From: a virus
Length of the DNA: 64,000 nucleotides
Reading direction: 5' to 3' (one strand)
Virus record (IMG/VR): IMGVR_UViG_3300023240_001094
Span: 9,452-73,451 of that record
The notes under the pieces were generated by a model, which ran no database searches, was not told where the DNA came from, and worked only from the letters and a program-made list of their open reading frames with translations. Shown here piece after piece: positions 1 through 64,000 of this stretch. How positions within the stretch are numbered: the stretch's first letter is position 1; every line of letters begins with the position of its first letter. Made by a program: the position numbers and the translations under genes.

Positions 1-69
1 ACATATGTATAATGAAAAAAGCCAGATATATTTCTATACCTGGCTCTTACTATTATATATCGTTATGGC

Positions 70-273
70 TTACGCTGCTATTTGGAGTGTTTCTTCGATT
101 TCTGCAATATGATCATCTAGATATGCCTTCTTATTAAGTACCTTATACATTCTATCCGTTTTTCCTTGTTTTTTATATCTCTCTGCTGCCCAGCCAAGGG
201 AACGAGAATCTTTTTTTAGGCGGTCGATTGTTACTGAAACCATAAGTATGTCTCCAAATAAAAAAGGTGCCAA
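70..273 (-). CDS. hypothetical protein (true start probably the internal ATG at 243)
   Basis: Short ORF after a terminator hairpin; GGAGA SD before MVSVTID; ends LQIAA. Confidence 0.55.
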   Translation of the reverse strand: MAPFLFGDILMVSVTIDRLKKDSRSLGWAAERYKKQGKTDRMYKVLNKKAYLDDHIAEIEETLQIAA

Positions 274-293
274 CCGCGAAACGGTGGCACCTT
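263..293 (-). terminator. Rho-independent terminator
   Basis: AAGGTGCCA-ACCG-cgaaa-CGGT-GGCACCTT hairpin with an A-run on + (U-run on -). Confidence 0.7.
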
Positions 294-322
294 CTGTTTA
301 AGTTTTAAGGTTATGTCTTAAA

Positions 323-736
323 CTATAGCAAGCCAGGGAAAGCCTCCTGTGCTAACTTGAGTGTCAGACCTTTCACTGGCGGCTTTTTGTTAATCATTTT
401 GCACACCAATTCTGCGTCCTTAGGATGAATTGATTCAACGATCCCAAGAAAAATCTTTTCACGTTTTACGGCAGGCATTTGTTCGCCTTTGCCGCCCTTT
501 GCACAATATAGAAAGTCTTTGTGTTTTTTGAGTAGTGTAGTAGGAGCGTTATGTGCATCACATGCTGTGTATGGCACTTCTCCGGCCGGTAGCAACCACT
601 GAATACGAGGATCGAGCGATCCTTGAACAATGTCACGTAGAGCAGCACTATTATTCTGCTGCAGTACCATAATCTTTTCCGCTCGTGTTTCAGCTTTAGT
701 AAACTTTTCAAGCACTTCGTAAATCATCAACGCCAT
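323..736 (-). CDS. conserved hypothetical protein of T4-like phages
   Basis: 137 aa; WLLPAGEVPY and KREKIFLGIVESIHPKDAELV resemble a family usually found beside rnh. Confidence 0.7.
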   Translation of the reverse strand: MALMIYEVLEKFTKAETRAEKIMVLQQNNSAALRDIVQGSLDPRIQWLLPAGEVPYTACDAHNAPTTLLKKHKDFLYCAKGGKGEQMPAVKREKIFLGIVESIHPKDAELVCKMINKKPPVKGLTLKLAQEAFPGLL

Positions 737-1590
737 TAAACAAATTCTCCTACACAGTCAATTAGCAAGTTGCAGTTATGTGAAACAAGATACGTGAAAA
801 CCTTACTACGGTTTTTACTACGATCCTGTCCTACGAATGTATTTATAATTTCCTGGCGCACTACTTCAGGACATTCTGATTCTTCAGTGAGATCAATCAT
901 TTTCTTGTTGCGAATATAGTTGCGATAGACATCTCCACCAAGAGCCTTTGGATCATCCATAAGGAGAGCTTTTTTCTTAGCACTAAGAACAACTTGGCGC
1001 CGGCCTTCAACAAACACACGATCGTCAGACAGCACATTTGGAACACCGTCACCACTATCACCCTTAAGGAAGTGTTCCATCTGTTCAAGACGCGGATTAT
1101 CTACTGTAATGAATTTCTTTGTTATAGGTGAGTATTGTGCAACATTAGAGTACTTGTGCAATTGCTTGAAGTCTTTGTCTGACGACACAATCATGATTTC
1201 CTCATAGTTACCAAATTCCTGAGACCATTTAACGATTTCAGCAATAGAGTCATCGGCCTCGCAGCCATATTGGTTGATGGTCTTATACGGAAAGTACTCA
1301 CCAAGTTCATCAAAAACTTTGTTGATTGTAGAGAACGCAACGTCCCAATCGATTTTAGATTCTTCACGTGATAAGCCACGTTTGCCCTTATATTCAGGGT
1401 ATACCTTCTTGCGCCAGTTGCCACCATTATCACCGATGACAACAACCTCGCCGTATTTGCTTCCAAACCTTTTGCGATACATACGGATGCTATTAAGGAT
1501 CATATGCCGAATAAGATTTTCATCACTCCAGTGAGCAGCGCCCATGGCAATAGGGGCAATTGAAATTCCTGAATAGTCAATTAAGATCAT
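736..1590 (-). CDS. rnh: T4-type RNase H (5'-3' exonuclease)
   Basis: MILIDYS, WRKKVYPEYKGKR, EADD, SSDKDFKQL and GDSGDGVPN motifs. Confidence 0.95.
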   Translation of the reverse strand: MILIDYSGISIAPIAMGAAHWSDENLIRHMILNSIRMYRKRFGSKYGEVVVIGDNGGNWRKKVYPEYKGKRGLSREESKIDWDVAFSTINKVFDELGEYFPYKTINQYGCEADDSIAEIVKWSQEFGNYEEIMIVSSDKDFKQLHKYSNVAQYSPITKKFITVDNPRLEQMEHFLKGDSGDGVPNVLSDDRVFVEGRRQVVLSAKKKALLMDDPKALGGDVYRNYIRNKKMIDLTEESECPEVVRQEIINTFVGQDRSKNRSKVFTYLVSHNCNLLIDCVGEFV

Positions 1591-1622
1591 GATGTAGTCC
1601 TTTTGTTATATTAATTATATTA

Positions 1623-1651
1623 GTTATACCACATAGAGTTACCAATGTACA
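1623..1651 (-). promoter_or_regulatory. early sigma70-type promoter TGTACA-N17-TATAAC
   Basis: Near-identical motif also at 15835-15863, 36300-36328 and 48406-48434. Confidence 0.75.
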
Positions 1652-1654
1652 CAC

Positions 1655-2080
1655 CTATTTTAGTAAACTTTGGACATGCGTGCGATGTATCTTACAGTTG
1701 ATAATTCCATTATAGTAACTATCATCTAGCAAGACATTCCTGTCGAACTGTTCCTTTGCCTCAAGATAGCCGAGCTCACCTTTAGACTTGCCGAAGTGGA
1801 TAATTTCGCGGTGGAAATTATCCACGCCGTGCTCAACAAGTCTCTGTTTTACTAGATCACTTGATCCGTAATACTTCATCCAATCAGACTCAGTAACAGA
1901 TCTACGCTTGCGCGTTTTACCCTTCAAAGGTTTAAGTGTTTTTTTGGCCCAGAATTGCTTCTTGCCTACATACTTTTTTGAGTTGGTTTTGTCTGTGATA
2001 ACGTAGACAAATCCAACCCATTTTTTTAATTCTTCTTCATCAGGTTCGTAAACCTTACCGCCATAGTGCCACATGACCAC
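1655..2080 (-). CDS. GIY-YIG family nuclease (conserved T4-like protein)
   Basis: GFVYVIT...KKYVGKK, YYGSS and YYN motifs. Confidence 0.75.
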   Translation of the reverse strand: MVMWHYGGKVYEPDEEELKKWVGFVYVITDKTNSKKYVGKKQFWAKKTLKPLKGKTRKRRSVTESDWMKYYGSSDLVKQRLVEHGVDNFHREIIHFGKSKGELGYLEAKEQFDRNVLLDDSYYNGIINCKIHRTHVQSLLK

Positions 2081-2122
2081 AATCCTTATACAACATATTA
2101 GTGCTAATGTTGTATATATGCC

Positions 2123-2278
2123 TTAGAATTCTTCGTCGTCATCTCCATCAAAGAAAGCATGCCCCGACACTTGGCCACACATAGAGCAAAATGAAGGTTC
2201 TTCTCTTTCGTCAACTACCACAACCCGAGTCTCTGAGCCACAGTAGTCGCATTCGCAAATGTATTCTGATAGTTTCAA
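2123..2278 (-). CDS. small zinc-ribbon protein (TTG start)
   Basis: CDYC...CSMC pairs and an acidic tail; GAGG SD upstream of the TTG at 2278. Confidence 0.6.
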   Translation of the reverse strand: MKLSEYICECDYCGSETRVVVVDEREEPSFCSMCGQVSGHAFFDGDDDEEF

Positions 2279-2303
2279 TTTTATGCCTCGCAGTTCTAAT
2301 TTG

Positions 2304-2372
2304 TATAAATAGTAATGTAGGTCACGGAATTGCACTTCCCACCTACTCTAGAAACAAAAGGAATTCCAGTTC
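2304..2372 (+). ncRNA. late promoter TATAAATA plus a conserved structured leader of a homing endonuclease gene (copy 1)
   Basis: GTAGGT-CAC-GGAA-TTGCAC-TTCC-C-ACCTAC-TCTAGAAAC...TTCCAG; covaries with the copy at 49661-49732. Confidence 0.7.
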
Positions 2373-3023
2373 ATGTATATATATATATATGTCTATTATG
2401 TTTACGCCTACATCAGACTTGACGGCACACCCTACTATATAGGTAAAGGGAGGGGCAAAAGAGCATATTCAAAACAACATTCTGTATGGGTTCCTAATAG
2501 AGAATCTGGACAAATAGTTATACTTGAAAATAATCTTTCGGAAGTAGGCGCATTTGCGATTGAAAGAAGACTTATCAGATGGTGGGGCAAGAAACACGAA
2601 GGTGGACTACTCTACAATAAAGCCGATGGTGGTGAAGGTAGAAGTGGATATAGTATATCTCGGCCACACACAGAAGAATCTAAGCAAAAAATGTCTAAAG
2701 CAAAGCAAGGTAAAAGTTATCCGAGACTTACTTCAGCTAATAGAAAAACTGCCGAAAAAAGACGAAATGTCCGTCTATCTGAAGAACATAAAGCCAAAAT
2801 ATCTGCTGGCATGAAAGGTAGAGTTATGACAGAAAATCATAAAGCAAATTTATCTAAGGCTAATGTTGGTCGTCCAGTAAGTGACGAAACCCGTTTGAAA
2901 ATGAAACTAAAAAATTCAGTCAAGTCTACCTGTCCACACTGTGGTAAAGGAGGTGGTGGTAGCGCAATGAAGCGCTACCACTTTGATAATTGTAAGTCTA
3001 TTAAACATTCATCCTTCGCATGA
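2373..3023 (+). mobile_element. free-standing GIY-YIG homing endonuclease with NUMOD3-like repeats
   Basis: YVYAY...PYYIGKG...RAY, LYNKADGGEG, HTEESKQKMS/SEEHKAKIS repeats, CPHC...RYHFDNC; opposite strand, overlaps the nrdA stop. Confidence 0.9.
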
Positions 3024-4652
3024 AATGCATAGCATGATATCACGCACAAGTTCTTGTGCTGGATTAGATGACCGCTGGTAGTAGAAAGTTTTTACACCCA
3101 AACGCCATCCTTCAATAATCAACGCGTTTATGTCTTTTGTTGATGCAGTTGGTGGAATCATAAGATTGAGTGATTGGCTCTGGTCTATATATTCTTGTCT
3201 TGCAGCAGCCTGCTGAACAACATTAATAGGACTAATCTCAGAGAATGTCTTAAACACATCTTTTTCATTCTGAGTGAGAAAGTCAAGATGCTGAACAGAA
3301 CCTTTCCTCATTAAGATTGAATCCCAGGTTGCATCATCATTCTTGCCGTAATGATCTAGACATCTAGCAAGATAACGGTTCTTATACGTGAAGGACCCTT
3401 TAGCCAAATCCTTAACAAAGTAGTTTGATGCAAGTGGCTCGATTGACGGCGATACTTGACCAAGGATAAATGATGAAGATGTTGTAGGAGCGATGGCGCA
3501 ACGAGTAAGATTGCGTACATCATAACCCATAAGACCTGACGGAACACCATACTCTTCTGCCATTTCCTTTGATGCGTCAAGTGATTTTTCATCGATGAAT
3601 CTACTAATTTCTTCAGTTAGTTCAAGTGCTTGGAATGACTCAAATGGGATCATTTTCTTCTGTAGAAGTGTGTGCCATCCAAGCTGACCAATTCCAAGAG
3701 CACGCCAGGTTTTTGCAAAGAGATTGGCCGACTCCATAAACTTAAGACCTTCTGTTTTGCGGATATATTCTTCCATAACAGCATCAAGGAAATATGTGAG
3801 AGTTTCTACAGCGTCAGTATATTTCCATTTGTCCCAGGTAGAAAGGTTCATTGATGATAGGTTACACACAAATGTCCATTCATCGCTTGATGGCAGACAG
3901 ATTTCTGAGCAGAGATTTGACGCCCAGATAGGAATGTTTTTGTCTTTAAGAACCTGTGGTTTATTGTCATTCACAGTATCAGAGAAGAACAGATATGGAT
4001 AACCAGTTTCCTTGCGCTTTCTGAGCACCTTAGCCCATACTTCGCGTTTGTCTGCATCGCCATCAATCATTTCCTGCATCCAGTAATCTGGAATAGTAAC
4101 ACCAATTGAGATATTCTGAATGGTTGCACCAGGTTCACGGATTTCTAGGAATTCCATAATATCAGGGTTATCAATGTTAAGATAACCAGCAAAAGCCCCG
4201 CGGCGAGTGGTACCTTGAGAAATAACGTCAGTGCCAACATCAAACAAGCGAAGGTAATGAACTGCTCCATCTGCTTTGCCTCCTCCTTTAATTTTACTAC
4301 CACGTGGTCGAATATCACCAAAATATCCAGATGTTCCTGCGCCGAGTTTGGTTTGGACACCAACCTCAGCTGTTTTTTGTAGAATAGCCTCAATAGAATC
4401 TTCCACGTAAACACCATTACATGAAATAGGAAGCCCTGTTTCTTCACCAAAATTTGACCATACTGGAGAGGAAAGGCTATAAAAACCCTGACTCATATAA
4501 TCATAGAACTTGTTAGCAAATCCCGGGTAGTCCAAGATTTCTTCTGCTGCTTCCGCAATTCTGCGTACGCGATCTTCAGGAGTCACACCTGGTTGTAAAT
4601 ACCCACGACTGAGGAACGTGCGTGAATCGTCGTTTAGCCATTTAAATGCCAT
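3009..4652 (-). CDS. nrdA: ribonucleotide reductase class I alpha subunit
   Basis: PISC, SNLCSEI, IAPTTSSS, YIDQSQSLN, KTFYYQR and C-terminal CxxC. Confidence 0.97.
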   Translation of the reverse strand: MAFKWLNDDSRTFLSRGYLQPGVTPEDRVRRIAEAAEEILDYPGFANKFYDYMSQGFYSLSSPVWSNFGEETGLPISCNGVYVEDSIEAILQKTAEVGVQTKLGAGTSGYFGDIRPRGSKIKGGGKADGAVHYLRLFDVGTDVISQGTTRRGAFAGYLNIDNPDIMEFLEIREPGATIQNISIGVTIPDYWMQEMIDGDADKREVWAKVLRKRKETGYPYLFFSDTVNDNKPQVLKDKNIPIWASNLCSEICLPSSDEWTFVCNLSSMNLSTWDKWKYTDAVETLTYFLDAVMEEYIRKTEGLKFMESANLFAKTWRALGIGQLGWHTLLQKKMIPFESFQALELTEEISRFIDEKSLDASKEMAEEYGVPSGLMGYDVRNLTRCAIAPTTSSSFILGQVSPSIEPLASNYFVKDLAKGSFTYKNRYLARCLDHYGKNDDATWDSILMRKGSVQHLDFLTQNEKDVFKTFSEISPINVVQQAAARQEYIDQSQSLNLMIPPTASTKDINALIIEGWRLGVKTFYYQRSSNPAQELVRDIMLCISCEG

Positions 4653-4661
4653 TATATTTCC

Positions 4662-5630
4662 TTAAAATAAATCATCTGCTGATACGCCTTGACCACGGGC
4701 ATAGTCTACTGGTCTGCCATTGAAAAAGTCAACCATGTTGGTTCCATATAAACCCTCATCAAACCATCTGGTTTCCTTAATCAAATCTTTGTCATATGTT
4801 AATTCACTTGAAAAGCCAATTTGCTCTAGTGATTCAACCATACGCTTCTTAATGAATTCAACTAGAATTTCTGAGTTCAATCCTGGTACTGAGTATTCAC
4901 CCATAATCCAACGGATCACTTCCGACTCACAGCGGATTGACTCTTCACATTCAAGTCGAATACGATCTTCAAGTTCTTCGTCGAACAGTTCTGGATACTC
5001 TTCACGGAGTGTGTTAATCAGTTTAATACCGACCTGAGCATGAAGCATTTCTTCATTACGCGTGTATTTAACTTGCTGTGCTGTATCCTTAAGGATAGCT
5101 TTGTTTTTGTTCATATGCAAGATGATGTAGAACTGGCTGAACAATGACACATTCTCAACAAACAATGTGAATAGTGTGATAGCATAGATATACTGTTTAC
5201 GGTCATCTGCATATACCTTCTTGAGGTACTTACGGAGATAGTCAACACGGCCAGCAACAACCGGGTGTTTCATGTTTTCTTCAAAGATGTCATTGAGCTG
5301 AAGAACTTCAAGGAGCTTTTCATATGCCATGTTATGGATAACTTCAGAGTTACCCATCGCGTATCCAAGATCACGTAGTGATGGATGTGGTAGGTTATCA
5401 CCTAGGTTAGACCAAAATGTTTTCACCGCAACTTCTATCTGACCAATTGCTGATAGTGTGCGGACAAGGATCCGTCTTTCTTCTGGACTCATGTCAGTCT
5501 TAAACTGACTATAATCAGACGTGAAATTGAATTCATCAGGAGTCCAAAACCCACTCCAAATTGCTTCAATAAAATCCTTGGTCCAAGGGTACATGTCAGG
5601 TTTTCTTGAGATTTGTTCTTCGAATAGCAT
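4662..5630 (-). CDS. nrdB: ribonucleotide reductase class I beta subunit
   Basis: FWTPDE, EVIHNMAY, ENVSLFSQF, NEEMLH and DFFNGRPVDY. Confidence 0.96.
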   Translation of the reverse strand: MLFEEQISRKPDMYPWTKDFIEAIWSGFWTPDEFNFTSDYSQFKTDMSPEERRILVRTLSAIGQIEVAVKTFWSNLGDNLPHPSLRDLGYAMGNSEVIHNMAYEKLLEVLQLNDIFEENMKHPVVAGRVDYLRKYLKKVYADDRKQYIYAITLFTLFVENVSLFSQFYIILHMNKNKAILKDTAQQVKYTRNEEMLHAQVGIKLINTLREEYPELFDEELEDRIRLECEESIRCESEVIRWIMGEYSVPGLNSEILVEFIKKRMVESLEQIGFSSELTYDKDLIKETRWFDEGLYGTNMVDFFNGRPVDYARGQGVSADDLF

Positions 5631-5790
5631 CTAATTTCTCCGGGTAAAGCTGTATAAGACATCGGTCCTGAAAACTATTTCAGGCAACAGCCTATATTGT
5701 TTTGATTTCTGATACCATTATATATAAGATCTCAGGTCTTGTAAACACTACATATTGCTATATTCACAAAATATTTTACACCATATTGCC

Positions 5791-6144
5791 TTAGTCGGCT
5801 GGTGGACCTGTTATTGCCTTTTCGTAGTAAGCAATAATTTCTTTCTGTTGTAGAATGTATCTACGGAGCTCTCCGACACCTATTGATAGGTTTTCATAGC
5901 CTTTTGGTGTGATCGCCATAAATGTGACCGATCCACCATGTTCATCAATCCTCTTCATAGCCTCGTCGAAGTTTTCTTCTGATACAACGAACCATTCACT
6001 ATCCGGAAAGTCTATAGGTTTTGGCCAAGCCTGAATAGGGATATTACGTTCAGTAAATTTGGTCTGTGTTACAATCTCTTTATCAATAGAAGAGGTACAG
6101 TTACTCAGAATCAGCAGGGCTGGAATCAACAGGAGTAGTTTCAT
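5791..6144 (-). CDS. outer-membrane lipoprotein, probable o-spanin
   Basis: Lipobox-like LILSNC after a hydrophobic signal; overlaps the upstream TM/coiled-coil gene. Confidence 0.7.
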   Translation of the reverse strand: MKLLLLIPALLILSNCTSSIDKEIVTQTKFTERNIPIQAWPKPIDFPDSEWFVVSEENFDEAMKRIDEHGGSVTFMAITPKGYENLSIGVGELRRYILQQKEIIAYYEKAITGPPAD

Positions 6145-6505
6145 CTTTTAGTTCCTCTCTTAGTCTGTCAATAGCGTTGTTTATACGAATAGCAAATCCA
6201 TCAGGATCAGCCTGAGCTTCTCGTACAATATCGATTTGGCTAAATCTTTTTCTTAATCCATCAAGTTTACCTTCAGCTGCCTGTAGGTTAGCCGTAAGCT
6301 CTCTATTGAGTTCTTCATTACGCTCTTGATTTTCTTCCATGGAGTCAACAGTCGCCTGAAGGGTCTCGGCTACTGTTTTGAGTTTGATGTTATTTTCACG
6401 TAGCAACGCAATTGTTGCCTGAGTCGATGTATAGTACCAATATACTCCACGAGACACAGAAGCAACCATTGCTATAATAAAGATTGCAACGTAAATTTTA
6501 ATCAT
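6101..6505 (-). CDS. probable i-spanin
   Basis: N-terminal TM helix followed by a long coiled coil; overlaps the lipoprotein gene. Confidence 0.7.
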   Translation of the reverse strand: MIKIYVAIFIIAMVASVSRGVYWYYTSTQATIALLRENNIKLKTVAETLQATVDSMEENQERNEELNRELTANLQAAEGKLDGLRKRFSQIDIVREAQADPDGFAIRINNAIDRLREELKDETTPVDSSPADSE

Positions 6506-6687
6506 TTCTTATCATCCATATATTGTCTGAATCTTTTAAGAACAACCGGAGCTTTGTCCTTACGGCGTCGACGGTCTGTTACATTATGTGCTTTAAACCG
6601 AGGACCCATATTCTTCGTGTCATTAGGAATACCAGCAGATGCCGCAGTATTACCGAGCTCTTCTTCTAGCGGGTTTCTTTGTTTCAT
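6502..6687 (-). CDS. hypothetical protein
   Basis: 61 aa, 4-nt start/stop overlaps with both neighbours. Confidence 0.6.
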   Translation of the reverse strand: MKQRNPLEEELGNTAASAGIPNDTKNMGPRFKAHNVTDRRRRKDKAPVVLKRFRQYMDDKK

Positions 6688-7280
6688 CTAACAATCTCCG
6701 ATGATGTGATGTATACTTTTTTGTTTGTTCTGATATGAGTTGCTTCATAGATGTTAATTCCAAAAATAGTGCCGACTGGTTTCGCATCTTCGGCAACCTT
6801 TACCTTAGATCCTTTGGCAACTGTCATTTCAACACCTTCAATGATCTTTTCATTCTTAAGAATATAAACTCCTGGAGACAGTGTTTGATCCTTTAATACG
6901 AACCAATTGTTTTCTTCAACCAACAAATCAGTCGGATCAACACCAATGTCACCAAGACCCTTTAAAATCTTTTTCTCTGATACACTATAGTTTTCTTTAA
7001 TAAGGTATAATGCGGCGGCATAAGACGCAAGCCGAGAGCTTCCACCTGGCGCTTTTGCCATAAGACGTTTCACATTAAATACAAGACGATGAAACGGTGT
7101 GTAAAAATTCTTAAACGCATCACGGTTTTCAATTGTATTCATTGAATAGTCTTTGTTGCGTTTTCCTGCAGCATCAATAATGCCTACCTCGAACGCTTTT
7201 GTTTTGTCAAATGGTGTTGTAAGAAGTGTGAGAAATCTAAATGTATAGACTAAATCACCAGCGCGTTTAATTATACCCAT
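6684..7280 (-). CDS. conserved hypothetical protein of T4-like phages
   Basis: Start MGIIKRAGDLVYTFRFL; YTPFHRLVFNVKRL motif. Confidence 0.7.
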   Translation of the reverse strand: MGIIKRAGDLVYTFRFLTLLTTPFDKTKAFEVGIIDAAGKRNKDYSMNTIENRDAFKNFYTPFHRLVFNVKRLMAKAPGGSSRLASYAAALYLIKENYSVSEKKILKGLGDIGVDPTDLLVEENNWFVLKDQTLSPGVYILKNEKIIEGVEMTVAKGSKVKVAEDAKPVGTIFGINIYEATHIRTNKKVYITSSEIVR

Positions 7281-7281
7281 A

Positions 7282-7650
7282 TTATAGTTCCTTAAGTTTT
7301 TTCTCAATGATTGGATCTGATTCAATATCAGCAAATTGACCAATTCGAACGTATTTTAAAAATTCTAAAAATGGTTTAACAGATCGCCAGTGATCGTCAT
7401 TAAATTTTATAGCAAGTATTCTAAGACTTGCATATGGACCAAATACGTTAAATATGACTACAAGATGGTTTAAAATTAATCTCGTCTGTAAATCACCTGT
7501 TTCAATGTTTCTGTTTAAGAGTCGTTTAACGTACTTAAAACGTTTGAGGTCAGCATAAAACTCATCCGGATCTATTGTTCCTAAAGGTGAGTAATAATGC
7601 TTGACCGCAAACTTTACCAAATTTTCTTCAAGCAATTCATCATTATTCAT
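7282..7650 (-). CDS. conserved hypothetical protein of T4-like phages
   Basis: EFYADLKRFKYVKRLL...RLILNHLVVIFNVFG motif. Confidence 0.75.
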   Translation of the reverse strand: MNNDELLEENLVKFAVKHYYSPLGTIDPDEFYADLKRFKYVKRLLNRNIETGDLQTRLILNHLVVIFNVFGPYASLRILAIKFNDDHWRSVKPFLEFLKYVRIGQFADIESDPIIEKKLKEL

Positions 7651-7656
7651 ATTATG

Positions 7657-7965
7657 TTATCTTTTTACCATTCCGGCTACTATATCTAGTAATTTTTTTC
7701 TTGAGGATCTACGGTCAAGCTCAACGCCAAATTCTTTACGAGCATATGCCTCAAGACCTTTTTTAGTCATTGCTTCAATATCATCATGGATACCATTAGT
7801 AGTAGTATCTATTACAATTTCTTCCTCAATTTTTACGCCGTTAAACGCGTCAATATCAGACTGTGAAAGTTTCTGTGACTTAAGTAGTTCCCCAGTCTTG
7901 GGGTGGCACCAACCCTTTAGAGTTGGTACCGCATTTTTTGCAAAATTAGGAGCTGCGATAGCCAT
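7657..7965 (-). CDS. hypothetical protein
   Basis: GWCHPKTGELL and MTKKGLEAYARKEFGVELDRR segments; in operon. Confidence 0.7.
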   Translation of the reverse strand: MAIAAPNFAKNAVPTLKGWCHPKTGELLKSQKLSQSDIDAFNGVKIEEEIVIDTTTNGIHDDIEAMTKKGLEAYARKEFGVELDRRSSRKKLLDIVAGMVKR

Positions 7966-7967
7966 TA

Positions 7968-8921
7968 TTATTTCCCATCATTCTTTGGCATTGTTTTGTC
8001 GCCAGCATCATTGTCCCCAGTTCGCTTTGGTGCTTTCTTTGTCATTGACTTAAATGTCTTAAAGTTAAGAGCATTTGTTGCAAGCTCGTCAGTAGCCGGA
8101 TTCATTGGTGTTGTTCTATCTAGCTCTTTTTTAGCGGATGGTGAAAGACCTTCGCCACGAGGAGAGCCATTGTTCATGTTACCATGATTCACTGCTTCAT
8201 TTTTACCCGACATAGTTGGAGCATCATGTGTACCTTTTTTAAGGCGGCCAATGATTCGACCACCGCTATTAGCTACAACGAAATCACCGTTGTTTGCAAC
8301 AGAGGTTCTATGACCGTGGTCTTTTGGCAGTCTTGTTTTACCAAGAGCTTTTAGCATAAGTTTATGGTTGGCATCGGTTTTAGCTTCGTCTAGTTCAACT
8401 TCTTCGTTCATCATTTTTCTGTGCAGCGCCTTAACTTGCTTTGCCCCAAGGATTACCATGTCCTTTCCGAAGGACGATGTTTGTACAAAAGTAATGCCAC
8501 CATCAGCTTCGTGAACAGCTTTAACACCGCCACCCAAATCTTGGATTACTTTTTTAGCTTCATCCAGTTCTTCAACAGATTCTTGTGTCAGAACTTCAAC
8601 CTCGGTTTCTTGGCTTTTGCCTTTCATCGATTTTGAAACGCCTTTGCGGCGCTTATGAAGATATTCATCAGATGAGTCCACATCACCATCGTTATCAATG
8701 TCTTTGTCTTTGCGGTCTTTGTGTTTACCTTTAAGAGCCTTGGCATCCACTGGATCCATTGCTTCTTTTTTGGTTTTGTCTTCTTTATCCCAAGGAGCTT
8801 TAGCAAGGGATACTTTATCCTTTGGTTGTGCTTTAACGCTTGCAAGCGCTCGGTCTTTAGCTGAAGCTTCAGCAACTTGTGCATATGCTTTTGCCATTGT
8901 GAGAATGTCTTTATAGTTCAT
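7968..8921 (-). CDS. putative internal head protein
   Basis: Charged, low-complexity; repeated VEELDEA/VELDEA sites; DIDNDGDVDSSD EF-hand-like loop. Confidence 0.6.
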   Translation of the reverse strand: MNYKDILTMAKAYAQVAEASAKDRALASVKAQPKDKVSLAKAPWDKEDKTKKEAMDPVDAKALKGKHKDRKDKDIDNDGDVDSSDEYLHKRRKGVSKSMKGKSQETEVEVLTQESVEELDEAKKVIQDLGGGVKAVHEADGGITFVQTSSFGKDMVILGAKQVKALHRKMMNEEVELDEAKTDANHKLMLKALGKTRLPKDHGHRTSVANNGDFVVANSGGRIIGRLKKGTHDAPTMSGKNEAVNHGNMNNGSPRGEGLSPSAKKELDRTTPMNPATDELATNALNFKTFKSMTKKAPKRTGDNDAGDKTMPKNDGK

Positions 8922-8930
8922 TTTATTTCC

Positions 8931-9203
8931 TTACATTAGTAGGTTAGTGGCAATGGCTCCTGCCGCTGCGATTAAAGCTATCCAAAATAGCTTATTGATT
9001 GTTTTTACTGTTTGTGAATTTTCCGATGTCACTTTCTCAAGCGTATCGAGTTTCTCAGAGAACCTGTTCATACGCTCATATTGCGCAGCATGTTTCTGTT
9101 CCATATTCACGAGCTTTACTTCAGCTGTAGCAATAGATACCATAGCATCGGCTAGCTTATCTATCTTTGCTTCGATTCGGTCTAATCGATTATCGTCGGC
9201 CAT
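8931..9203 (-). CDS. coiled-coil protein with a C-terminal TM helix
   Basis: RLDRIEAKIDKL...LFWIALIAAAGAIATNLLM. Confidence 0.65.
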   Translation of the reverse strand: MADDNRLDRIEAKIDKLADAMVSIATAEVKLVNMEQKHAAQYERMNRFSEKLDTLEKVTSENSQTVKTINKLFWIALIAAAGAIATNLLM

Positions 9204-9490
9204 TAACACTTCCACCTTCTTAACGACATTGCTTTTCTAGTAGGTCTGCCCTTATCGTCTTTCATTGGACCGGGATTGCCACTCATTCTTGCACAGAAGC
9301 TTTTGCGTCTGCCAGCTGCTTTACTGCCTGCTTTAACTTTACCAGTAACCGCCGTTTTAAGATTGCCACCTGTTTTTTTATTATATGCCGAGACTCCAGC
9401 CTTGGTCATTCCAGCGCCCCTTTCAGTAGAACGGAAATGCCCCTTGGAATCTGCTCCTCTTTCAATTATATATGATTTGAAAGATTGCAT
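9203..9490 (-). CDS. small basic protein with a capsid-targeting-like N-terminus
   Basis: MQSFKSYIIE start; RRKSFCARMSG...LRRWKC motif. Confidence 0.75.
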   Translation of the reverse strand: MQSFKSYIIERGADSKGHFRSTERGAGMTKAGVSAYNKKTGGNLKTAVTGKVKAGSKAAGRRKSFCARMSGNPGPMKDDKGRPTRKAMSLRRWKC

Positions 9491-9491
9491 A

Positions 9492-10643
9492 TTAGCTGTC
9501 CTTGTCTACTACGTTTTTGTCAACGCGTGCCATACGAATACCGATTTTACCGTCAGGCTTAGTATATTTTTCAGGTTTACGGTCTGCTGAGACAACAGCT
9601 TCTTGAGTTAACTTATCAACCGCTTTATCTACATACTGAGTACGCTTCATATTCTTCACGGCTTTTTTGTTAACGCCAACAGGGCGATCACCTTTAGCAT
9701 ATGCTCTAGCATTATCTGCTTCACGTCTAGCTACGTCTGCTGAAGCTTTCTTAACATATGAACCAAGAGTCTTTTTTGAAATTTCGTCAAGTTGGGTTTC
9801 TTCTTTCATAGAAGAAAGATCCTTTGCAAGCGCTGGTCTAGCCGACATAGCATTGGCTGCCTTTGATGAGCGTTTAAATTCACCTGATTTTGACTTCTCA
9901 TGGCCTGCGGCAGTTCTATGCATGGATGCTGCGTCTCTATGATCTCGAGCCTGTGACATGTTATTCTTACTTAGGTATTTTCCAGCTAGCTTATTATGCT
10001 TCTGTTCCATATCGTAATGGACACCCTCGTCCATCTTTTCTTTGTCTTCGTCCTCGTCTTCGTCGCCACCATGATCGCCAAGTGAGGAGTGAAGACTTTC
10101 AATTATAGTGTGAGCCTTAGTAAGTCTATTTTGCATCCACTCAGGAAATGACTTACCTGATTCAATATGCTCTTCAATCTCTTCAGCCGCATATTCAATA
10201 AATTCAAGTTGCTTCATTGCCATACCGCCTTCGTCACGGGATGCAGGCTCATCATCTTCCTTAGCTTCTTTTGCCAAAGTCAGTGGCTTATTTTTGTTAA
10301 GACGATCTCGCAGAGCTTTTAAGTCAGCTTTTGTTTTATCCATCTTATACGCTTTTTTAGTGGTTGCCATACCCGAGTTAGAAACCTTCTTAGTAAGCAT
10401 ATCGAGCGAAATTTCCTGAATGTCAAGACCTTCCTTCTTATATGCCTTACGCGATCCGCACGCTTCCTCAACAGATTCTTTTTGGGAATCTTTAAAGTCT
10501 TGATCTGTTGGAGCATCCTTTGATCCAGGCTTGCGCATCTTTTCACCAGAGCCATTTTTAATCCGTCTGCGTTTGGCGTGGATATTATCCCATAAGCCGT
10601 TCTTTTCTTCTAACTCAGTTCTGAATTTATTAAAATCAATCAT
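9492..10643 (-). CDS. putative internal head polyprotein
   Basis: MIDFNKFRTELEE start; GLWDNIHAKRRRI, PEWMQNRL and LDEISKKTLGSYVKKA modules. Confidence 0.65.
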   Translation of the reverse strand: MIDFNKFRTELEEKNGLWDNIHAKRRRIKNGSGEKMRKPGSKDAPTDQDFKDSQKESVEEACGSRKAYKKEGLDIQEISLDMLTKKVSNSGMATTKKAYKMDKTKADLKALRDRLNKNKPLTLAKEAKEDDEPASRDEGGMAMKQLEFIEYAAEEIEEHIESGKSFPEWMQNRLTKAHTIIESLHSSLGDHGGDEDEDEDKEKMDEGVHYDMEQKHNKLAGKYLSKNNMSQARDHRDAASMHRTAAGHEKSKSGEFKRSSKAANAMSARPALAKDLSSMKEETQLDEISKKTLGSYVKKASADVARREADNARAYAKGDRPVGVNKKAVKNMKRTQYVDKAVDKLTQEAVVSADRKPEKYTKPDGKIGIRMARVDKNVVDKDS

Positions 10644-11743
10644 TTTGGCTTGGTCTCTCTATTTTTAATTGATGTTTGTCTTGTTCTTGCTCTGTCCATC
10701 ATTCTATCATGACGTTTTGCATCCGAAGACTTTTCTCTTTCGATTCTTGCATTAGCAATATCGATAAATGTTGGGCGCTTGACTTCTTCGGTCTTTTCGC
10801 CGGGTGTATTTTTCTTTGCCTTCTTAGTCGATTCAGGTGTTCCCCAATCAGGCTTATCAGCATACATGCTTTTTTCCTGAAGTGCGACAGAAAAGGGTGC
10901 AACATCATATTCAATTACTGGTTGATCAATCTTTTCAACAGAATCAAGCCACTTGCGATATTTGTTTGCCTTTGATTCAATGATAACATAGTTTGAGCCA
11001 AGTTGCTTTACTATGCCAAGTTCACCATTTTCTTTGATAACAACTTTATCACCAACTTCAAAAAGTTTTCCGTCAATATAAGATTCTCTAATTGCTGATA
11101 CCGGCTCAAGTGCGATGTGTTGTTTAAAGTTTGTCTCTTCTTTAAGACCCATACCTTTACGCACACTATTAAAAAGTTGCTTACTGTCGGCGTTAGAAAA
11201 CTTCTTTGGAAGACCTTGTGAAAATGCTGTAAAATCATTATCACTAGCAGCAGCTCGCATTTTCGATGCTGACATGCCATCAACACCTTCAGAATCTGGA
11301 TCTCTTTCTCCAGCCGATACTACCTTAATATCAGCAAAGTTATAGAATCCATGGCGAGCCTTTTCAGCATTGTATCTGTTTAGCAGAGCGTTAAACTCAT
11401 TAACGCGATCAGATCCCACAACCATTACAACCTTGCGGAATCCTTCATTGTATAGAGAAACTGCTATATCAAAGATATTTTTAATGGATGTGTTCATAAG
11501 GATATTGCGCGCATGACGAGGAAACATCTTGCGAGCAAAAAGAATTTTATTTTTGTATTGAATAGGGTTCTTTTTAGGGTCTGTTGATTGTGACAAATAC
11601 ATTCTATATGGGTTTTTTCCTGCGGTCGATGCAAGCTTATCTAAAAGCTTTTCGTGTCCGACCGTTGGCGGATTCATTCTTCCAAATGAGAAGAATACCG
11701 TTTTTTCTTCTTCGACGAGGTACTGTCTAAATGATCCAATCAT
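10640..11743 (-). CDS. phage cytidylyltransferase-like (HxGH-type nucleotidyltransferase) protein
   Basis: FGRMNPPTVGHEKL, VVGSDRV, SAGERDPD and MSASKMR. Confidence 0.88.
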   Translation of the reverse strand: MIGSFRQYLVEEEKTVFFSFGRMNPPTVGHEKLLDKLASTAGKNPYRMYLSQSTDPKKNPIQYKNKILFARKMFPRHARNILMNTSIKNIFDIAVSLYNEGFRKVVMVVGSDRVNEFNALLNRYNAEKARHGFYNFADIKVVSAGERDPDSEGVDGMSASKMRAAASDNDFTAFSQGLPKKFSNADSKQLFNSVRKGMGLKEETNFKQHIALEPVSAIRESYIDGKLFEVGDKVVIKENGELGIVKQLGSNYVIIESKANKYRKWLDSVEKIDQPVIEYDVAPFSVALQEKSMYADKPDWGTPESTKKAKKNTPGEKTEEVKRPTFIDIANARIEREKSSDAKRHDRMMDRARTRQTSIKNRETKPK

Positions 11744-12363
11744 TGAGCGCGCTTTCTGTCCATTTCTTTCTTCCGGACGTCCTTGATCATTTTCTTGGAC
11801 ATGCGGCCGATTCTATTTTGAAAGGAAGGAGTACTAAGACGTTTTTCAATCTCAGCTTTTCTCTGTGGGCTAAGATCGCCCTTGGAAGTGTTCTTAATCA
11901 GCTTTTGATACACAACGTTTCGAGCTGCTTTGCGAGCTCTTTTTTCGAGTGTTTCTTTACTTGCAAAACGTCTGGCAGCACGTGCTCGGCCAAGGGCAAC
12001 CTTTGCCTTGTTTCGGCGCATGTCACGGCCCTTTTTAATACGAGCAGCTACTGATAACGCCTCATCAACCTCGGTTGATTCTGAAGTAATCTGATGCACG
12101 AGAATAGTATGAACTCCGTCAGGAGATTTAATCTTTTTGTGCTTTGTTTTATAGCCAATGCCGACGGTTTTGGGATGCTTCCCTTTGTCAATATAATCAC
12201 TGACAGGATTCTCGTGAGTTGGGTCATTGGATTCGCCTATTGGACCGCCTTCGCCCACGCTATAATTTCCACGTCTGCGGCGCAGTGCTCTATAGTTGGT
12301 GAGATCATCTTCACCTGGCCTATATCTTATTCCCATTGGAAACATGTCTTTAAATTTTAACAT
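11740..12363 (-). CDS. basic hypothetical protein
   Basis: MLKFKDM start; EVDEAL site; Arg/Lys-rich C-terminus. Confidence 0.65.
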   Translation of the reverse strand: MLKFKDMFPMGIRYRPGEDDLTNYRALRRRRGNYSVGEGGPIGESNDPTHENPVSDYIDKGKHPKTVGIGYKTKHKKIKSPDGVHTILVHQITSESTEVDEALSVAARIKKGRDMRRNKAKVALGRARAARRFASKETLEKRARKAARNVVYQKLIKNTSKGDLSPQRKAEIEKRLSTPSFQNRIGRMSKKMIKDVRKKEMDRKRAQ

Positions 12364-12376
12364 TCAGTTTTTCCCA

Positions 12377-13603
12377 TTATCGACCGGTTTTATCCCAGCC
12401 TTTTAAAATCTCTGGCGAAAAGTTGTTGTACGAAAATTCCATTCTATCAACAATCTTTACCGCATCACCACCAAGTTTATCAATTGCAACATAACCTTCA
12501 GGACCAGTTGTCCTATATCCTGTTGAGGTTTTTACGAAAGTACCAACATTAGATAATCTATTAAGAGTATTTATAAGTTTTAATTTTGCTAGAACAATCA
12601 TCTGTTGGAGATCAAAAACAAGCTTCAGGTTCTTTTTGTTTGCCCCTGAAAAGAAACTAAGGATATTATCAAGCTTCGCCTGCTTACTGGCCTTGCCTTT
12701 TTCAGTTTTTAGTTTGTCAATTTCCTTTTGGAACCGCGCTTTAATCCAATTGATAAGACCTGTAACGTGTTTGTTCGTATCGGTAATAACAGTACCTGTT
12801 CTGACAAATGAGTTACCATATGTTTCAATTAGCATAGTAAGTTCCGGCTTTGCTTCCATTTGGCGAAGAGTTGTTCCTGAAATCTGGTTGAATATTTTTC
12901 CAGCGTTAGATAGGTATGTATTAACTTCTTCGGTGTCTTTTTTAGTCATAGTGAGTGAGCTGTAATCTTTCAACATAGCGTCCTGTGACCACACATTTTT
13001 AGATTTCTTAAAGGCCGCAACATTCACCCCATATGATGCTTTCATAAGATCAAAGGTTGGACCTGTGTAGGTTGTATGCCATACAATACCGATCTTCTTT
13101 GATAGGACATCTCGCGCCATTTCTGTTTTGGCCGGAACAGCGTAAACTAAAGTGTTCGGGTGGAACGTAACATATTCAGAACCTTTAATCTTTGTTTTGC
13201 TAAGATCGCCTGGGCCAAAGAGAAAGTCACCTTGAACGACTCCTTTAATTCCTAGCTCCGGAAGATATCTTAAGGCTAGTTTTAGTTTTTCAGCAAGATC
13301 GCCTGAAGTGTCATCGTCAACTTCGGCTGGTGTTTTGTAGACCTTTGGGTTCTTATTAAAAATACCCTTTTTTGCTACAAAGAATTCCCCATCAGACGGA
13401 TCTATTCCAGCGAATACAGCCGGAGCACCATCCCATTTAACACTCACATTACCGGCCTTGACTCCAGACAACATATCACGTAGCTCGCGAAGAGCCAAAA
13501 TAGCTTGACGAGTGCCATTGACTCCTCCGTAAATAACTTTATCTTCGATGTGAGTCATATGTGTATTTTTTTGTTCTGTTATAAAGTTCTTAAAGTTTTC
13601 CAT
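12377..13603 (-). CDS. conserved T4-like protein with a nucleotidyltransferase/ligase-like motif
   Basis: MENFKNFITEQKNTHMTHIED; KWDGAPA (KxDG motif); EGYV...KIVDRMEFS. Confidence 0.75.
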   Translation of the reverse strand: MENFKNFITEQKNTHMTHIEDKVIYGGVNGTRQAILALRELRDMLSGVKAGNVSVKWDGAPAVFAGIDPSDGEFFVAKKGIFNKNPKVYKTPAEVDDDTSGDLAEKLKLALRYLPELGIKGVVQGDFLFGPGDLSKTKIKGSEYVTFHPNTLVYAVPAKTEMARDVLSKKIGIVWHTTYTGPTFDLMKASYGVNVAAFKKSKNVWSQDAMLKDYSSLTMTKKDTEEVNTYLSNAGKIFNQISGTTLRQMEAKPELTMLIETYGNSFVRTGTVITDTNKHVTGLINWIKARFQKEIDKLKTEKGKASKQAKLDNILSFFSGANKKNLKLVFDLQQMIVLAKLKLINTLNRLSNVGTFVKTSTGYRTTGPEGYVAIDKLGGDAVKIVDRMEFSYNNFSPEILKGWDKTGR

Positions 13604-14607
13604 TAATTGTCCACCAATAGTATGTCGAAAGCTACAGTATATCTGCCGTTATTGTCTCGTGTAGTTGCACGGACATCTATATCAGATTTTTCAGGTATAG
13701 GAATTGGAACAGTAAATTCATAGTCGTATGGTCCGCCTATTCCAGCGAATTCAAAGGTGTGTCCTACTCTGAACGTGGTTTGCCCGCTGTATCTCACATA
13801 CATAAATCCACTAGCGTCTTTATTTGCTTCGGCAGACGCATTTCCTTTTAAAAGATATCCTGTTTTACCTGCTGGTATGGTATAGACCGCCATTAGAGTT
13901 TGACCTTGCCCAGCAGTAATTCTGGCAACAGTAGTTCCGCCTGCGGCACCAGCTTCAATATCAATATTACCGATATTAGTTGTACCTGTATCAGTAACAA
14001 AGGCTCTATTCACTCTACGGAAGAGAGTAGTTCCGACTTGATCTGCTCCTGTTATTGTAATATCTTCTTCTACATAATCCCAGTTGGTATCAAGTCCTTG
14101 GACAGTAACGATTAGACCGTTATCGGATGCGTTATTTCGTTCCACATTTACAACCGCAGGCGTGTCCAAAGCCGCCCAAGGATATATAGTATTATCCACA
14201 TCCCACACAGATCCAGTCGTGCTATTAGACATATTCGGAACTGCCCCAAACTTATGATTGAATGAGTATCCAGAAATAAGGCCTTGTGCAACTTCCAAAT
14301 AAAATGGTTTGTTTGAGCCTGCTACAACTGATCCGACAATGTTAGCATTTACGGTTCCATCTACGGTAATACTACCGCCGTCGTCACTTATTGGAATGGG
14401 ATTGCCTATATCATTACTAATTTCCACATTACCCGGGATTGTCACATCGCCCGTGATAGTAATAGATTCGCCACCAATGGAAACCGGGAAGGGGTTATTG
14501 CTATCAACGATAACACCGTCCTTTGTGGACAACATCATGACTTCATGGATATCATCATTCTTTTGGGGCTTTGACTTATTACCTCTGCTTAAACTGTACT
14601 GTGCCAT
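13603..14607 (-). CDS. putative virion structural protein
   Basis: 334 aa, beta-rich, Gly/Thr/Val-rich; in the late operon. Confidence 0.6.
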   Translation of the reverse strand: MAQYSLSRGNKSKPQKNDDIHEVMMLSTKDGVIVDSNNPFPVSIGGESITITGDVTIPGNVEISNDIGNPIPISDDGGSITVDGTVNANIVGSVVAGSNKPFYLEVAQGLISGYSFNHKFGAVPNMSNSTTGSVWDVDNTIYPWAALDTPAVVNVERNNASDNGLIVTVQGLDTNWDYVEEDITITGADQVGTTLFRRVNRAFVTDTGTTNIGNIDIEAGAAGGTTVARITAGQGQTLMAVYTIPAGKTGYLLKGNASAEANKDASGFMYVRYSGQTTFRVGHTFEFAGIGGPYDYEFTVPIPIPEKSDIDVRATTRDNNGRYTVAFDILLVDN

Positions 14608-15458
14608 TAGATAATTTTTCCTCCACCGGTTGGCGCCTTGGCCAGTCTATAGCTGGCCATAACATCTATAGAAGCGTGTTTATTAGGACTGTTGAGTCCG
14701 CGTGGTTGAATACGAACTTCTAATTTAGCTTCTAGGTCTTTCAGATCGTCTAACTTTGAGAGTCCCATCATGGAAGCAATTTCATTTTGCTGAGCGGGGG
14801 TTATACGGCCAGCCGTATCCACCAACCAAATCTTATCTTTTAAAAACATAAACAACAGACTTGCTTTAGCACCACTTTTTAGATTTTTCTTAAACTTTGT
14901 TTTATAGTGGTTGACAATCTTATCGCCCATTGCATTACTTTCGATCTTAGCAATATGATAATTATCAGTGTTACTTGCGAACTCAGAAGCAAACGCCTTT
15001 CTGGTATCTTTATCTTTTATTACGCTTAGAGCGCCTGAGTATATTTTCTTCACGTCCTTCGAAAAGTATTTTTGCAAGTCACTCAATAATCGCTTTGCGT
15101 TTTTAGTAGCATCAGGGGTGTTGTTCATAATATTGATCAATTCCTGCTTAGACTCACTTTTAGTATCCGGGGTAGAGAATTGTCTGCCGTCAAAGATCCA
15201 GTCTCTCATCGAACCCATCTGGGCTTTATAATCAGCCTTGTATTCATAGTGAAGATCTACTATAGTGCCGTCGGAAAGCTTAATTCGATACGCAAAGTCA
15301 GGAAATCCAGCATCAAATCCTGCTGGAGAGACAACCGCTTTTGATTCATTACCTAGTCTTTCCCCCAATTTTCTAAAGGCATTATTTTCAGCTGCTTGAG
15401 CCTTTGCACTTACTCCACGCACTACGTTTTCCTTAATAAATGATTTGAATGATTGCAT
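14607..15458 (-). CDS. hypothetical protein, possible PD-(D/E)xK nuclease
   Basis: MQSFKSFIKE start; PDF...EYK motif; first gene after late promoter 15492-15499. Confidence 0.6.
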   Translation of the reverse strand: MQSFKSFIKENVVRGVSAKAQAAENNAFRKLGERLGNESKAVVSPAGFDAGFPDFAYRIKLSDGTIVDLHYEYKADYKAQMGSMRDWIFDGRQFSTPDTKSESKQELINIMNNTPDATKNAKRLLSDLQKYFSKDVKKIYSGALSVIKDKDTRKAFASEFASNTDNYHIAKIESNAMGDKIVNHYKTKFKKNLKSGAKASLLFMFLKDKIWLVDTAGRITPAQQNEIASMMGLSKLDDLKDLEAKLEVRIQPRGLNSPNKHASIDVMASYRLAKAPTGGGKII

Positions 15459-15491
15459 ATTACGTTTCTCAATTAATAATGTTGTTTCTTC

Positions 15492-15499
15492 TATTTATA
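15492..15499 (-). promoter_or_regulatory. T4 late promoter TATAAATA
   Basis: Exact consensus about 35 nt upstream of the ATG; others at 19331, 37894, 48375, 52982, 57238 and 61716. Confidence 0.8.
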
Positions 15500-15513
15500 C
15501 ATTTTTGTACAAT

Positions 15514-15539
15514 AAAAAAACCAGCCCGAGAGCTGGTTT
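15514..15539 (-). terminator. Rho-independent terminator
   Basis: AAACCAGC-ccgaga-GCTGGTTT hairpin with a U-run on -. Confidence 0.75.
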
Positions 15540-15561
15540 AAAGGTTTTCATGTTGGAAGAA

Positions 15562-15810
15562 TTAGTGGTTCTTCCAGGCATCTCGCTGGTAGATATATGC
15601 ATCTACCTTCTCAGCGAAGCGCAGTGGAAGAGACTGATTATAGCGAGCAACGCCACGACGATGACCACGGCCCTGAAGCTTTACGTAGTAACGCTCAGTG
15701 CGGCCTTCCTCTTTAAGCATACTGTTGCATTTTCTTACGAAACTGCGGAGTGATGCAATCTGTGGATCGTTTGGAGTGAATGTTCCGAGGTATGAATCAG
15801 TGCGTGTCAT
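15562..15810 (-). CDS. early hypothetical protein
   Basis: Own early promoter, AGGAGA SD and terminator. Confidence 0.75.
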   Translation of the reverse strand: MTRTDSYLGTFTPNDPQIASLRSFVRKCNSMLKEEGRTERYYVKLQGRGHRRGVARYNQSLPLRFAEKVDAYIYQRDAWKNH

Positions 15811-15834
15811 TGTGTATCTCCTTTTGATATATTA

Positions 15835-15863
15835 GTTATACCACATAGTAATACCAATGTACA
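15835..15863 (-). promoter_or_regulatory. early promoter TGTACA-N17-TATAAC
   Basis: Repeated motif followed by TAATATATCAAAAGGAGA. Confidence 0.8.
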
Positions 15864-15886
15864 CAGTTATTTTCAATTACTTAAGA

Positions 15887-16441
15887 TTAATTATTAAGCG
15901 GGTTGTCAAGCGCTTCCTGTAGAGTTTCCTTTAGGTCAGCGTCAAGTTGTCGCATGTCTGTATCGATTCTATCTTCAGTTTCTCGCATAGTATCTCGCAC
16001 GTCCTTTTCAGATTCGCGAATAATGCCTTCAACTTCACGGATAGAAGCGGTCACATCCTTTGATAGTTGATTCATATCAGCCAACACACTTTCAAGCATT
16101 ATGTCGATATCTCGTTGTGTTGCTTTGATACGATCCTCGGACATCTCAACTTTGTCCTCAATTCTATCCACCAGGTTTTCCATCTTTGTCACGTCATCAC
16201 GTAAGTCATTTTTAATATCACGCGTGTAGTCAATTGCCGCAGTGAGTTGAGTTTCAATAACATCGTTCCGGGCTGCAATCGCATCGGTATCAATATTCTG
16301 GATAATCTCTTTCATGTCAGTATAGTCTTTATAAAACTCAAAGGCCCCATAAGCACCTCCACCAAGCGTCGATAAAGCGGTCAGAATAGCGAACATCCTA
16401 CCACCTCGAAATGTTGTTCCAGCGAATTCGAATTCAGCCAT
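15887..16441 (-). CDS. membrane-anchored coiled-coil protein
   Basis: N-terminal TM, long acidic coiled coil, ends ALDNPLNN. Confidence 0.75.
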   Translation of the reverse strand: MAEFEFAGTTFRGGRMFAILTALSTLGGGAYGAFEFYKDYTDMKEIIQNIDTDAIAARNDVIETQLTAAIDYTRDIKNDLRDDVTKMENLVDRIEDKVEMSEDRIKATQRDIDIMLESVLADMNQLSKDVTASIREVEGIIRESEKDVRDTMRETEDRIDTDMRQLDADLKETLQEALDNPLNN

Positions 16442-16450
16442 CTTATTCTC

Positions 16451-16795
16451 CTATTTTTTAACTACTGGTTTTGTTGGAGCACCCTTTGCGTATGCCTGTG
16501 CTCCAAAAAATGCTCCGACGATTGCAGCAACAGAAACAAAGTATGTTGCCGCCATATTACCTAGGATAGTTGCAGCTCCATCCAATCCAATAGCAACAGC
16601 AATCACAACAGCAAATGGATATAATAGCATTCCAGCAAGAGCGAACCATGCCATTTTTCTTTGAGCGTCACGCATTGCATCGGCGTCTTCAAGTTCTTTT
16701 CTTTTAAACTCGATATACATTGCATGTTCAGCTGGATCAACGATTCCATCACCATTTGTATCTGCGGCATGAATGTCTTTAGTTTCGTCAATCAT
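16451..16795 (-). CDS. two-TM membrane protein with an EF-hand-like loop (holin-like)
   Basis: DTNGDGIVDPAE; DAQRKMAW; two hydrophobic helices. Confidence 0.7.
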   Translation of the reverse strand: MIDETKDIHAADTNGDGIVDPAEHAMYIEFKRKELEDADAMRDAQRKMAWFALAGMLLYPFAVVIAVAIGLDGAATILGNMAATYFVSVAAIVGAFFGAQAYAKGAPTKPVVKK

Positions 16796-18422
16796 ATTGC
16801 TGCCTTACCATTTCTCCGTGCTTTACGTCACTTGCTCCATTAAAAAATCTAGCGTTTGGGTTATCATGGTTTTGATGCGTAGTGTAAATATCTTTTGACT
16901 CGTACATTTGTCCATCACTCATCTGTGGTTGATTATATTTTCTAAAATTTGGGTTATAACCAAGTAAGGCTGACTGAGCATCTTCTGATGTATCACCGGA
17001 TTTAGCTGCAGCCACTAATATGTCTTCGCCCTCTGGGCTTAATCCTGAGTCAGATTCTTCTTCCGAACTACCACGCCCCGATTCTATGATAGCTGCTAGT
17101 GCATTTGTGATTGCCGTGTCTATTACCGCTGTATCAAACGAGGCAACCTCGATTTCAATTGAATATAAGCCGTCTTCAGCTAGCAGATCGCCAAAGCCAA
17201 TATCAGTATTATCAACTCCAATATGACTATTAAAAGATAGCAAATCATTTACCCCGCTTTCAAATACAATTGAGCCATCATAAGACCGTGATCCCGACAG
17301 ACCATTCACTAGATTGTTCGATGATATAATTGCCTGAGTAGAACTAAGCGCAGCTTGATTGCCACTAAAAGAATCGTCAAGGGATGCTGAAGCCCGGGCT
17401 GATTGTTGTGCTATATTCTGGGCCGACTCAGAAACAGACGCTGCTGAAGATTCTGCATCTCTAGCAACCGATAATGCATCAACATTAGTTGTAACTGGAG
17501 GGGTTTCTGCCTGGGATATGGTTTCTTCTACCTGTGTCACAACTTCTGATTCGGGTGTAGTGAATGATTCAATTACGGAATAGTCAGTAGGCGATTCTGT
17601 CTTAATATATTGTTTTTCAATTGCAGCAAGTTGTTGCTCCTGAGTCGGAATGCCAACAGACTTATTAAAGGCGTCTATGTATCCAATACAAGTCGGGCTA
17701 GATAGTGGATCCACACCACACTTATCAATTGGGGCCGCGCTGAATATCAATTGAAATTGAACATCTTTTACTTCAGGGCCATAATAACCAGACCAATATC
17801 CAGCGTCATACCCGTCAACACTAATCACAATTTTGTCTATATCAGAGCCTGTTAATGTGAACTCCTCAGAGCCAGAAAACTCAGTCCAATTGCTAATTCT
17901 ATAGTTATAATCGTATGACTTATCCCAGACAATTCCCTCTTTGTCAAAGAACTGAACGTTTATTTCTAGGAGGTCTTGACTGTATCCATAACCATCTTTG
18001 TCATATGGACCAACTGCATTGCTATTTTGAATATACTCTGCGTCGGCGTTCTTTATTTTCCATGAATACGTGTATCCATTTACTTCAATTCCAGTATCGG
18101 CAAATGCTTGTATAGTAGCGTCAATGGTATTAGTCAGTTTCATATTATCCTCGGGGCGCCAACTAAATCTCATTGTGCCGTCCTGAGATATTTGCGGACA
18201 ACCTCTATACGCTGGATTTGAATACCAGTCGCCTTGCGTATGGATTGGATTACTACCCCATGTGCCGTGACCGGAAGGTCGATAAGTGCAATCTCCCTGG
18301 CTGGAAGGTCCAGACCAGGTTGCACTATCATCAATTAAGTTTGGTGTTAGAGTTTGACTATAAGCCGATTGAGAGTAAAGTAACAAACAACAAGCTGCCA
18401 AGTATTTTATTGGCCGCTGCAT
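16788..18422 (-). CDS. secreted hypothetical protein
   Basis: Signal peptide (..SQSAYS/Q); GYDAGYWSGYYGPEV beta-sandwich-like region; CGVDPLSSPTCIGY; ends MVRQQYD. Confidence 0.75.
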   Translation of the reverse strand: MQRPIKYLAACCLLLYSQSAYSQTLTPNLIDDSATWSGPSSQGDCTYRPSGHGTWGSNPIHTQGDWYSNPAYRGCPQISQDGTMRFSWRPEDNMKLTNTIDATIQAFADTGIEVNGYTYSWKIKNADAEYIQNSNAVGPYDKDGYGYSQDLLEINVQFFDKEGIVWDKSYDYNYRISNWTEFSGSEEFTLTGSDIDKIVISVDGYDAGYWSGYYGPEVKDVQFQLIFSAAPIDKCGVDPLSSPTCIGYIDAFNKSVGIPTQEQQLAAIEKQYIKTESPTDYSVIESFTTPESEVVTQVEETISQAETPPVTTNVDALSVARDAESSAASVSESAQNIAQQSARASASLDDSFSGNQAALSSTQAIISSNNLVNGLSGSRSYDGSIVFESGVNDLLSFNSHIGVDNTDIGFGDLLAEDGLYSIEIEVASFDTAVIDTAITNALAAIIESGRGSSEEESDSGLSPEGEDILVAAAKSGDTSEDAQSALLGYNPNFRKYNQPQMSDGQMYESKDIYTTHQNHDNPNARFFNGASDVKHGEMVRQQYD

Positions 18423-19302
18423 TACTATTATTTCCCTTCTGTGCTTTTGGCTGTAAGTCCTTGTTTAGGTCCCAGAGAATCTGTGCTTCCATTCCAATTT
18501 TACCGTTAAATGGGCATGGAGTTCCTGCCATCATCATAGCGTCAAAGACACCTTTGTCTTGACACATAACAGCAACTGCTGCAACTTTCATGCCCATACT
18601 ATAGAGCAACTTAGAGTTCTTAAGTCTTTCACAGTTTATATCACGCACATGGCCACCGCCAGAGGCGCCGAGAATCTGTGTTTGCACAGATGCTGAATAT
18701 GACACAGTACATGTATCATTACCACCTGGCATTATCGTCGGCGCAATGGCAGAAGGAGGTGGTGACGTGACTGTCTGATTCACATCATTCGTGTTACTGT
18801 TAATATTCGTATTAGTTGACACCGAATCAACCGAATTGGTATTGGTATTTGTGCTCACGTTTGTATTCGTTGATGTTGAGTTAACAGTCTGATCAACTAT
18901 AGAATCTGAAGTAGAAACGTTGGTGTTCGTGTTATTGTTTATCGCTGTAGAATCTACCGTTGAAGTGCTGTTATTTGTGTTTGTGTTATTAGTACCACCT
19001 GACACGACATTATTGTTTGTTGCCGTAGAATTTACGGTTGAGACATTCGTGTTAGAGTTCGAGGCAGTTGAAGTTACTGTCGAATTATTCACATTGTTAT
19101 TTGTGTTTGTGCTGGTTATGTTGCTCGTGTTCGTATTGGTATTATTCGAATTAACCGTGCTATTTGTAGTTGCATTCGTGTTACTATCAGTAGCAACAAA
19201 GCTGGTCGAGTCGTATAATCCATCACTGTCATCGGCAACCTGTGCAAGGACAGGACTTCCTAAAAATAATAAAAACATGATAAAGGGCAATGAATTTTTC
19301 AT
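18358..19302 (-). CDS. secreted Asn/Thr/Ser-rich protein with a C-terminal TM
   Basis: Signal peptide, NTNTN repeats, SPPPSAIAP, Cys-containing domain, C-terminal TM. Confidence 0.75.
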   Translation of the reverse strand: MKNSLPFIMFLLFLGSPVLAQVADDSDGLYDSTSFVATDSNTNATTNSTVNSNNTNTNTSNITSTNTNNNVNNSTVTSTASNSNTNVSTVNSTATNNNVVSGGTNNTNTNNSTSTVDSTAINNNTNTNVSTSDSIVDQTVNSTSTNTNVSTNTNTNSVDSVSTNTNINSNTNDVNQTVTSPPPSAIAPTIMPGGNDTCTVSYSASVQTQILGASGGGHVRDINCERLKNSKLLYSMGMKVAAVAVMCQDKGVFDAMMMAGTPCPFNGKIGMEAQILWDLNKDLQPKAQKGNNSNAAANKILGSLLFVTLLSIGL

Positions 19303-19339
19303 TGTATTTCCTCCATGTATTTTATAGAACTATTTATAC

Positions 19340-19368
19340 AAAAAAAGAGCGCCACAAGGACGCTCTTT
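19340..19368 (-). terminator. Rho-independent terminator next to late promoter 19331-19338
   Basis: AAAGAGCG-ccacaagga-CGCTCTTT hairpin with a U-run on -. Confidence 0.7.
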
Positions 19369-19413
19369 AATTAGGAAGGCATGTGGCCTATCCTTATGCC
19401 GGCCAGGCAAGTA

Positions 19414-19761
19414 TTAGAAGTTAAAGCCAACACCAACTGTTGCTGTGTCGTATTTAAAATCTTCGTCTGCAGCAACTGTACCATAGAGAGATACCGTTGA
19501 GTTAAGACCGTATGTTGCTTTCGCAGATACACCAGTAAAGTCCATTGAACCACCGTCAGTAAATGCTGCTTCTGCATGCATTTTTGGCTCAATAAGGAAG
19601 CCAGCCATAGAAACTGCGGGGCCGAATTCGATTGCAGTTGTTTCTGCTTCGATATCATATTCCACGTCACCAGCGAAGCCGATGCCTGCACCGAGGTCTG
19701 CCGCGAATGCAGAAGTAGTAAGAGCAAATGTTGCGGCTGTTGCCAAGAGAATTTTTTTCAT
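19414..19761 (-). CDS. small outer-membrane beta-barrel (porin-like) protein
   Basis: Signal MKKILLATAATFALTTSAFA; alternating beta pattern; C-terminal Phe beta-signal VGVGFNF. Confidence 0.8.
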   Translation of the reverse strand: MKKILLATAATFALTTSAFAADLGAGIGFAGDVEYDIEAETTAIEFGPAVSMAGFLIEPKMHAEAAFTDGGSMDFTGVSAKATYGLNSTVSLYGTVAADEDFKYDTATVGVGFNF

Positions 19762-19849
19762 GTTATAGTCCTATTAAATTAAAGTTGTTATGAGCCCGTT
19801 GATTCATTGCAGTGGAACTCATACTGCTAGGCTTCTATCGTTCGCCACG

Positions 19850-20022
19850 GATACGGTTTCTGTTTCTAGGCCACGTATCAGACCCACATGGCTTATGCCG
19901 CTAGGGCAGAACCAAAAGGAGATGCATTTGTGTTTGCATTTAGTAGTTGTGACTGAATAACGTAGGTCAACACGGTAAACTCCATTTCATTTTCACACCT
20001 GTCGATCCTAAATTTCAGCCCC
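19850..20022 (-). ncRNA. ssrA: two-piece tmRNA, coding piece; tag (A)ANTNASPFGSALAA
   Basis: 5' GGGGCTGAAATTTAGGATCGAC; PK1-like CGTG/TACG + TGAC/GTCA; resume codon GCA at 19937, TAA at 19895-19893; 3' end approximate. Confidence 0.92.
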
Positions 20023-20466
20023 ATCATCATTGTTCTTTTTCTTAGCATGAAAGTTTAAACCAGGACTAACTGCCTTTTTACCTTGGCCTCTAATCCAACC
20101 ATCAGGAACATCTGCTCCTTCTTTAAAGCAACTTCTTTGAGTAGGATCACTAGGATTGTGATACCATTTCAAACCTTGTGTAGAACCTTTGCTTCTTGTA
20201 TAGGGTCTGTATTTCATACCCTTACGATTAGCATTGCCTTTAGCCGCACCCTTTTTACCAGATTCGCTTAACATTTCTCTAACCAATTCTTCTTTAGTTA
20301 AGAGACCTGCTAAACCTTGCCAAGCCAATTTATCTTCCCATCTACCATACTTCTCATATAGATTTTTATGCGCTTCTGCATGTTCTTCGATGGTAAGTTC
20401 TACTAAGTTACTTTCTTCGTCTGATCCGCCCAAATGCTTTGGGATGATATGGTGTTTATGTTTCAT
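20008..20466 (-). mobile_element. HNH homing endonuclease within the tmRNA intervening segment
   Basis: HKHHIIPKHLGGSDEESNLVELTIEEHAEAH; KWYHN...PDGWIRG C-terminal module. Confidence 0.9.
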
Positions 20467-20479
20467 TCTAAGCCCTCTT

Positions 20480-20512
20480 ATCTATCCTATTTCTATTTAT
20501 AATAGGATAGAT
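20480..20512 (-). promoter_or_regulatory. 12-bp hairpin enclosing a late promoter upstream of the HNH gene
   Basis: ATCTATCCTATT/AATAGGATAGAT arms; TATAAATA at 20501-20494. Confidence 0.75.
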
Positions 20513-20526
20513 TTCAAGAACAATCA

Positions 20527-20590
20527 TGGTGAAGCTGCTGGGTACCGCCCCCAGGTCCAGAATGTGTCCACGTTGCTTCAACGTTTACAA
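20527..20590 (-). ncRNA. ssrA: two-piece tmRNA, acceptor piece
   Basis: GGACCTGGGGGCGGTACCCAGCAGCTTCACCA (alphaproteobacterial-type T-arm, encoded CCA); GTAAAC and CACAT pair with the coding piece; TGTACA-N17-TAAATT promoter at 20622-20594. Confidence 0.92.
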
Positions 20591-20666
20591 GTTAATTTAT
20601 ACTATTTCGAGCAGTTTGTACACAGCCAATATTATTAATTCATTGGCTGTGTCATTAATGTATCAC

Positions 20667-21188
20667 TTAGAACGGGGCCGAAGTTGCACCGCTGCGATGC
20701 AGAAGCGTGTTATAAAGTGTGTCAATGTTGAAATAAAGGTCTTCAAGTGATCCGTTATTATCAACAATGTAGTCTGTCATCCATGGTTCAATTGTCATGG
20801 ATGACTTTGGTTCTGGAGGAAGATGATCTGAGCGATCGATCCAGATAGTATGATCTACTAGACCTGCATTCACAATACCATGAAATTCGCGTTTGTTTCG
20901 CAGGCCAGCATAGATGTCAGAAATCTCAAAGATTTCTCGTCCAATAGTTGCCGGATCATCTGCACACCGCGCAGCAATAAGATTATACCATTCTGAGCGA
21001 TGAGCACCACGATCTTCGAAGCATTCCTCTACGGTAGTATAACCATATAACGGCGCAAGAACCGGAAACACTGTTTTCTCTGCGTTGTGCATGCTTGATG
21101 ACGCAAACTTAACACCGTATTTCTCTTCTAGATATTCAGCCGCGGTATCTTTACCATGACGAGCATGACCAATAATAATTAGTTTCAT
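20667..21188 (-). CDS. deoxynucleoside monophosphate kinase (gp1-like)
   Basis: MKLIIIGHARHGKDTAA P-loop; DYIVDNNGSLEDL. Confidence 0.82.
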   Translation of the reverse strand: MKLIIIGHARHGKDTAAEYLEEKYGVKFASSSMHNAEKTVFPVLAPLYGYTTVEECFEDRGAHRSEWYNLIAARCADDPATIGREIFEISDIYAGLRNKREFHGIVNAGLVDHTIWIDRSDHLPPEPKSSMTIEPWMTDYIVDNNGSLEDLYFNIDTLYNTLLHRSGATSAPF

Positions 21189-21664
21189 TAATCCCAAGTT
21201 CCATCCCATTTATAAAAAATATGAACACCGTACCTTACTGTCTCATCCATTTGATACGCCCAATGTGGCTTATCAATATAGTCTGCATAGTAAAAAGTAG
21301 CGGAGCCCGTGTTGTCTTCTAAAGTGTTATTATAAACTGCTTCAGCCACTTTGTAAACCTCTGAATAAAGTTCTTTATTGCCTGGTGTGTGGTTTTTCAC
21401 AAGGTGTGTCCATGAAAACTGAAACGGTTCAAATACAACCTCACATACGGTATTTGGCCAGTTGCTATGCGCAACCCTATTCATAGTAACATGAGCAACT
21501 GCGCGTTGCCCTTCAATAGATTCTGATCTAGCTTCAAAATATATGTTCTGTGCCATACATCCAATTTCAGCTGAGTGCTGTTCCTGCTTTGCCGTTGCAG
21601 CAACAGCACCCAGTACAAATATTCCGCCGATCATGACGTTCGATAGTATATTTATTGTCATCAT
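21188..21664 (-). CDS. cell wall hydrolase (SleB/Hydrolase_2 family)
   Basis: CMAQNIYFEARSE, AVAHVTMNRV, QFSW, GVHIFY; N-terminal hydrophobic segment. Confidence 0.92.
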   Translation of the reverse strand: MMTINILSNVMIGGIFVLGAVAATAKQEQHSAEIGCMAQNIYFEARSESIEGQRAVAHVTMNRVAHSNWPNTVCEVVFEPFQFSWTHLVKNHTPGNKELYSEVYKVAEAVYNNTLEDNTGSATFYYADYIDKPHWAYQMDETVRYGVHIFYKWDGTWD

Positions 21665-21743
21665 AGTTCTTACCCTTTGTTAGTACTCTTATAATACATC
21701 ACAAATGTAAAGTAAACAACTAATCATGTTACTACTTTACCTG

Positions 21744-22430
21744 TTACTGATTTGTAACAAACTCATCTACCATCGGGAATACTGTTGCGATTGCCTTAGC
21801 AACTTCCCTTGCAACTTCGATATGCTCTTTCTGTGTTCCATTTCCAGAGCGTAGTTCAATATAGTGGACCCATGAACGAAGTGTGCCATTCATATATATC
21901 TTACTTAGAGTATTGCCTTCTGGGAAAACACATCGTGCTTGTTCCTTAGCAATACCACGTGAGATAGCCCAATCATAAGACTCTCGGGCTTTTTCAATTA
22001 CACTCAGTTGACGTGCTGCCCATTCACGCTGCAATTCCTGATCTTGAGTCTCAACGCTATTCTGGCGATTCTTATGGTCTTGAAGTCGTGCTTCTCTCAG
22101 AACAAAAGAAACATCAAGACTGTCAGGATCGGCATAACGCTGACTGAACTCTTGAAAATAGAAGCTTCTGTGTCGAAGAATTTGGCGTGCAATATCACGT
22201 GTTGTGTCAATACCAATGGTTGCATTACACATTTCAAGTGGTGACCAATGCTTATGTTTAACGAGATATCTAACCAGCTTTTCACCAGACTCGCTGTTGA
22301 ACTGATTAGCCGGGTTAGATACTCTCGCGCAGTAAGCGATGAGCTCAAGAGCATCATCAAAATGCTCTTTAAACTCATCAGCGGGTGCTGGTTGAACTAC
22401 TAGAAATGCCTTTGGTTTCAGGTAATTCAT
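21744..22430 (-). CDS. thyX: flavin-dependent thymidylate synthase
   Basis: HWSPLE, RHRSFYFQEFSQRY, EQAR and TQKEH. Confidence 0.96.
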   Translation of the reverse strand: MNYLKPKAFLVVQPAPADEFKEHFDDALELIAYCARVSNPANQFNSESGEKLVRYLVKHKHWSPLEMCNATIGIDTTRDIARQILRHRSFYFQEFSQRYADPDSLDVSFVLREARLQDHKNRQNSVETQDQELQREWAARQLSVIEKARESYDWAISRGIAKEQARCVFPEGNTLSKIYMNGTLRSWVHYIELRSGNGTQKEHIEVAREVAKAIATVFPMVDEFVTNQ

Positions 22431-22732
22431 GTGATGTCATACTCCGATGCAAGGGCGTTATTCTTTTTCTTGGTTTTTTCAGGGGCAGACTCTGCCATGA
22501 ACCACTGCTTACCTTCAATGCGAATAAAGCGACGATTGGTTTCTTCCCGGTTTGGATTTTCAATTGTAATCATCGTGCGGCGCCCTTTACGGCTGGCGTT
22601 GAGCTGATTAATGAGGCGGTCCCCAGATGCTTTATAATCGGCACGAACCGCTGCCTTTGTTGAGCTGCTCACGCTTGAGTGAACACCCTGTGAAATAAAG
22701 CCCTTAGACTTTCCGCCTTTACCTTTAGCCAT
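22427..22732 (-). CDS. basic hypothetical protein
   Basis: TIENPNREETNRRFIR motif; GGAGA SD. Confidence 0.7.
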   Translation of the reverse strand: MAKGKGGKSKGFISQGVHSSVSSSTKAAVRADYKASGDRLINQLNASRKGRRTMITIENPNREETNRRFIRIEGKQWFMAESAPEKTKKKNNALASEYDIT

Positions 22733-22793
22733 AACTATTCTCCTATATGTGACTAAGTTTATTATATAACGATTTATAAGATTTGTACACTAA

Positions 22794-24161
22794 TTAGATT
22801 TTAAAATCTGAAAATCTTTCTTCCATTTTAGAATTGTCAAAGACTGGTGTATCATTTACCAGATTATCTTCTGCGCCATCAACATCAAAAAGTTTCATCC
22901 GAGATTTGTCAATGCCAATAACAAAGCGCTTATGATTGTTTGGATCATTATAGCGGTTCTTAAGCTGCTTGACCATGATCTGACCTTGTGCTTCCAATTC
23001 TTCATTAGAAACAAGGGCGAACATTAAGTCTGCTGTAGCTGGCAAACCAAAGGACTCGGAAGTATCCTCAAGCCCAGGATCGGAGCTATTGTAGCCAGTA
23101 CGAGTTGTTTGTGTTGCAGAGACGATCGGGAGGTCAAACTCAACAGCAAGGCCACGTAGTTCTTCAGCGATTGCTTTAATGTATGAGTAGCTATTAGTAC
23201 TTCCTCCCATTTTAATGCGCGACGAAGCACAGATATTTAGATAGTCAATAAAGATAATATCTGGGGTAAAGCCCTTTTTGAGTTTCAATTCATTTAAGAG
23301 AGCACGGAAGTGGTTTGCGTTTGCAGAACCAGTTGGATACTCTTTTACAATCAACTTACCATTTGTTTTTGTTTTAAGTTTGCCGATGCGCTCAACAAAA
23401 CTTTCCTTAGATAGCGTTTCAATTTCACCAATCGGAATATCGAGTAGGTTAGCATCAATGCGCTCAGCGATGCGTTCTTCACTCATTTCCATTGTAATGT
23501 ATAATGCGTTTTTACCTTCACACAATGCGCCGGCAGCAACGTGACACATAAACAATGATTTACCAACACCAGTACCAGCCAAAGCGATATTAAGCGATTT
23601 GTTAGCAAGTCCACCCTTTGTAATAATATTGAAATACTCAAGGTCGAATGGAAGCTTTTCTTCCTGTGAATGATAAAACTCATAGCGAGCATCAACATTT
23701 TCAAGATAGTCGTGACCAATGTTTGTATCAAAGGTTACAGCAAGTGCCTTCGTGAGAATATCAGGCAAAGCATTTTTAGTAAGCTCCTTATGCTTACCAT
23801 CAATAATACTGATAGACTCCATTACAGCGTTAAACAGTGCTCTGTCTTGGCACCATTTCTCAGTGTTATTATAAAGCCATTCATCATCAATCTCATCCTT
23901 TTTAAAGATTTCAGGGATGATTTCTACAGCATGACGATAGTGTTCGTCGGACATAGACGGGTTGTTATCCAACTCGATTTTGAATGTTTCGGCCGATGGT
24001 AGCTTATTATATTTCGCAACAAACTTTGCAACTTCTTTAAATAACTGACTATAGACCCCTTCAAAGTATTCTGGTTTAATGAATGGCAATACACGCCGCA
24101 TATATTGCTCATTCACTAAAAGATTGCGTAATACCGTTTGTTCAATATTAGCGTTTATCAT
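22794..24161 (-). CDS. gp41: replicative DNA helicase
   Basis: AGTGVGKS Walker A, IFIDYLNIC, ATQTTR and QLKNRY. Confidence 0.97.
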   Translation of the reverse strand: MINANIEQTVLRNLLVNEQYMRRVLPFIKPEYFEGVYSQLFKEVAKFVAKYNKLPSAETFKIELDNNPSMSDEHYRHAVEIIPEIFKKDEIDDEWLYNNTEKWCQDRALFNAVMESISIIDGKHKELTKNALPDILTKALAVTFDTNIGHDYLENVDARYEFYHSQEEKLPFDLEYFNIITKGGLANKSLNIALAGTGVGKSLFMCHVAAGALCEGKNALYITMEMSEERIAERIDANLLDIPIGEIETLSKESFVERIGKLKTKTNGKLIVKEYPTGSANANHFRALLNELKLKKGFTPDIIFIDYLNICASSRIKMGGSTNSYSYIKAIAEELRGLAVEFDLPIVSATQTTRTGYNSSDPGLEDTSESFGLPATADLMFALVSNEELEAQGQIMVKQLKNRYNDPNNHKRFVIGIDKSRMKLFDVDGAEDNLVNDTPVFDNSKMEERFSDFKI

Positions 24162-24459
24162 CTGATTCCTTTTCCTCCAGTGCTTTCACTGAGTACGTTA
24201 ATATAGATGATAATACATTACTTGCGTGTTCTTGTAAACCAGTATTTTCGTCGGTTAAAGAAAGATCTGGGGAGGAAACAACATCAAAGTTAAACTTTAG
24301 ATATTCATCATCGTCAGACACAGTAAGCTCGCTAAACTTGATGACAGTTTCAGTATAGTCCCCAGTGAGAAGGCGAACGTCCCAATTTTCGCCTTCACTA
24401 GGAACCAATTCATAATCTACATTCTGTTCGAGTAGAATTGTTTCTTCATATGTGTTCAT
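24148..24459 (-). CDS. acidic hypothetical protein (gp40 position)
   Basis: Between uvsX and gp41, overlapping both. Confidence 0.65.
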   Translation of the reverse strand: MNTYEETILLEQNVDYELVPSEGENWDVRLLTGDYTETVIKFSELTVSDDDEYLKFNFDVVSSPDLSLTDENTGLQEHASNVLSSILTYSVKALEEKESDDKR

Positions 24460-25538
24460 TAGTCTTCCTCTGGGTCCGCTGATACAATAGCCGGTTGATC
24501 TACAATAGCATTCATATCAACAAGTGACTCATGGCCAATCTGATATTGCTTTTTAAGGAACTCTTTAAAATCAGTATCCTTCATAATTGGATCCCAGAAT
24601 TCGCCACTGAGAGTATCTTTCTCTCGGCGCTTTGGATCCATAAGCTCACCAGTTTCTTGATCAACTCGGCAATACCAACCAGCGCTTGGTTTAGTGACGT
24701 ATCCGCCAGCCATAGCAGCATCTAGCAGACCGGAGTATTTCTCAACACCACCAGACCATGAAACAGAGATAGGAATCTTAGATTTTTCTTTGACGTAACG
24801 TGATTTTTCAACGTTGATCACAAAGTCATAGCCCATAATCTCAGTGCCTGATTTATTTTGGCGACGACCAAGAATCCAGATGTTGTCGGCTGAGTAGTAA
24901 ATTCCAGTGCCGCCTGAAACAATTGCCTTAGGAAACAGACCAATTTCTTGATATGTGTGGTTGATAGCCAACATCGGAATGTTCTTCATGGCAAGATATG
25001 GAGTAGCCATACGGAACAGGCCTTTAAGAGCTTTTGCGCGCGACATATCCGCTACTGATTTTTCGTTCAGCGCATCTTCCATTTCTTTCTTAGATGCAAG
25101 GTTACCAATAGAGTCAATAACAACAATGACGTTTTCCTTACGGTCAATTGACTCAAGCTGGTTAATCAGGTCAAATTTAAGTTGCTCCACGTTCATGATT
25201 GGTGTGTGAAGAACTCGTGCTGGATCAATACCGAATTGCTTGAAGTACGACTGGGGTGAACCAAATTCCGAGTCATAAAATAGGATAACAGCATCCTTAT
25301 GCTTATCAAGATATGCACCTGCCATAAGCAAAGCAAATGATGTTTTAAAGTGTTTTGACGGACCAGCCAATACTGTAAGGCCTGAGGAAAGTCCACCGTC
25401 ACAGTCACCAGAGAGCGCTACGTTAACCATAGGAACGCTTGTTGGAACTTGATCTTTTTCGTTAAAGAACTTAGATTCAGATAAGATTTCTGTTGTCTTA
25501 AGTGTAGAGTTCTTTTTTAGTTTGTCCATAATTGACAT
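24459..25538 (-). CDS. uvsX: RecA-like recombinase
   Basis: GPSKHFKT, FYDSEFG, DSIGNLASKKE and SGGTGIYYSA. Confidence 0.97.
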   Translation of the reverse strand: MSIMDKLKKNSTLKTTEILSESKFFNEKDQVPTSVPMVNVALSGDCDGGLSSGLTVLAGPSKHFKTSFALLMAGAYLDKHKDAVILFYDSEFGSPQSYFKQFGIDPARVLHTPIMNVEQLKFDLINQLESIDRKENVIVVIDSIGNLASKKEMEDALNEKSVADMSRAKALKGLFRMATPYLAMKNIPMLAINHTYQEIGLFPKAIVSGGTGIYYSADNIWILGRRQNKSGTEIMGYDFVINVEKSRYVKEKSKIPISVSWSGGVEKYSGLLDAAMAGGYVTKPSAGWYCRVDQETGELMDPKRREKDTLSGEFWDPIMKDTDFKEFLKKQYQIGHESLVDMNAIVDQPAIVSADPEED

Positions 25539-25566
25539 TCATCATTCTCCATTAGATAAATTATGT

Positions 25567-26394
25567 TTATTCATATTGTACTTTTTGCTCGATTTCACGC
25601 GAGTCTTTTTCATAGTTCTTGCGGTACTCATTATTGGCTTTAATCACCGCGTCCAATACAGAAAGATCAGGGCAGAAGTTACGAATGGCTGCAGTGTCCT
25701 TAGGGAAGCATGAACCACCATAACCGCGTTTACCATCAAAACCTGGAACCTTCATATGTGAATGTCCGATTCGTGGATCTGATCCAATAGTATTTGAAAT
25801 TACATTGTATCTATCACCGGTATTATCTACCATATCTTTCCACTGATTGAACCATACGACTTTCATAGCAAGAAAAGAGTTAATGCCATACTTAACAAAG
25901 CTTGCTTCACTTGCTGTCATATAATGAACAGGAGCCGGATTACAATTTGAGTTAAACTTGTAGAGGTTTTTAACTCGTTTTGTAAATTCAGGATGGCCAC
26001 CAAGAACGTGGAACTCAGGATTTAGAAACTCGTCAAAGGCATTTCTCTCGGTAAGAAATTCAGGGTTATAAACGAAGCGCTTATATGCACAGATATTTTC
26101 AATGATATCTGGAGTCACTGTAGACTTGATAATAACTGTTCCTGAGGCCATTTGGTGAAGATGTTTAGCCACGGAATTGATGATTGTGTCATCAATTGAA
26201 CCATCAGGTCCCATAGGCGTTGGAACACACACAAATGTAAAGTCGGCACCGAAGTCTTCCATATCATCAATGTTTGAATGACCTTGATACGGATCAACAA
26301 TCATAATTTCATTTGATGAATTACGAAAACCAAATTCAACGGCTTTTCCAACGAAGCCGTATCCAATAATAGCAATTTTGGTAATCTTTTTCAT
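25567..26394 (-). CDS. UDP-glucose 6-dehydrogenase family protein
   Basis: GYGFVG, CVPTP, IKSTV, NPEFL, KYGINSFLAMK, DPRIG and GYGGSCFPKD. Confidence 0.92.
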   Translation of the reverse strand: MKKITKIAIIGYGFVGKAVEFGFRNSSNEIMIVDPYQGHSNIDDMEDFGADFTFVCVPTPMGPDGSIDDTIINSVAKHLHQMASGTVIIKSTVTPDIIENICAYKRFVYNPEFLTERNAFDEFLNPEFHVLGGHPEFTKRVKNLYKFNSNCNPAPVHYMTASEASFVKYGINSFLAMKVVWFNQWKDMVDNTGDRYNVISNTIGSDPRIGHSHMKVPGFDGKRGYGGSCFPKDTAAIRNFCPDLSVLDAVIKANNEYRKNYEKDSREIEQKVQYE

Positions 26395-26531
26395 TAATGC
26401 TTCCCTACAGAAAAAACGCTTATAAGGCGAGAGCCTTCTTCAACAGCACGACGTTTAACCTCACTTACAGTAATACCATGCTCATCTGCTACTGCTTTAT
26501 ATAGTGCATCGATAGCTTCTTTAGTTGACAT
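26394..26531 (-). CDS. small hypothetical protein (45 aa, MSTKEAIDALYKAV...)
   Basis: Fills the gap and overlaps both neighbours; not in the ORF track. Confidence 0.55.
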   Translation of the reverse strand: MSTKEAIDALYKAVADEHGITVSEVKRRAVEEGSRLISVFSVGKH

Positions 26532-27468
26532 TATAATATCCTTTGTACCATGTCATAAATTTCTCGACACCAACCGGTAATGGTGTAGATGGACTATATC
26601 CAAGTTTTCTAATCTTTGCTGTATCGGACCAGGTGTCTTTGGCATCAGCCGGATGCATGTCAGCCAATATACGCTTTGCCTTTTTACCTAGATTAATTTC
26701 GATATGATCAACAAAATCAGTTAGTTTAACCTGCTGTCCATAACCAATATTATATATCATATCTTCAGGATGTACACGTGAAATGGTGTTGTTCACAAGA
26801 ATAACTATACCATTAACGATATCATCGATGTATGTAAAGTCACGAGTCATGTCACCGTGATTGTAGAGCGTGATCGGATTACCCTTTACGATATTATTGG
26901 CAAAGTCAAAGAGTGCCATATCAGGTCGACCCCAGGGTCCGTAGACCGTAAAGAATCGAAGGCCTGTTGTATTTTTAATTTTAGAGCAGGCAAATTGTGA
27001 CTCGTTGGCAACCTTTGTCATAGCATATGGATTAGAAGCTCTACCGACATTGTCATCCTCAGTCCATGGAAGAGGGTTTCCGACCATACAGCTTGATGTC
27101 GAGGCATATAGCACGTGATCTACACCATGCTTAACTGATGCGTTAATAAGATTCTGTGTGCCGGTTACGTTATTATCAATGTATTTTTGAGGATCGGCGA
27201 GCGAGTGTCTCACGCCTGCATAACCAGCCAAATGAATAATCACATCAGGTTTATGATTACCAATATATTCCTCAACAAACTCGGCATCCTTTAAATCACC
27301 ATATGGAACTGAAATAGAAAGTTGATCAGCCCGAGCATATTTTAAAGTCTGGTCATAATAATCATTATAGCTGTCAAATGAGCACACTATATGACCGTCC
27401 TCAATTAAACGGTTAATAACATGAAACCCGATGAATCCCGCACCACCAGTGACTAGTATTTTACTCAT
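26521..27468 (-). CDS. NAD-dependent epimerase, UDP-glucuronate 4-epimerase-like
   Basis: TGGAGFIG, HLAGYAGVRHSL, YAMTK, GLRFFTVYGPWGRPDMA and RDFTYIDDIV. Confidence 0.92.
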   Translation of the reverse strand: MSKILVTGGAGFIGFHVINRLIEDGHIVCSFDSYNDYYDQTLKYARADQLSISVPYGDLKDAEFVEEYIGNHKPDVIIHLAGYAGVRHSLADPQKYIDNNVTGTQNLINASVKHGVDHVLYASTSSCMVGNPLPWTEDDNVGRASNPYAMTKVANESQFACSKIKNTTGLRFFTVYGPWGRPDMALFDFANNIVKGNPITLYNHGDMTRDFTYIDDIVNGIVILVNNTISRVHPEDMIYNIGYGQQVKLTDFVDHIEINLGKKAKRILADMHPADAKDTWSDTAKIRKLGYSPSTPLPVGVEKFMTWYKGYYNVN

Positions 27469-28307
27469 CCAAAGATATCCTCAAGGATAGAAGTTTCAGC
27501 TTGTTTCTTTTTAACAGCGTCTTTATACGCTTTAGACCACTGCACATGACACGCAAGCTGCTTAAGACCTTTCAGTGGACCACTAAGTGCTTCTTTTTCC
27601 TTTAGCTTAATATAATCTGGATAGAGAGCCTGTAGCTTAGTGTGAACTTCATTGATAAGATCAGTTGTTCTATATACTGAACAACCACCCTTTTCATTTG
27701 TGACAGCAACCGTCACACGGAACTTTGTTGAAATACGATTCGCATAACCCTGGGTCAACAACTGAAGATTAGCATCAAAGTCCTGAGCAGTTGGCAAACG
27801 GTCCCAGATAAGATCACGTGGTAAGTTTGCAGAGTCAAAATAGCAATTCGTCATAATACGTGCATTATTCATGATTGGCCAATAGAACTCGGATGGAACA
27901 ACTGTTGAGGTTGCGAAAGCACCATGGTGAATTCCCTCACTCATCCACGTATCAAAATCAGTAAAGGCATCATCAAAATCCTGCGGAGTCATTTCACGCG
28001 TGGCCCATTTAGTTGTAACATTGTCGGCAGGAGTCGCAGGAGCTTTATGTTTAAAATAAATAAGATCATCATCAAGAACCATATGCTTTGTTCCATAAAA
28101 GTTATCCCAGATCCATTGGCGTGTAGGCGATAGCTTGTTTATTTCCTTTGGTAGACGAAGTACTTTATTAGGATAGCGCTCGTTCATTGCATCATATTCA
28201 TGGTCCTGAACAACAAATTGAACCATTGACTTAAATTTGTCAGGCAGGCGGTTATACGTTTTTTGTTTGTCCATACGACCGAGGGTTGGAATGATTAGAT
28301 GTTCCAT
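27465..28307 (-). CDS. GT-A fold DNA glycosyltransferase-like protein
   Basis: IIPTLGR start, MVLDDDL (DxD), QDFDANLQLLTQGY and GGCS, typical of phage base-modifying GTs. Confidence 0.78.
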   Translation of the reverse strand: MEHLIIPTLGRMDKQKTYNRLPDKFKSMVQFVVQDHEYDAMNERYPNKVLRLPKEINKLSPTRQWIWDNFYGTKHMVLDDDLIYFKHKAPATPADNVTTKWATREMTPQDFDDAFTDFDTWMSEGIHHGAFATSTVVPSEFYWPIMNNARIMTNCYFDSANLPRDLIWDRLPTAQDFDANLQLLTQGYANRISTKFRVTVAVTNEKGGCSVYRTTDLINEVHTKLQALYPDYIKLKEKEALSGPLKGLKQLACHVQWSKAYKDAVKKKQAETSILEDIFG

Positions 28308-28741
28308 TCAATAAATTCCCATTTTACATTTGCCTCAGATAGCATCTGAGATGAAAGTTTCCATGATGCCTTCCACTTGTCACTGACATCTTGCAAAGGC
28401 ATTACTACACGCTTTACACCAACCTGAATAACACCTTTAGCACATTCGGAACAAACCGGCAAGCCAGTCACATATAAAGTGCAGCCGTCAAGTGACACAC
28501 CGTTATATGACGCGTTATAGATTAGATTTTGTTCAGCATGTACTATATATCTGTATTTTTCCTCGCGCGTATTGAGGCGCTCTGATGTATCGGCTATTCC
28601 ACGCGGGAAACCGTTAAAGCCCTGTGATAAGACCTGGCCTTTAGATCCAACAGCAACAGCTCCAATTTTACTTGACGGATCTTTTGACCAAGATCCAACC
28701 TCATATGCCAGTTTTAAATAACGCTCATCCCACGTAGTCAT
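28295..28741 (-). CDS. cd: dCMP deaminase
   Basis: SKDPS, GFNGFPRG, HAEQN and PVCSECAK. Confidence 0.94.
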   Translation of the reverse strand: MTTWDERYLKLAYEVGSWSKDPSSKIGAVAVGSKGQVLSQGFNGFPRGIADTSERLNTREEKYRYIVHAEQNLIYNASYNGVSLDGCTLYVTGLPVCSECAKGVIQVGVKRVVMPLQDVSDKWKASWKLSSQMLSEANVKWEFIEWNI

Positions 28742-28779
28742 GATATATTACTCCAATTTATAATACTACTATACAACAT

Positions 28780-29007
28780 TCACCCTGAAATGTACACATC
28801 ATTTTTCGGTCGATACCAAACTTTTTGATTATGAATTCTACCGAGAAGATCATAAATTGCAGATGTTTCCTCACTAAGGTCTAAAATCTTTTTTGCCGTA
28901 GTTGGTGTCTGACAGAGCTTTGAAAGCTCCGCCAGTCTAGTATATAGTGCCTGTTCAATATGAGAAATATCGTTGACCGTGAGTTTAAAGTTTTCATTAG
29001 GTTTCAT
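28780..29007 (-). CDS. hypothetical protein
   Basis: 75 aa; LLGRIHNQKVWYRPK motif. Confidence 0.65.
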   Translation of the reverse strand: MKPNENFKLTVNDISHIEQALYTRLAELSKLCQTPTTAKKILDLSEETSAIYDLLGRIHNQKVWYRPKNDVYISG

Positions 29008-29009
29008 AT

Positions 29010-29687
29010 TTAAACCTTAACAAGATTGAAATGTTTTTCATACACGTGCAAGTTCATTACCTGCCAATGTAAGTCACCTTTTTCAACACTAACGCCATGA
29101 TAATTAAGTGAGTCTACGGCATAATCCATGAGGTACTGTGCCCATGCGTAGTCATTTTTATATCCGAACACAACATCATTTGATCGCATCTGGCTTACCA
29201 TATGAAGCTTACCGTCACGGATGTAGAACGTTTGAGCGTTGGTGCAAATAAAATCATTCTTACCATTCTCGTTAAACTCAATCCAAATTGAAGGGCGGTT
29301 ATAGATCATCTGGGCACGACGAGAGTCTGGATTAGAAACAAGCTCTTCAATAGCTTTATAATACTGTCCAAAATACTTATGTGAAAACAACAGGTGTCCA
29401 TAGTTAGAGTTAATTTCGCCATTATCGTTGGCGGTGTATTTCCACGCGGCTGGTGGTTCCTTATCTTTGTGTATATCATTAATATTTGTAGACATTGAGT
29501 TGTACCACTCAATCTCAGACTCAATGTAAGATTTGTTTGGAACACCAAAAATTGAAGGTTCATCAGCAATAAAGCTAGCACCTAAAATCTCAATTGTTTT
29601 TTGCCCAGTTTTATCTGCTGTAAAGTTTTCATTACGAAGTTCGTTTACAAAATATTCACGGATGGTTTCAACATTAGTTACTGTCAT
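29010..29687 (-). CDS. gp42: dCMP hydroxymethylase (thymidylate synthase superfamily)
   Basis: INSNYG, DSRRA, DFICT and MRSNDVVFGYKNDYAW, matching T4 gp42 including the dCMP-specifying Asp. Confidence 0.88.
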   Translation of the reverse strand: MTVTNVETIREYFVNELRNENFTADKTGQKTIEILGASFIADEPSIFGVPNKSYIESEIEWYNSMSTNINDIHKDKEPPAAWKYTANDNGEINSNYGHLLFSHKYFGQYYKAIEELVSNPDSRRAQMIYNRPSIWIEFNENGKNDFICTNAQTFYIRDGKLHMVSQMRSNDVVFGYKNDYAWAQYLMDYAVDSLNYHGVSVEKGDLHWQVMNLHVYEKHFNLVKV

Positions 29688-30105
29688 TTTTGATTAGTTC
29701 CTTTTCATATACTCTGCTTCTCAACCCTGATGAAGAAAAGCGATGATCACGTTTGTTAAAATATAGAGAGATGCCGAGTTTACGACATTCATCCTTACCA
29801 GTGAAGTCTTTGTCTTTATATTCCTCACCAAGAACTCTAACATTAATTGGGTACATTGTTATTATATCAAGAAGGTCTAATTCTGTACAATAAACAATTA
29901 TCTCATCCACATATTTTACTGCAGCAAGTTGAGTGTACCTTTCAACGATAGATTGAATTGGTGCATTTTTTTCCGAGCGGTCTTGACTTGGATCTACCTG
30001 AAGCCCACATATAAGATACTCGCATTGGTCCTTTGCTTCTCGAAGCATCTGGATATGCCCTGAATGAAGAAGATCAAAGGTTGATGCAGTGAATCCCACT
30101 TTCAT
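29674..30105 (-). CDS. TagD-like cytidylyltransferase
   Basis: FDLLHSGH (HxGH), ERY...KYVDEI and RDHRFSSS. Confidence 0.9.
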   Translation of the reverse strand: MKVGFTASTFDLLHSGHIQMLREAKDQCEYLICGLQVDPSQDRSEKNAPIQSIVERYTQLAAVKYVDEIIVYCTELDLLDIITMYPINVRVLGEEYKDKDFTGKDECRKLGISLYFNKRDHRFSSSGLRSRVYEKELIKNDSN

Positions 30106-30386
30106 TACGACGTGTATCCCTGGGAATATGATACTGTTTGATTAGCACCGGACTCTGTGTAATATATGTAAATACAAAAGCCAATAATTAGCCAGAAGAT
30201 TGTAGAATAAAAGAACACTACAATAGGGCTACGTGCCTGGCGTGACGTGGCGAACACTTTACCCTTTGGTGCAAGGATGTATCTAAACCAAAGGTAGATA
30301 CGGCCTGGGAGAGCATACAGTGTCCATAAAAGCGTAAAGCTTTGGCGGTCTAAAACGTCAGGGTTGCTGCTTCTTTTTCGTGCCAT
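30105..30386 (-). CDS. small membrane protein
   Basis: Two hydrophobic/aromatic segments. Confidence 0.6.
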   Translation of the reverse strand: MARKRSSNPDVLDRQSFTLLWTLYALPGRIYLWFRYILAPKGKVFATSRQARSPIVVFFYSTIFWLIIGFCIYIYYTESGANQTVSYSQGYTS

Positions 30387-30496
30387 GATATTACTTCCTT
30401 TTCACTGGCTTGAGTGGTTTAGTTTTCTTTTTTGTGTTCAAATTCTAGCGAATTGCACCTGATTTTGTTTTAACGAGTCTTGGCTGCTTTGCCATA

Positions 30497-30943
30497 TTAT
30501 TTTCCTTTAATTGTAAGTCCGTGAGTTTCATTTCCAGTCTTTAGAGCATCTAATACCAAGTCGCGCGGAATATATCCAATGATTTGATAATGAACTGCAT
30601 CACCAACCTCAAAGTTTTTGCTCCAATCTTTCTTTATATAACTCCATGCGACAATATTATCAATAATGCCGCGCTCAAGTTTATCTCTAATATAAGCAGA
30701 GATGGTAACTTCGCGCTTGGAGTTAACATGTTTAAAGTCACAGTTACCAAAGAATTTATGAGTTGTATCATATTCATAACCCTCATAAACTGTATGTCCA
30801 TTATTCAAGGAAGCCTGATGAAACTCAACAAACTCAAAATCCCACTGGCGGTACGGATCAATACCGGTTCGTGTATCAGTCGAGGCAATTTCGTTGCGGC
30901 GAGTGATAAAATCTTCAGTAACAATACCTTTATATTTAGTCAT
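30497..30943 (-). CDS. hypothetical protein
   Basis: 148 aa, TAATG coupling to the upstream gene. Confidence 0.65.
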   Translation of the reverse strand: MTKYKGIVTEDFITRRNEIASTDTRTGIDPYRQWDFEFVEFHQASLNNGHTVYEGYEYDTTHKFFGNCDFKHVNSKREVTISAYIRDKLERGIIDNIVAWSYIKKDWSKNFEVGDAVHYQIIGYIPRDLVLDALKTGNETHGLTIKGK

Positions 30944-31902
30944 TATATTTTCCTATATGCATATTCCAAAGCACGATTGGCTTCGATTTCAATTGGGCGG
31001 TTTTCATACCAACCACCATTTTCCATGTCAAACTGTTTGCATAGTTCAGCTATCTGTGTCGCGGTTATTGGATATTCCTTTTCAATAGCGCGGGAAGCTA
31101 TAGCAACCATCATACCATACATTTTTGCATACCATCCTGTATCAGAAATGGTTGCGTATTCAAGAGCCATTTTACGTGGCCAAAAGGGGCAATCGTGATA
31201 ACTTGACCAAAAGATGCCAGTGTTCTGCATTTGATTTTTGCGGTGGCTAACAACTTGCTCCACTAGCTCAGGTGGCAGCCTATCGAGAAATGATCCGGTC
31301 GCTTTAGCTCTTTCAACATAAGGATACGCAGAAAGAAGATCAGATACGTTAATAGGCTTACCGTTACCACTAAAAATAAAATTGTCTGCTTGGTTGTAAT
31401 TAGCAGGAACATAATACATTCGACTAAGGTCTTTACATTGCTTATCACCAGAGTCATCAAGACGTGATTGAAGTGCAAACCAAAAGTGTTTGATTTCATC
31501 AACAGATACGTCACGATCAAGTTCGAATACAAGTCTGAACTTTTTCTTATTAGGACGAGAGCTAGCAGTGCTATAACAAACAAAACGCCAATCAGGAACT
31601 AGATCACGAACGTATTCGTTTAATTCACCATCAATATCAAGGTCGTCAATATCAACAGCACACCAGCCTGCCCAAGCAGTAACATTTTTGTTGGCGCGTT
31701 TGGTTCCAGCTTCGTAAACAGCCGGAGAAATAAGTTCTGCATCTAGTTTTCCTTTCTTAGGTTGATTGGATAAAGCGTATAGGAGTTTCTCTAGCTCATC
31801 AAAGCTAGAGAAATCCATTCTGCGGTGCGTTTTGTTGTCATAAATAAAACGCTGGCGTTCATCCCACCAACGAGGTGGTTTAAATAGCGTTAGGGATATC
31901 AC
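30943..31902 (-). CDS. AEP-superfamily primase-like protein
   Basis: AVDIDD, YSTASS...KFRLVF and DKQCKDLSRMYYVP motifs. Confidence 0.65.
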   Translation of the reverse strand: MISLTLFKPPRWWDERQRFIYDNKTHRRMDFSSFDELEKLLYALSNQPKKGKLDAELISPAVYEAGTKRANKNVTAWAGWCAVDIDDLDIDGELNEYVRDLVPDWRFVCYSTASSRPNKKKFRLVFELDRDVSVDEIKHFWFALQSRLDDSGDKQCKDLSRMYYVPANYNQADNFIFSGNGKPINVSDLLSAYPYVERAKATGSFLDRLPPELVEQVVSHRKNQMQNTGIFWSSYHDCPFWPRKMALEYATISDTGWYAKMYGMMVAIASRAIEKEYPITATQIAELCKQFDMENGGWYENRPIEIEANRALEYAYRKI

Positions 31903-32305
31903 CGTGATTATCCTCGTGTGATGGAGGTGTCCAGCCGGAAGGCTTAAGAAGATCAGGAAGACCGAACGGATTTGGTCTGCCGGGCTTCACACCTGGTGAT
32001 TTTGCCATATTTGCATCATATACCTTATCCCAAGCAGTATTGGCATCAACGCCGAATACATCAAGTGTGCCAATGGCAAATACACAGAGATCGATAAGTC
32101 CATCAACTACTTCTTCAGAATCACGATCAAAAAGTGCAGCGTCAATAGTTTCATTCATTTCTTCCATACACATACTAAGTCGGAAGCGAAGATACTTCTT
32201 CATTAATTCAGTATCATGGCGGTTTTCAGCAAACCATTTTTTCACACCAAATTTGTGGTGCATCATTGCGATATCATTTGCCCAATCAGACATGTATTTC
32301 TCCAT
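31880..32305 (-). CDS. MazG-like (all-alpha) NTP pyrophosphohydrolase
   Basis: EEMNET...EVVDGLIDL, ANMAK and KPSGWTPP. Confidence 0.85.
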   Translation of the reverse strand: MEKYMSDWANDIAMMHHKFGVKKWFAENRHDTELMKKYLRFRLSMCMEEMNETIDAALFDRDSEEVVDGLIDLCVFAIGTLDVFGVDANTAWDKVYDANMAKSPGVKPGRPNPFGLPDLLKPSGWTPPSHEDNHGDIPNAI

Positions 32306-32322
32306 TATTATCAGTGATTATA

Positions 32323-33048
32323 TTATACGTTATTATGAAAGGAATGTACATGGTTAAATATGTCATTCCAATCTTGCACAGTTATTGAGGTACTGCACAT
32401 ATAGTTCTTATGCATTGCTGTAGCAAGTGGTCGGTCGTTGCCAGTGAATCCCATAGAGTCTCCAAAGAAAGCAATCTTAGAATCCAAGGTAAAATCTCGA
32501 AGAATTTGACTTTTATCGGAACCTCTTCTAGAAATGTCAAGTCCTGTTTCGCCAGCTACCGTTGCGTGTAAGCTTGGAAAGTTGCTATTAAATCTATTTG
32601 CAATGCAGGCGCGTTCCGATGTCAGTTTATCATATTTTACATATGACGCTCTATCCTCGGGTGAAGCAGATCTACCGACAACACTAAAGTTAACCATTCC
32701 GACTCGATGTTCAATGTGTTTACCTGTTCTAATACTAAATCCGCTTGCGCGTAATTCATTCACAAGAAAGGATAAAGCAATCCCTGGAAGTTCCCAAGAA
32801 TCAGAGAAAACCAATGTGTCTCCTTCATAAACCTCACTTCCACTACACTGGTAAACACGTTTACATTTGTTGTAGATAGTTTCACCAATCTGCTCTATCG
32901 TTTTAGGTCTGTCGCTGCCTGTTACCAAATAGACGTTATTGACGGAACAAAACTCTAGGAAAAGTTTTGCAAATACTGGATCCATTTTACATCTGCTCGG
33001 TGTAAGAGTTCCGTCAACATCAAATATATAATTAACCGAATATGTCAT
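32323..33048 (-). CDS. HAD-IIB hydrolase, phosphomannomutase-like
   Basis: FDVDGTLTPSR, VTGSD, IEHRVGMVNFS and FFGDS..GND. Confidence 0.85.
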   Translation of the reverse strand: MTYSVNYIFDVDGTLTPSRCKMDPVFAKLFLEFCSVNNVYLVTGSDRPKTIEQIGETIYNKCKRVYQCSGSEVYEGDTLVFSDSWELPGIALSFLVNELRASGFSIRTGKHIEHRVGMVNFSVVGRSASPEDRASYVKYDKLTSERACIANRFNSNFPSLHATVAGETGLDISRRGSDKSQILRDFTLDSKIAFFGDSMGFTGNDRPLATAMHKNYMCSTSITVQDWNDIFNHVHSFHNNV

Positions 33049-35536
33049 CCATAGTCACCTTTTCTTCTGAGGACCAATTAAGAACATCAAGAATAAGCTC
33101 GAGAGGTTCAAGAAATGTTTTGCTGAACTGTTTATCATAGTCAACATAACGATGTAGTTTAAGCTCTTGAGGAAGGAAGTTCGGGAATGATATAACATTC
33201 TGACGAATAGTGTTAGGTGTTTTAAGATAACAGAATTTGATTTTATCACCACCTTGAATTAACTCATATGATTGTTCCAAAGAACCTTCCTTAAGATAAT
33301 GATTATATAGCAAGCTACCGCGAACATGAATAGGAGTGCCCTTTGTAAAGATAGTCTTTCGGTCTGACCACTTTGCAATTTCGGTTACACCTCGTGGAAA
33401 GGCAACGGCCTCAGGTGGTAGTTGCTTAAACTCAGATTTAAATTGTGCAATGAATGACTGCGTTGCAATACGGTCACCAGTAAGCATCAACTTAAACACT
33501 TCTTTAAATTTATCACGGACAGCCTCGGGTGTAGAAGACTTAATAGCCTCAATACCCATGATTTTCATCTTAGGTTCCTTATATTGAACACCTTCTGAAT
33601 TGTGTACATTAAGGATATAGCGCTTTTTGGCAGCCCAGATACCACGATCAGCAATAACCTCTCGGGCCATAACCATGCGCTTGTCAAAGGCATTCATACG
33701 TTCATATAGACTATCGTATGACTTAGCGAGAAGAGGAATGAAATGCTCTTCACAGATTTTATCAAGAGCTTTAACCGGATCAGTTGGATTAAGCTTTTTC
33801 ACAAAGGATCCGAAGTTCACATAAACAGAGTCTGTGTCAATAGCAATAACATAATCACGGCCTGTTGTACCAAGAACCTTATTCATTTCTGCGTTAATGG
33901 TTCGCTCAGCCCATTGAATAGTCAGCTGACCAGAAAGTGTGATACCTTCAGCCATCCGCATATCGAAGTATCTGAAGTAACGGTTACCAAGAGCACCATA
34001 GAGTGAGTTTAGAAGAATTTTAATAGCCATCTGACGGTTTTCAAGCTGGTTAATTTTGCGTTCAAGCTCGACAGATTTGTTCTGTTGATACTCTTGTTCA
34101 GCCCGGAGCATCTCACCTTTAACTTGTTTACGTTCAGAGTAATAGTCAACAATAATTTTCGGAAGGAATCCTTGACGATCTTTCCTATATGCAGATCCAT
34201 TGACTGCAACAGCGACATCCATATCCAGTGCTCGTGGATCTACATCGTTGTGCATGTAATGTTCTACACCATTAATGAATCGACCATCCATGGATTTAAC
34301 AAGTGTTTCCGGTGACATGTTATATTGAACAATCAAGTTTGGGTAGAGTGAGTTAAGGTCAAAGGAAACAACCCACTCATGTGAACCAGTCTGTGGTGCT
34401 TTAACGTAGCCACCGGGATATGGATTTTTAATCTTGTTGGTATTGGCTGGGACCGCGATTTTAGACTTGTTAAGCTCACGGTAGATAATAGAGTCCCATA
34501 TACCAGTAGTACCAAATGTATCAGAATAGTTAACGCCTGCCTTATAGGCCATAGTCAAGGCAAGAGTAATCAAATCCATTTTCTCATCAATACGCTCAAC
34601 AAGTTCAACGTCTTTGATATTATAGTCAATGTACTTTTGATAGTTTTCTTTATAGAGGTTCTGTAGATTACCATATTCTTCATAGGAAAGTTTACGCTCA
34701 CCGAGAACAACATAAGCAACATGATCAAGCTTATATGACTCAAGAGCGCCATATGAATAGCCAAACTTTTTAAACAGCTCGATGTAATCTAGTTGAGAAA
34801 CACCCTTAATATCATAAGCTGTTTGCTTATTACCCATAACAGTAATTTCTTGTTGATCTACTAGGTTCCATGGAGAGAAAGCCTTAACAGCTTCTTGAGA
34901 TCCAAGGTTTGCAATACGATTAAGAATATATGGAACATCAAAGAAGCGAATATTCCATCCGGTAATCACGTCAGGATAGTCTGCCTTCCAAAAGGTAATA
35001 TACATCACGAGCATCTCAATCTCGTTCTTGGCAACATGCTCTTGAACAAGAAGATGGCTCATCTCAGACTTTGATTTATCCCACTCACCAAAGTGAAATA
35101 CGTGATACACCTTGGACTTACTTGATTTATGTGTGATCGCAGTAATTGGATGTCTTGCTTCATTTGGATGTGGAAAACCATCCTCGGAATGGACTTCAAT
35201 GTCAATGTTTGCTACATTAACCTTAGACCGGTCAAAGGTAATATCACCCGGAAATTTTGATGTGATAAACTGGTGAATAAAATTTGACGTGCCATATATC
35301 TCGGCATTGGAGATGTCGTCATACCGTTTACTAAATTCACGAGCATCCGCCATAGTATCAAAATTGATAGGTGCACATGATTTTCCGTCGATGGTTTTCC
35401 ATTCAGTTTCAGTCTGACTCGGAACAAACATAGTTGGTTTAAACTTATATTTGTTAGATACAGGCGTTCCATTCGCGGTGTATCCACGATATAGAATTGA
35501 GTTGCCGTAACGGCTAACATTGGTGTAAAAATTCAT
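33032..35536 (-). CDS. gp43: B-family DNA polymerase
   Basis: DIEV exonuclease, FDLNSLYP, KILLNSLYG, IDTDS and KKRY. Confidence 0.98.
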   Translation of the reverse strand: MNFYTNVSRYGNSILYRGYTANGTPVSNKYKFKPTMFVPSQTETEWKTIDGKSCAPINFDTMADAREFSKRYDDISNAEIYGTSNFIHQFITSKFPGDITFDRSKVNVANIDIEVHSEDGFPHPNEARHPITAITHKSSKSKVYHVFHFGEWDKSKSEMSHLLVQEHVAKNEIEMLVMYITFWKADYPDVITGWNIRFFDVPYILNRIANLGSQEAVKAFSPWNLVDQQEITVMGNKQTAYDIKGVSQLDYIELFKKFGYSYGALESYKLDHVAYVVLGERKLSYEEYGNLQNLYKENYQKYIDYNIKDVELVERIDEKMDLITLALTMAYKAGVNYSDTFGTTGIWDSIIYRELNKSKIAVPANTNKIKNPYPGGYVKAPQTGSHEWVVSFDLNSLYPNLIVQYNMSPETLVKSMDGRFINGVEHYMHNDVDPRALDMDVAVAVNGSAYRKDRQGFLPKIIVDYYSERKQVKGEMLRAEQEYQQNKSVELERKINQLENRQMAIKILLNSLYGALGNRYFRYFDMRMAEGITLSGQLTIQWAERTINAEMNKVLGTTGRDYVIAIDTDSVYVNFGSFVKKLNPTDPVKALDKICEEHFIPLLAKSYDSLYERMNAFDKRMVMAREVIADRGIWAAKKRYILNVHNSEGVQYKEPKMKIMGIEAIKSSTPEAVRDKFKEVFKLMLTGDRIATQSFIAQFKSEFKQLPPEAVAFPRGVTEIAKWSDRKTIFTKGTPIHVRGSLLYNHYLKEGSLEQSYELIQGGDKIKFCYLKTPNTIRQNVISFPNFLPQELKLHRYVDYDKQFSKTFLEPLELILDVLNWSSEEKVTMDDIFG

Positions 35537-35611
35537 AGTGCCTCCATAATTATATACATTATATCATGCTACAGTAAATCTGTAAACACGTCTCACATCA
35601 AATGGCACGTA

Positions 35612-35854
35612 TTATTTTAGCCTGTCTTGATCAATTTTTTTGTAGATATCGTATTTACGCATCTCATAGTGACGGTCCACAATATCATTTAGAGTCTCTT
35701 GAGCTTCAATAGCCGTGTCAAACTCAAAGCCGTCATGAACGTGATTAATAATAGTCCAAAACTGCTCTTTGTCCATAGATGTCATACAATAAATAGACAT
35801 CGCAGCCATCATAAAATCGAACTCTGTTAGCTCGCTGTAAGCGTCGTCTTCCAT
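35612..35854 (-). CDS. late hypothetical protein
   Basis: GGAGG SD inside a hairpin overlapped by a late promoter. Confidence 0.7.
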   Translation of the reverse strand: MEDDAYSELTEFDFMMAAMSIYCMTSMDKEQFWTIINHVHDGFEFDTAIEAQETLNDIVDRHYEMRKYDIYKKIDQDRLK

Positions 35855-35858
35855 AAGA

Positions 35859-35893
35859 AAATACCTCCATACTATTGTATAGAGGTATTTATA
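35859..35893 (-). promoter_or_regulatory. SD-sequestering hairpin overlapped by late promoter TATAAATA
   Basis: AAATACCTCTATAC-aata-GTATGGAGGTATTT; promoter at 35893-35886. Confidence 0.8.
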
Positions 35894-35910
35894 GTCATAT
35901 ATGATGTGAA

Positions 35911-36273
35911 TTAAGCAGCGAAGCGCATTTCTGCTGATTCAGCGCTACACTTAAACATTTTACCAGTTGAAGCACATTTGTATACAAATGGCATTTTGTG
36001 AGCGCGAGTGTTATATGAAGTAAGCACATCACCGTGCTTGTTTTTCATAACCAAACCACGGGCTTTAGCCATTGTCTCAACCAGCTGAGTTGAACGTGAT
36101 ACAGCACCTTTAATTTTTGCTTCAACCTTGATAGTAACTTCAGCATCAGAGAACCGCATACTGCCAACAGAGATATCCAAACCAGATTTTGTTCCATACT
36201 TATCAAGTACAGCCTCCATTTCGGCGCGAAGAGCTTTGAGAGTTGCTTTGTCGAATTTTGCGATCTTTGTCAT
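35911..36273 (-). CDS. early hypothetical protein
   Basis: Directly after early promoter 36300-36328 with a GGAGA SD. Confidence 0.75.
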   Translation of the reverse strand: MTKIAKFDKATLKALRAEMEAVLDKYGTKSGLDISVGSMRFSDAEVTIKVEAKIKGAVSRSTQLVETMAKARGLVMKNKHGDVLTSYNTRAHKMPFVYKCASTGKMFKCSAESAEMRFAA

Positions 36274-36299
36274 TGTGTTTATCTCCATTTGATATATTA

Positions 36300-36328
36300 G
36301 TTATACCATACGCCGAGATAGATGTACA
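36300..36328 (-). promoter_or_regulatory. early promoter TGTACA-N17-TATAAC
   Basis: Repeated motif. Confidence 0.8.
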
Positions 36329-36349
36329 CAGTTATTCTTGATTTTTGTG

Positions 36350-36374
36350 AAAAAAATAGGCCCGAAGGCCTATT
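36350..36374 (-). terminator. Rho-independent terminator
   Basis: AATAGGCC-cgaa-GGCCTATT (UUCG loop on -) plus a U-run. Confidence 0.85.
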
Positions 36375-36380
36375 CAATTA

Positions 36381-36524
36381 TTATACCCAACCTCTAAGTT
36401 GGTTGTTTTGTACTGCTCTCATACGACGTTCAAGATCAGCTAGGTCTGTTGCCTTTGCGTAGTATGCTTCTTCCATTTCACGTTGTGTTTTTGGAGTCAG
36501 TGCATTGAGTATTTTCTTAAACAT
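36381..36524 (-). CDS. small protein, DUF3563-like (47 aa)
   Basis: EEAYYAKATDLADLERRMR; not in the ORF track. Confidence 0.65.
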   Translation of the reverse strand: MFKKILNALTPKTQREMEEAYYAKATDLADLERRMRAVQNNQLRGWV

Positions 36525-36774
36525 CTTCGAGATTCCTTCCTTTTACCATAGCCAATACTTCATGAAATGAATAGTTTCTATATTCGCTTCTATGTAGCAT
36601 ATCAGCAATCATATAATCAGCTTTATTTTGCTGGCCATCCATGATTACTTTCAATAGTGTAGAAAAGGATTTTCCGATTGCTCTAGAGAGTCGTGCGGTT
36701 CCCGAGGTGATCATGGGTAGGATATCCATTATCACTTTCGTTAAGTAGTTGTGAGTCAGTAGTATGTGTGTCAT
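36517..36774 (-). CDS. hypothetical protein
   Basis: GAGG SD before MTHILL. Confidence 0.6.
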   Translation of the reverse strand: MTHILLTHNYLTKVIMDILPMITSGTARLSRAIGKSFSTLLKVIMDGQQNKADYMIADMLHRSEYRNYSFHEVLAMVKGRNLEDV

Positions 36775-36817
36775 TTGAGACCTCGTTTTTTCCAATTGAA
36801 ATTTTACGAGGACGCTG
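36737..36817 (-). pseudogene. displaced 3' end of hsp20
   Basis: Reads QRPRKISIGK...DSQLLNE versus the current hsp20 end MKPKKIKIGNSQLLTE. Confidence 0.65.
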
Positions 36818-36861
36818 ATATGTATAAATAGTGTTGTAAAAACTATTTATAGGAATTTAAT

Positions 36862-37413
36862 ATGAAACCTTATAGAAAAATCTGGATTGATAATTTTGGT
36901 AATATTCCAACCGATGATGATGGTAGATCATTTGAAATACACCACATTGATGGGAATAGTTTAAACAACAATATCTCTAACCTAAAATGCGTCAGTATAA
37001 AAGAGCACTACGAAATACATCTTCAACAAGCAAATAAACCCCAGGATCTAAAAGAGATAAGATCCAAAGCAACAACAAATATGCATAAAAAACTTTTAGC
37101 TGAAAACCAACATTGGACAAAAACTGATGAATTTAAACAAAAAATATCTAAAATATCATCAGAAAGAAATAAAAGATTAGTTGATGAAAAAACTCATAAT
37201 TTTGTCACAAACAATCCAAGTGTTAAACTGTCCAAGGCTAGTCAACATAATTGGCAAAAAGCTAAAAATACAGTACCCTGTTATGATAAAAATGGCAACT
37301 ACTTGAGAATACCATCCGATGTTTTTCACTCCCAGCAAGGCCCTAAGGAATGCTGGGAATATGTGCATAATACTAGCATAGAAGGAAAAAAACGTAAATC
37401 ACTCAGTGAGTAA
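36862..37413 (+). mobile_element. free-standing HNH homing endonuclease
   Basis: EIHHIDGNSLNNNISNLKCVSIKEHYEIH; late promoter at 36823-36830; overlaps the hsp20 stop. Confidence 0.88.
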
Positions 37414-37836
37414 CTGAGAATTACCAATCTTTATTTTCTTAGGTTTCATTTCCTCTGGGATGGCATACTTCAATTGAATTGCTAGAATGCCGTCTTGAAT
37501 ATCTGCTCCGTGGACTTCCACGTGTTCAGACAATCGAAAGGTGCGTTTGAATTTCTTCGTGGAAATACCACGGTGAATATACTCGCGACCTTTTGATACA
37601 TGATCACCTGTTACTGTAAGAGTTCTATCATGTAGCTCAATATTAATACCCTCTTTGCTGAAACCAGCAATGGCAAGTTCGATTATATAATCTGATTCGC
37701 CATTTTTAAGAATATTGTGAGGTGGATAGTTGTCATACGCGTGTTTTGTAACATGATCCAACTCTTTGAAGAGGTGGTCAAATCCTACAAAAGCTGCAGG
37801 TGGAAATGCGGTTGTGTTGATTCGTCTGCTTGTCAT
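37399..37836 (-). CDS. hsp20: small heat shock protein (Hsp20/IbpA family)
   Basis: NYPPHNI, ELAIAGF, YIHRGIS...FKRTFRL, DGILAI and KIKI. Confidence 0.94.
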   Translation of the reverse strand: MTSRRINTTAFPPAAFVGFDHLFKELDHVTKHAYDNYPPHNILKNGESDYIIELAIAGFSKEGINIELHDRTLTVTGDHVSKGREYIHRGISTKKFKRTFRLSEHVEVHGADIQDGILAIQLKYAIPEEMKPKKIKIGNSQLLTE

Positions 37837-37892
37837 TTCATTCTCCTTTTTCAAGCAAGATTGTGTGGAGCCAGATTATTCTGCGCTCCACC
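37837..37892 (-). promoter_or_regulatory. ROSE-like RNA thermometer in the hsp20 5' UTR
   Basis: UCUU-G-CUU-GAAA-AAG-GAGA hairpin (UUGCU motif pairs with the SD, bulged G) preceded by a GC-rich hairpin. Confidence 0.78.
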
Positions 37893-37905
37893 TTATTTAT
37901 ATCGA

Positions 37906-38319
37906 CTATCTACTGCCGATGTTATATTTTGGGCATAGTTCCCATTGATCTTTTTCTTTATGGGGAATAATCTTAATCAACCTTAAAGGTGCCAATTCAA
38001 GACCATCAGATGGTTTTACAAATTGAAGTAATCCCCAATCGCTCAAAAGAACCGCAATAGTGTTCCTTCGGCCTAGATCATTGTCCTCAAAGTTAGATTT
38101 CTTACCATCAAGTAAGAATAGTTCTTTGAAGTGTACAATGAAATATCTACCTTGCTTGTGCAAGATATGACATGATTGATATAGTTTTTTATCTTTACGT
38201 GAAGCAACACCAATTCGCGTTAATGTTTCTCGCACTTTTAAGAAGTCATCAGGCTCTTGTAATAGTACTTCGAGCATATCAGATGGTGCCCATTGGGCGT
38301 TATTATTTTCTTTTTCCAC
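37906..38319 (-). CDS. regA: translational repressor RegA
   Basis: DDFLKVRETLTRIGVAS...LYQSCHILHKQGRYFIVHFKELF. Confidence 0.96.
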   Translation of the reverse strand: MEKENNNAQWAPSDMLEVLLQEPDDFLKVRETLTRIGVASRKDKKLYQSCHILHKQGRYFIVHFKELFLLDGKKSNFEDNDLGRRNTIAVLLSDWGLLQFVKPSDGLELAPLRLIKIIPHKEKDQWELCPKYNIGSR

Positions 38320-38491
38320 CTTTACGTACCTTTTCTCTCAAAATAGTTATTTGGTCGGATGTGAGAAGAGGTAAGACCTGGCGTGCTTTATCATTACTAT
38401 AAGCATAATATTCCTTGACCACTTCAACATCATTAACCAATTCAGGTTTGTTCCATTTAGAAAAGCGTTTGCGTTTCCTAACGCTATTTAT
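38303..38491 (-). pseudogene. duplicated 3' half of gp62 (62 codons, no start)
   Basis: INSVRKRKRFSKWNKPELVNDVEVVKEYY...KGGKRK*; 73 bp (38404-38476) identical to 38662-38734. Confidence 0.85.
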
Positions 38492-38551
38492 ACTAATCCA
38501 AATTTTAGACCTTTTATGCGAAGATCAGATACCTCTATAATATAAGATACT

Positions 38552-38941
38552 TTATTTACGTTTTCCTACTTTACCACCTTTATACACTTTTTCTTTTAAC
38601 ACTTCCATTTGTTCATTCGTTAATAATGAGATTACTTGTCTGGCCTTTTCATTGGAATATCCATAATATTCCTTGACCACTTCAACATCATTAACCAATT
38701 CAGGTTTGTTCCATTTAGAAAAGCGTTTGCGTTTTCGGACAATGTTAATTAGAAAATCGTATTGAAGTTTTTTGTCAAGATGGTGGTATATGTTCATCTC
38801 ATTTGCCATAAGAACCGTGTCATTGAAGTAGGAAAGAGCCCGGTTGACCATATACGCCGAATAGCTTTTTTCAGCAAGATCATCTACCATAATATTCTTT
38901 TTGGTAGAATTGATAGAGTTTGCATATTCAAATGGGTTCAT
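38552..38941 (-). CDS. gp62: clamp loader small subunit
   Basis: MNPFEYANSIN, YMVNRALSYF, ANEMN, LQYDFLIN and KEYYGYSNEKA. Confidence 0.93.
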   Translation of the reverse strand: MNPFEYANSINSTKKNIMVDDLAEKSYSAYMVNRALSYFNDTVLMANEMNIYHHLDKKLQYDFLINIVRKRKRFSKWNKPELVNDVEVVKEYYGYSNEKARQVISLLTNEQMEVLKEKVYKGGKVGKRK

Positions 38942-38942
38942 A

Positions 38943-39215
38943 TTATTCAATTCCGCTATCAATGGAAGGCCACAAGATTCGTTCAATGGCTTCTTCAAGT
39001 TTAACATGTGTGACTTCTGAGGACCGACCTTCAAAAATGCAAACGTCGTTATAATACAACTGCGGCATTGTGTTATGTCTATTTGCTTTTACAAAGGCAT
39101 ATGCTTCCTCATTAGATTCTATATTAATCTCAGTATATTGTACATCCCACTTATCAAGATTCTTTTTAATTGCCTTACAATAGAAGCACTGGTTTTTTGT
39201 GTAGACAGTAAGCAT
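38943..39215 (-). CDS. glutaredoxin (NrdH/NrdC-like)
   Basis: VYTKNQCFYC and TMPQ. Confidence 0.88.
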   Translation of the reverse strand: MLTVYTKNQCFYCKAIKKNLDKWDVQYTEINIESNEEAYAFVKANRHNTMPQLYYNDVCIFEGRSSEVTHVKLEEAIERILWPSIDSGIE

Positions 39216-39224
39216 ATTCTAATC

Positions 39225-39839
39225 CTAAAATGCGGTGACGGCTTGAATGATAGTCTGCATGCGCATTACATCCATAGCAATATCATGGCGAGGATCGTGA
39301 TGGATAAAATGTTCCTCAAGGCCTTCTGGAATAAAGTTGTTTTTCAAATCAGAACCATACGTCAAACCTTCAATAAAGCTGATAGTATCTTTAACTAGCC
39401 ACCAATCATACGGCGAAGGATATCCAGTTGCCTCCATAAGAGATGATGTATAAACGGGATCAAAGGTGTTCCGACGTGTATAAACCTTTTTCAGGTTAGT
39501 TGGTTTATTGACAGCAAAGAAGCTATACAAGTCAGCAATCGATTCATCCATATCAGATGGCTTAAGTACTGTTCGGGCTTCAGCATTCTGCTTACCCCAC
39601 CAATCAAGGGTTTCTTTTTGAATCTTCCTGCCGAACGTTTTTACCTGTGACTCTACATCAAACTTCATGAACTTACATTTCGAAACAAGTTCATGATATG
39701 TATATGGCTGTTCTGAATTAAAACGAACCTCAGCATAGTTAAGTGTAGCAAGTGATAAAACAACACCATCAGATGGACGTTGAGAAAGTGTTTCGTAATC
39801 GTAAATAAGACAATCGTCTAGTCCGTCATAAGCGCTCAT
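39225..39839 (-). CDS. dexA: DexA-like 3'-5' exonuclease
   Basis: YDYETL, TLDWW, FDP and HDPRHDIAMD. Confidence 0.85.
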   Translation of the reverse strand: MSAYDGLDDCLIYDYETLSQRPSDGVVLSLATLNYAEVRFNSEQPYTYHELVSKCKFMKFDVESQVKTFGRKIQKETLDWWGKQNAEARTVLKPSDMDESIADLYSFFAVNKPTNLKKVYTRRNTFDPVYTSSLMEATGYPSPYDWWLVKDTISFIEGLTYGSDLKNNFIPEGLEEHFIHHDPRHDIAMDVMRMQTIIQAVTAF

Positions 39840-40777
39840 TGTATATTAACCTCTGCCATAATTTCAGTCATACACGCAACCAAATTTAGTTCGTGATCGG
39901 CAACGAATGCTGCCTTATATTGATAGTCAGCAAGAATAAGAACAAGCTGTGGAATTGACTGCGGAGCAATCTTTTCATACATGCGATCGTAGATACCACG
40001 GATAATAGCCGAAGTATCAAGGTCCATGTTGTTGACAATACACTGCCGCATTTTTTTAAAGTCTTTTGCCTTAATAGAAGCAAACAAAGCGTCAAACTGC
40101 TCAGAAGAGCCTGATGATGCCGCAGTCATAATAAGCGCGCCGTTGTTTGAATTACGCTGAACCTCATTAATAACCCGTCGCCAATCTGGTGCATGTTTCA
40201 TAATAAGTTCGGCAACTTCAGACTTCACATATTCAGTAATACCTTCAGCTGCAAGAATACCTTCGAGGCGTTCCATAAATTGCATGCATAGGCTTGCCAT
40301 ATCTTTTTTAGTGGTATTAAACTCATATACACCACAGCGAGAATGAAGTGGTTCAATAATACGATTCTTAAAGTTACACGTTAGAATGAATCGGCAGTTA
40401 TCAGAAAATTGCTCGATAAAACCACGTAGCGCAGGCTGGGTTGACTGCGCGTTAAGGTAATCAGCTTCGTCAAGAATAACAACTTTGTAGCCACCGGAAA
40501 ATGAAACCGTAGATGCAAACTGCTTAATCTTACCACGAAGAGTTTCGATATTACCTTCCTCAGAACCATTAATTACAATATAATCAAGTTCGAGTTCATT
40601 ACACAGAGCCTTTGCTACTGTGGTTTTACCAAGCCCGGCAGTACCAGTAAAAAGCATATTCTGCAATTCACCAGTTTCTACCATTGACTGAAATGTATTC
40701 TTCAAGGAGATAGGAAGAATGGTTTCAGCTACTGTTTTTGGGCGATATTTTTCTACCCACAAGAAGTCTTTAGACAT
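39836..40777 (-). CDS. gp44: clamp loader large subunit
   Basis: LWVEKYRP, GTAGLGKTT, ILDEAD and LHSRC. Confidence 0.97.
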   Translation of the reverse strand: MSKDFLWVEKYRPKTVAETILPISLKNTFQSMVETGELQNMLFTGTAGLGKTTVAKALCNELELDYIVINGSEEGNIETLRGKIKQFASTVSFSGGYKVVILDEADYLNAQSTQPALRGFIEQFSDNCRFILTCNFKNRIIEPLHSRCGVYEFNTTKKDMASLCMQFMERLEGILAAEGITEYVKSEVAELIMKHAPDWRRVINEVQRNSNNGALIMTAASSGSSEQFDALFASIKAKDFKKMRQCIVNNMDLDTSAIIRGIYDRMYEKIAPQSIPQLVLILADYQYKAAFVADHELNLVACMTEIMAEVNIQ

Positions 40778-40838
40778 ATTTACTCCGGTTCAATTGAGTT
40801 TCATTATATAAGGGATGGAGTTGAATGTACATATAAAC

Positions 40839-41030
40839 TTATGATTCAGCTGATTCCACGGCTGCTTGTTCACCAAGCGCAATAAGTTGCACACACTGGT
40901 CTCGCAATTGACCGATAGTTGTTAGTTCTTCACCGCGAAAGCCGCCGCGCTGTACTACAGTATCAATCACGGCCATTGTGCTTCGTGCGACGCGAGACGA
41001 GATTTCATTGATTTGTGTTTGGTTAGACAT
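40839..41030 (-). CDS. hypothetical protein
   Basis: IDTVVQRGGFRGEEL motif. Confidence 0.7.
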   Translation of the reverse strand: MSNQTQINEISSRVARSTMAVIDTVVQRGGFRGEELTTIGQLRDQCVQLIALGEQAAVESAES

Positions 41031-41032
41031 TA

Positions 41033-41722
41033 TTAAGCTCCGTATGTTGATGATTTTTCAAGTGAGATCCAGTATGTGGCATCACGCTCATCATGTGTAA
41101 ATTTGGACATAAGTTTCGAAGAGATACCAACCTGATAATCGCCTGGAAGAATTTTGAGGTTAGCAATATTGAGAATAAGATTAAATTGCTCATGCTCATA
41201 AGTTCCTGCAACATCGATAGTAAAGGTATTTGATGTGGCATTCTCTGGATCAAATACGGTAAGAGCAACGGCACCGTCGGAAGCAGTAACTGATACTGAT
41301 GTATGACCAAGGGCTGATGCAGCACGTTTTACACGGTTCAAGGTGTCTTGATCTAGTGTGAAGTTAACCTCAAAGTTATCCATTGCCATAGCTTTAGACA
41401 GCATGATTTCAGCTGGAGATGTAAGCATATCAGTGTCAGTAAAGAAGTACTTAATCTTTGAACGTCCGCTTGTATCACCAACAACAGCAAATTTTTCATC
41501 GATTTTAAGAACTGGCTCATCAACCAAAGAAAGAACACTCAAGAATTCACTGAGATCATAGACACCAAATTCTTGAGGGAACGTTGAATCGACCTCAACA
41601 CTCGCAAGGATATTGCGGGCTTCAGAGATAGTACTAACACGATTACCTGTGTTAAATACCATGTTAGAGTTAATGCCTGAAAAGTTCTTCAGGACTTGAC
41701 TTGTATAATCGGTTAGTTTCAT
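41033..41722 (-). CDS. gp45: sliding clamp
   Basis: LKNFSGIN, FGVYDLSEFL, NLKILPGDY and YWISLE. Confidence 0.95.
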   Translation of the reverse strand: MKLTDYTSQVLKNFSGINSNMVFNTGNRVSTISEARNILASVEVDSTFPQEFGVYDLSEFLSVLSLVDEPVLKIDEKFAVVGDTSGRSKIKYFFTDTDMLTSPAEIMLSKAMAMDNFEVNFTLDQDTLNRVKRAASALGHTSVSVTASDGAVALTVFDPENATSNTFTIDVAGTYEHEQFNLILNIANLKILPGDYQVGISSKLMSKFTHDERDATYWISLEKSSTYGA

Positions 41723-41761
41723 GTCATTTTCCTATTCATTATATGGCTATTATAAAACATA

Positions 41762-43498
41762 TTACGCAGCTTGTAAACTAAAATCTTTCATCTTACTGAA
41801 GTTTTTATCCTTATAGAACTCAAGCTTGTTCTTAAATTTACCCTCGAGGATTTCACCCTTATGTGAGATAACAAAAACGTTGGTATCGTCACCAAGAGTA
41901 TAAAGGATTTTCATGAGGTTATCAACACCATCATGGTCAAGTGACGAGTCAAACGTTTCATCCAATACCAAAAGATTTGTCGCGACAGAGTTTTTCATCT
42001 TTGCGATTTGGCGCCATGTAAATAGTAGTGCCAAATCGATACGCTGCTTTTCACCTTCAGAAAATGATGCATATGAAAATGCGTCGCGGTGACGCGATCT
42101 GATAGTTTCTTGAAATGCTTCATCGAGGTTAAAGTGAACAAAGAAATCAAGCACCTGCAAATATTGGTTCACAAGGTTATTGATAATAGGAACGTATTGT
42201 TTAATTACCTTTGTTTTAATACCAGTGTCCTTAAGCATTTCTCCCATAACAGAGTTGTAAGAAGACTCTTCATTAAAGATAAGTCTCTGCTCCATAAGGC
42301 TGTTTTGATCTGTTTTCATCACAGTTAGCTCATCGTTGGCATTTCCTAAATCACCGGTTCTACCTTCAAGTCTACCAATATCGCTATTAAGAGATGCAAT
42401 GTTTCCATGCAGGCGGGTAATTGATTGATTGTTGACATTAATTTCAGACTGGCGTTCACGGATAAGCTCAGATGCCTCAGTAAATTCCTTAATGCTTTTT
42501 TCAATATCACCTGCTTGATTTTGAATCTCGTTGAGAGCATCGTTAAGTTTGACTGCACGTGTCTTTGCCATTGTCAACTTAGATTTGCGTAAATCTTCTT
42601 CAATAGGTTGAGTGCATGTCGGGCAATCGTTATTTTCCTCATAGAATTTAGCATCAGTTACCACACCCTTGATTTCTGATGTGAACTGTGACTTATAATT
42701 AAGTAGCGCCTGGCGTTTGTTCAAAGATGTTGAAAGACCCTCTTGCGTTTTTACACTATGTGCTTCAATGAAAGTACTAAGCATTGAGCTTTCTTCCTGG
42801 ATCTGTTTAATTTCAGATTCACATTCAGAAATCTGTGCATGCTTTGCTTTAATTTCCTCGTCATTCATCTCTGTGATATCACGGATGTACTTTTTCTGTG
42901 AGTCGATTTGATTGCGCTTAATGTCAAGCTTATAAGCAATATCCTTCAACTTTTCTTTTAAGATAGAATTTTTCTCTTTAATAAGTGAATTCATCTTAGA
43001 GAAAACATTAATATCAAGAAGGTCTTCAATAACATCACGGCGGTGCTGTGCGGATAACTGCATGAAGGGAATAAAACTACTACTTCCTAACACAACAATT
43101 TGGTGAAAGGATTTATGGTTTAGCTTAATAATATTCTGCTCAAGAAGCTTCTGATATTCCTTGGCATGAGAGTCTTGATTAATCATATTGCCATTTTTCC
43201 AAATCTCAAAAAGATTTGGCTTAAGACCACGTGTAACCTTGTATTCAGTTTTACCAACACTGAACGCAATTTCAACAACACACTGTTTGTTATTAATACT
43301 ATTGACCAACTGAGGCTTGTTGATATTTCTATGTGGTTTACCAAACAGAGCAAAGGACATTGCATCAAGCATGGTGGATTTACCAGCGCCGTTATGACCG
43401 ACGATTAGGGTAGACTTTGCGTTTGTTAGGTCAATCTCAGTGAAGTCATTACCGGTAGACATAAAGTTTTTCCAGCGAAGAGTTTTAAAATATATCAT
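41762..43498 (-). CDS. gp46: recombination endonuclease subunit (SbcC/Rad50-like)
   Basis: GHNGAGKS, CPTC hook, FSEGEK and LDETFD. Confidence 0.97.
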   Translation of the reverse strand: MIYFKTLRWKNFMSTGNDFTEIDLTNAKSTLIVGHNGAGKSTMLDAMSFALFGKPHRNINKPQLVNSINNKQCVVEIAFSVGKTEYKVTRGLKPNLFEIWKNGNMINQDSHAKEYQKLLEQNIIKLNHKSFHQIVVLGSSSFIPFMQLSAQHRRDVIEDLLDINVFSKMNSLIKEKNSILKEKLKDIAYKLDIKRNQIDSQKKYIRDITEMNDEEIKAKHAQISECESEIKQIQEESSMLSTFIEAHSVKTQEGLSTSLNKRQALLNYKSQFTSEIKGVVTDAKFYEENNDCPTCTQPIEEDLRKSKLTMAKTRAVKLNDALNEIQNQAGDIEKSIKEFTEASELIRERQSEINVNNQSITRLHGNIASLNSDIGRLEGRTGDLGNANDELTVMKTDQNSLMEQRLIFNEESSYNSVMGEMLKDTGIKTKVIKQYVPIINNLVNQYLQVLDFFVHFNLDEAFQETIRSRHRDAFSYASFSEGEKQRIDLALLFTWRQIAKMKNSVATNLLVLDETFDSSLDHDGVDNLMKILYTLGDDTNVFVISHKGEILEGKFKNKLEFYKDKNFSKMKDFSLQAA

Positions 43499-44556
43499 GC
43501 GATTTCCAAAGCCTGTGCTTCGATAAGCAAGTTGCGCATCGAAACTTTCAATTTATCTTTATCCAAATCAGTGTCCACAGCGTCAACATAACTATCGAGA
43601 AGTTCAGTGGTATCCTCGACAGATACTGACTCATCCTCCACGTTTTCACCAAGAAACTCGTTAAAGTTTTCAGCGATTTTGAGTTCGTAAACCTTCATTG
43701 ATTGTATTCTATCAATAAATCTATCGAATGTAAATAGATCATTCTTGTTAATCACAACAACCTTTACAAATTTGTTATTGAGGTGATTGACATCATAAGC
43801 GCTATAATCAATATTACTGTCATCATAATTAATTTTTTCAAACAGTGTGTGTGGATTTCTTACAGCCGTAAGTTCACGCGTAGATGTATCAAGGACGTGG
43901 AAATGTTTTGGATCGTGAGCATCAGACCATGTGAATTCTAACTGAGTACCTAAATACCTGATGTTATCTTTTTCTGATGCCGTATGAAAGTGACCAGAAA
44001 TAACCTGCTCAAACCGACTAAATAATTTGTGATCCATACCACTATGTGATTGAACACCCTTAAGAACATCAAATCCAGCGAATTCGAGGTGACCGGAAAG
44101 CCAATCAGCCTTACATGTCTCAATGAATTGAATTGATTTTGTGTAGTTCTCTTGGTTAACCCATGGAAGCATGGCCATGTTGAAACCGTTAAGATTCAAT
44201 ACAGTTGGTTCCATATGAATAGTGACTTCGCCCATATAATGACCGAGCAGCTCTTTCAATGCGTTTAGATCATTTGTGTTCTTATAAAACACATCATGAT
44301 TGCCAGGAATTATATCCATATGAATATGATGCTTGCGAAGTTTGTCCAAAAAAGACTTACGGAAAGAATGGAGAGACTTAAAATTGATAAACTTACGGTT
44401 ATCAAAAACATCACCAAGATGGAGAATACGCTTAATATCATTTTCAATAAGATAGGGAAAGAAAATATCATTATAAAACAGATCAGCGTTATCCCCAAAA
44501 ATATTAGATGAGTTTCGAACGCCGCAGTGTGTATCATTTAAAATAGCAATTTTCAT
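43495..44556 (-). CDS. gp47: recombination endonuclease subunit (SbcD/Mre11-like)
   Basis: NDTH, GDVFD, GNHD and SGHFH. Confidence 0.96.
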   Translation of the reverse strand: MKIAILNDTHCGVRNSSNIFGDNADLFYNDIFFPYLIENDIKRILHLGDVFDNRKFINFKSLHSFRKSFLDKLRKHHIHMDIIPGNHDVFYKNTNDLNALKELLGHYMGEVTIHMEPTVLNLNGFNMAMLPWVNQENYTKSIQFIETCKADWLSGHLEFAGFDVLKGVQSHSGMDHKLFSRFEQVISGHFHTASEKDNIRYLGTQLEFTWSDAHDPKHFHVLDTSTRELTAVRNPHTLFEKINYDDSNIDYSAYDVNHLNNKFVKVVVINKNDLFTFDRFIDRIQSMKVYELKIAENFNEFLGENVEDESVSVEDTTELLDSYVDAVDTDLDKDKLKVSMRNLLIEAQALEIA

Positions 44557-44557
44557 A

Positions 44558-45196
44558 TTATTCACCAAATATATCGCTGAGATCAGAATCACCTGAATTT
44601 ATAATTTTAGGATTTTTTTTCTTTGTCTTGGACTTTTCTTTCTTGGCAAATGATTTTACTTCAGTATCAAATTCCTTTACCTTGTCAATTCGATTTTTTA
44701 GCATACCAATAAAGCCGGCGCCAGCAATAGTGCTCATTTCACTACCATTCGTGTTGTCAAGGAATTCGCTAATATCAGCCTGAGAGATATACTTGGTCTT
44801 GATATCTTGTTGTTTCTTTTCCTTGGCGATACGTCGAAGGAATGCATACCAGCAGATTTGCGTAAAGTATGAAAATGCGTTTGGATTTCCACTACGAGTT
44901 GCTGCTTCAAGATTATAGTTCATAATGGCCTTTAGACAATTTTCAACACCATCCATTACCATTTCTTCACGATATGTGTAACGAATAAAGTTGCCTTTAT
45001 GCGAAAGGCCTTCAGCAATTTTAAGGAATGACTGTGCAATATAATCAGTGACTACAGGAAGCTTAACACCAGAGGCTTCTGCTTCCTTAACTGTTTCATA
45101 AGGAACACAGGCTTCCCTTACGACTTTAACATATTCAACAACAGCAAGACTGAACTCTTTGTTGTTGACATAATGAGGTTTATCTCTTGGTTTCAT
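44558..45196 (-). CDS. gp55: late transcription sigma factor
   Basis: HYVNNKEF, YTYREEMVMDG and NAFSYFTQICWYAFLRRIAKEKKQ. Confidence 0.96.
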   Translation of the reverse strand: MKPRDKPHYVNNKEFSLAVVEYVKVVREACVPYETVKEAEASGVKLPVVTDYIAQSFLKIAEGLSHKGNFIRYTYREEMVMDGVENCLKAIMNYNLEAATRSGNPNAFSYFTQICWYAFLRRIAKEKKQQDIKTKYISQADISEFLDNTNGSEMSTIAGAGFIGMLKNRIDKVKEFDTEVKSFAKKEKSKTKKKNPKIINSGDSDLSDIFGE

Positions 45197-45227
45197 AGTA
45201 AATTGTTACTCCTAGAATATATTTCTA

Positions 45228-45321
45228 ATTATAAATCAGATCTGAGGGAATGTACACAGCAAGATTAATTGTATATTTGCGTGATTAGGGGGTGTACAAG
45301 GTGTGGAAACCTTGGTATAAT
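45228..45321. promoter_or_regulatory. divergent sigma70-type promoter pair
   Basis: Minus: TGTACA(45256-45251)-N17-TATAAT; plus: TGTACA(45293-45298)-N17-TATAAT(45316-45321). Confidence 0.7.
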
Positions 45322-45350
45322 AAAAGAGGCTTTATGGTTGGGGGTAGATA

Positions 45351-45788
45351 CTAGTGTAGCTTATTCTTTGGATTGAACTTAAGCACGTTAGTATCATCTG
45401 GTGTATCATCTAAATCATTAACACTACTATCTATATCATCTGGTGTATCATCTAAATCATTAACACTACTATCTATATCATCTTCTTCATCAGCTTTATT
45501 CTGTTCAACATGTGTCTCATATTGATCAATAACTTTACGGTCAGGAATGGCAGAACATATTACAGCACCAGATTGTAATATCATTACTTTGTTTGATTCG
45601 TACTGGTGCATCATAAATGGTCTAAAGGTATAAAACCTTACCTGATTTTCAAAGTCTTCTGTTGATACCAAAGCATATGCGGATTTGATTATAATAATTT
45701 CTTCATCAAATTCGTTAATCTCAATATCAATAACATCACATAGGATTTCTTCACCAGTGATAAGCTTTAGTTGTTTTACATTCATCAT
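45351..45788 (-). CDS. conserved T4-like hypothetical protein
   Basis: KQLKLITGEEILC start; acidic tail; NVLKF..LH end. Confidence 0.75.
   Translation of the reverse strand: MMNVKQLKLITGEEILCDVIDIEINEFDEEIIIIKSAYALVSTEDFENQVRFYTFRPFMMHQYESNKVMILQSGAVICSAIPDRKVIDQYETHVEQNKADEEDDIDSSVNDLDDTPDDIDSSVNDLDDTPDDTNVLKFNPKNKLH
45392..45483. repeat. 42-bp perfect tandem duplication (2.2 copies), in frame
   Basis: Encodes DDIDSSVNDLDDTP twice. Confidence 0.95.
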
Positions 45789-47287
45789 TTTATATCTATC
45801 TCATAAATTTTATAATCAAATTCCTGTTTAGCGTACATTTTAATGCGCTCACCGGAATGCTCTAACGTGTAGTTTCTTTTTCCGTGCCAATGTAGGTCGT
45901 CAGCAATGTCGAATAGTTTAGCTACTGATCCATCATCTGATTTTCTGAGTGTTCGTCCGATTGATTGGAGCACTCTGATTTGAGACTTGGATGGGGATGC
46001 AAATATGATATTATGCAAATTACGAATATTAATCCCAGTGGAAAAAGTGCCAAGACTAGCAACAATGATAGCATTCTTTTGTGTCTCCACGATTTTACGG
46101 ATAGCTTCTCTAACCGATGTGTCAGTCTCGCCTGATACAAAGAACACTTTGCGCTTTTCGTGTGCCTTAGCTCTGATCTGTTCGAATAGTGGTTTTCCGT
46201 GCTTTTCTACAAAATTGAATAGAACGAGTGTGTTTCCATTAAGGTCCAAAGCAAGATTCGATATAAGCTTATTACGGCCTTCATGTTTTACAATATAGTC
46301 AAGTTCTGCTTGATATGTTTGTTTACCCCATGCCTGTCTAATATCCTCTGGATATTTAAGGAGTAAAACACTAATTTTTAGTTTAGAAAGCGTATTCTCA
46401 TCTTGCAGTTTCTTTGTGGTCGTTACATTATATATCTTTCCAAAAAGCCCCTGCAGAACCAATTCGTGGGTTTGTGATCCATCGAGCGTACCTGTTGTAC
46501 CCCACCTGTATTCGGCTTCTTTACATTTATCCATAATTGTTGTGAGTGATTTAGATTTAAAGCCATGACATTCATCACCAATGACGGCACCAAATTGCTC
46601 AAACCATTGTGGCGGAAGTTTGTATATTGACTGCCAAGTTGAAATGATGATTTCTTTGTCAGTGTTTTTATCTCGTCCAGAATAAATACGGTGGACGCAG
46701 TCTTCGGCTGGCATTCCATAGTCTGCGAAGTCGTTGTACATTTGTTCAACAAGTGACGTTGTTGGGACAATAACCAAGACTTTCCTGTTTGCCTTCCGTA
46801 AGTCCGAAAGATATTTTTGAGCGAGTGTGTAGATGATAAGAGATTTTCCAGAACCTGTTGGTGAGATAAGGACAGCTCTTTTTCTGTGAAGTGCTTCACA
46901 AATTGCGTCAAACTGGTAGTCTCGTATTCCAATAGGTTTACCTCTTGATTGTAAGTCTAAATTATCTATGAATAGTTTTATATCTTCTGGATTAATATTA
47001 ACCAGAGCATCAGGTCGCCCGTAGTAGTTGTTGTGCTCAACCTCAATTTTATATTCACGTGGACGTGCGAACTCAGCAAGGAAAGGATACAATCCAATAG
47101 GTAGCTCAAGTTTGTGTATGTTAAATAGACGGATTTTTCCGTCCCACACTTTATTTTTATACGCCGGCATAAACTTATATCCAGGAACAAAAAACGAAAA
47201 GAAATCACTTAACTCATTCGCGATTCCGTAATCGCATGAGATGTGCATCATAGAGTGGTTTTTATTTTGTACTTTAATTATATCCAT
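45785..47287 (-). CDS. uvsW: RNA-DNA/DNA-DNA helicase
   Basis: SPTGSGKS, DECH, TGT and QSIGRTLR. Confidence 0.96.
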   Translation of the reverse strand: MDIIKVQNKNHSMMHISCDYGIANELSDFFSFFVPGYKFMPAYKNKVWDGKIRLFNIHKLELPIGLYPFLAEFARPREYKIEVEHNNYYGRPDALVNINPEDIKLFIDNLDLQSRGKPIGIRDYQFDAICEALHRKRAVLISPTGSGKSLIIYTLAQKYLSDLRKANRKVLVIVPTTSLVEQMYNDFADYGMPAEDCVHRIYSGRDKNTDKEIIISTWQSIYKLPPQWFEQFGAVIGDECHGFKSKSLTTIMDKCKEAEYRWGTTGTLDGSQTHELVLQGLFGKIYNVTTTKKLQDENTLSKLKISVLLLKYPEDIRQAWGKQTYQAELDYIVKHEGRNKLISNLALDLNGNTLVLFNFVEKHGKPLFEQIRAKAHEKRKVFFVSGETDTSVREAIRKIVETQKNAIIVASLGTFSTGINIRNLHNIIFASPSKSQIRVLQSIGRTLRKSDDGSVAKLFDIADDLHWHGKRNYTLEHSGERIKMYAKQEFDYKIYEIDIK

Positions 47288-47316
47288 GATTCTATATATA
47301 CGTCAATAGAAACAAC

Positions 47317-47341
47317 ATTAGGGCACTGAATGCCCTAATGT
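47317..47341. terminator. hairpin between uvsY and uvsW
   Basis: CATTAGGGCA-ctgaa-TGCCCTAATG. Confidence 0.55.
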
Positions 47342-47360
47342 GATACAATGATTTTAGTGA

Positions 47361-47819
47361 TTAGTTACCGGCTTCGAACATACGCCATTTAATCATATTT
47401 CCGATTGTCTGGTGGCGCCATTTGATATTATCAACAATTTCAGTAAGTGTATCAACTAATATCTTTAGCTCAATTATTTCTTCTTCGGATTTCTGAATAT
47501 CAGTGTCTGCATCATAGTAGTAATCCATTTCACCCTTAAGAACCTTAAGTCCCTTAAATGGATCAAATTCCCATCCGCGAGACTGAATCTCTTCCTGAGT
47601 CATTTTACCATTATAATATAGCCATTTTGCTTTCAATAAAGTTTTCTGTGATGCCTGAGCCCGGCGATGCATCATCTTTGCTTCTGCTAAAAACGGAAGA
47701 TATTTTGCATGCAAAGACGGTGTTTGACGAGAAGCCTCATCAAGTGATTTTTTATCGATAACAGAGTCTTTTTCCCACATCGTGAGAACCGGTTCAATGT
47801 ATTTCATATTATACTCCAA
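47361..47819 (-). CDS. uvsY: recombination mediator
   Basis: PSLHAKY, KWLYYNGK and IGNMIKWRMFEAG. Confidence 0.92.
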   Translation of the reverse strand: MEYNMKYIEPVLTMWEKDSVIDKKSLDEASRQTPSLHAKYLPFLAEAKMMHRRAQASQKTLLKAKWLYYNGKMTQEEIQSRGWEFDPFKGLKVLKGEMDYYYDADTDIQKSEEEIIELKILVDTLTEIVDNIKWRHQTIGNMIKWRMFEAGN

Positions 47820-47842
47820 TTGCTTTGAGCAATTATACCATG

Positions 47843-48352
47843 TTATTCAGTGATTGTAAACGTTGTATAGTAAAATGTGATGGGGAACGTGATATATGTT
47901 ACATTATCAACTGTTGACTGAAAGTTAATTGATCCAACATTTGTTGGGAATGCTCCCTTATATGTGATCTTATCAATCTGATTGTTATGGCTACTTAGGA
48001 TCGACAGTGTAATATCATAGAACGTCGTGTCTTGATTTTCAGCTGTAATACTTGATGCGCTCTTTACATTTTGTTCTGCTGTGGATTTGATCCAGTTTAG
48101 CATCTCTTTGTATACATTCATATTCTCATCTACAATAGCATCTAAAGACAAAGCACCGTATTCAACTTTATCTCCTGGAAGCAATAGATTTGTTCCTCGG
48201 AATGGAGCAATTGCAGGCGATACAGACACATCAGGGTGTGTTACTGTTTGTGCAAAGAATTCTAGGTTTTTAAAGCGTTTTCTATTTACTACAAGCTTAA
48301 ATCCGTTTGGCTGTAAGAAATTCTGTGACTCTAGTATTGATGTGGTTGTCAT
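47843..48352 (-). CDS. gp3: tail completion / tube terminator protein
   Basis: NFLQPNGF, PGDKVEY, VDENMNVYKEM and FPT; late promoter at 48375-48382. Confidence 0.85.
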   Translation of the reverse strand: MTTTSILESQNFLQPNGFKLVVNRKRFKNLEFFAQTVTHPDVSVSPAIAPFRGTNLLLPGDKVEYGALSLDAIVDENMNVYKEMLNWIKSTAEQNVKSASSITAENQDTTFYDITLSILSSHNNQIDKITYKGAFPTNVGSINFQSTVDNVTYITFPITFYYTTFTITE

Positions 48353-48405
48353 GTATATACCTCGTTGTTACCACTATTTATATCGGAAAAATATCATTTT
48401 ATCTA

Positions 48406-48434
48406 TGTACATTCATCCTAGGCTATGGTATAAC
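48406..48434 (+). promoter_or_regulatory. early promoter TGTACA-N17-TATAAC
   Basis: Repeated motif followed by TATATCAAAAGGAGATACACAATG, as before ORF 15810. Confidence 0.8.
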
Positions 48435-48458
48435 AGTTATATCAAAAGGAGATACACA

Positions 48459-48686
48459 ATGCAATTTATGAAATTTCAATCTGACTTCGGAATCCATCGC
48501 GCGGTTAACTGTCCTGTTGAACTTGATATTATTGAGGTGACTAAATGTGCTCCTGGACGTGATGTTTGGCATACATTTGTTGTATCGACTGAAAAAACAT
48601 TTGATGAATTTCAAACTTGGTCCGATGCTGTTCGATTTGCAGAACATAAATTTGGTGTTAAATTTGACCTCGAGGGAAAAAAATAA
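48459..48686 (+). CDS. early hypothetical protein
   Basis: AGGAGA SD, starts MQFMKF. Confidence 0.7.
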   Translation: MQFMKFQSDFGIHRAVNCPVELDIIEVTKCAPGRDVWHTFVVSTEKTFDEFQTWSDAVRFAEHKFGVKFDLEGKK

Positions 48687-48886
48687 TGAAATATAAAGTA
48701 GAATGGAACCAATGGTATCGCTGTGGGTATCACGGAGATGATGCAGATTATGAAGTAGAACGCGCATATTTTAAAACTCTAGATGAGGCAAATGCATATG
48801 TGAATGAGCTTATTAGCGGTAAACGCCGCGGAACATATGATATGTCAGTGAACCGTGATGAAGTTAAAATTATAAAGGAAGATTAA
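48686..48886 (+). CDS. early hypothetical protein
   Basis: TAATG coupling; FKTLDEANAY motif. Confidence 0.7.
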   Translation: MKYKVEWNQWYRCGYHGDDADYEVERAYFKTLDEANAYVNELISGKRRGTYDMSVNRDEVKIIKED

Positions 48887-49066
48887 ATGCAAATTTCTAT
48901 GATGTATCGCGGGGTTTCTATATACAAGAATGGTGAAAACAAAAAACACGTTGCTTGCTTTTTGGATAAAAAGCTCGCTGAAAAATATGCAAAGCAGTGC
49001 ACCGGCTTGTCAAAATTTGATGACTTTAAAGTTGTCGAAAGCATTCTATATAGAGAGTTTGGTTAA
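48887..49066 (+). CDS. early hypothetical protein (59 aa, MQISMMYRG...)
   Basis: AAGGA SD, abuts the previous stop; not in the ORF track. Confidence 0.6.
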   Translation: MQISMMYRGVSIYKNGENKKHVACFLDKKLAEKYAKQCTGLSKFDDFKVVESILYREFG

Positions 49067-49100
49067 GAATAAAAAAAGGCAACCCGAAGGCTTAAGTATA

Positions 49101-49660
49101 TCAATATTCACTATATTTCTTATTAGGACTTTTACATCTGTGTGATATAGTGGTTCTATGAATTCTAGTTAATTTAGATGCTTCTGTGAGTGTTTCATAT
49201 GTGGAACCATCAATATAGACAGGTTGTGCTCTTGGGTTATCTTTGGGGTTATCTTTGCCTTTCATGATAGGAAGATGATGATTTCCCGCTGCAAATCTCT
49301 TTTGTATAACTTTGAAAGATGAGGCTTTGGTATGGAGTTTGCAATCCTTACGGCTTGCTTCTGTTTATCAGTTGGGGTTCTTCCATAAAATGGATTACCT
49401 TCTCCACTATTTTTATCTGACATTTTTTTCTTCCATGCCAAAGACTTGGGTTTCTTTTGCAGCTCTTTAATAGCTTCTGCTTTACTAACCTGTCCGAGTA
49501 ACATTCTACTGGCAACCAGGTCTTGATGCCATCCGTGTTTGTTGTATAAATCAAGATGAGCTTGTGCGTGTTCTTCAATTGTAAGTTCTACTAAATTTGA
49601 CGGATCGTCTGATCCACCCATATGCTTAGGAACTATGTGATGTTTGTGATATATAGTCAT
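49101..49660 (-). pseudogene. frameshifted HNH homing endonuclease (HNH + NUMOD3-like + NUMOD1-like)
   Basis: HKHHIVPKHMGGSDDPSNL; the -1 frame from about 49301 gives ...PVYIDGSTYETLTEASKLTRIHRTTISHRCKS. Confidence 0.8.
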
Positions 49661-49732
49661 GCTGGAACTTTCTTTCTTGTGTTTCTAGAGTAGTTGGATG
49701 TTGGTGCATCGTGAACTACATTTATATTTATA
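49661..49732 (-). ncRNA. late promoter plus a conserved structured leader of a homing endonuclease gene (copy 2)
   Basis: TATAAATA..GTAGTT-CAC-GATG-CACCAA-CATC-C-AACTAC-TCTAGAAAC...TTCCAG. Confidence 0.7.
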
Positions 49733-49753
49733 CCCATTGTTATCCACACGCAT

Positions 49754-49779
49754 AAAAAAAGAGCGCCGAAGCGCTCTTT
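49754..49779 (-). terminator. gp23 terminator
   Basis: AAAGAGCGC-cgaa-GCGCTCTTT with a U-run on -. Confidence 0.85.
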
Positions 49780-49812
49780 AGTTGAGTAACATTGTTACTT
49801 ATTTCTTGCTTA

Positions 49813-51129
49813 TTATGCAAGGATATTATCGACGCGAAATATGCGATAATATTGGTTAGTCTTAGCAGTTGCAAGACCGTCTGCAGGAGTAGCACCAACG
49901 AATGGGTTAGAAGCCATGCCGTAGCGTGTCTTGAAACCAATTTTAGGCTGGAACGTTTCCTCAGCAACGGCGCGAACCATTGTAAGCGGTACGTATGGGC
50001 AATAGAATACACCGGCGTCATATGGGTTTGTGCCCTTATAGCCTACGTTGATGTAATCTGTAGCAGCATATGGATCGATATAGATCTTCATGCGACCGTT
50101 AAGAACACCAGCGAATGTGTTGCCTGTATCGTCTACGTTAAGTGTTGTTGACATTGCAGGAGCATAGTCAAGCATACCTGAAGCTGCAAGAGCAGATGCT
50201 ACGTCTGAAGATACGATCGCAAAGTTACCTTTACCGCGTCTTGTTTCTTTAGCAATTACGTTTGCTTCACGCTCAAGCTGAAGAATAAGACCTTTGATCT
50301 TCTCTACGCTCCAACGACCATCCGCATCTGTTGACAAGTCAAAGATACCGTTGATTGCTGTGTTAGCTGTACCAGCACCAGTTTTAGCTTGGCTGTTGAT
50401 TGTACGGATAACTTCGCGGTTGATTTCTGCAAGAATCTCAGTTGAGAGAATGTTTGCAAGCTCTGTTTCAGCATCAAGACCGTGGATTGCTTTCAAGTCT
50501 TGTGCAAGTTCTAGGCTGTACTCAGCTTTCAACGCGCGTGATTTCGCAGTCACTGTCGCTTTTTCGATGGTGAAGCCCATCTCGTTGAATGAAGAACCAC
50601 CAGTTGAACCAAGTGCTTCGGCGTCAGTCGTTGGCATACCAGAAGCAACCGATGGACCTGTGCGATCATTGTTGATTGAGCTGTCTGAGTTGGAGTCTGT
50701 AAGACCAGCAAGACCTGATGGTCCACCAGTTTGTGTTACAGATGAGTCACCTGAGAACGCAGTGTTAGCTTCGTTGAAGAGAGCTTCTGTTGAGCTTGTT
50801 GAACCAGCACCGTAGCGTGATTTCATCGCAAAGATAAGACCAGTTGGGCCAGTCATTGGCTGAACGCCAGCAACATCATATGCCATCATGTTCGGCATTG
50901 CGCGGCGAACAAGTGAGATAAGAACTGGGTTCCAGTTAGCAGTGCCGCCGGTGTTGTTACCAGGTGCAGCTTCTGTAAGCATGTTGTTTTGAGCAGATTG
51001 TGAAGCGAATTCACGCTCTTGGTTCTCAAGAACAACTGCAGTTACGGCACGACGGTGAGCGTCTTTAATTTCTGTGCCTTCATTGAGAACTGGTGCCCAT
51101 TTCTCTGTTAGGTTATCGTATGTGTCCAT
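49813..51129 (-). CDS. gp23: major capsid protein
   Basis: GVQPMTGPTGLIFAM, AQDLKAIHGLDAE and FQPKIGFKTRYG. Confidence 0.98.
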   Translation of the reverse strand: MDTYDNLTEKWAPVLNEGTEIKDAHRRAVTAVVLENQEREFASQSAQNNMLTEAAPGNNTGGTANWNPVLISLVRRAMPNMMAYDVAGVQPMTGPTGLIFAMKSRYGAGSTSSTEALFNEANTAFSGDSSVTQTGGPSGLAGLTDSNSDSSINNDRTGPSVASGMPTTDAEALGSTGGSSFNEMGFTIEKATVTAKSRALKAEYSLELAQDLKAIHGLDAETELANILSTEILAEINREVIRTINSQAKTGAGTANTAINGIFDLSTDADGRWSVEKIKGLILQLEREANVIAKETRRGKGNFAIVSSDVASALAASGMLDYAPAMSTTLNVDDTGNTFAGVLNGRMKIYIDPYAATDYINVGYKGTNPYDAGVFYCPYVPLTMVRAVAEETFQPKIGFKTRYGMASNPFVGATPADGLATAKTNQYYRIFRVDNILA

Positions 51130-51141
51130 TGGAATTATTCC

Positions 51142-52074
51142 TTACTTCTGGGATTTTTTAATTGCGTTTACATATGCAGACATTGAGCCTGAAGTTTCGA
51201 TTTCGTCGTCGAATGATTCTTCAATTTCTTCTACATGTGATGCTGTGGTTTTCTTAGTGAAATATGATTCTTTGATAGTTTTCACTTTAGCGGAAAATGT
51301 TTCTTCTGATTCGAAGTCAAGGTCCTCAGCAAGGTTTGCCAATTTTTCTACTTCTGTTTCAGCAAGACCACGAGCGTGCTCACGGATGACTTCATAACGC
51401 TTGAATAGTTCAAGCTCAGATGTCATTTCGATTAGATCACTTGTCTGTTCGTTAAGTTTAGCTTCAAGAGCTTCAACCTGTTCAGCCAAATCATCAACTA
51501 GGTCTACTTTCTCGTCTGGAACTTCCACATAAGATTCTTCGAAAAGATCCTTAAGCTTTGACATAAACCCTTCTGCGATTTCAGAACGAAGACCGTTTTG
51601 AATTGCGAGTTTATTTTCTTCCATCCAATTTTCAACAACGTAGTTTAGGTAACCGTCAACTTTTTCGACTAGGTCGGTTTTAGTTGTTTCAATTTCCTCT
51701 TGAAGAGCTTCTGCATAGTTTTCTTCCATGCGAGCAACTTCTTCTTGGAGCTTAGAGTTAAGCGCCGCTTCGAAAATCAAACCAGCTTTAGCGCGGAAGC
51801 CCTCAGATAGAGTTGCTTCTTCGTTTACAAGTGCGTCAAGATCATCTGTGAAATCAATATCTTCAGCTTGTAGGCCAGATAGCTTTCCAGATGCTTTTAG
51901 ATCTGATTTATCAGAATTTTTCTTGTCGCCCTTACGAGCTGGCGCAGTTTTACCTGCATCTTCTGCTTTTTTAGTAGCAGCGATTGATTGATCTTCTGCA
52001 TTCTTTGGATCGTGAGCCTCAACAACATTCTCGTCATCATTGAGTTCAATATCCTGATTTACTTGATCAGTCAT
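51142..52074 (-). CDS. gp22: prohead core scaffold protein
   Basis: IFEAA, KVDGYLNYVVENWMEEN and IKESYF. Confidence 0.94.
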   Translation of the reverse strand: MTDQVNQDIELNDDENVVEAHDPKNAEDQSIAATKKAEDAGKTAPARKGDKKNSDKSDLKASGKLSGLQAEDIDFTDDLDALVNEEATLSEGFRAKAGLIFEAALNSKLQEEVARMEENYAEALQEEIETTKTDLVEKVDGYLNYVVENWMEENKLAIQNGLRSEIAEGFMSKLKDLFEESYVEVPDEKVDLVDDLAEQVEALEAKLNEQTSDLIEMTSELELFKRYEVIREHARGLAETEVEKLANLAEDLDFESEETFSAKVKTIKESYFTKKTTASHVEEIEESFDDEIETSGSMSAYVNAIKKSQK

Positions 52075-52084
52075 AATTGACTCC

Positions 52085-52741
52085 TTATTTGTTTTTCATT
52101 AACGAGAGGAAATTCTTAAATTCACGAACCTGTGTCTCATATAGATCCACACGAGGCGCTTTCTTAATTTCAGTCTCTATTCTCTCAATTTCCTGAGCTT
52201 CGATAATACCGTTATTCCATACCCATTCCACACCTTCCATAATGCCATTAACAAAAGCTTGTGGGGCAGATGGATCTTGGACGATGTCAATTGTATTCAA
52301 CATAAAGTCTTCTTTGACATACATAACGCCATTTCTATTCTCAAGGCTTCCCATACCACGAGTCGAAACACCTAGTTGCACACCACCTTCGAGTAGACCT
52401 TTAACAATCTGTCCCATTGGAGTATCCAATATACGTGCTTTACCCATCACATTATTTCCCTCAATTCTGAGGTCTGTAATAAGATGGGATACTTTATCTA
52501 AGTTAACAGTTGGACCATCAGGGTGGTTTAGTTCCCCAACTGCTCTCTTAGTTTTAACTTGGTCTGTGTAATACTTATTTACAGCACCTTCCATAACGTT
52601 CTTTGGATAGATGCGACCATTTCTGTTTTTGCCTTCGGACTGAGCAAAGATTCCTTCAATGATGTAGTTCTTAGATCCATCATCTTTCTTTTCTACTAGA
52701 CACTGGACGTCCGTCTCTGTGTATTCAGTGATAAGTTTCAT
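52085..52741 (-). CDS. gp21: prohead protease
   Basis: MKLITE, NRNGRIY, GELNHP, GVSTRGMGS and DPSAP. Confidence 0.96.
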   Translation of the reverse strand: MKLITEYTETDVQCLVEKKDDGSKNYIIEGIFAQSEGKNRNGRIYPKNVMEGAVNKYYTDQVKTKRAVGELNHPDGPTVNLDKVSHLITDLRIEGNNVMGKARILDTPMGQIVKGLLEGGVQLGVSTRGMGSLENRNGVMYVKEDFMLNTIDIVQDPSAPQAFVNGIMEGVEWVWNNGIIEAQEIERIETEIKKAPRVDLYETQVREFKNFLSLMKNK

Positions 52742-52965
52742 TTGCTTCCTGCCATTTTAATAAACTCATTTGCTGCTTTTTTTGCATCATTCAAAGATGA
52801 ATATGTATCCAACTTTTCATTATCAATGTAAGCAACAAACGAGTTCTTTTCTTTATGCACCATAACATTATAGCCTTTTACTTTGGCATCAAAAACGTGA
52901 GTGCCCTTAGGCATTCCTTTAATCTTTGCTTCTCTGATTTGGCTAAAATTTTTCATATGGTTCAC
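52738..52965 (-). CDS. small prohead core protein (gp68 position)
   Basis: MKNFSQIRE capsid-targeting-like start; late promoter at 52982-52989. Confidence 0.6.
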   Translation of the reverse strand: MNHMKNFSQIREAKIKGMPKGTHVFDAKVKGYNVMVHKEKNSFVAYIDNEKLDTYSSLNDAKKAANEFIKMAGSK

Positions 52966-53007
52966 TTTATGTATTCTGTATTATTTATATAGATTTAGAT
53001 CTTAAGA

Positions 53008-53253
53008 TCACTCGTCTTCATCATTTTCTTCATAATGATCTTCAGCCGCATCTTCAAGATCTTCGTCGGTAATCTCATCATCAATAGCATCTTGCCAGAT
53101 ACCCTGAGCAACTGCTACCTTTTCTTGCTCAAGAGCATGATGAACTTTACTCATTAATACATCGTTAAACACGTCATTGGCTTTATTAAATTCTGCATTG
53201 GCTGCAAAATCAATCATGTTCTCAAGTGGGTTTGTTTGTTCTACTTCACTCAT
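53008..53253 (-). CDS. acidic prohead core protein (gp67 position)
   Basis: Directly after portal; very acidic. Confidence 0.65.
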   Translation of the reverse strand: MSEVEQTNPLENMIDFAANAEFNKANDVFNDVLMSKVHHALEQEKVAVAQGIWQDAIDDEITDEDLEDAAEDHYEENDEDE

Positions 53254-53304
53254 ATTATATTCCTATTTATCTACTTTAATATTGATGTTGTGGTTTTGCC
53301 CATC

Positions 53305-54840
53305 TTATTTTTCAGGGGTATCATTTTCATCTTGTTTTTGGTCATTAAATTCGTCAGCTTCGTCTTGCGCAGGAGCTTCGGAATCAATTTGTTTTGTCAT
53401 GTGTTTAATGTCTTCATCGTTAAACTGAAGTACGTTACGCATAACCCATTCTTTAGAAAAGAACTCGCCAATATAATTCTGAACTTGATCAAGAGACTGT
53501 AGTCTTTCCCTCAGTAACTCAGCGTCCTTTAATTCAGTGAAATGGTTATCACGCCTGAATTCAAACTGGATCATATTGGAATTTTCATCCCAATCTTCCT
53601 CGGTAATGATGTTCTTAAGAATAAGTTGTTTTTTTAGAATTTCTCTAAACAACATTGAAAAGCGTTTGCGTAATCTATCAATAAACTTCTGGAATTTTAG
53701 CTCATCGCGCGAAATCTCAGTGGAGCGACCAATATTGAATTGGCCTTCTTGTTCAAGTCTACCAATAGGAACATTCAGTGATTTATATAGGCGTTTTTGG
53801 AAATACAGAATGTCATCAATTTGTCCGAGGTTTTCACCACCAGGTAGAGTTGAAATTTCTGTACCTCTTCCACCTTCACGTCGTGGAAGCCAGAAGTCTT
53901 CAAGCATAGACATATGCTTGCGGTCATCTTTAATAGCACCAGTGCTTGCATCATAGACAAGTTTGTTTCTGTATCTTGACATAATGCCTTTCATATATTC
54001 TTCTGACTTACCTTTTGGTAGGTTGCCAACATCAATATAAAAGATTCTGCGTTCTGGTGCACGAGCGAGACGATAGATTACCAGTGAATCTTCCATCATG
54101 CGCAACTGGTTAATAGGCTTCAGTGCTTTATGTAGATACGAAACAACATGTTTATGTGATGCGTCAAGCAATCCCGACGTTGAATATACGACCGAATCCT
54201 TTGTTAGCTTAATGCCACTATTCTGTTGACCAGGTTTTTCCTGGTAGATATAATATTCGCTTTGTCCCTCGATAATATTAGCGCCAGTAATTGGATCTTT
54301 TTTCTTAATGATCTCTTTTACTTTACGAATCTTTGCGGCGTCAATAGGGCGAATATCAAGAATGCCCGCAGACGGGTTTTTATCATCAACTACAAGGTGG
54401 AAATTATGTCTCCCATCGATGTACCATTTTCTAAAAATATCATGGCCTAGGTCATTAAACCTGAGCATGTATAGAATGTCGTCAAATTCCTCTTGGATTT
54501 TTCCTTTAATGCCATCGGATAGCTTTACCTTATCCATATCTAGGTTGACTGAGATTTCACTCCCACCAGAAACAGCTTCGTTAACGATATCTTCAATAGC
54601 CGCATCAACTTCAGGGTGCATCGCGACACCCCGGTATTTTTGAATAAGAGTGGCATTGTCTTTGGATTTATCGCCGTCCAAATCGACGTATTGTCCGTAA
54701 TGCCCACCGGAAGCAGAAACGTAGCCTGCACCATCTTCATCCACTGCTGGAACGATCGAGCGCATTTTCTTTTCGTCATTTTCTTGTTTTTTAGATCGAC
54801 TAATTTCAAATCCAAAAAGCTTTATTGTATTTTCGGCCAT
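53305..54840 (-). CDS. gp20: portal protein
   Basis: YRLARAPERRIFYIDVGNLP and EDFWLPRREGGRGTEISTLPGG. Confidence 0.98.
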   Translation of the reverse strand: MAENTIKLFGFEISRSKKQENDEKKMRSIVPAVDEDGAGYVSASGGHYGQYVDLDGDKSKDNATLIQKYRGVAMHPEVDAAIEDIVNEAVSGGSEISVNLDMDKVKLSDGIKGKIQEEFDDILYMLRFNDLGHDIFRKWYIDGRHNFHLVVDDKNPSAGILDIRPIDAAKIRKVKEIIKKKDPITGANIIEGQSEYYIYQEKPGQQNSGIKLTKDSVVYSTSGLLDASHKHVVSYLHKALKPINQLRMMEDSLVIYRLARAPERRIFYIDVGNLPKGKSEEYMKGIMSRYRNKLVYDASTGAIKDDRKHMSMLEDFWLPRREGGRGTEISTLPGGENLGQIDDILYFQKRLYKSLNVPIGRLEQEGQFNIGRSTEISRDELKFQKFIDRLRKRFSMLFREILKKQLILKNIITEEDWDENSNMIQFEFRRDNHFTELKDAELLRERLQSLDQVQNYIGEFFSKEWVMRNVLQFNDEDIKHMTKQIDSEAPAQDEADEFNDQKQDENDTPEK

Positions 54841-54863
54841 TACTATTTCCTATTACTTAAGTA

Positions 54864-54887
54864 AGATTAGGCCCAAAGGCCTAATCT
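54864..54887. terminator. hairpin after gp19
   Basis: AGATTAGGCC-caaa-GGCCTAATCT. Confidence 0.6.
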
Positions 54888-54904
54888 ATTAGTATATATC
54901 AATC

Positions 54905-55432
54905 TTAAGAAGTCGTATTAGATTCCCAATACTGAACTTGGAATTCAACCTGGAATCTTTCGATGTCATCGTTTGTTCCATAATTGAGATCAATTGGCGA
55001 AACATTAGTAGGGAAGCAACCACGGAAGTTGTATGTCTTCAATACAGATTCATCTCTGTCCAATTGGTCAATCACAAGATCAACCTGGTAATCAACAGGG
55101 GTTGTAAGACCAGTGTTTGCTCTGTGTGCATTAATACCGTTCATCCAACGTTCCATTGAGTCACGAACTTTAAAGTCTGTGTCGTTAATGATTGTTGGTG
55201 TCCACGTGTCAAACGTACGATCACCCGCAATTTTAAGTTGTCTACCACGGAATGGGATAGTGATTGTTCCCATAATTGAACCAGGTAGTTGTGCAGCCTC
55301 GCAAAGGAACGATGTAATTTCTACATCGCCCTGTGCATAAGCTGGAAAGTTGATTGTTGCCTTAAAGAGGTTAGGTCGTGCACCGCCACCTTTTAACTTG
55401 GCTTTAAAATCGTCTACTCCAAGAATAGCCAT
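54905..55432 (-). CDS. gp19: tail tube protein
   Basis: GGARPNLF, GRQLKIAGDRTFDTW and IINDTDF. Confidence 0.96.
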   Translation of the reverse strand: MAILGVDDFKAKLKGGGARPNLFKATINFPAYAQGDVEITSFLCEAAQLPGSIMGTITIPFRGRQLKIAGDRTFDTWTPTIINDTDFKVRDSMERWMNGINAHRANTGLTTPVDYQVDLVIDQLDRDESVLKTYNFRGCFPTNVSPIDLNYGTNDDIERFQVEFQVQYWESNTTS

Positions 55433-55453
55433 ATTATTTTCTCCTAACGTCTA

Positions 55454-57178
55454 TTATACTGAGCCAACAACTTCTTCAAACTCAACACCGGTTCTAACAG
55501 CAACAAAGTTAAGTGTAACAAAGTTGATTGAACGTGCTGGTTTAATGAAGATGCTTGCAATGAATTCGTTTCTGTCAATTACCGCAGCTGTGTTATTTGT
55601 ACTGTCGCACACTACACGGAAATCAGTAATACCACGCCGACCTTGAATTTCTCTTAAGAATGGCTCAACGATATTCGTGAATTCAGCGCGAGTAAACTCA
55701 TCGTTAAATTCGAACATTACGTTACGCGCAGCAAGTGCAATAGCTCTTTCAAGAACAAGAAACAATCTACGAACGTTAATGCGATCAAACGCTGATGGGC
55801 GAGCCATATGTGTCTTATCACCATAAAGAAGAATGCCTTGACCCGGAAGGTTAGCAATTGGGTTAACACTGTTTCTATAGAGAAGATCTCTCTCAGTTTT
55901 ATTCGGCGTATATTCAAGAGCCGTGACACCTAGATACATGCCGCGCCTTTGGCCTGCTGGTGAATACCAAGCAGCTTGGTCATTATCTGACGAAGCCATG
56001 ATACCTGCAGTTGAAGAAGCAGCTGGAATCTTGATGTACTGATCGTTGTACTTGTCATATACTTTGAGATAGTTGTTATCGTTAAACAGATACGAAGAAT
56101 ATGTGAATGTCTTTGCGCCGGCAATGATATCAGCATTTGGTGTTGAAGTCGTGATAATGTCATTGCGCGCAGGTGATGCAATTACAACACAATCTTTACG
56201 CGTGCTTTGAGCGATAGAAACAAGATCATTAACCACTGTGGTCTGATCTGTTCTTGAGACCATTCCAGGAGCAATTAGGAAATCAACCTGAATATTGTCA
56301 ACATCTTCAAATTTATCAAAACCTGTTGCATATTCAGATGTTGTAAGAGCTAAACTGTTTTCTCCGTTGTCAAAGGTAATATTGACAGCAGCTGGAGTAC
56401 CCAACTTATAGTCTCGGCTGTTAATAGCAACCAGTCCGGCATTAGAACTAAACTTAGAATTTGAACCAAATCCAGCTAACCAAACATAATTGGATCTATT
56501 ATTGATAACGTCTTTAACGTAATTTGATGTGCCATCAGGTGCTTTTGCATCAGATGCTAGAGATACAAACGGGAAAGTTTCTAGAACTGTCCCACGTGTT
56601 CCTGTAATAACACCTTCAGCATCAATAACCACAACGTGCATTTCATCGTTTGATGCACCGGCTGCTTGAGCATGTGACGACGTTGTTGGAGCACCGTCAA
56701 AACTAGCTTCATATGTCCATCCAGTAAATGCTACATCATCAGCAGAATCAACAGCCCCTAGGATAGAAACTTTAATTGATGAGCCAATCTCACCTGGATA
56801 TTTTGCAATAAACGTGTGACCGTCCGAATCAAGACCTGATTCTTGGTTAACAAAGTGTTCTTCATTGTTAACTACTGCTGACGCTGTTACATCACTGTCT
56901 GCAGCGTTTTGTGCATCGTCTGTTGCTCCACGAACAACATATAGTGAATTTGAATAGCGCAAGAAGTATGCTGCACTATGGAAGTCGATTGAATTTGTTT
57001 TGTTTGGATTACTAAATACTGAAACCAATCCTGCTTCGTCTGAAACTAAAATAGGGGAATCGACTGGACCCCAATTAAAGTTACCAACAAAGGCACCTGT
57101 TGTTGAACCTACGTTCGGAACAACGCCGGTAAGATCGATCTCTTTAACGGTAATCGCTGGAGATTCTGATACTGCCAT
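55454..57178 (-). CDS. gp18: tail sheath protein
   Basis: SPAITVKEID, WYSPAG, FDRINVRRLF and IKPARSINF. Confidence 0.97.
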   Translation of the reverse strand: MAVSESPAITVKEIDLTGVVPNVGSTTGAFVGNFNWGPVDSPILVSDEAGLVSVFSNPNKTNSIDFHSAAYFLRYSNSLYVVRGATDDAQNAADSDVTASAVVNNEEHFVNQESGLDSDGHTFIAKYPGEIGSSIKVSILGAVDSADDVAFTGWTYEASFDGAPTTSSHAQAAGASNDEMHVVVIDAEGVITGTRGTVLETFPFVSLASDAKAPDGTSNYVKDVINNRSNYVWLAGFGSNSKFSSNAGLVAINSRDYKLGTPAAVNITFDNGENSLALTTSEYATGFDKFEDVDNIQVDFLIAPGMVSRTDQTTVVNDLVSIAQSTRKDCVVIASPARNDIITTSTPNADIIAGAKTFTYSSYLFNDNNYLKVYDKYNDQYIKIPAASSTAGIMASSDNDQAAWYSPAGQRRGMYLGVTALEYTPNKTERDLLYRNSVNPIANLPGQGILLYGDKTHMARPSAFDRINVRRLFLVLERAIALAARNVMFEFNDEFTRAEFTNIVEPFLREIQGRRGITDFRVVCDSTNNTAAVIDRNEFIASIFIKPARSINFVTLNFVAVRTGVEFEEVVGSV

Positions 57179-57255
57179 GACTCTTTTCCTTTGAGTTAAA
57201 TTATAAGCTATTCATAATACGGATTTTCAATTATTACTATTTATACTAAACCCAT

Positions 57256-58869
57256 TTAGAAGTTTTGATCGCCGTATTCAATAGCCCACCCGTCATCTGT
57301 TGTCGGCCTTTCATACTGGTTAATAAGATCTGATGCATCATCAATAAATCCAAACGGAACAATATCATCCTCAATCGATTTCATTCTGTCTTTAAACATC
57401 ATTTCTTTCATATTAATGTCGGTCATATCAGTGAACATTTCAGTGAGAGCAAAATAACCAAACATAACCAGATTCATTATTAGATCATCATGGTTTCCAG
57501 CACTTGCCTCAAAGGATTGCCCTTTTGCCTCAAAGGTAGATATTTCCATAATAGTATTAGTGTCATTGATAACAAGTTTATCATTTTCAATAATATCTTT
57601 AATTCCAGAGCATCCAAGACGCTTTGACTTTCTTGTCATCTCGACGCCGATACCATCAGATTTTAGAGCCGAGCTTACATGCATATTTTCGTATTCAAGA
57701 TCGTGATATAAACCACGGCAAACCAATGTTCCTTGATCATTCGATTCAATTATAACATATGCATTGTTGTAAGAAGTCGCATACTTATATATAATATCAG
57801 GGAAGAGGATCGGAGAGATAGTATTACATCGATAAACTGCAACCTGTCTAAACGGATGCGAAGTTATGTCGATTATGGTAAACGTAGAATAGTCTTGTCC
57901 TCTTCCCTTCGATACATCAACAGTCATAATATATTGATGATTTTTCTTGGTCTTCTCGTATATTAGCGCATCACCGCCTTCAAGAATTTCTATAGGATTG
58001 ATTGCTTTCAACTTCATGAGAGTCTCGGCGTTGATCAGAGTATCTCCTGTTCCAAAGAACGTATTTCCAAATTCTTGATCAAACTGCAGTTGAGATGTGT
58101 TACCGATTGTTTCAATTTTCCATGCCTCATCGCGGCCAGGAACATCCCACCAATCTACTCTGAAGCCCTTATAGGCATTTGTTCCCTGTAAAGCACCCTG
58201 CCAAATAGTATAAAACATGTTGCCAATACCATTCGCAGTGGATGTGATAATAACCTTTGTATCCTTACCTGATGATACAACGGGATATGTTGATGTATAG
58301 AATTCAGTGGCATTTTCTACAAACGCAAATTCATCAAGAAACAACAAGTTAATAGATAGACCACGAATGGATGATCCTGATGTCGCTGCTGCAATAATCT
58401 TAGAGTTGTTACTAAACTCAATAGAACCTTTATTAAGTGCCTTTGTCCCAGGCTGTAAAAAGAATGGAAGATTTTCCAACATCAAGGTTACACGCGAAAG
58501 CATTTCCCGAGCTGTCGCACCCTTGTTAGCAAGAATTGCAATGTTCTTTTCGGAATGGAATAGAGCATACCATAAAAGATACGCCACAGATGAAATTGAT
58601 TTCCCACTTTGTCGACACGCTAAAACGATAGAGAATCGATTCTCGTTAAAGTGATCAAACATATTCTTCTGATAGTCATATAGCTTGAACGGAACAAGAC
58701 CCCTGTCAAGAGAAATAACTTTACAATACGTGATTGCAAAATATGCTGGATCATGCATACACTTCTCGTATTCAAGAATAGTCTCCTTTGACCACCCTTG
58801 AACTATTCCATCTCTCTTCACGTTCGGATTTCCGAGATAGCCTTCGTTGCCGTTTACAATATTATTCAT
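57256..58869 (-). CDS. gp17: terminase large subunit
   Basis: RQSGKS, FLDEFAF, DVSKGRGQDYS and HDDLIM. Confidence 0.97.
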   Translation of the reverse strand: MNNIVNGNEGYLGNPNVKRDGIVQGWSKETILEYEKCMHDPAYFAITYCKVISLDRGLVPFKLYDYQKNMFDHFNENRFSIVLACRQSGKSISSVAYLLWYALFHSEKNIAILANKGATAREMLSRVTLMLENLPFFLQPGTKALNKGSIEFSNNSKIIAAATSGSSIRGLSINLLFLDEFAFVENATEFYTSTYPVVSSGKDTKVIITSTANGIGNMFYTIWQGALQGTNAYKGFRVDWWDVPGRDEAWKIETIGNTSQLQFDQEFGNTFFGTGDTLINAETLMKLKAINPIEILEGGDALIYEKTKKNHQYIMTVDVSKGRGQDYSTFTIIDITSHPFRQVAVYRCNTISPILFPDIIYKYATSYNNAYVIIESNDQGTLVCRGLYHDLEYENMHVSSALKSDGIGVEMTRKSKRLGCSGIKDIIENDKLVINDTNTIMEISTFEAKGQSFEASAGNHDDLIMNLVMFGYFALTEMFTDMTDINMKEMMFKDRMKSIEDDIVPFGFIDDASDLINQYERPTTDDGWAIEYGDQNF

Positions 58870-59239
58870 CTTTTAGATGTGGTGTAATGTCCACCACATT
58901 GCTCTCCACCTGTTTATGCGCGTCTTGAAGCATTCTTTGTAGATCCGTCGTGGATCCAATAAAAACATTATTAGTGGTAGTTCCACCCTCAGGTAGTACC
59001 GGTCTATTTTTAGAATTAATATCTTTATGCTTCTTACTCAGGTCGAGAAGTTTGTCATTAACATCTGCCGTATTTTTAATCAGTGTTGAGAGGACTTCAA
59101 AGGCCCGAGGGTGTTCACTTTCTCGTGCAACCTCAATCATGCTTTCAAGAGCATCTGTTCCCTTTTCGATTAGATCGTAAAGAACTTTTCTTGAATATTC
59201 GTAATCATTATCGTAATGTTCATTTTTTTCATCACTCAT
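58862..59239 (-). CDS. gp16: terminase small subunit
   Basis: DYEYSR, HPRAFEV and NNVFIGSTTDLQRML. Confidence 0.93.
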   Translation of the reverse strand: MSDEKNEHYDNDYEYSRKVLYDLIEKGTDALESMIEVARESEHPRAFEVLSTLIKNTADVNDKLLDLSKKHKDINSKNRPVLPEGGTTTNNVFIGSTTDLQRMLQDAHKQVESNVVDITPHLKDE

Positions 59240-60027
59240 TATGCACTATCCTCATAACTATAAATTGTTGTGGTGAATCCATAATCGCTATCCGGTGATG
59301 CGTCTAATGGATTTGGGTCTACTTCAATCCGCGAAGAGGGGCTGAATAAGTCAAAGGCACCATCTGAATCGATTCCATGTGTATGTAAATCCACTATAGG
59401 CTTTCTGATAATTGAAGCGGTCTGTGTTGGTCCATAGAAATTAGCATTCATTTGAAAGTCTAATGTATACTGAATAATTCTTCGTGTGTCAAGACTTCCC
59501 TCATATGCATCAGTATATGACAACCCATTTAATGTGATCGGAACATCTTCCTTAATGTCATTATAATCAGCAAATGGTCTAATCGTTAAAGTGTATTGTG
59601 GACCAAAGTAAGGAATAATCTGTTCAATAAGCTGAAGAGCATCATCCTGTGTTTTCGTGTATATGTTCAGCTGAAAGCCGATAATATATGGAGTAAAGGA
59701 GTAAATTTTATTGCGGTTTGTCCCACTGTTTCCACGGTTGATGTTATTTGTCTTTTGCAACTGCCGCTGGGAATCATACTGAAACGAAATAATCTCAAAT
59801 GACATTCTTGGTAACTTAATTGCGACCTTAGTATCGGTATCAAGATCGGGGTTTTCTCTGAGCCTTTCTAGATAACTATCTTTAGGAGCATATGACAAAG
59901 GAACTCTAAGTTGACTGATTACCTTATCCGAAGAATCTTTTCGAACCACATAGAGGTTATTAAACAGTGACCCAAATAAGGCCACACTTTTTCTGATTCT
60001 TTCGTGGTAGAAGTGTGTGCCTAACAT
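59239..60027 (-). CDS. gp15: tail sheath stabiliser/completion protein
   Basis: FGSLFNN, VPLSYAPK, LPRMSFE and QLIEQIIPYF. Confidence 0.94.
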   Translation of the reverse strand: MLGTHFYHERIRKSVALFGSLFNNLYVVRKDSSDKVISQLRVPLSYAPKDSYLERLRENPDLDTDTKVAIKLPRMSFEIISFQYDSQRQLQKTNNINRGNSGTNRNKIYSFTPYIIGFQLNIYTKTQDDALQLIEQIIPYFGPQYTLTIRPFADYNDIKEDVPITLNGLSYTDAYEGSLDTRRIIQYTLDFQMNANFYGPTQTASIIRKPIVDLHTHGIDSDGAFDLFSPSSRIEVDPNPLDASPDSDYGFTTTIYSYEDSA

Positions 60028-60935
60028 TACTGCGGATCCCCAAATGGATTTGATTCACTAAAGTCTAGGAATCCTAAATCGTCTTGTGTTGTTTCAAAGT
60101 CTAGATTTTGCTCATTTTCAGATAGCTTATTAACCTCTTCAACTAAATTCACATTAGCCTGAGAAATTGTTCCTATAAGACTACCTTGAGGTGTTGTTCC
60201 TGAGATAATTGCCCCGGGAGTAAACTCACGATATACACCACTATTACCTCCAGCGTGTATAACACCTAGAACATTATCTGAGTCAGACCATCTGGAAACT
60301 TCCCCTGACATTAGATCACCGGACTCTCCTAACAATTGGTTTACTGTTTCACCTATAACAAATCCATAACTCGCACTATCAAGTGTGAGTAGATACTCGT
60401 ATGCATAGTCTCTTTCAATGTCGTCAATTGCTGCAACGTTTGTATCGAAGTCTTCATTGCTATATTCAAACAACTCACACCGCATCTTATATGTAGGGAG
60501 ATTACTTATTTGATAAAATGGAGATTCATGTTCAACAGACATAATTTGAAACATAGAATTTGAAAGTGGGAGATAGATAATATCGCCTTCTCTTGGTCTA
60601 TCAGACTGAATTTCATTATCGTAACGTGAGACGGTATTTTTCCAACGCTTTCGTGACACAATAAAGTTTGCCTGATCGCGAATTTCAATGCCAAACTTAG
60701 TGAATAGATCACCTTCGCCATCAAACCCATCTGTGTTTTCAATATACATTTCAATCTTATATGCCGAATTGAAGCGCGACGGAATGTCTTCACCAAGAAT
60801 TCTATCCTCACTAATGACGTCCCGCGGTAGATAATAAATATCTTGTCCATACATCTTTAAGGACTCAATTATGATGTCCTCATAAAGATTCTGTTCTGAT
60901 TTAACTCTTTGACTGAAATATACATTAGTCGCCAT
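60027..60935 (-). CDS. gp14: neck protein
   Basis: EQNLYEDIIIES, RPREGDIIY and DFSESNPFG. Confidence 0.94.
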   Translation of the reverse strand: MATNVYFSQRVKSEQNLYEDIIIESLKMYGQDIYYLPRDVISEDRILGEDIPSRFNSAYKIEMYIENTDGFDGEGDLFTKFGIEIRDQANFIVSRKRWKNTVSRYDNEIQSDRPREGDIIYLPLSNSMFQIMSVEHESPFYQISNLPTYKMRCELFEYSNEDFDTNVAAIDDIERDYAYEYLLTLDSASYGFVIGETVNQLLGESGDLMSGEVSRWSDSDNVLGVIHAGGNSGVYREFTPGAIISGTTPQGSLIGTISQANVNLVEEVNKLSENEQNLDFETTQDDLGFLDFSESNPFGDPQ

Positions 60936-60939
60936 TATA

Positions 60940-61695
60940 TTATCCTACAAAGAAATCGGCTGGAAGTTCAAAGTCTGAGCGAATCTTTTCTCTTAGTCTT
61001 TCAATCTGAACAACAGCGTCATCGTAAAGCTGTCTTCCATTAAGCGTCACACCGCCTGGCATTTGCATTCCCTCAAACTTACTGAGGTTCGATCCCCATT
61101 GTTGTTTGATAAGCTCTGTTGTGTATTCTTTAAGCCACATGTCATTATAAACTTTACCGAATGAAGAAGGATCAACGGTCTTATATGCCTCATAGATGAT
61201 ATATTCACCGGCCTGAATATCCTTGTCTGCGAAATCACCATGAACATATAAACGATTCATTTTGCGGGAATATGTTGTTTGTGGTTCGCCGTTTAGTTTC
61301 ATATCAAGCAAAGATAGATACTGATTCAGCTGCTCATAATAGGCAAGATCCCCAGCAAAGTTCTGAAGGTCTGCAATGTCATTTAACATCATCTGGTATT
61401 TAATATCAAAGAAGTTAAATGATGTATTGAATGATGAAGAGATTCTAAATAGTTTTGACACAAAAAGAACATCGTCAGAGGTTTCAATATACTCCCTATT
61501 CACATCACTGTCACCAACAAGATGTGAAACATATGTTCTATAAGTTGCCTCAGAATGATATTCTTGCCAATATTGAATTGCCTCGTCCACGCGATCCTCG
61601 AGTTGATCAATATCTACATTGATTTCAATAACAGGTTCGCCAAGGCGTCTTAAGCAGTAGTCGATAAGACCTTGTCGTGTTGTTGGGTTTGCCAT
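60940..61695 (-). CDS. gp13: neck protein
   Basis: YCLRRLGEPVIEINV and KQQWGSNLSKFEGMQMPGGVTLNG. Confidence 0.95.
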   Translation of the reverse strand: MANPTTRQGLIDYCLRRLGEPVIEINVDIDQLEDRVDEAIQYWQEYHSEATYRTYVSHLVGDSDVNREYIETSDDVLFVSKLFRISSSFNTSFNFFDIKYQMMLNDIADLQNFAGDLAYYEQLNQYLSLLDMKLNGEPQTTYSRKMNRLYVHGDFADKDIQAGEYIIYEAYKTVDPSSFGKVYNDMWLKEYTTELIKQQWGSNLSKFEGMQMPGGVTLNGRQLYDDAVVQIERLREKIRSDFELPADFFVG

Positions 61696-61788
61696 ATTAT
61701 ATTCCTATTTTCTTCTATTTATATCATTCTTTAATAGCAATATGCATGCAAAAGGTGCTATGTAAAAACCTATATGGTATTTACTAGT

Positions 61789-61992
61789 TTAATCCCTTCG
61801 TTCAATATCGTCCTCTGATAATTCACTACCCATCCATACCTCAATAACTTTTGCCGGTTTTGATTCTATATTAGTCGCCTTGTGCCAAGTATTGGGTGGT
61901 ATATCAATACTATCGCCTGTCGTATATGTTCTTGATATTCTGTGTTGGTTTTCATACTCAATATCCAGCCACAGTGATCCCTCGAAGGTGCT
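61789..61992 (-). pseudogene. 5'-truncated cupin (mannose-6-phosphate isomerase-like C-terminal half)
   Basis: GDSIDIPPNTWHKATN...VIEVWMGSELSEDDIER*, no in-frame start. Confidence 0.72.
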
Positions 61993-62223
61993 TCATTTTC
62001 TCAGTGCCTCTTCGATGCCGTCTAGCTTTGCGAACACAGCCTTAAAGCTCTCTTGCAGTTGCTTGAACTCTCGGTCGTGCGCCTCTTTGTTTGCCGCCGC
62101 CGTCGCTTTCAGCACCTCTATATCGGTGTGGTGGGCCTGCAATTTACTGTGCAGCATGTAAACAAACGCGACCACTGGGACGACAATGTATTTCAAAAAG
62201 AGGTCAAGCGTTTCCAATGTCAA
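61993..62223 (-). CDS. single-TM coiled-coil protein (holin-like)
   Basis: N-terminal TM, coiled coil; GC-richer codons. Confidence 0.6.
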   Translation of the reverse strand: MTLETLDLFLKYIVVPVVAFVYMLHSKLQAHHTDIEVLKATAAANKEAHDREFKQLQESFKAVFAKLDGIEEALRK

Positions 62224-62227
62224 TTCC

Positions 62228-62641
62228 TTACGGTGCTACAGGCCACGTCACTGTGTTGGGGAAGTCAGCCTGTGCTGGGATGTCACGCAGGGCTTGACGA
62301 TAAGTAGTCATGTCCGCTGTCATGGTTACATCACTGTTAGCTGTCCAATCAGTGGCTGCCAAAAGCTCGTCACGTAATGCACGGGCTTCATCTGCACTCA
62401 GAGCAACCAAGTCCCAATCAAGTACCCACTCAGCACCAACAAGGGTAGGCAGGGCTTGAGCTACAGCCTTCTTGCCAACCTCTGTGGGCATGGGGAGGGT
62501 CCGTACCCGATAGACGTCCTGTGCGTTGAGGTGCCTGTTAGACAACGTATGTCCATAGACCGTGTGGAGGTTAGCGGCACGGAAGGATGCGGATGTATAT
62601 GCCTTTGGGAGGCCGTCGATGATTTTGATTAGTTCGATCAT
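62228..62641 (-). CDS. tail fibre assembly chaperone-like protein
   Basis: RALRDELLAATDW...YRQALRDIPAQADFPNTVTWPVAP. Confidence 0.85.
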   Translation of the reverse strand: MIELIKIIDGLPKAYTSASFRAANLHTVYGHTLSNRHLNAQDVYRVRTLPMPTEVGKKAVAQALPTLVGAEWVLDWDLVALSADEARALRDELLAATDWTANSDVTMTADMTTYRQALRDIPAQADFPNTVTWPVAP

Positions 62642-62833
62642 GTTGTGATGGCCTCCTCTGAGATTAAGTTAACTGTCACGCCAGCGTCGTCGGTTTGGAA
62701 CTCATAGGTTACTCTTGTGTCATGAAGCAGGGCGGTAGGGGTTCCTACAACAGCGGCTGGTGTTGCTGTTAGGCGAGGCTAGAGTAAACGTACCTGCGCA
62801 TGACGCATTGGGTGTTAGTGAAATCTTGCTCAT
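62638..62833 (-). pseudogene. internally deleted tail-fibre-like gene
   Basis: MSKISLTPNASCAGTFTLASPNSNTSR fused out of frame to PAAVVGTPTALLHDTRVTYEFQTDDAGVTVNLISEEAITT*. Confidence 0.6.
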
Positions 62834-62879
62834 GTTGAAGGCTCATGTGGCCATGTAATGTCGTTAGGGAAGTCAGTCT
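62753..62879. repeat. 127-bp direct repeat, copy 1
   Basis: Appears identical to 63874-64000 (offset 1121). Confidence 0.95.
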
Positions 62880-63231
62880 GCTGCGGCACGTCCAATAGTG
62901 CTTGGCGATAGGTAGCCCACTCAGCTTGAGTGTCAGCATCCAGTGCCGCCCAGCGAAGAGCATTGCCAGCTACAGCATCTACCTCTACGAGGCGACCATT
63001 ACGATCAGCACGGACCTCTGCTGCTAGTGCTGCGTCTAGCTCTGCCTGAGTAGGTGGAACGTAAGCAGCTACGTCAGCCCTCTCGACCATGGTTTTGATG
63101 AGCTCATCGTTGTTGATAGTCATGTCTGTGTCGGAGGGGTCCATAGTGTATGGTATCCAGCCGTGAACAGGGTGATCAAGCTCACAGTCGATACGAGTGT
63201 CGTCGATGTATTTTGCGTTACGGTAATTCAT
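62830..63231 (-). CDS. tail fibre assembly chaperone-like protein
   Basis: IDCELDHPVHGWIPYT...WATYRQALLDVPQQTDFPNDITWP. Confidence 0.85.
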   Translation of the reverse strand: MNYRNAKYIDDTRIDCELDHPVHGWIPYTMDPSDTDMTINNDELIKTMVERADVAAYVPPTQAELDAALAAEVRADRNGRLVEVDAVAGNALRWAALDADTQAEWATYRQALLDVPQQTDFPNDITWPHEPST

Positions 63232-63644
63232 CAGGATATCCTTAACCACAGGGAGGTCTGGTTTCTTTGATATGAGGTTGTGAAAGACCCATTGTTCTCA
63301 TAGCCTGTGTTACCCATGAGTCTCCATGTTCCATAGCCAACAATACTGCTTGCCCCGTTGGGCGTTGCGTTATTGTTAGAGTATGCGTTTGCCCATCTAA
63401 GGGAGGACCCACTCACGGTTTCTCCAGCATCACGCTTAGCCAACGACGAAGAGGCACTCAACATTGCATAGGTTCCAACGGCACCTACGGTTGTGCTGCC
63501 ACCAACACCCGTCAAGGCAGACCCGTCAATAGCTGGTAATGCGCCTGTTAATTCTGATGATTGTAGATCGGTTAATCCTGATCCATCGCCTATGTGTTTG
63601 CGGCTGTCATCAATAACAGTTGTGCCTAAAATCTTAATTGCCAT
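63231..63644 (-). CDS. short tail-fibre-like protein
   Basis: GDGSGLT, GALPAIDGSALTG, VGAVGTYA, GTWRLMG and LWLRIS. Confidence 0.7.
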   Translation of the reverse strand: MAIKILGTTVIDDSRKHIGDGSGLTDLQSSELTGALPAIDGSALTGVGGSTTVGAVGTYAMLSASSSLAKRDAGETVSGSSLRWANAYSNNNATPNGASSIVGYGTWRLMGNTGYENNGSFTTSYQRNQTSLWLRIS

Positions 63645-63687
63645 CTTCGTTTTCCCTTAAACTATTAGCATGTCGTGCGAGTATTGA

Positions 63688-63954
63688 TCATGATTTTATT
63701 TCACGCGTCACTGGGTCTTCATCATCCAGAAATTCAACTGGATTGGGATGAGGATCATTTATATATTTATGGATAACCCAATCATTATTGATCCATATTG
63801 CTTCATATCCATAATCAACGTTTGGTGGATTTTCTGCTATTTGGTATCCTGCCGCATCTGGGAGGGTCAGTGTGCGGCTGGTGTTGCTGTTAGGCGAGGC
63901 TAGAGTAAACGTACCTGCGCATGACGCATTGGGTGTTAGTGAAATCTTGCTCAT
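63688..63954 (-). CDS. chimeric tail-fibre-like small protein
   Basis: TFTLASPNSNTSRTLTLPDAAG N-terminus joined to an AT-richer C-terminal part. Confidence 0.55.
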   Translation of the reverse strand: MSKISLTPNASCAGTFTLASPNSNTSRTLTLPDAAGYQIAENPPNVDYGYEAIWINNDWVIHKYINDPHPNPVEFLDDEDPVTREIKS

Positions 63955-64000
63955 GTTGAAGGCTCATGTGGCCATGTAATGTCGTTAGGGAAGTCAGTCT
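63874..64000. repeat. 127-bp direct repeat, copy 2 (runs to the window edge)
   Basis: Appears identical to 62753-62879. Confidence 0.95.

Follow-up and report, generated by a model that had tools for sequence, protein, structure and literature searches.

A covarying two-hairpin late-promoter module shared by homing endonuclease genes of uncultured T4-like phages, with a fold that appears selected on the antisense strand

A pair of covarying hairpins, placed between a T4-type late promoter and the start codon, was found ahead of homing-endonuclease-like genes of several nuclease families (GIY-YIG, HNH, TnsA-like and NUMOD3), and its fold appears to be selected on the strand opposite the endonuclease gene. 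The module is widespread and sharply defined: abundant aquatic T4-like phages yielded more than 100 distinct copies. The sequences suggest a portable bidirectional late-promoter cassette whose fold would work in an antisense or outward transcript, a function to which we assign a probability of roughly one half.

Anatomy of the module

The module occurs twice in the window, by which we mean the whole stretch of viral DNA analysed (64,000 nucleotides); the coordinates are collected in Table 1. Reading of the sequence bore out the anatomy described in an earlier note on this DNA, including the differences between the two copies of the first hairpin (H1), which amount to one outer and three inner pairs, all compensated. 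H1 consists of a 6-bp outer stem, a CAC/C internal loop, a 4-bp inner stem and a 6-nt loop, and in relatives the middle base of the CAC pairs with the bulge. The general order of the element can be proposed as TATAAATA, 3-5 nt, H1, one base, the second hairpin (H2) with the Shine-Dalgarno (SD) sequence in its loop, C, ATG and TATTTAT. Among relatives the helix feet and the junction (CUG/UAG and GUAG/CUAC) are nearly invariant.

Taken alone, H1 folds at -10.8 kcal/mol in copy 1 (+ strand; z -3.5, 1 of 200 shuffles as good) and at -8.2 kcal/mol in copy 2 (z -3.8, 0 of 200 shuffles as good). The 13-mer CTACTCTAGAAAC has exactly two occurrences in the window and two in the 73,451-base record. The box TATAAATA is enriched in the window, with 16 occurrences against 5.04 expected and none of 100 shuffles reaching 16, and the module is present at only two of these 16 boxes. 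A position downstream of a T4-type late promoter, which the earlier note had also proposed, was found in both copies and in their relatives. T4 gp55 RNA polymerase recognises TATAAATA.

Table 1. Features of the two module copies and their surroundings in the window
Feature	Position	Strand	Basis or remark
Copy 1, whole module	2304-2375	+	sequence reading
Copy 1, T4-type late promoter box TATAAATA	2304-2311	+	sequence
Copy 1, hairpin H1, GTAGGT/CAC/GGAA-TTGCAC-TTCC/C/ACCTAC	2317-2346		fold and covariation in 95 relatives
Copy 1, hairpin H2, CTAGAA...TTCCAG	2348-2369 (TCTAGAAAC...TTCCAG = 2347-2369)		Shine-Dalgarno region in loop
Copy 1, start codon ATG	2373
Copy 1, degenerate inverted box TATATAT, in (TA)n run	2376-2382	-	sequence; TATTTAT there in relatives
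Copy 1, endonuclease-like ORF, 216 aa	2373-3023	+	ORF list; N-terminal GIY-YIG pattern
Copy 2, whole module	49732-49658	-	sequence reading
Copy 2, late promoter box TATAAATA	49732-49725	-	sequence
Copy 2, hairpin H1, GTAGTT/CAC/GATG-CACCAA-CATC/C/AACTAC	49719-49690		fold
Copy 2, hairpin H2, CTAGAA...TTCCAG	49688-49662		MFE
Copy 2, start codon ATG	49660
Copy 2, variant inverted box, TATATAT on the gene's strand	49649-49655	+	sequence
Copy 2, HNH and NUMOD3 endonuclease-like ORF, 132 aa	49262-49660	-	Pfam
Terminator-like hairpin and T-run, predicted end of capsid transcript	49758-49779	-	just upstream of copy 2
Major capsid gene	49813-51129	-	Gp23 at 8e-147 (Pfam); copy 2 ORF just downstream

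Relatives and covariation

At least 35 stretches of viral contigs fit the full pattern. Among the matches listed from a scan whose only fixed elements were the promoter and the 5' half of H1, a complete H1 was present in 111 of 116 unique contexts. A covariance model returned at least 109 matches, 95 of them distinct. When these 95 copies, which are related sequences, were aligned by fitting to the covariance model, 99.1% of the cells paired (32-54% when the partners were slid) and compensatory change on both sides was seen at 15 of the 17 pairs. Cells changed on both sides numbered 323 versus 89.9 in shuffles, and 0 of 500 shuffles matched the score. Our analyses indicate that the helices are maintained through compensatory change. 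The search for homologues with conserved pairing that had been suggested for the two copies was thus productive, and the idea of a portable covarying element travelling with endonuclease genes of unrelated families agrees with both the 95-copy model and the Pfam assignments given below.

A 14-mer scan of viral contigs was too unspecific, with the promoter context in only 6 of 117 stretches, while a scan of genome contigs gave the true module at 6 of 120 listed loci, the rest being mostly chance; the six are all on MAG contigs and so carry no information on the host. No cultured phage carrying the module was found in four whole records and by blastn of the phage collection: the H1 pattern was absent from S-SRM01, C48C1, Melnitz and HTVC008M (0 of 4), and blastn with copy 2 and a common subfamily member as queries returned chance pieces of 22-25 bases or nothing. 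Megablast of positions 1-8000 of the window against cultured phages gave no match.

The module had been thought to belong to no named RNA family, and none was matched in Rfam 15. At the gathering threshold, the sole match in the whole window was to tmRNA_permuted, away from the module and without ARAGORN confirmation. With E up to 10, the two copies gave scattered scores of 11-19 bits, short of the cut-offs of 40-80, and no match extended across the module. A ribozyme or tRNA-like interpretation was dropped, as no Rfam ribozyme or tRNA model matched and the GAAA of CTAGAAAC is limited to one subfamily.

The tips of H1 were found in both orientations, as two exact inner hairpins and seven loop sequences, which points to template switching at the DNA level. 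Such switching can make compensated pairs without selection on RNA, and we return to it below.

Downstream genes and their loci

The module lies between late promoter and ATG in at least 102 complete ORFs (111 contexts listed), and the distance from TATAAATA to the start codon is 63-79 nt in most of the 111 contexts listed. Pfam searches with 97 distinct complete downstream ORFs identified NUMOD3 in 38, GIY-YIG in 15, HNH in 7, and HNH_3, HNH_5, TnsA-like and I-TevI DNA-binding domains in 2 each; many of the 97 had no Pfam match at E 0.001. In the window, the copy 1 ORF matched NUMOD3 (7.4e-11), the GIY-YIG model itself not reaching 0.001, and its tblastn matches carry the annotation homing endonuclease or Seg-like. 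The copy 2 ORF matched NUMOD3 (8.7e-06) and HNH (5.3e-04, under the curated cut-off of HNH). The capsid protein of the phages with the module shares 61-65% identity with its counterparts in Phage C48C1, Melnitz and HTVC008M. A simple terminator scan of both strands flagged nothing at the module, and scans for sigma70-type promoters found none convincing for it, one weak 9-of-12 match (- strand) overlapping the copy 1 box.

The endonuclease genes mostly run opposite to their surroundings, as does the copy 1 ORF, which is oriented against all its neighbours. Judged only by the longest open frame within 1.5 kb, the dominant ORF of the upstream flank opposes the endonuclease gene in 74 of 99 loci (p 8.5e-7) and that of the downstream flank in 61 of 84. 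Where a divergent ORF is present (69 loci), the first ATG of that ORF is 0-35 nt past the box complement in 27. One endonuclease-less allele (L291) retains the promoter and H1, and its 607-bp difference from L341 begins right after H1.

Strand asymmetry of the fold

Both the wobble pairs and the folding energies favour the strand opposite the endonuclease gene. Across the 95 copies, standard pairs make up 1582 of 1597 cells on the antisense strand, 175 of them G.U, versus 1409 of 1597 on the sense strand, where G.U numbers 2; the non-Watson-Crick cells of the sense strand are almost all A.C, which is G.U on the antisense strand. The seed alignment agrees (68 G.U antisense versus 0 sense), as does a regex parse of 100 copies made without the model. 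In that parse the middle base of the CRC and the bulge form GC in 57 copies, AU in 17, A.C in 26 and G.U in 0, the third pair of H2 is A.C in 100 of 100, and the fifth is C.A in 22 and G.U in 0. The model alignment has sense A.C, antisense G.U at the third H2 pair in 93 of the 94 scored distinct relatives (one A-U, one gap). Pairs 1-3 of H2 are invariant, and with these excluded G.U still numbers 82 on the antisense versus 2 on the sense strand. We infer the G.U within the invariant pairs, for which covariation gives no demonstration.

The mean MFE of the core is -17.0 on the antisense versus -13.0 on the sense strand, the antisense being more stable in 88 of 95 copies. H2 is essentially stable on the antisense side alone (mean -5.8 kcal/mol versus -2.2 sense), and H1 is about equal on the two (-10.0 versus -9.6). 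The window copies compare as follows: -10.5 (- strand) versus -9.6 (+ strand) for H1 of copy 1 and -3.2 versus -0.7 for its H2, and -9.1 antisense versus -7.0 sense for H1 of copy 2 and -2.5 versus 0.0 for its H2. On the sense strand, the GGAG of H2 is mostly in the loop, and the SD sequence is without a stable hairpin of the mRNA strand. The second hairpin that the earlier note had placed around the SD region is barely stable on that strand, its antisense mirror being the firmer structure. Since G.U is almost confined to the antisense strand, the selected fold appears to lie opposite the endonuclease gene and not in the mRNA leader, where it had first been located.

These data bear on the alternative that the hairpin pair is a cis-regulatory 5' leader at work in the late endonuclease mRNA, be it a 5'-terminal stabiliser, a repressor-binding site or an SD-masking hairpin. 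Such a leader would explain why the module sits between late promoter and ATG, why H1 begins at the sixth base past the box, the T4 start position, in 62 of 100 copies, why H1 folds well in the sense direction, and why the loop of H2 holds or adjoins the SD sequence; late promoters with hairpins are likewise used, in the published excerpts available, by endonuclease genes of T4 and Aeh1 (PMC2988022). An RNA selected in the sense direction, however, should pass between G-C and A-U via G.U and not via A.C, the opposite of what the 2 and 175 G.U cells indicate. Sense H2 is also marginal, and the leader as a whole, folded in the sense direction, does no better than its shuffled versions (z -0.64 in copy 1, -1.15 in copy 2). 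We therefore regard a leader function of the two hairpins as unlikely. H1 itself may have a sense-strand role, as it begins at the predicted mRNA +1 and folds on both strands. Stem-loops at the 5' terminus stabilise bacterial mRNAs, ompA for example, and need no conserved sequence; the predicted transcripts of the module also begin at or near a hairpin foot, but its helix feet and junction are conserved to a degree that such stabilisers do not require.

Bottom-strand single-stranded DNA with G.T pairs would fit the bias too, G.T being the best-tolerated DNA mismatch. The module might then be an element that acts as DNA, either through hairpins of the single-stranded bottom strand or as shared homology that shuffles promoter modules and ORFs, with some of the compensated changes coming from template switching. 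The H1 tips in both orientations, the endonuclease-less allele that keeps promoter and H1, and the presence of the same 5' module before several nuclease families, in different frames, are in line with this, and PeSL cassettes have been proposed to mediate shuffling in T4-like phages (PMC2839356, PMC4122927, in the parts available). A cruciform in double-stranded DNA, however, needs both strands folded and so predicts no G.U/A.C bias, template switching yields perfect pairs rather than conserved wobble, and the module keeps a fixed distance from the boxes and the start codon, as a transcribed element would. On balance a purely DNA-level function seems improbable.

An inverted late-promoter box beyond the start codon

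Just past the ATG lies the motif TATTTAT, the complement of the box ATAAATA. It is perfect in 67 of 100 copies and deviates in 33, and it stands at four different offsets from the ATG, thus in all three reading frames. Substitutions are T>C in 16, T>A in 13 and A>G in 0 of the 100 copies. Of 97 copies, 54 have the motif 6 nt from H2 and 88 have it at 5-8 nt, regardless of the position of the ATG. The alignments indicate conservation at the nucleotide and not the codon level. Neither this box nor the mostly opposite gene orientation figured in the earlier note.

We read TATTTAT as an inverted late-promoter box, which makes the module a face-to-face promoter pair around two hairpins, the latter being formed by the approximately 75 nt between the facing boxes. 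Both predicted transcripts would begin at, or 1-2 bases from, a hairpin foot. According to the available part of a study of T4 late promoters, the box spans -13 to -6 and its first base is A, not T, at 9 of 50 (PMC2988020). Short face-to-face pairs (TATAAATA, 12-21 nt, TATTTATA) were also found between divergent genes of related contigs, in a search that included loci from a scan with the 3'-half pattern, and a third endonuclease gene in the window carries TATAAATA, 13 nt and TATTTATA just before its SD sequence. In the window copies of the module, ATATATA (TATATAT on the gene strand) replaces the consensus inverted box. With 33 of 100 copies deviating and both window copies variant, the antisense promoter would not be general unless the variants are active. 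A perfect inverted box showed no association with flank orientation, being present at 18 of 23 flanks that are co-oriented and at 43 of 68 that are opposite.

The complementarity of the two boxes could instead serve a T4-style temporal gate. In read-through RNA, UAUAAAUA would pair with UAUUUAU past the AUG, closing a three-way junction (P0, H1 and H2) over the ribosome site; late transcripts would start after the box, without P0, and be translated. Such a gate would account for the exact complementarity of the 7-mer in two thirds of the copies and its retention in every frame, and the arrangement at the third endonuclease gene would suit it as well. The same logic, with the late promoter inside the inhibitory structure, has been published for I-TevI, segB and Aeh1 mobE, as far as the available texts go (PMC2988022, PMC2677866). 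We give it little credence here. Because the upstream flank opposes most of the genes, sense read-through should be rare; the P0 helix would be seven A-U pairs closing a large junction; and the T>C variants would be A.C on the sense and G.U on the antisense strand. Three matches with CTAAATA as sense box (L269:5809, L306:912 and L338:6283) lack a compensating change beyond the ATG, and no covariation between sense and inverted box was seen in the variant-box copies. H1 and H2 in their entirety follow the predicted late start, and only a possible helix between the box and TATTTAT would be lost from late transcripts.

Proposed function

In the bidirectional-promoter reading that we prefer, the element would govern free-standing homing endonuclease genes from their 5' side, as a control cassette found in a clade of uncultured T4-like phages, and the functional fold would be that of a putative RNA read from the bottom strand. 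This RNA might originate at the inverted box, or it might belong to read-through from neighbouring genes. It would begin at or near the base of H2', with the anti-Shine-Dalgarno CUCC in the H2' loop, continue through H1' and end with the U-rich complement of the sense box, and it would be fully complementary to the endonuclease mRNA from +1 through the start codon. Its most likely role would be that of a cis-antisense RNA restraining or timing endonuclease translation; a further possible role is as a stable 5' leader or insulator for a transcript running outward into the adjacent phage gene. Of the two hairpins, H1 alone would fold well in the endonuclease mRNA, 5'-terminal from about +1, and the A.C mismatches of H2 would leave the ribosome site open.

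We tentatively put forward a more specific version. Cis-antisense RNAs of roughly 80-90 nt, made from the inverted late promoter in the first endonuclease codons, might throttle nuclease translation. Their two hairpins would present the anti-Shine-Dalgarno sequence, the G.U/A.C asymmetry would give a strong antisense and a weak mRNA fold, and the unit would move with the cassette among GIY-YIG, HNH and TnsA-like genes. A precedent is CfrI, an antisense RNA over a homing endonuclease gene of cyanophage S-PM2, a T4-like phage of the same family-level group (Millard et al. 2010, as covered in the review PMC2984593). From the available part of that review, CfrI is co-expressed with its endonuclease gene and is thought to regulate it, but it is about 225 nt long and links the endonuclease gene to psbA (PMC2984593), whereas the present antisense RNA is only predicted.

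Comparison with known systems

The closest description is that of Dassa et al. 2009, who found, ahead of free-standing GIY-YIG and Vsr-like endonuclease genes in metagenomic T4-like 'fractured gene' loci, conserved hairpins with TATAAATA and a pair of conserved motifs complementary to each other (PMC2677866). In the portion of that article available, the loci belong to uncultured T4-like phages from marine and lake samples, the hairpin is present in 15 of 16 UTRs of endonucleases of different families with TATAAATA in 10, the two motifs pair in a stem, and an endonuclease-less locus retains the hairpin, as L291 does relative to L341 (PMC2677866). Their model differs in having one hairpin that acts as a sense-strand translational block like that of Aeh1 mobE, and the same portion contains no second hairpin, covariation test, strand bias, inverted box or orientation statistics (PMC2677866). 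Compared by text description, their motifs are likely identical in sequence to the present module (PMC2677866). In view of this conserved late-promoter hairpin of metagenomic endonuclease genes, the element is not wholly new (PMC2677866). A literature search found no publication that gives the family a name or remarks on the strand bias; the motif may already stand in Supplementary Figure S4 of PMC2677866 or in the motif lists of PMC10690425.

The T4 genes I-TevI, I-TevII, I-TevIII and segB and Aeh1 mobE likewise have a TATAAATA late promoter beside an RNA structure near the ribosome site, and their expression is confined to late times, according to the sections available (PMC2988022). Their structure is a very stable hairpin that masks the ribosome-binding site with the late start inside it (PMC2988022), whereas here both hairpins follow the predicted start, the one next to the SD sequence folds weakly in the sense direction, and pairing favours the other strand. 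The T4 endonuclease genes described there are co-oriented with their neighbours except segD (PMC2988022), while the present ones are mostly opposite. PeSLs resemble the module as small portable units of promoter and stem-loop that are repeated within and between genomes and tied to gene shuffling in variable regions, but in the parts of the reports available they combine sigma70-like early promoters with terminator stem-loops (PMC2839356, PMC4122927). The module instead has gp55-type late boxes face-to-face, contains two hairpins that covary, and is linked to endonuclease genes.

Implications

Among the selfish genes of large phages, free-standing homing endonucleases are the commonest, and to our knowledge the way in which phages tolerate them is known in detail for only a few T4 and Aeh1 genes. 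The module represents one control unit common to unrelated nuclease families in abundant aquatic T4-like phages. In practice, its covariance model could be used to find endonuclease cassettes and endonuclease-less scars in metagenomes, and the module could supply a compact bidirectional late-promoter part for T4-type expression systems. If the fold works antisense, it would be a clear natural case in which G.U versus A.C gives one DNA segment two transcript stabilities, and it would constitute a general antisense restraint or insulator that lets endonuclease genes insert backwards among phage genes.

Anatomy of the two copies in their phage

Re-reading of the window confirmed exactly the anatomy described in the earlier note for the leaders of two endonuclease genes (see the table). 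Each leader runs from a late promoter box through a promoter-proximal hairpin (H1) and a second hairpin with the endonuclease Shine-Dalgarno (SD) sequence in its loop (H2) to the ATG. Between copies 1 and 2, one outer and three inner pairs of H1 are changed, all with full compensation as had been claimed. H1 by itself was more stable than shuffled sequences (z -3.5 in copy 1 and -3.8 in copy 2); the whole sense leader folded no better than shuffles (z -0.64 and -1.15).

Features of the module copies and of the third endonuclease-like gene in the window
Feature	Position	Strand	Basis	Remarks
Copy 1 late promoter box	2304-2311	+	sequence	TATAAATA; spacer to H1 is GTAAT
Copy 1 H1	2317-2346	+	sequence	single T separates H1 from H2
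Copy 1 H2	2348-2369	+	sequence	CTAGAA...TTCCAG
Copy 1 ORF	ATG 2373	+	sequence, Pfam	216 aa; GIY-YIG-like N-terminus and NUMOD3 motif
Copy 2 late promoter box	49732-49725	-	sequence	TATAAATA
Copy 2 H1	49719-49690	-	sequence	
Copy 2 H2	49688-49662	-	sequence	
Copy 2 ORF	ATG 49660	-	Pfam	132 aa; HNH and NUMOD3
Third endonuclease-like gene	36862-37413	+		HNH_3 ORF, 183 aa; opposite to neighbours
Box of third gene	36823-36830			TATAAATA
Inverted box of third gene	36844-36851			perfect TATTTATA; 13 nt from the other box

The source record covers 73 kb of a T4-like phage. Its major capsid protein shares 61-65% identity with that of Phage C48C1, Methylophilales phage Melnitz and Pelagibacter phage HTVC008M. 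The box TATAAATA is overrepresented in the window, with 16 occurrences for an expectation of 5.04; 14 of these are on the strand that codes for nearly all genes. Hairpins occur at only two, those preceding the endonuclease genes of copies 1 and 2. Four endonuclease-like genes are present and two carry the module; adjoining copy 1, a SegE-type GIY-YIG ORF at 1655-2080 (-; Pfam 2.2e-34) has no module and the same orientation as its neighbours. No Rfam family matched the module. Elsewhere, 19893-20588 (-) matched the permuted tmRNA model RF04321 (59.1 bits vs a cut-off of 47, E 6.5e-09) over 696 bases, for a model of 213 positions, overlapping an ORF at 20008-20466; ARAGORN found neither tmRNA nor tRNA in the window.

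A family shared by unrelated endonucleases

Searching viral contigs with the full promoter-H1-TCTAGAAAC pattern yielded 35 stretches; when the pattern fixed no more than the box and H1's 5' half, there were at least 118. Among the matches listed, H1 was complete in 111 of 116 unique contexts, the other five being chance matches, and the full scheme could be parsed in 100 of the 111. Eight of the 11 variants (L257, L285, L293, L295, L305, L329, L331 and L358) have the AUG upstream, inside the 3' arm of H2 (AUGUCCAGC or AUGACCAGC). In these the old ATG site reads AAT or ACA, the N-terminus is about five residues longer, and the box TATTTAT or TACTTAT beyond it is retained. The remaining three (L286, L291 and L347) are degenerate or truncated past H1; short-ORF or orphan modules besides L291 occur at L286, L306, L316, L320 and L347.

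A covariance model, a check suggested earlier, was seeded with 35 copies and returned 109 matches, 95 of them distinct, from the window and 99 loci. The original observation holds, and extends far beyond two copies to many relatives with conserved pairing. Neither the pattern search of four relatives nor blastn turned up a cultured carrier. True modules also lie on contigs binned into metagenome-assembled genomes (MAGs; L377, L413, L426, L442, L444 and L476), with bin labels Bacteroidetes, Haliscomenobacter, Gammaproteobacteria, Bacteroides and Luteolibacter (label for L476 not shown). The labels carry no host evidence, since phage contigs have probably been caught up in the binning.

A complete ORF follows in 102 of the 111 contexts (median 199.5 aa, among the matches listed). 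In the 97 distinct ORFs that are 80 aa or longer, Pfam identified NUMOD3 (38), GIY-YIG (15), HNH (7), and HNH_3, HNH_5, a TnsA-like endonuclease domain and the I-TevI DNA-binding domain (2 each); many ORFs had no match at E 0.001, and counts may overlap between families. These domains bear out the proposal that a single module serves unrelated nuclease families. At one locus the endonuclease gene has been lost: L291:3818-3883 is an endonuclease-less allele of L341:5085-5811, with flanks 84% identical and a 607-bp indel starting one base past H1. The promoter and H1 are retained, as are about 75 nt from the ORF's 3' terminus.

Covariation and strand bias of the helices

In the alignment of the 95 distinct copies, which was fitted to the model and holds related sequences with several stem positions preset by the search pattern, standard pairs fill 99.1% of cells, 15 of 17 pairs vary on both sides, and the covariation score was matched by 0 of 500 shuffles. 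Sliding the partners as a control lowered pairing to 32-54%. H2 has an invariant foot (CUA.../...CAG), and its diverse inner pairs (GAAAC/GUUCC, ACGCU/AGCAU, AUACU/AGUAU, ACAUU/AAUGU, AUUCU/AGAAU and UGUC/GACA) identify it, on comparative grounds, as a real helix.

The exceptions to pairing have a direction. An A.C mismatch on one strand is a G.U wobble on the other, and in a model-free parse of 100 copies almost all cells that depart from Watson-Crick pairing were A.C when read on the strand of the endonuclease gene. For the middle base of the CRC loop against the bulged base the counts were G-C 57, A-U 17, A.C 26 and G.U 0; H2 pair 3 was A.C in all 100, pair 4 was A.C in 14 vs G.U in 3, and pair 5 was C.A in 22 vs G.U in 0. 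Of 1597 cells in the 95 model-aligned copies, 1582 are standard pairs when read as antisense (175 of them G.U) and 1409 when read as sense (2 of them G.U). The G.U at H2 pair 3 is itself inferential because H2 pairs 1-3 are invariant, and without it the counts are 82 antisense vs 2 sense; the seed alignment has 68 vs 0. Any mismatch would weaken a sense helix, so the sole use of the one that pairs on the other strand argues that selection acts on the bottom-strand fold.

Folding energies run the same way. The core has -17.0 antisense vs -13.0 sense and is more stable as antisense in 88 of 95 copies; H2 has -5.8 vs -2.2, and H1 is about equal (-10.0 and -9.6). That the module works as a sense-strand leader is unlikely as a whole. 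The earlier view of it as the leader of the endonuclease gene itself is probably mistaken for H2, given these energies and the A.C mismatches on the sense strand, and may hold for H1.

The H1 inner stem and loop were also found as exact reverse complements in different copies (for example L313 vs L311/L326, and L355 vs L357). Two whole inner hairpins and seven loop sequences, one of 12 nt, occur in both orientations, which suggests inversions by template switching in quasi-palindromes. Such switching can yield compensated pairs without selection and is what would be expected of a DNA-level element, but it would not yield conserved wobble, and we consider that explanation improbable.

An inverted late-promoter box beyond the start codon

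Past the start codon, 67 of 100 copies carry TATTTAT, the complement of ATAAATA. It stands at four offsets from the ATG and hence in all three frames (ATG NNT ATT TAT; ATG ATA TAT TTA; ATG TAT TTA; ATG ATA TTT ATT), and T ends the second codon regardless of amino acid. The inverted box is conserved at the nucleotide level. In 54 of 97 copies it stands 6 nt past the end of H2, and in 88 copies the gap is 5-8 nt; this mirrors the 3-5 nt from sense box to H1, and the ATG varies in position between H2 and the inverted box. The base at the would-be -13 of a bottom-strand promoter is T in 28, A in 28, G in 10 and C in 1. In the excerpted T4 account, 32 of 50 late promoters are perfect and A stands at -13 in 9, the box being -13 to -6 (PMC2988020); the late motif reported for cyanophage S-PM2 is NATAAATA (PMC2984593, excerpt).

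Across 3.29 Mb of fetched loci, TATAAATA and TATTTAT stood face to face within 3-120 nt in 181 cases, 144 of them spaced 60-89 nt, which are the modules, and 18 spaced 10-19 nt; control arrangements gave 40 direct and 26 back-to-back pairs. The short pairs (TATAAATA, 12-21 nt, TATTTATA; L142, L284, L290, L186, L295, L150 and L085) separate divergent genes, each with its SD and ATG just past the other gene's box, and appear to be a compact bidirectional late-promoter design of these phages. The third endonuclease-like gene of the window has such a pair without H1 or H2, with a - strand ATG at about 36774. From these pairs, the module looks like the usual bidirectional unit with two hairpins between the boxes.

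What speaks against a general antisense promoter is that the box is off consensus in 33 of 100 copies (16 with T>C, 13 with T>A, none with A>G and four with multiple changes) and that both window copies read TATATAT. The copy 1 ORF begins (2373-2392) with a (TA)n run, ATG TAT ATA TAT ATA TAT G... (MYIYIYVYYVYAY), where relatives encode M-x-I-Y-Y-V-Y-A-Y; it appears that expansion of a dinucleotide run erased the inverted box here. If both boxes were paired, the T>C changes would again be antisense G.U; no compensating inverted-box changes were seen in copies with altered sense boxes, so this helix is a possibility only. A T4-style box-box gate acting in read-through RNA is unlikely.

Orientation among neighbouring genes

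With the longest open frame inside 1.5 kb taken as the neighbour, the endonuclease gene runs against its upstream flank in 74 of 99 loci (p 8.5e-7) and against its downstream flank in 61 of 84. Of 74 loci, 50 have both neighbours opposite, 12 have both co-oriented and 12 are mixed. Copy 1 is one of those in opposite orientation and lies reversed, with nrdA on one side and a small zinc-ribbon ORF on the other, in a window with almost all genes on the - strand; copy 2 is co-oriented, past the capsid gene and its terminator. T4 endonuclease genes differ in that all except segD are co-oriented with their neighbours, according to an excerpt of PMC2988022. Where the gene is opposite to its neighbours, as is common, read-through RNA of the bottom strand from these neighbours is expected over the module whether or not the inverted box fires. 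For divergent ORFs of at least 100 aa, the first ATG lies 0-35 nt past the box complement in 27 of 69 loci, and in some others a sigma70-like promoter intervenes.

Relation to known systems

That the module is a portable element common to endonuclease cassettes, as the earlier note proposed, is right and in part already published. Dassa et al. 2009 (PMC2677866, excerpt) described hairpins in 15 of 16 endonuclease 5' UTRs at metagenomic 'fractured gene' loci, with TATAAATA in ten and two conserved motifs pairing in the stem. Their genes were GIY-YIG and Vsr-like, and the hairpin was interpreted as blocking translation in the manner of Aeh1 mobE. One of their loci kept the hairpin without the gene, the same kind of loss as at L291 relative to L341. 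Compared by text description, the two elements are probably identical. The T4/Aeh1 RBS-sequestering hairpin and the PeSL cassette were also considered and rejected on their defining tests. Outside the supplementary motif lists of PMC10690425, we found no paper giving the family a name or describing its strand bias, inverted box or orientation. Antisense RNA that covers a phage endonuclease gene has a precedent in CfrI of cyanophage S-PM2 (PMC2984593, excerpt).

A proposed role for the bottom-strand RNA

We infer that the functional fold is that of the bottom-strand RNA, a mechanism that rests on sequence statistics. This RNA would start at about the G before CUG, the sixth base past the inverted box in 58 of 97 copies. 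It would then run through the mirror of H2 with anti-SD CUCC in its loop, the mirror of H1 and the U-rich complement of the sense box, and would be the complement of the endonuclease mRNA between +1 and the start codon. In the mRNA itself, H1 would stay as a 5'-terminal hairpin and the A.C mismatches would leave the ribosome site open. The likeliest role of the bottom-strand RNA, at roughly even odds (about 0.5), is to restrain or time the endonuclease as a cis-antisense RNA, to give the outward transcript a stable structured leader or insulator, or to do both.

What the first reader, a model, noticed from the sequence alone, without database searches (positions are those of the whole stretch)
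19850..20622. Phage two-piece tmRNA with an HNH endonuclease in its intervening segment and the HNH stop codon inside the mature RNA
Seen on the minus strand, in order: promoter; acceptor piece ending ...GGCGGTACCCAGCAGCTTCACCA (20527); about 500 nt of intervening segment; coding piece starting GGGGCTGAAATTTAGGATCGAC (20022), with tag ANTNASPFGSALAA. The intervening segment holds a complete HNH ORF (20466-20008) with its own hairpin-embedded late promoter. Its last codons, GGG GCT GAA ATT TAG, are nucleotides 1-15 of the coding piece. Established: permuted tmRNAs are typical of alphaproteobacteria, their intervening segment is normally short and excised, and RNase P makes the 5' end of the tRNA-like domain. 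Inference: the discarded segment is a cost-free, non-splicing refuge for a homing endonuclease. RNase P cleavage at 20022 would remove the HNH stop codon, creating a non-stop mRNA whose product the tmRNA itself would tag for destruction. Late transcripts lack the acceptor piece and could escape, giving a self-contained timing switch.
Basis: partly seen in the sequence, partly recalled or inferred. Interest (0 to 1): 0.88.

Follow-up and report, generated by a model that had tools for sequence, protein, structure and literature searches.

The report
Homing nuclease inside phage tmRNA spacer
An uncultured T4-like phage carries its ribosome-rescue RNA (tmRNA) as a two-piece gene, and a selfish DNA-cutting (HNH) gene sits in the spacer that RNA maturation discards; the end of that gene running into the mature RNA looks like an accident of reading frame, not a switch.

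Summary
Rfam's permuted-tmRNA model matches 20588-19893 (-) at 59.1 bits (cut-off 47). The acceptor piece ends at 20527, the coding piece starts at 20022, and the 504-nt intervening sequence (IVS) holds an intact 152-aa HNH gene whose last 15 nt are nt 1-15 of the coding piece.

Comparison supports the "refuge for a homing endonuclease" reading:
- 16 distinct alleles from viral and metagenome contigs carry a homologous HNH in the same slot.
- The closest tmRNA alleles (95% identical acceptor piece) lack it, and homology breaks exactly at the IVS ends.
- The closest HNH (84% aa) sits in a tmRNA only 66-70% identical.
- A covarying stem closes the IVS, so the gene sits in a loop.
- A TATAAATA late-type promoter lies in a hairpin loop upstream, as for T4 endonuclease genes.

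The "non-stop, self-tagging timing switch" is not supported as a conserved design. The stop lies inside the coding piece in 4 of 16 alleles and in about 23 of 60 protein clusters, and this state flips repeatedly on the protein tree.

I found no paper describing a homing endonuclease in a permuted-tmRNA IVS. This scan has noted the same arrangement before in at least 11 other genomes.

The parts
20594..20601 (-). TATAAATT, a 7-of-8 match to the late-type promoter motif, 5 nt upstream of the tmRNA match
   Evidence: Sequence. Exact TATAAATA stands at this place in 8 of 17 other phage tmRNA genes printed. Function is inferred.
20527..20588 (-). Acceptor piece of the two-piece tmRNA: T-arm CTGGG-GGCGGTA-CCCAG, acceptor 3' strand CAGCTTC, then ACCA
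   Evidence: Rfam RF04321 alignment; detector output. 95% identical to the acceptor pieces of HNH-less relatives L086/L088/L090.
20023..20526 (-). Intervening sequence (IVS), 504 nt, absent from the mature RNA by analogy with other two-piece tmRNAs
   Evidence: Boundaries. Homology to syntenic relatives stops at 20527/20526 and resumes at 20026.
20516..20528 (-). 5' strand of the IVS closing stem (C75, A76 and the first 11 nt of the IVS)
   Evidence: Pairs with 20037-20025 in the fold. In 18 alleles, own-partner pairing is 9.67 of 10 against 7.24 for cross-partners; at the variable positions 0 of 10000 permutations reach the own total.
20025..20037 (-). 3' strand of the IVS closing stem; it lies inside the last codons of the HNH gene
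20480..20512 (-). 12-bp hairpin with the late-type promoter TATAAATA (20501-20494) spanning the last nt of its 5' arm and the loop
   Evidence: Fold; motif count. TATAAATA stands in the IVS upstream of the HNH start in 14 of 16 distinct alleles.
20473..20477 (-). Shine-Dalgarno-like GAGGG, 2 nt after the hairpin and 6 nt before the ATG
   Evidence: Sequence; unpaired in the fold.
20008..20466 (-). HNH homing-endonuclease gene, 152 aa: N-terminal HNH core (aa 1-35) and a C-terminal region (aa 70-152) with no family match
   Evidence: ORF. PHROG 655 'homing endonuclease' E 2.5e-13. Pfam HNH matches 12 of 12 aligned relatives at E <= 0.1. The family profile hits HNH domains of solved structures. 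H3, H5, H6, N20, H29 and H33 are invariant.
20008..20022 (-). Overlap: the last four sense codons and the TAG of the HNH gene are nt 1-15 of the coding piece
   Evidence: Sequence. The stop starts at +13 relative to G+1.
19800..20022 (-). Coding piece of the tmRNA. The 5' acceptor strand is GGGGCTG. The 3' end is not determined: the Rfam match ends at 19893, and homology to relatives is interrupted at 19857-19801.
19893..19937 (-). Tag reading frame ANTNASPFGSALAA plus TAA

Best explanation
This is an apparently functional phage-encoded two-piece (circularly permuted) tmRNA gene. The loop of its intervening sequence carries a free-standing HNH homing-endonuclease gene. The two ends of the IVS pair with each other and extend the acceptor stem, so the tRNA-like domain can form whatever the loop holds. 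Maturation (RNase P at G+1 = 20022, trimming to the encoded CCA at 20527) would discard the insert without splicing. The nuclease has its own T4-type late promoter in a hairpin loop. It most likely spreads by cutting HNH-less phage tmRNA alleles during co-infection and being copied in during repair, as T4 SegB does in the tRNA cluster. The overlap of the HNH stop codon with the mature RNA results from the frame in which the ORF meets the junction; it is not a conserved regulatory device. Shown here: the anatomy, recurrence, presence/absence polymorphism, the covarying closing stem, and intact catalytic residues. Inferred: processing, timing of expression, DNA cleavage and homing.
For: The tmRNA is detected at 59.1 bits against a cut-off of 47. 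Its acceptor stem keeps 7 pairs with G3-U70, and positions 5-6 covary with relatives (GGGGCTG/CAGCTTC here, GGGGTCG/CGACTCC there). The tag ends ALAA. Recurrence: RF04321 reaches its cut-off in 25 of 80 viral HNH loci and spans the HNH in 13; L003 spans it at 46.0 bits. In a second sample, the model spanned the HNH in 5 of 20 metagenome loci tested, chosen from 80. A strict detector (0 hits in 699,282 shuffled bases) places a sense HNH in the IVS in 34 loci, which makes 16 distinct alleles on at least 9 T-loop types. Mobility: 11 of 13 syntenic relatives reached through the upstream gene (81-85% aa) have the tmRNA without the HNH, with IVS of 98-155 nt; the other two are cut short. Homology breaks at 20527/20526 and 20026. 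The window's tmRNA is 95/79-82% identical (acceptor piece/coding piece) to these HNH-less alleles but only 66/70% to the tmRNA that holds the closest HNH (L105, 84% aa). One marine-plankton DNA run holds a contig with the HNH allele (19992-20554, 5 differences) and also contigs that join the two tmRNA flanks without it. Specialisation: the C-terminal region hits 8 of 80 loci, and all 8 are in or beside a tmRNA gene. Closing stem. Protein: invariant HNH residues, PHROG 655, HNH domains of solved structures. A 93%-identical natural variant has only in-frame indels (3 and 12 nt), and its changes in the first 33 codons are all synonymous. Regulation: the late promoter in a hairpin matches I-TevI, SegB and Aeh1 MobE as reviewed in PMC2988022 (passages).
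Against: No nuclease activity, cleavage site, RNA end or processing event was observed. All runs laid were contigs, which cannot show ends. Pfam HNH scores 20.1 bits for this protein alone, below its 21.4 cut-off. The hairpin does not cover the Shine-Dalgarno sequence, so translational repression of read-through transcripts is not shown. The joints that skip the HNH have short sides (30-40 nt) and unknown sequence between them, and were laid at 88% likeness, so they may come from related phages rather than the same population. HNH-less alleles are not empty: their IVS holds small ORFs, so cassette exchange by plain recombination at the conserved flanks would give the same pattern without any endonuclease action. 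No isolated phage carries a full-length relative (0 of 33 matching records cover 80% or more), so nothing can be tied to a known host.
Confidence: 0.8

Rival explanations
1. RNase P cleavage at 20022 removes the HNH stop codon. The processed message becomes a non-stop mRNA whose product the tmRNA tags for destruction. Late transcripts that lack the acceptor piece escape, which gives a selected, self-contained timing device.
For: The overlap is real and is not a one-off. The stop lies inside the coding piece in 4 of 16 alleles with DNA (window, L003, L105, L118). In about 23 of 60 subfamily-A protein clusters the C-terminal tail reads as a translation of the tmRNA 5' end (DGAEI, DGVEIQDRQV and the like). 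The codon boundary falls exactly at the RNase P site in these alleles. A late-type promoter inside the IVS would give transcripts without the acceptor piece.
Against: In 9 of 16 alleles the stop is the UGA at -4..-2, and in 3 it lies at -15, so cleavage would leave the stop in place. On the protein tree the read-through state needs 15 changes (at least 6 forced by well-supported branches) and is barely clustered (52 of 500 shuffles as low). Sister pairs differ in state, for example P0005/P0006 against P0011/P0013. The tails differ in length (+5, +13, +25 and longer) and follow the tmRNA sequence, as expected if the frame simply runs to the next stop. Two alleles (L027, L044) have no internal promoter and start 10-11 nt after the CCA. 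The tmRNA gene itself sits behind a late-type motif in many alleles. The tail classes were assigned from protein tails alone, without DNA context.
Confidence: 0.12
2. The IVS is a general expression slot of the phage, and the HNH is one resident cargo among several. The phage keeps it for its own benefit (for example to cut DNA of competing phages or the host) rather than as a selfish homing element. Alleles differ through ordinary recombination at the conserved tmRNA flanks.
For: HNH-less relatives carry other ORFs in the same slot. These start 13-20 nt after the CCA behind AAGGG/AAGGA/GGAG and end at the same UGA at -4..-2 (L086 36 aa, L088 27 aa, L065 24 aa) or run into the coding piece (L090, Melnitz L098). 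These ORFs show no significant likeness to the HNH (best E 0.014 in a tiny database).
Against: The N-terminal domain belongs to PHROG 655 'homing endonuclease', and its nearest annotated relatives in isolates are homing endonucleases of T4-like phages. Related HNH genes also sit beside tmRNA genes in both orientations, which fits repeated invasion. HNH and tmRNA relatedness are discordant. None of this excludes a benefit to the phage.
Confidence: 0.1
3. The tmRNA gene is a pseudogene broken by the insertion, or the arrangement is an assembly chimera.
For: ARAGORN does not call the gene. The T-loop GGCGGTA departs from the usual consensus.
Against: All 16 occupied alleles keep a 7-pair acceptor stem with G3-U70 and a T-arm. 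The 6 alleles I read keep tag frames ending in AA. The same T-loop type occurs in HNH-less alleles and in phage Melnitz. The arrangement is assembled independently in many samples, including a 563-nt contig from a marine-plankton run of another study with 5 differences.
Confidence: 0.03

Closest known systems
Phage T4 SegB, a free-standing GIY-YIG homing endonuclease in the tRNA gene cluster (PMC2330249, abstract read; PMC2988022, passages read)
   Same: A free-standing endonuclease gene lodged among stable-RNA genes of a T4-like phage. SegB recognises a site that includes the conserved T-psi-C stem-loop motif, is inherited with its flanks in co-infection, and has a late promoter with an RNA structure before its start.
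   Different: SegB lies between separate tRNA genes; this gene lies inside one RNA gene, between its two halves. The nuclease family differs (GIY-YIG against HNH). Cleavage and homing are shown for SegB and only inferred here.
T4 and Aeh1 MobE (free-standing HNH) and the I-TevI type of regulation (PMC2988022, passages read)
   Same: An HNH nuclease domain (PHROG 655). A late promoter placed so that late transcripts lack the 5' arm of a hairpin. As with seg43(25) of Aeromonas phage 25, the hairpin sits just upstream of the ribosome binding site without covering it.
   Different: MobE sits between protein genes. The C-terminal region here has no family match and occurs only at tmRNA genes in my sample (8 of 8).
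Intron-form tmRNA genes with LAGLIDADG endonuclease genes inside a group I intron in the T-loop (PMC11915505, passages read)
   Same: A homing endonuclease gene housed inside a tmRNA gene in a segment that is absent from the mature RNA.
   Different: There a self-splicing intron removes the insert and rejoins the RNA. Here no intron model matches, and the gene's own permuted layout makes rejoining unnecessary. In the passages I read, that paper reports only a tRNA-Ala gene and a repetitive element in permuted IVSs, and no endonuclease.
Two-piece tmRNA genes of marine T4-like phages: OM43 phage Melnitz and pelagimyophages (PMC9004378; abstract, section 8 and passages read)
   Same: The same kind of phage (gp41 helicase 60.6% identical to Melnitz), the same gene type (Melnitz RF04321 113.4 bits), and the same neighbourhood with thyX.
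   Different: The Melnitz IVS is 142 nt with no HNH. The paper does not contain the words HNH, homing or intervening.
Intervening sequences of fragmented bacterial 23S rRNA that carry ORFs (recalled from memory; no call made)
   Same: A segment cut out of a stable RNA without religation can carry an ORF.
   Different: A different RNA and processing route.

Membership tests
Permuted (two-piece) tmRNA, Rfam RF04321 | Covariance-model score at or above the curated cut-off | tested here: met
   59.1 bits against 47, model positions 1-213. The older alpha_tmRNA model gives only a partial 29.4-bit match.
Permuted (two-piece) tmRNA, Rfam RF04321 | Gene order acceptor piece - IVS - coding piece, with a 7-pair acceptor stem, G3-U70 and encoded ACCA | tested here: met
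   CAGCTTC-ACCA at 20537-20527 pairs with GGGGCTG at 20022-20016.
Permuted (two-piece) tmRNA, Rfam RF04321 | Tag reading frame that starts on an alanine codon and ends in a hydrophobic ..LAA-type tail plus a stop | tested here: met
   ANTNASPFGSALAA then TAA, 19937-19893.
Permuted (two-piece) tmRNA, Rfam RF04321 | Precursor is cut into two RNAs that stay paired and work with SmpB | not testable with these tools
   Only contigs were available, and they cannot show RNA ends.
HNH endonuclease (Pfam PF01844; PHROG 655 homing endonuclease) | Profile match | tested here: inconclusive
   Pfam gives 20.1 bits, below the 21.4 cut-off, E 7.2e-4. But 12 of 12 aligned relatives match PF01844 at E <= 0.1, PHROG 655 matches at E 2.5e-13, and the family profile hits HNH domains of solved structures (6me0 at 3.3e-5, Cas8f-HNH at 0.005).
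HNH endonuclease (Pfam PF01844; PHROG 655 homing endonuclease) | Catalytic His / Asn / His of the beta-beta-alpha-metal core | tested here: met
   H5, H6, N20, H29 and H33 are invariant in 12 sequences. They align to the HHI.P..GG.D..N....H motif of solved HNH domains.
Free-standing homing endonuclease gene of T4-like phages (seg/mob type) | Presence/absence between otherwise homologous loci, with breakpoints at the cassette | tested here: met
   11 of 13 syntenic relatives have the tmRNA without the HNH; the other two are cut short. Homology breaks at 20527/20526 and 20026.
Free-standing homing endonuclease gene of T4-like phages (seg/mob type) | Endonuclease relatedness discordant with that of the host gene | tested here: met
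   The closest HNH (L105, 84% aa) sits in a tmRNA 66/70% identical, while HNH-less tmRNAs are 95/79-82% identical. This rests on pairwise identities only; no joint tree was built.
Free-standing homing endonuclease gene of T4-like phages (seg/mob type) | Site-specific cleavage of the endonuclease-less allele and unidirectional conversion | not testable with these tools
Group I intron (intron-form tmRNA) | Intron covariance-model match or ribozyme core around the endonuclease gene | tested here: not met
   No family other than the tmRNA models matches 19500-20800 at E <= 0.1, and nothing over cut-off in the window. Rfam has no tmRNA_intron model (PMC11915505), but its group I intron families were in the search.

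The most novel reading that the evidence does not exclude
tmRNA maturation and endonuclease expression are mechanically coupled. RNase P cutting at G+1 ends the HNH message either one base after its stop (UGA-U, most alleles) or before it (this allele and about a third of the family). Only unprocessed or internally initiated transcripts then give stable nuclease, and the phage's own tmRNA tags the product of processed ones. More broadly, the IVS of phage two-piece tmRNA genes would be a protein-coding slot whose messages are released by tRNA-processing enzymes.
Probability: 0.12. Interest if true: 0.85.

Novelty: new variant of a known kind. Interest (0 to 1): 0.62.

Why it matters
Homing endonuclease genes are known to survive inside genes only by riding in self-splicing introns or inteins, or by sitting between genes. 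Here the permuted layout of a stable-RNA gene gives a third solution. The insert lies in a segment that normal tRNA-type processing throws away, flanked on both sides by the most conserved parts of the gene, which make good targets.

The arrangement is widespread: 659 related proteins at E <= 1e-10, none given a functional name by its source, and 16 distinct occupied alleles with DNA context. Standard tools miss it; ARAGORN finds no tmRNA here. Phage tmRNA genes are therefore probably under-counted, and these ORFs are annotated as hypothetical.

The system also offers a natural test of how the position of a stop codon relative to an RNase P site affects translation and trans-translation, because close relatives differ in exactly that respect.

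Tried and rejected
- **ARAGORN** on the window found no tRNA or tmRNA. On the loci it called only 6 short-IVS tmRNAs, so I did not use it for counts.
- **blastn** of the region against 50,697 phage records gave no match.
- **The sigma-70 promoter scan** gave 5 sites against 4.1 expected and none placed before the acceptor piece. I therefore do not call an early promoter.
- **Small IVS ORFs as decayed HNH genes.** This is rejected for lack of similarity (best E 0.014 in a database of 11 short sequences).
- **Group I intron.** No match.
- **Bacterial genomes.** The search found only 6 MAG contigs, all with the N-terminal domain only, so I found no evidence for this cassette in cellular tmRNA genes. 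That search used two peptide patterns only.
- **Protein Atlas** on residues 62-152 gave a first hit of 0.85 to a viral cluster in which 38% of members carry NUMOD3. A score under 0.9 is only a lead, and I did not use it.
- **Leader mimic of the tmRNA.** The leader before the HNH start resembles the tmRNA 5' motif (..AGGATCGACAGG) in 6 of 14 alleles with a leader: longest shared word 9-12 nt, with 0-3 of 200 shuffles as long. In the window allele the shared word is only 6 nt (95 of 200 shuffles as long), so I do not claim it here.
- **RNA runs.** One metatranscriptome contig (X16, 558 nt, about 93% alike) covers 19999-20537, and another (X19) covers 20168-20518. Contigs from an RNA library do not show transcription, ends or processing. 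Stretches without cover in any run are not evidence.
- **Habitat** was not inferred from the run labels.
- **Papers.** Three searches and passages of PMC11915505, PMC4131195 and PMC9004378 showed no homing endonuclease in a permuted-tmRNA IVS. 'Variations on the tmRNA gene' (PubMed 19617710) is not held.
Full report
**What is there.** The window comes from a 73,451-base IMG/VR virus record estimated 43% complete. It is a T4-like marine myovirus. Its gp41-type helicase is 67% identical to Phage C48C1 and 60.6% to the OM43 phage Melnitz, both filed under Kyanoviridae. On the minus strand the gene order is thyX, a cell-wall hydrolase, a small kinase-like gene, then the locus in question.

Rfam's tmRNA_permuted model (RF04321) matches 20588-19893 at 59.1 bits against a cut-off of 47, with one insertion of about 460 nt. 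It is the only family over its cut-off in the 64 kb. ARAGORN calls nothing.
- The acceptor piece ends with the encoded ACCA at 20527.
- The coding piece starts with G at 20022.
- The IVS is 504 nt.
- The acceptor stem GGGGCTG/CAGCTTC has seven pairs with G3-U70.
- The tag is ANTNASPFGSALAA (19937-19893).
- The 152-aa ORF 20466-20008 ends GGG GCT GAA ATT TAG on nt 1-15 of the coding piece.

**The protein.** Pfam HNH scores 20.1 bits, just under its 21.4 cut-off. Other evidence supports the assignment. PHROG 655 'homing endonuclease' matches at E 2.5e-13. All 12 aligned relatives match PF01844 at E <= 0.1. A profile of the family hits HNH domains of solved structures, namely the group II intron maturase 6me0 at 3.3e-5 and Cas8f-HNH fusions. 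H3, H5, H6, N20, H29 and H33 are invariant. Residues 70-152 match no family.

In isolated phages only the N-terminal domain has relatives; they are annotated as homing endonucleases in cyanophages and T4-like enterobacterial phages. None of the 33 matching records covers 80% of the protein. A 93%-identical natural variant seen in two RNA-library contigs differs by in-frame indels of 3 and 12 nt. It has 13 synonymous and 17 mostly conservative non-synonymous codon changes, and those in the first 33 codons are all synonymous.

**Recurrence.** A scan of viral contigs found 193 relatives and kept 80 loci. RF04321 reaches its cut-off in 25 of the 80 and spans the HNH in 13. L003 spans it at 46.0 bits, one bit short. 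In 8 further loci an intact short-IVS tmRNA lies within about 300 nt of the HNH, in either orientation. In 3 more it lies 0.9-2.5 kb away.

A metagenome scan found 313 relatives and kept 80. Of 20 of these loci that I tested with Rfam, the model spans the HNH in 5.

I also wrote a strict detector that requires a T-arm, NCCA, a 7-pair acceptor stem with G1 and G3-U70, and a TCGA motif. It gave 0 hits in 699,282 shuffled bases. It places a sense HNH inside the IVS in 34 loci, which collapse to 16 distinct alleles including the window's, on at least nine T-loop types. The detector misses some alleles that Rfam finds (L010, L016, L017, L018, L069), and Rfam missed L108 and L118. The window's C-terminal region hits 8 of the 80 viral loci, and all 8 are in (6) or directly beside (2) a tmRNA gene. 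The wider protein database holds 659 relatives at E <= 1e-10, and none is given a functional name by its source.

**Evidence for mobility.** I reached 13 syntenic relatives through the upstream gene (81-85% aa). Eleven have the tmRNA and two are cut short. None has the HNH; their IVSs are 126, 98 or 155 nt. Homology to the window runs up to 20527/20526 and resumes at 20026.

The window's acceptor piece is 95% identical to theirs, and the coding piece 79-82%. The tmRNA that holds the closest HNH (L105, 84% aa) is only 66/70% identical. The differences from the HNH-less relatives cluster in the acceptor stem next to the IVS and are compensatory (C5-G/U6-A against U5-A/C6-G).

One marine-plankton DNA run, from a different study than the likely source samples, holds a 563-nt contig with the occupied allele (5 differences). 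It also holds three contigs that join the tmRNA flanks without the HNH. These joints have sides of only 30-40 nt and unknown sequence between, and were laid at 88% likeness, so they may be related phages.

**How the insert is tolerated.** The two ends of the IVS pair. C75, A76 and the first bases of the IVS pair with positions -3 and upstream (20528-20516 with 20037-20025 here). This continues the acceptor stem in the minimum-energy fold of the 811-nt precursor (z -4.19). Across 18 alleles with any cargo, own partners form 9.67 of 10 pairs against 7.24 for cross-partners. At the five variable positions the figures are 4.83 of 5 against 2.90, and 0 of 10,000 permutations reach the own total. 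The HNH gene therefore sits in the loop of a conserved helix, and its last codons form one strand of that helix. I infer that this helix brings the two tmRNA halves together regardless of loop size.

**Expression.** TATAAATA occurs 16 times in the window against 5.04 expected, with 14 copies on the gene strand. One copy (20501-20494) lies in the loop of a 12-bp hairpin, 27 nt before the HNH start. In 14 of 16 alleles the motif stands in the IVS before the start, with different stem sequences. The other two alleles start 10-11 nt after the CCA.

This is the arrangement reviewed for I-TevI, SegB and Aeh1 MobE, where late transcripts start inside the hairpin and escape it (PMC2988022, passages). 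Here the hairpin stops 2 nt short of the GAGGG, as described there for seg43(25), so repression of read-through transcripts is not shown. The tmRNA gene itself sits 5 nt behind TATAAATT (7 of 8). Exact TATAAATA stands there in 8 of 17 other phage tmRNA genes that I printed. This weakens any early-against-late contrast between the two transcripts.

**The stop codon.** Most alleles end ..TTA TGA T|GGGG. That UGA belongs to the conserved 3' strand of the closing stem. Among the 16 alleles with DNA, the stop is at -4..-2 in 9, at -15 in 3, and inside the coding piece in 4: the window at +13, L105 at +13, L003 at +25 and L118 at +5. The window and L003 still carry the out-of-frame TGATGGGG.

Among the 60 of the 120 listed protein clusters that carry the NPGxNFH motif, I classed tails by pattern. 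Twenty-one (plus 2 in the third frame) have tails that read as translations of the tmRNA 5' end, 20 end as at the UGA, and 17 end earlier. On their maximum-likelihood tree the read-through state needs 15 changes, at least 6 of them forced by well-supported branches, and 52 of 500 label shuffles need as few. The window's own protein was not in that tree.

The overlap is therefore common but labile, and the tails follow the RNA sequence. I read it as a tolerated by-product. It does mean that in about a third of the family a processed precursor would be a non-stop message, so some tagging is physically plausible. Nothing indicates that it is selected for.

**Comparison with what is known.** Two-piece tmRNA genes in this phage group are published. 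They are reported for Melnitz, in 53 two-piece calls among 18,146 phage genomes, and in 17 of 47 Melnitz-like contigs (PMC9004378, section 8). Endonuclease genes inside tmRNA genes are published only for group I introns: LAGLIDADG in 36 of 883 intron-form genes. In the passages I read, the permuted IVSs noted hold a tRNA-Ala gene or a repeat (PMC11915505).

T4 SegB is the closest working analogue. It is a free-standing endonuclease in the tRNA cluster whose site includes the T-psi-C motif (PMC2330249, abstract). Three literature searches found no report of an endonuclease in a permuted IVS.

This scan's own notes record the same arrangement in at least 11 other genomes, along with the closing stem. 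These are unchecked AI notes, not independent evidence. I had measured the recurrence and the stem before reading them.

**Verdict.** The refuge interpretation is supported by comparative evidence. The self-tagging switch is not supported as a conserved mechanism. The finding is a new variant of a known kind: a homing endonuclease in a new, splicing-free niche.

Noticed in passing
L086:3179-3304, L088:3398-3495, L090:3404-3558, L098 (Melnitz):2078-2219, L065 (minus strand): The IVS of HNH-less phage tmRNA alleles is not empty. Five of the seven IVSs of 70-155 nt that I read hold an ATG ORF starting 13-20 nt after the CCA behind AAGGG/AAGGA/GGAG. The ORF either ends at the UGA at -4..-2 (36 aa; a 27-aa hydrophobic peptide; a 24-aa hydrophobic peptide) or runs into the coding piece (L090 65 aa, Melnitz 54 aa). 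L029 and L048 instead hold a plain hairpin. No test of coding potential was made.
   Followed up: partly
L011/L121 and L130, minus strand: An antisense HNH gene lies between two copies of a T-arm plus acceptor 3' strand plus CCA. The copy next to the coding piece has its own TATAAATA. In L130 the two copies have different T-loop types (GGCAGTA and TGCGATT). It looks as if a cassette brought a replacement acceptor piece.
   Followed up: partly
Upstream flanks of the tmRNA matches printed, including Melnitz (L098:1985-2013): Exact TATAAATA, the T4-type late promoter motif, stands within 20 nt upstream of the tmRNA 5' end in 8 of 17 phage alleles, Melnitz among them. The Melnitz paper places its ssrA behind an early promoter (PMC9004378, section 8).
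   Followed up: no
Leaders before the HNH start in L004, L007, L013, L022, L114 and L118: The 3' arm of the promoter hairpin repeats 9-12 nt of the same allele's own tmRNA 5' motif (for example AAATAGGATCGA, TAGGTTCGA, GAATCGACTG), with 0-3 of 200 shuffles as long. This recalls the I-TevI operator that mimics its homing site, and may point to the recognition site. It is not significant in the window allele.
   Followed up: partly
window 49460-49648 (-), with TATAAATA at 49725-49732; also TATAAATA at 2304-2311 (+): A second HNH gene shares only the N-terminal nuclease domain with this one (58.7% over 63 aa) and also sits behind a TATAAATA.
   Followed up: partly
window 19801-19931: Contigs of two DNA runs (X6, X13) replace this stretch, which holds the tag frame and what follows it, with 70-71 other letters. 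In relatives L089-L096, 19857-19801 is absent. The message part of this tmRNA is therefore also mosaic in nature.
   Followed up: no
T-loops listed: Many phage tmRNA alleles, with or without the HNH and including Melnitz, share an unusual T-loop GGCGGTA/GGCAGTA instead of the TTCGAAT type.
   Followed up: no
L002 / record of Phage C48C1: The closest isolate by helicase identity (67%) has no RF04321 match anywhere in its 156,191 bases, so the tmRNA gene is not universal in this phage group.
   Followed up: no

Follow-up and report, generated by a model that had tools for sequence, protein, structure and literature searches.

A predicted hydroxymethylcytosine glycosylation cluster, tentatively linked to a hexuronic acid, in an uncultured marine T4-like myovirus

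The DNA analysed here (a stretch of 64,000 nucleotides, referred to as the window) derives from an uncultured marine T4-like myovirus of a Kyanoviridae-like lineage, whose DNA polymerase best matches that of Phage C48C1 (54%). The record that contains it is 73 kb long and represents approximately 43% of the genome. A block of co-oriented modification genes is found on the minus strand between the genes for DNA polymerase (33032-35536, directly upstream of the block) and UvsX. All eight genes named in the initial annotation are present in this block, together with a primase-like gene and three short ORFs matching no family; these four were missing from the earlier list. Every gene of the window whose coordinates follow lies on the minus strand. 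The primase-like protein (319 aa; 30943..31902; phrog_9765 DNA primase, 1e-38) is encoded in 37 out of 37 islands compared and is a replication gene outside the modification pathway. These islands comprise 16 which bear gp42 and 21 which do not, and they come from relatives that share ancestry, so that all co-occurrence counts are non-independent. ORFs of 148 aa (30497..30943) and 75 aa (28780..29007) had no Pfam, NCBIfam, or PHROG match; homologues of the former adjoin the MazG and gp42 genes in relatives L077, L079, L080, and L086, and in some relatives lie between the two. The gene order 45-44-62-regA-43-...-42-GT-...-uvsX-41 is shared with T4 and with Tequatrovirus HY03, in which a TAGT gene is located between gene 42 and uvsX.

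The thymidylate synthase homologue of the block (225 aa; 29010..29687) matches T4 dCMP hydroxymethylase (PDB 1b5e, E=1.9e-65) and is 50% identical to T4 gp42, with the motifs KNDFICTN and RSNDVVFGYKND. Residue criteria that distinguish hydroxymethylases from 5-hydroxy-dCMP synthases were taken from a report in which an Asp-to-Asn change at ThyA D169 is described as the mark of the latter (PMC13326640). The window protein contains the catalytic Cys, Asp at the positions of ThyA L143 and N177, and the conserved Asp at D169. The Asp-to-Asn change of the 5-hydroxy-dCMP synthases is absent. RSND...ND was found in all 29 gp42 homologues of the fetched loci. With all four diagnostic residues in place, the earlier assignment as a gp42-like enzyme holds, and from its sequence the protein is a well supported T4-type dCMP hydroxymethylase, predicted to make hm-dCMP.

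Genes for nucleotide supply are also present. A dCMP deaminase (148 aa; 28295..28741; PF00383 1.4e-19; phrog_174 4e-40) is encoded after gp42 in relatives as well, and a flavin-dependent thymidylate synthase, ThyX (21744..22430; PF02511 4.3e-40), is encoded separately. As the initial annotation proposed, dTMP supply is thus covered by ThyX and the deaminase. The MazG/PRA-PH-type NTP pyrophosphohydrolase (141 aa; 31880..32305; PF01503 7e-9, 36 bits against a cut-off of 21.3) has the MazG-like enzyme DR2231 as its nearest PDB match (1.5e-4). It has no similarity to T4 gp56 (E=30), and was therefore rejected as a gp56 orthologue. It does co-occur with gp42, as it was found in 15 of the 16 gp42-bearing islands vs 2 of the 21 others. 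The protein is a candidate dCTPase/dUTPase. A 180 aa protein (20667..21209) is weakly assigned as the dNMP kinase needed for hm-dCMP phosphorylation, based on a PF21448 (DNMK) match of 1e-4 restricted to the P-loop region and on matches to phrog_38514 (1.4e-46) and phrog_139 (1.4e-15).

Two genes after gp42, in the slot of the T4 beta-gt, lies a GT-A glycosyltransferase of the TAGT family (280 aa; 27465..28307; Pfam PF20691 at 58 bits, threshold 27.5; phrog_842, 7e-34). This family includes the second glucosyltransferase of T2/T6 (PMC13216743, PMC13390438), and the window enzyme is 24% identical to the TAGT of Tequatrovirus HY03 (E=7e-19). R11, D79-D81, and D176 are conserved, and a QDF motif is found where the published motif of GT-A DNA glycosyltransferases has EDY/F, with Gln replacing Glu, a departure that counts against the proposed role. 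No second glycosyltransferase was found within the window. Some members of the family are known to act on DNA, and the annotated GT-A enzyme is predicted to be a DNA hmC glycosyltransferase. The combination of a gp42 orthologue and a TAGT in the beta-gt slot makes glycosyl-hmC DNA likely, and the presence in the phage DNA of hmC bearing some sugar placed by the TAGT is, taken by itself, probable.

The TAGT gene overlaps by 4 b the start of a gene for a short-chain dehydrogenase/reductase (SDR) (315 aa; 26521..27468; PF01370 2e-50). Among its best PDB matches, 5u4q (4e-72), 6zl6 (7e-39), and 6kv9 (2e-32), two of three are UDP-GlcA 4-epimerases, while scores against UXS (3e-22) and RmlB (2e-24) are lower. 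Its motifs are GGAGFIG, STSS, YAMTK, and FFTVYGPWGRPDMA. These matches bear out the annotation as a UDP-GlcA 4-epimerase type. The neighboring gene, annotated as a UDP-glucose dehydrogenase, is indeed Ugd-like, but encodes a two-domain protein of 275 aa (25567..26394) with PF03721 and PF00984 only. The C-terminal UDP-binding domain, PF03720, is missing from it and from the entire 73-kb record. GGSCFPKD is kept, and in matches to UGDH structures the model (pLDDT 90) covers 40-48% of the target. The best 120 homologues are all 230-300 aa in length and also lack the UDP-binding domain. Because this domain is missing and the protein scores below NCBIfam cut-offs, it is a putative UDP-Glc oxidase at most.

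Relatives were compared for the co-occurrence of gp42, glycosyltransferase, ugd, and epimerase. The SDR is present in 16 of 16 gp42-bearing islands, but also in 13 of the 21 lacking gp42; presence of Ugd in the latter is by construction, because these loci were seeded with Ugd. In GT-seeded relatives, SDR and a short Ugd were found downstream of the glycosyltransferase in 6 of the 6 with enough DNA there. A recognized glycosyltransferase directly adjoins in 9 of 37 islands, and in some relatives the one beside SDR-Ugd is of another family (the T4 alpha-GT family PF11440, or GT4). An orthologous SDR-Ugd pair occupies the same position in Phage C48C1, whose complete genome, searched with a positive control, has no gp42, window-type glycosyltransferase, MazG, or deaminase and carries a TET/JBP cluster. 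The SDR-Ugd pair is a constant syntenic element in this clade and persists where gp42 and the window-type glycosyltransferase are missing.

Two further sugar genes were found in the block. The PMM-like HAD phosphomutase (241 aa; 32323..33048; PF03332 5e-18, 66 bits, threshold 22.4) contains a DVDGT motif, has phosphomannomutases as its best PDB matches (5e-20), and likely turns hexose-6-P into hexose-1-P. It is weakly tied to DNA modification, as it was found in 1 of 16 gp42-bearing islands vs 8 of 21 without gp42. The cytidylyltransferase-like nucleotidyltransferase (143 aa; 29674..30105; PF01467 3e-12) overlaps the start of gp42 by 14 b and was found in 24 of 37 islands; both genes mostly occur without gp42. 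Its PDB matches include ethanolamine-phosphate cytidylyltransferase (8e-19) and TagD (2e-11). Although a nucleotidyltransferase is present as annotated, the TagD-like label is less secure, since rfaE domain II (heptose-1-phosphate adenylyltransferase) scores slightly above TagD (5.5e-19 vs 3e-16), both below curated cut-offs. Nothing supported a further CDP-activated substituent on the DNA: the 73-kb record yielded neither a glycerophosphotransferase nor any comparable enzyme that would consume it.

Taken in order, the MazG-like enzyme would convert dCTP and dUTP to monophosphates, gp42 would very probably convert dCMP to hm-dCMP, and the deaminase with ThyX would provide dTMP. By analogy with T4, the phage dNMP kinase and a host NDP kinase would yield hm-dCTP for incorporation by the gp43 polymerase. 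After replication, judging by family and synteny, the TAGT would transfer a sugar from a UDP-sugar to the hydroxymethyl group in DNA. The two-domain dehydrogenase may convert UDP-Glc to UDP-GlcA, and the adjacent SDR may convert this to UDP-GalA, the proposed donor. PMM, and perhaps the nucleotidyltransferase, might boost the supply of hexose-1-phosphate or NDP-sugar. The product would shield the DNA against restriction enzymes and other nucleases. The whole chain, ending in glycosylated 5-hydroxymethylcytosine whose sugar would most likely be a hexuronic acid, is put forward tentatively, as slightly less than an even call. The uronic acid proposed in the initial annotation gains from the SDR type and from a precedent in E. 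coli, where a phage GT-A and an adjacent epimerase produced hexuronic-acid-5hmC of 433 amu (bioRxiv 10.1101/2023.12.21.572611), and loses from the truncated Ugd and from SDR-Ugd pairs without gp42.

A neutral sugar on hmC, for example glucose drawn from the UDP-Glc of the host, is a doubtful but serious alternative. SDR, Ugd, PMM, and nucleotidyltransferase would then be auxiliary and feed an LPS-type glycosyltransferase cluster for a host surface or virion glycan. The T2/T6 TAGT is reported to use UDP-glucose (PMC13216743), the SDR-Ugd pair is fixed in synteny regardless of gp42, and PMM and nucleotidyltransferase homologues occur in unrelated contexts of cyanophages (for PMM, S-SSM7 and P-TIM68) and Vibrio phages. 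Moreover, a cluster 35 kb away in the same genome, outside the window (G000:C1:1647-5697), encodes two GT25 proteins, a GT8-like protein, a sulfotransferase, a methyltransferase, and a nucleotide-sugar transferase-like protein, and could consume UDP-uronates; both G001 and G004 also have homologues of GT25 and GT8. Conversely, C48C1 keeps SDR-Ugd without GT25a and GT8 homologues, its GT25b-like match being weak (30% over 138 aa). The 4-b overlap of TAGT and SDR and the different DNA-type glycosyltransferases abutting SDR-Ugd in relatives also favor a hexuronic acid, and the epimerase-paired glycosyltransferases described in the preprint needed their epimerase (bioRxiv 10.1101/2023.12.21.572611).

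It is unlikely that the TAGT performs a second step as in T2/T6, following a first glycosyltransferase encoded in the remaining 57% of the genome, to give a disaccharide (perhaps hexose plus hexuronate). The only characterized TAGT is reported to add glucose to alpha-glucosyl-hmC (PMC13216743, PMC13390438), and the partial record leaves room for such a gene. However, PF11440-type AGTs from relatives had no tblastn match in the 73-kb record, the T4 alpha-gt slot between genes 47 and 55 is empty because these two genes overlap, and TAGTs are often solitary, as reported for 288 out of 753 phage genomes (PMC13216743). It is very improbable that the Ugd-like enzyme instead oxidizes a sugar already on DNA, or another nucleotide-activated sugar or alcohol, activated via the neighboring cytidylyltransferase-like enzyme. 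Catalytic residues kept without a UDP-binding domain, in the window protein and its 120 best homologues, would fit, as would minimal islands in some relatives with only cupin, nucleotidyltransferase, and Ugd and no SDR. Against this, the adjacent full-length UDP-GlcA 4-epimerase-type SDR requires UDP-GlcA, and the truncated enzyme may bind UDP-Glc by its remaining contacts. Equally remote is a TAGT inactive on DNA, leaving bare hmC. Most metagenome GT-A/GT-B matches in the preprint are not beside base-modification genes (bioRxiv 10.1101/2023.12.21.572611), and the record G001, at 86% completeness, carries the sugar genes and a pair of TAGTs with no detectable hydroxymethylase and no TS-family or TET match found. 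The window TAGT, on the other hand, lies just past gp42 in the beta-gt slot, and its subfamily was seen only adjoining gp42 (9 of 9 islands).

The predicted pathway resembles T-even hmC glucosylation (T4 gp42, gp56, gp1, and alpha-/beta-GT) in having a gp42 orthologue that would make hm-dCMP before replication, a dCMP deaminase, and the order 43 - 42 - GT - uvsX - 41, and it shares the TAGT family with T2/T6. It differs in having a MazG/PRA-PH enzyme and no gp56 homologue, ThyX and not Td, a solitary and divergent TAGT directly followed by epimerase-like SDR and Ugd-like genes, and a marine Kyanoviridae-like myovirus as its source. In layout, as far as their description allows, it is similar to the metavirome subclass II clusters of Pyle, Lund, O'Toole, and Saleh, where a GT-A (JGT/TarP-like) DNA glycosyltransferase lies directly beside a sugar epimerase; HMM mining in that preprint also recovered GT-A genes beside thymidylate synthase homologues, dCMP deaminase, and epimerases (bioRxiv 10.1101/2023.12.21.572611). 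In the tested clusters 5hmC is made post-replication by a C5-methyltransferase and TET, whereas the window route would be pre-replicative, and a Ugd-like gene is part of the window cluster itself.

Bacillus phage SP-15 is reported to have a uronic acid in its DNA, as is tentatively predicted for the window phage; it carries phosphoglucuronate and glucose on dihydroxypentyluracil and encodes Ugd, phosphomannomutase, sugar-1-phosphate nucleotidyltransferase, glycosyltransferases, and dCMP deaminase (PMC5977210). Its Ugd is a distant match of the window protein (25% identity), but its base is a uracil derivative and the uronate is attached via a phosphodiester, where the window phage would have a glycosidic bond to hmC. 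RB69/DLP3, which make arabinosyl-5-hydroxycytosine, likewise have a thymidylate synthase homologue, nucleotide-sugar genes, and glycosyltransferases near the polymerase of a T4-like phage; however, their synthases have Asn at ThyA D169 and make 5-hydroxy-dCMP, other enzymes convert ribulose-5-P to UDP-arabinofuranose, and their glycosyltransferases have a GT-B fold (PMC13326640). Because hexuronate-5hmC has already been described, the claim of novelty is weakened. Sugar-modified hmC in this marine T4-like phage would add one more case to an anti-restriction strategy that is already known.

The viral record comprises 73,451 bases, of which the window covers 64 kb, and is estimated to be about 43% complete. 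PHROG and Pfam scans identify it as a T4-like myovirus. It encodes the gp43 polymerase, clamp, clamp loader, RegA, UvsX, UvsY, a gp41-type helicase, gp46/47 and gp55, and its structural and packaging genes (PHROG, Pfam) include the major head protein, portal, sheath, tube and terminase. For the polymerase, Phage C48C1 (Kyanoviridae) gives the closest match at 54% identity, and cyanomyoviruses come next at 46-48%. Five homing-endonuclease-like ORFs of SegE GIY-YIG and HNH types (1655-2080, 2373-3023, 20008-20466, 36862-37413 and 49262-49660) are spread among the core genes, and two of them run on the plus strand, opposite to the prevailing minus orientation. At 10640-13603 a 367-aa protein without any Pfam match hits phrog_395/3041 ('cytidyltransferase') and lies next to a DUF6267 protein (408 aa, 4e-103). 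The G+C content is 0.50 at 62001-64000, a region of tail-fibre and fibre-assembly-like ORFs, and about 0.37-0.42 elsewhere.

Between the polymerase (33032-35536) and UvsX (24459-25538), the minus strand carries every block gene named in the initial annotation. Read in the direction of transcription, the first gene of the block is a phosphomannomutase (PMM)-like HAD gene (32323-33048), followed by MazG/PRA-PH (31880-32305), a primase-like protein (30943-31902) and two ORFs without a family match (30497-30943 and 30105-30386). Next come a cytidylyltransferase-like enzyme, a thymidylate-synthase homologue, a 75-aa ORF (28780-29007), dCMP deaminase (28295-28741), a glycosyltransferase, an epimerase-like SDR and a Ugd-like protein, all likewise on the minus strand. 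At the DNA level, megablast matched this block to none of 50,697 phage records. Reading frames frequently overlap, by 14 bases between the nucleotidyltransferase and the thymidylate-synthase homologue, 13 between the deaminase and the glycosyltransferase, and 4 between the glycosyltransferase and the SDR. Scans for promoters (45 versus 37.1±6.9 in shuffled sequences) and terminators (9 versus 7.3±2.8) did not rise above the shuffles, so these overlaps are the sole evidence for an operon.

The thymidylate-synthase homologue (29010-29687) is 50% identical to T4 gp42, the dCMP hydroxymethylase, over 222 residues, with E=1.9e-65 against the structure of T4 gp42. Other phage homologues, RB69 gp48 and DLP3 gp80, produce 5-hydroxy-dCMP instead, according to a 2026 paper (PMC13326640). 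The paper names the diagnostic positions by E. coli ThyA numbering. The catalytic residue is C146, and N177D confers specificity for dCMP over dUMP; L143D/E, an acidic residue that admits water, accompanies a hydroxymethyl product, and D169N marks hydroxylases/5-hydroxy-dCMP synthases (PMC13326640). The window protein, with the motifs KNDFICTN and RSNDVVFGYKND, keeps the catalytic Cys (ThyA C146, T4 C148; FICTN versus FMCTN in T4). It has Asp at the L143 position, three residues before the Cys (KNDFICTN; T4 SDFMCTN), at the N177 position (T4 Asp179; YKNDYAW aligned to FRNDYAW) and at the D169 position, where RSND is the same as in T4. The pattern RSND...ND was found in all 29 gp42 homologues of the related loci fetched. 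From the Cys and the three Asp residues, the predicted product is taken as hm-dCMP, not hmU or 5-hydroxy-C. A dUMP hydroxymethylase making hmU was ruled out by the Asp at the N177 position, and a 5-hydroxy-dCMP synthase with RB69-type arabinosylation by the Asp retained at D169; an arabinose-5-phosphate isomerase, a kinase and a GT-B set were not seen either. The earlier view that dTMP is supplied separately holds, with the dCMP deaminase and ThyX (21744-22430, outside the block) covering it. A literature search on gp42 in marine phages found no paper with the terms used. Overall, hydroxymethylcytosine (hmC) very probably replaces cytosine in the DNA of this phage.

The glycosyltransferase (27465-28307) belongs to the Pfam family TAGT (PF20691; 58.4 bits versus a cut-off of 27.5) and matches phrog_842 at 7e-34. 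According to two 2026 papers, the T2/T6 beta-glucosyl-HMC-alpha-glucosyltransferase is a TAGT enzyme of GT-A fold, whose gene in T2/T6 occupies the gene-42-adjacent slot held by beta-gt in T4 (PMC13216743, PMC13390438). The order in T4 is 45-44-62-regA-43-imm-42-beta-gt-segA-uvsX-40-41 and that in Tequatrovirus HY03 is 42 - ORF - TAGT - uvsX. The window gene sits in the same frame, by gene 42 and between 43 and uvsX, and the HY03 and window enzymes share only 24% identity (E=7e-19). An active-site motif of GT-A DNA glycosyltransferases, R...DDD...ED(Y/F), is given in a 2023 preprint (bioRxiv 10.1101/2023.12.21.572611). The window enzyme has R11 and D79-D81, and D176 is invariant, preceded by Gln (QDF) where the published motif has Glu; QDF is common to the TAGT subfamily of the window. 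In an alignment at window residues 174-177, the TAGTs of the marine clade form two subfamilies, one with DDD and QDF that includes the window enzyme and always occurs with gp42, and one with DDN and EDT in islands (polymerase-UvsX gene stretches) without gp42. The matches of the structure model (pLDDT 72.6) were weak: Foldseek returned none at E<=0.001, with TarP at a probability of 0.72. VIA-align returned Z of 7-8.3 to GT-A/nucleotide-sugar transferase folds (TarP 7.0), generic matches in the tool's "middling" range. No alpha-GT-type gene was found by tblastn in the 73-kb record; genes 47 and 55, which flank the alpha-gt slot in T4, leave no room for such a gene in the window. It is likely that the TAGT enzyme places a sugar on hmC.

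The initial annotation proposed that this sugar is a uronic acid supplied by the SDR and Ugd. The closest solved relatives of the SDR (26521-27468) were 5u4q (4e-72), 6zl6 (7e-39), which we take to be the Bacillus cereus UDP-GlcA 4-epimerase, and 6kv9 (2e-32), which is MoeE5; other SDR classes scored far lower (GalE 5e-30, RmlB 2e-24, UXS 3e-22). The top match, 5u4q, was deposited as a 'dTDP-glucose 4,6-dehydratase', and a literature search found no paper on its function. Aligned with 6zl6, the translation contains the GxxGxxG motif as GGAGFIG and the Ser/Thr plus YxxxK elements as STSS and YAMTK, together with FFTVYGPWGRPDMA. In decarboxylases and dehydratases of the extended SDR type the catalytic Thr is typically followed by Glu or Asp-Glu; STSS, YAMTK and FFTVYGPWGRPDMA, in which these residues are missing, fit an epimerase. 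Judged by its closest solved relatives and motifs, the SDR fits the UDP-glucuronate 4-epimerase type. A UXS/decarboxylase, which would imply a pentose route, was ruled out: UXS ranked far behind the GlcA epimerases, and the protein reads STSS where UDP-xylose synthases/decarboxylases would have STSE.

The last gene before uvsX (25567-26394) had been called a UDP-glucose dehydrogenase, a name that is borne out in part. The 275-aa product keeps the Rossmann motif, GGSCFPKD with the catalytic Cys, and the NAD-binding (PF03721, 57 bits) and central (PF00984, 53 bits) domains. The C-terminal UDP-binding domain PF03720 is absent, since the protein stops near position 300 of the 413 in the TIGR03026 profile; PF03720 had no match anywhere in the 73-kb record, and control genomes do match. 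NCBIfam cut-offs for subfamily and equivalogs were not reached (129 bits versus 189.8 for TIGR03026; 74-112 versus 670-757 for Ugd equivalogs). Superposed on UDP-glucose dehydrogenases, the model (pLDDT 90) covers only 40-48% of them. The best 120 of 7,814 database homologues were all 230-300 aa long with the same two domains, and the truncation is therefore not an artefact. By its domain content, the protein is one of a large marine-phage family of about 275 aa in which the catalytic cysteine is kept and the UDP-binding domain has apparently been lost. It is very improbable that the protein is not a UDP-glucose dehydrogenase and instead oxidises the C6 hydroxyl of an hmC-bound sugar, or acts on a substrate that the co-travelling cytidylyltransferase-like enzyme activates with a nucleotide other than UDP. 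If true, C6 oxidation by the short Ugd would be without precedent as a redox tailoring step on a DNA-bound sugar after glycosylation.

The nucleotidyltransferase (29674-30105), encoded upstream of gp42, exceeds the cut-off only for the superfamily PF01467. Its description as TagD-like was not upheld, as the TagD equivalog (TIGR01518; 3e-16, 59.7 bits versus 165.4) was not reached and rfaE domain II scored higher (5.5e-19, 68.4 bits versus 181.5); its best PDB match is ethanolamine-phosphate cytidylyltransferase. The additional CDP-linked substituent once suggested finds no support in the 73-kb record. The PMM-like HAD matches PF03332 (66 bits versus 22.4), carries DVDGT (DxDxT), and all 15 of its PDB matches are phosphomannomutases. 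MazG, previously considered as the dCTPase, has DR2231 as its nearest solved relative (1.5e-4). Orthology to T4 gp56 was ruled out by the lack of sequence similarity (BLASTP E=30) and the different Pfam families (PF08761 for gp56, PF01503 for the window protein), and co-occurrence with gp42 is the sole basis for a dCTPase role.

Acidic sugars on hmC have a precedent. In the 2023 preprint, metavirome clusters were reconstituted in E. coli, and in 'subclass II' a GT-A enzyme adjoins a sugar epimerase and depends on it (bioRxiv 10.1101/2023.12.21.572611). It describes hexuronic-acid-modified 5hmC (433 amu) from the epimerase and GT of contig 57 and from the GT of contig 91 alone, as well as Kdo and heptose adducts; its HMM mining reports thymidylate-synthase homologues, dCMP deaminase and epimerases as neighbours of GT-A genes (bioRxiv 10.1101/2023.12.21.572611). 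An acidic sugar on hmC is thus a known kind of modification, and the adjacency of GT and epimerase in the window fits the 'subclass II' architecture, a likeness of gene arrangement. The DNA of SP-15 carries phosphoglucuronate, and this phage encodes Ugd, PMM and a uridylyltransferase (PMC5977210).

Relatives were collected in two ways. A search seeded with the GT recovered 7 viral loci at 59-63% identity. Among these, gp42 and deaminase lie upstream of the GT in all six loci having upstream DNA, and an SDR and short Ugd downstream in all six having at least 3 kb downstream, the SDRs being only 26-32% identical to that of the window. A search with an alignment of the short Ugd confirmed 593 stretches. 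Of the best 80, many of which are short loci, 22 gave a gp42 match and 3 a match to the window-type GT. Loci spanning the end of the polymerase to the start of UvsX numbered 38, and 37 were used as islands; L069 was left out because it has a single ORF between the two matches and a differing order.

The 37 islands show 26 distinct gene orders. Ugd is present in 30 by construction, being the seed, and gp42 in 16. An SDR occurs in 29 islands (16/16 with gp42 and 13/21 without), the nucleotidyltransferase in 24 and TAGT in 20. Window-type MazG was found in 17 (15/16 with gp42, 2/21 without) and PMM in nine (1/16 with gp42, 8/21 without). GT4 occurs in four and the T4 alpha-GT family in three. A recognised GT directly adjoins the SDR or Ugd in 9 of the 37, and Pfam searches of the gaps showed that the position by SDR-Ugd is filled by differing DNA-type GTs: a T4 alpha-GT homologue (PF11440, 3e-32) in locus L038, GT4 in L022 and a second TAGT in L026. 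Further islands carry KdsA/KdsB-like, radical-SAM or C5-methyltransferase-like genes. With TAGT, T4 alpha-GT-like, GT4, Kdo-pathway, radical-SAM and C5-methyltransferase-like genes across relatives, the comparison shows the polymerase-UvsX stretch to be a hypervariable DNA-modification island in this abundant marine clade. A further 21 island families of the relatives, among them alpha-GT type, GT4, C5-methyltransferase-like, cupin and KdsA/B, had no tblastn match in the 73-kb record.

Several features of these relatives stand apart. A C5-cytosine-methyltransferase-like gene of 396-408 aa adjoins SDR-Ugd (e.g. L002:8831-10057, L053:10794-11984, L038:10812-12002); it was found in 12 of the 37 islands (12/16 with gp42, 0/21 without), is absent from the window, and is odd in phages expected to lack unmodified C5. 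Tailoring genes lie by gp42 at L038:5221-9054, L068:3802-5227 and L053:7547-7918. Locus L038 encodes two radical-SAM proteins and a SPASM domain along with its T4 alpha-GT homologue, and L068, L085 and L078 have KdsA-like and KdsB-like genes (Kdo route). A small UDG-superfamily protein stands beside gp42 in several relatives.

The main rival to a uronic acid on hmC is that the DNA carries a neutral sugar and the sugar-nucleotide genes act for other glycans. The presence of an SDR in every island with gp42 and the 'subclass II'-like arrangement are consistent with uronate on DNA, and the 13 islands with an SDR and no gp42 are consistent with its rival. Possible alternative consumers of UDP-uronates are GT25/GT8-type enzymes of the same phage. 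In the 9.4 kb of the same record adjoining the window, upstream of base 1, a minus-strand run of LPS/polysaccharide-type genes (L102; G000:C1:1647-5697) encodes a nucleotide-diphospho-sugar transferase-like protein, two GT25 enzymes, a methyltransferase, a sulfotransferase and a GT8-like enzyme, followed by PhoH. GT25 and GT8 homologues recur in two relatives' records, G001 and G004, and not in C48C1 apart from a weak GT25-like hit (30% over 138 aa). G001 (the record of L026; 177,535 bases, 86% complete) has two TAGTs, PMM, the nucleotidyltransferase, SDR and Ugd, and no TS-family or TET/JBP match. G004 (86% complete) has gp42, deaminase, MazG and Ugd, and neither TAGT nor an orthologous SDR. 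Homologues of the nucleotidyltransferase in Vibrio phage phiKT1024 (73% identity) and of PMM in cyanophage S-SSM7 (53% identity) lie in unrelated neighbourhoods.

The closest complete relative, Phage C48C1 (156 kb), on which a literature search found no paper, has the order primase - SDR (50% identity) - short Ugd (42%) - UvsX. Its genome encodes no gp42, window-type GT, MazG or deaminase in a search run with a positive control, and gave no TS-family or TAGT match. Its standing as a clean case of SDR-Ugd without DNA glycosylation is weakened because it encodes, consecutively, a TET/JBP protein (472 aa), a 344-aa ORF and a UDP-galactopyranose mutase (OQ984149.1 49583-53030 = L101:5584-9031). 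Each member of this trio is annotated as hypothetical, and together they look like a module for post-replicative base hydroxylation and glycosylation. C48C1, G001, G004, the homologues in unrelated contexts and the LPS-type set are evidence against a tight link between these sugars and DNA. The identification of this sugar as a hexuronate, provided by way of Ugd and the SDR, is a tentative proposal with slightly less than an even chance.

More unusual in this analysis are the family of two-domain Ugd proteins and, in the marine clade as a whole, the hypervariable modification island. Other phage clusters are already known to put hexuronate on 5hmC, so that the gain would be one of breadth and not of principle (bioRxiv 10.1101/2023.12.21.572611). 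DNA modifications of this type determine the restriction and CRISPR defences that a phage evades, and they hinder the sequencing and cloning of environmental phage DNA. If confirmed, the findings would mean that the pre-replicative gp42 route to hmC is used by marine T4-like myoviruses and not just by coliphages, and that these marine phages put acidic sugars on hmC, sugars that the phage itself helps to supply.
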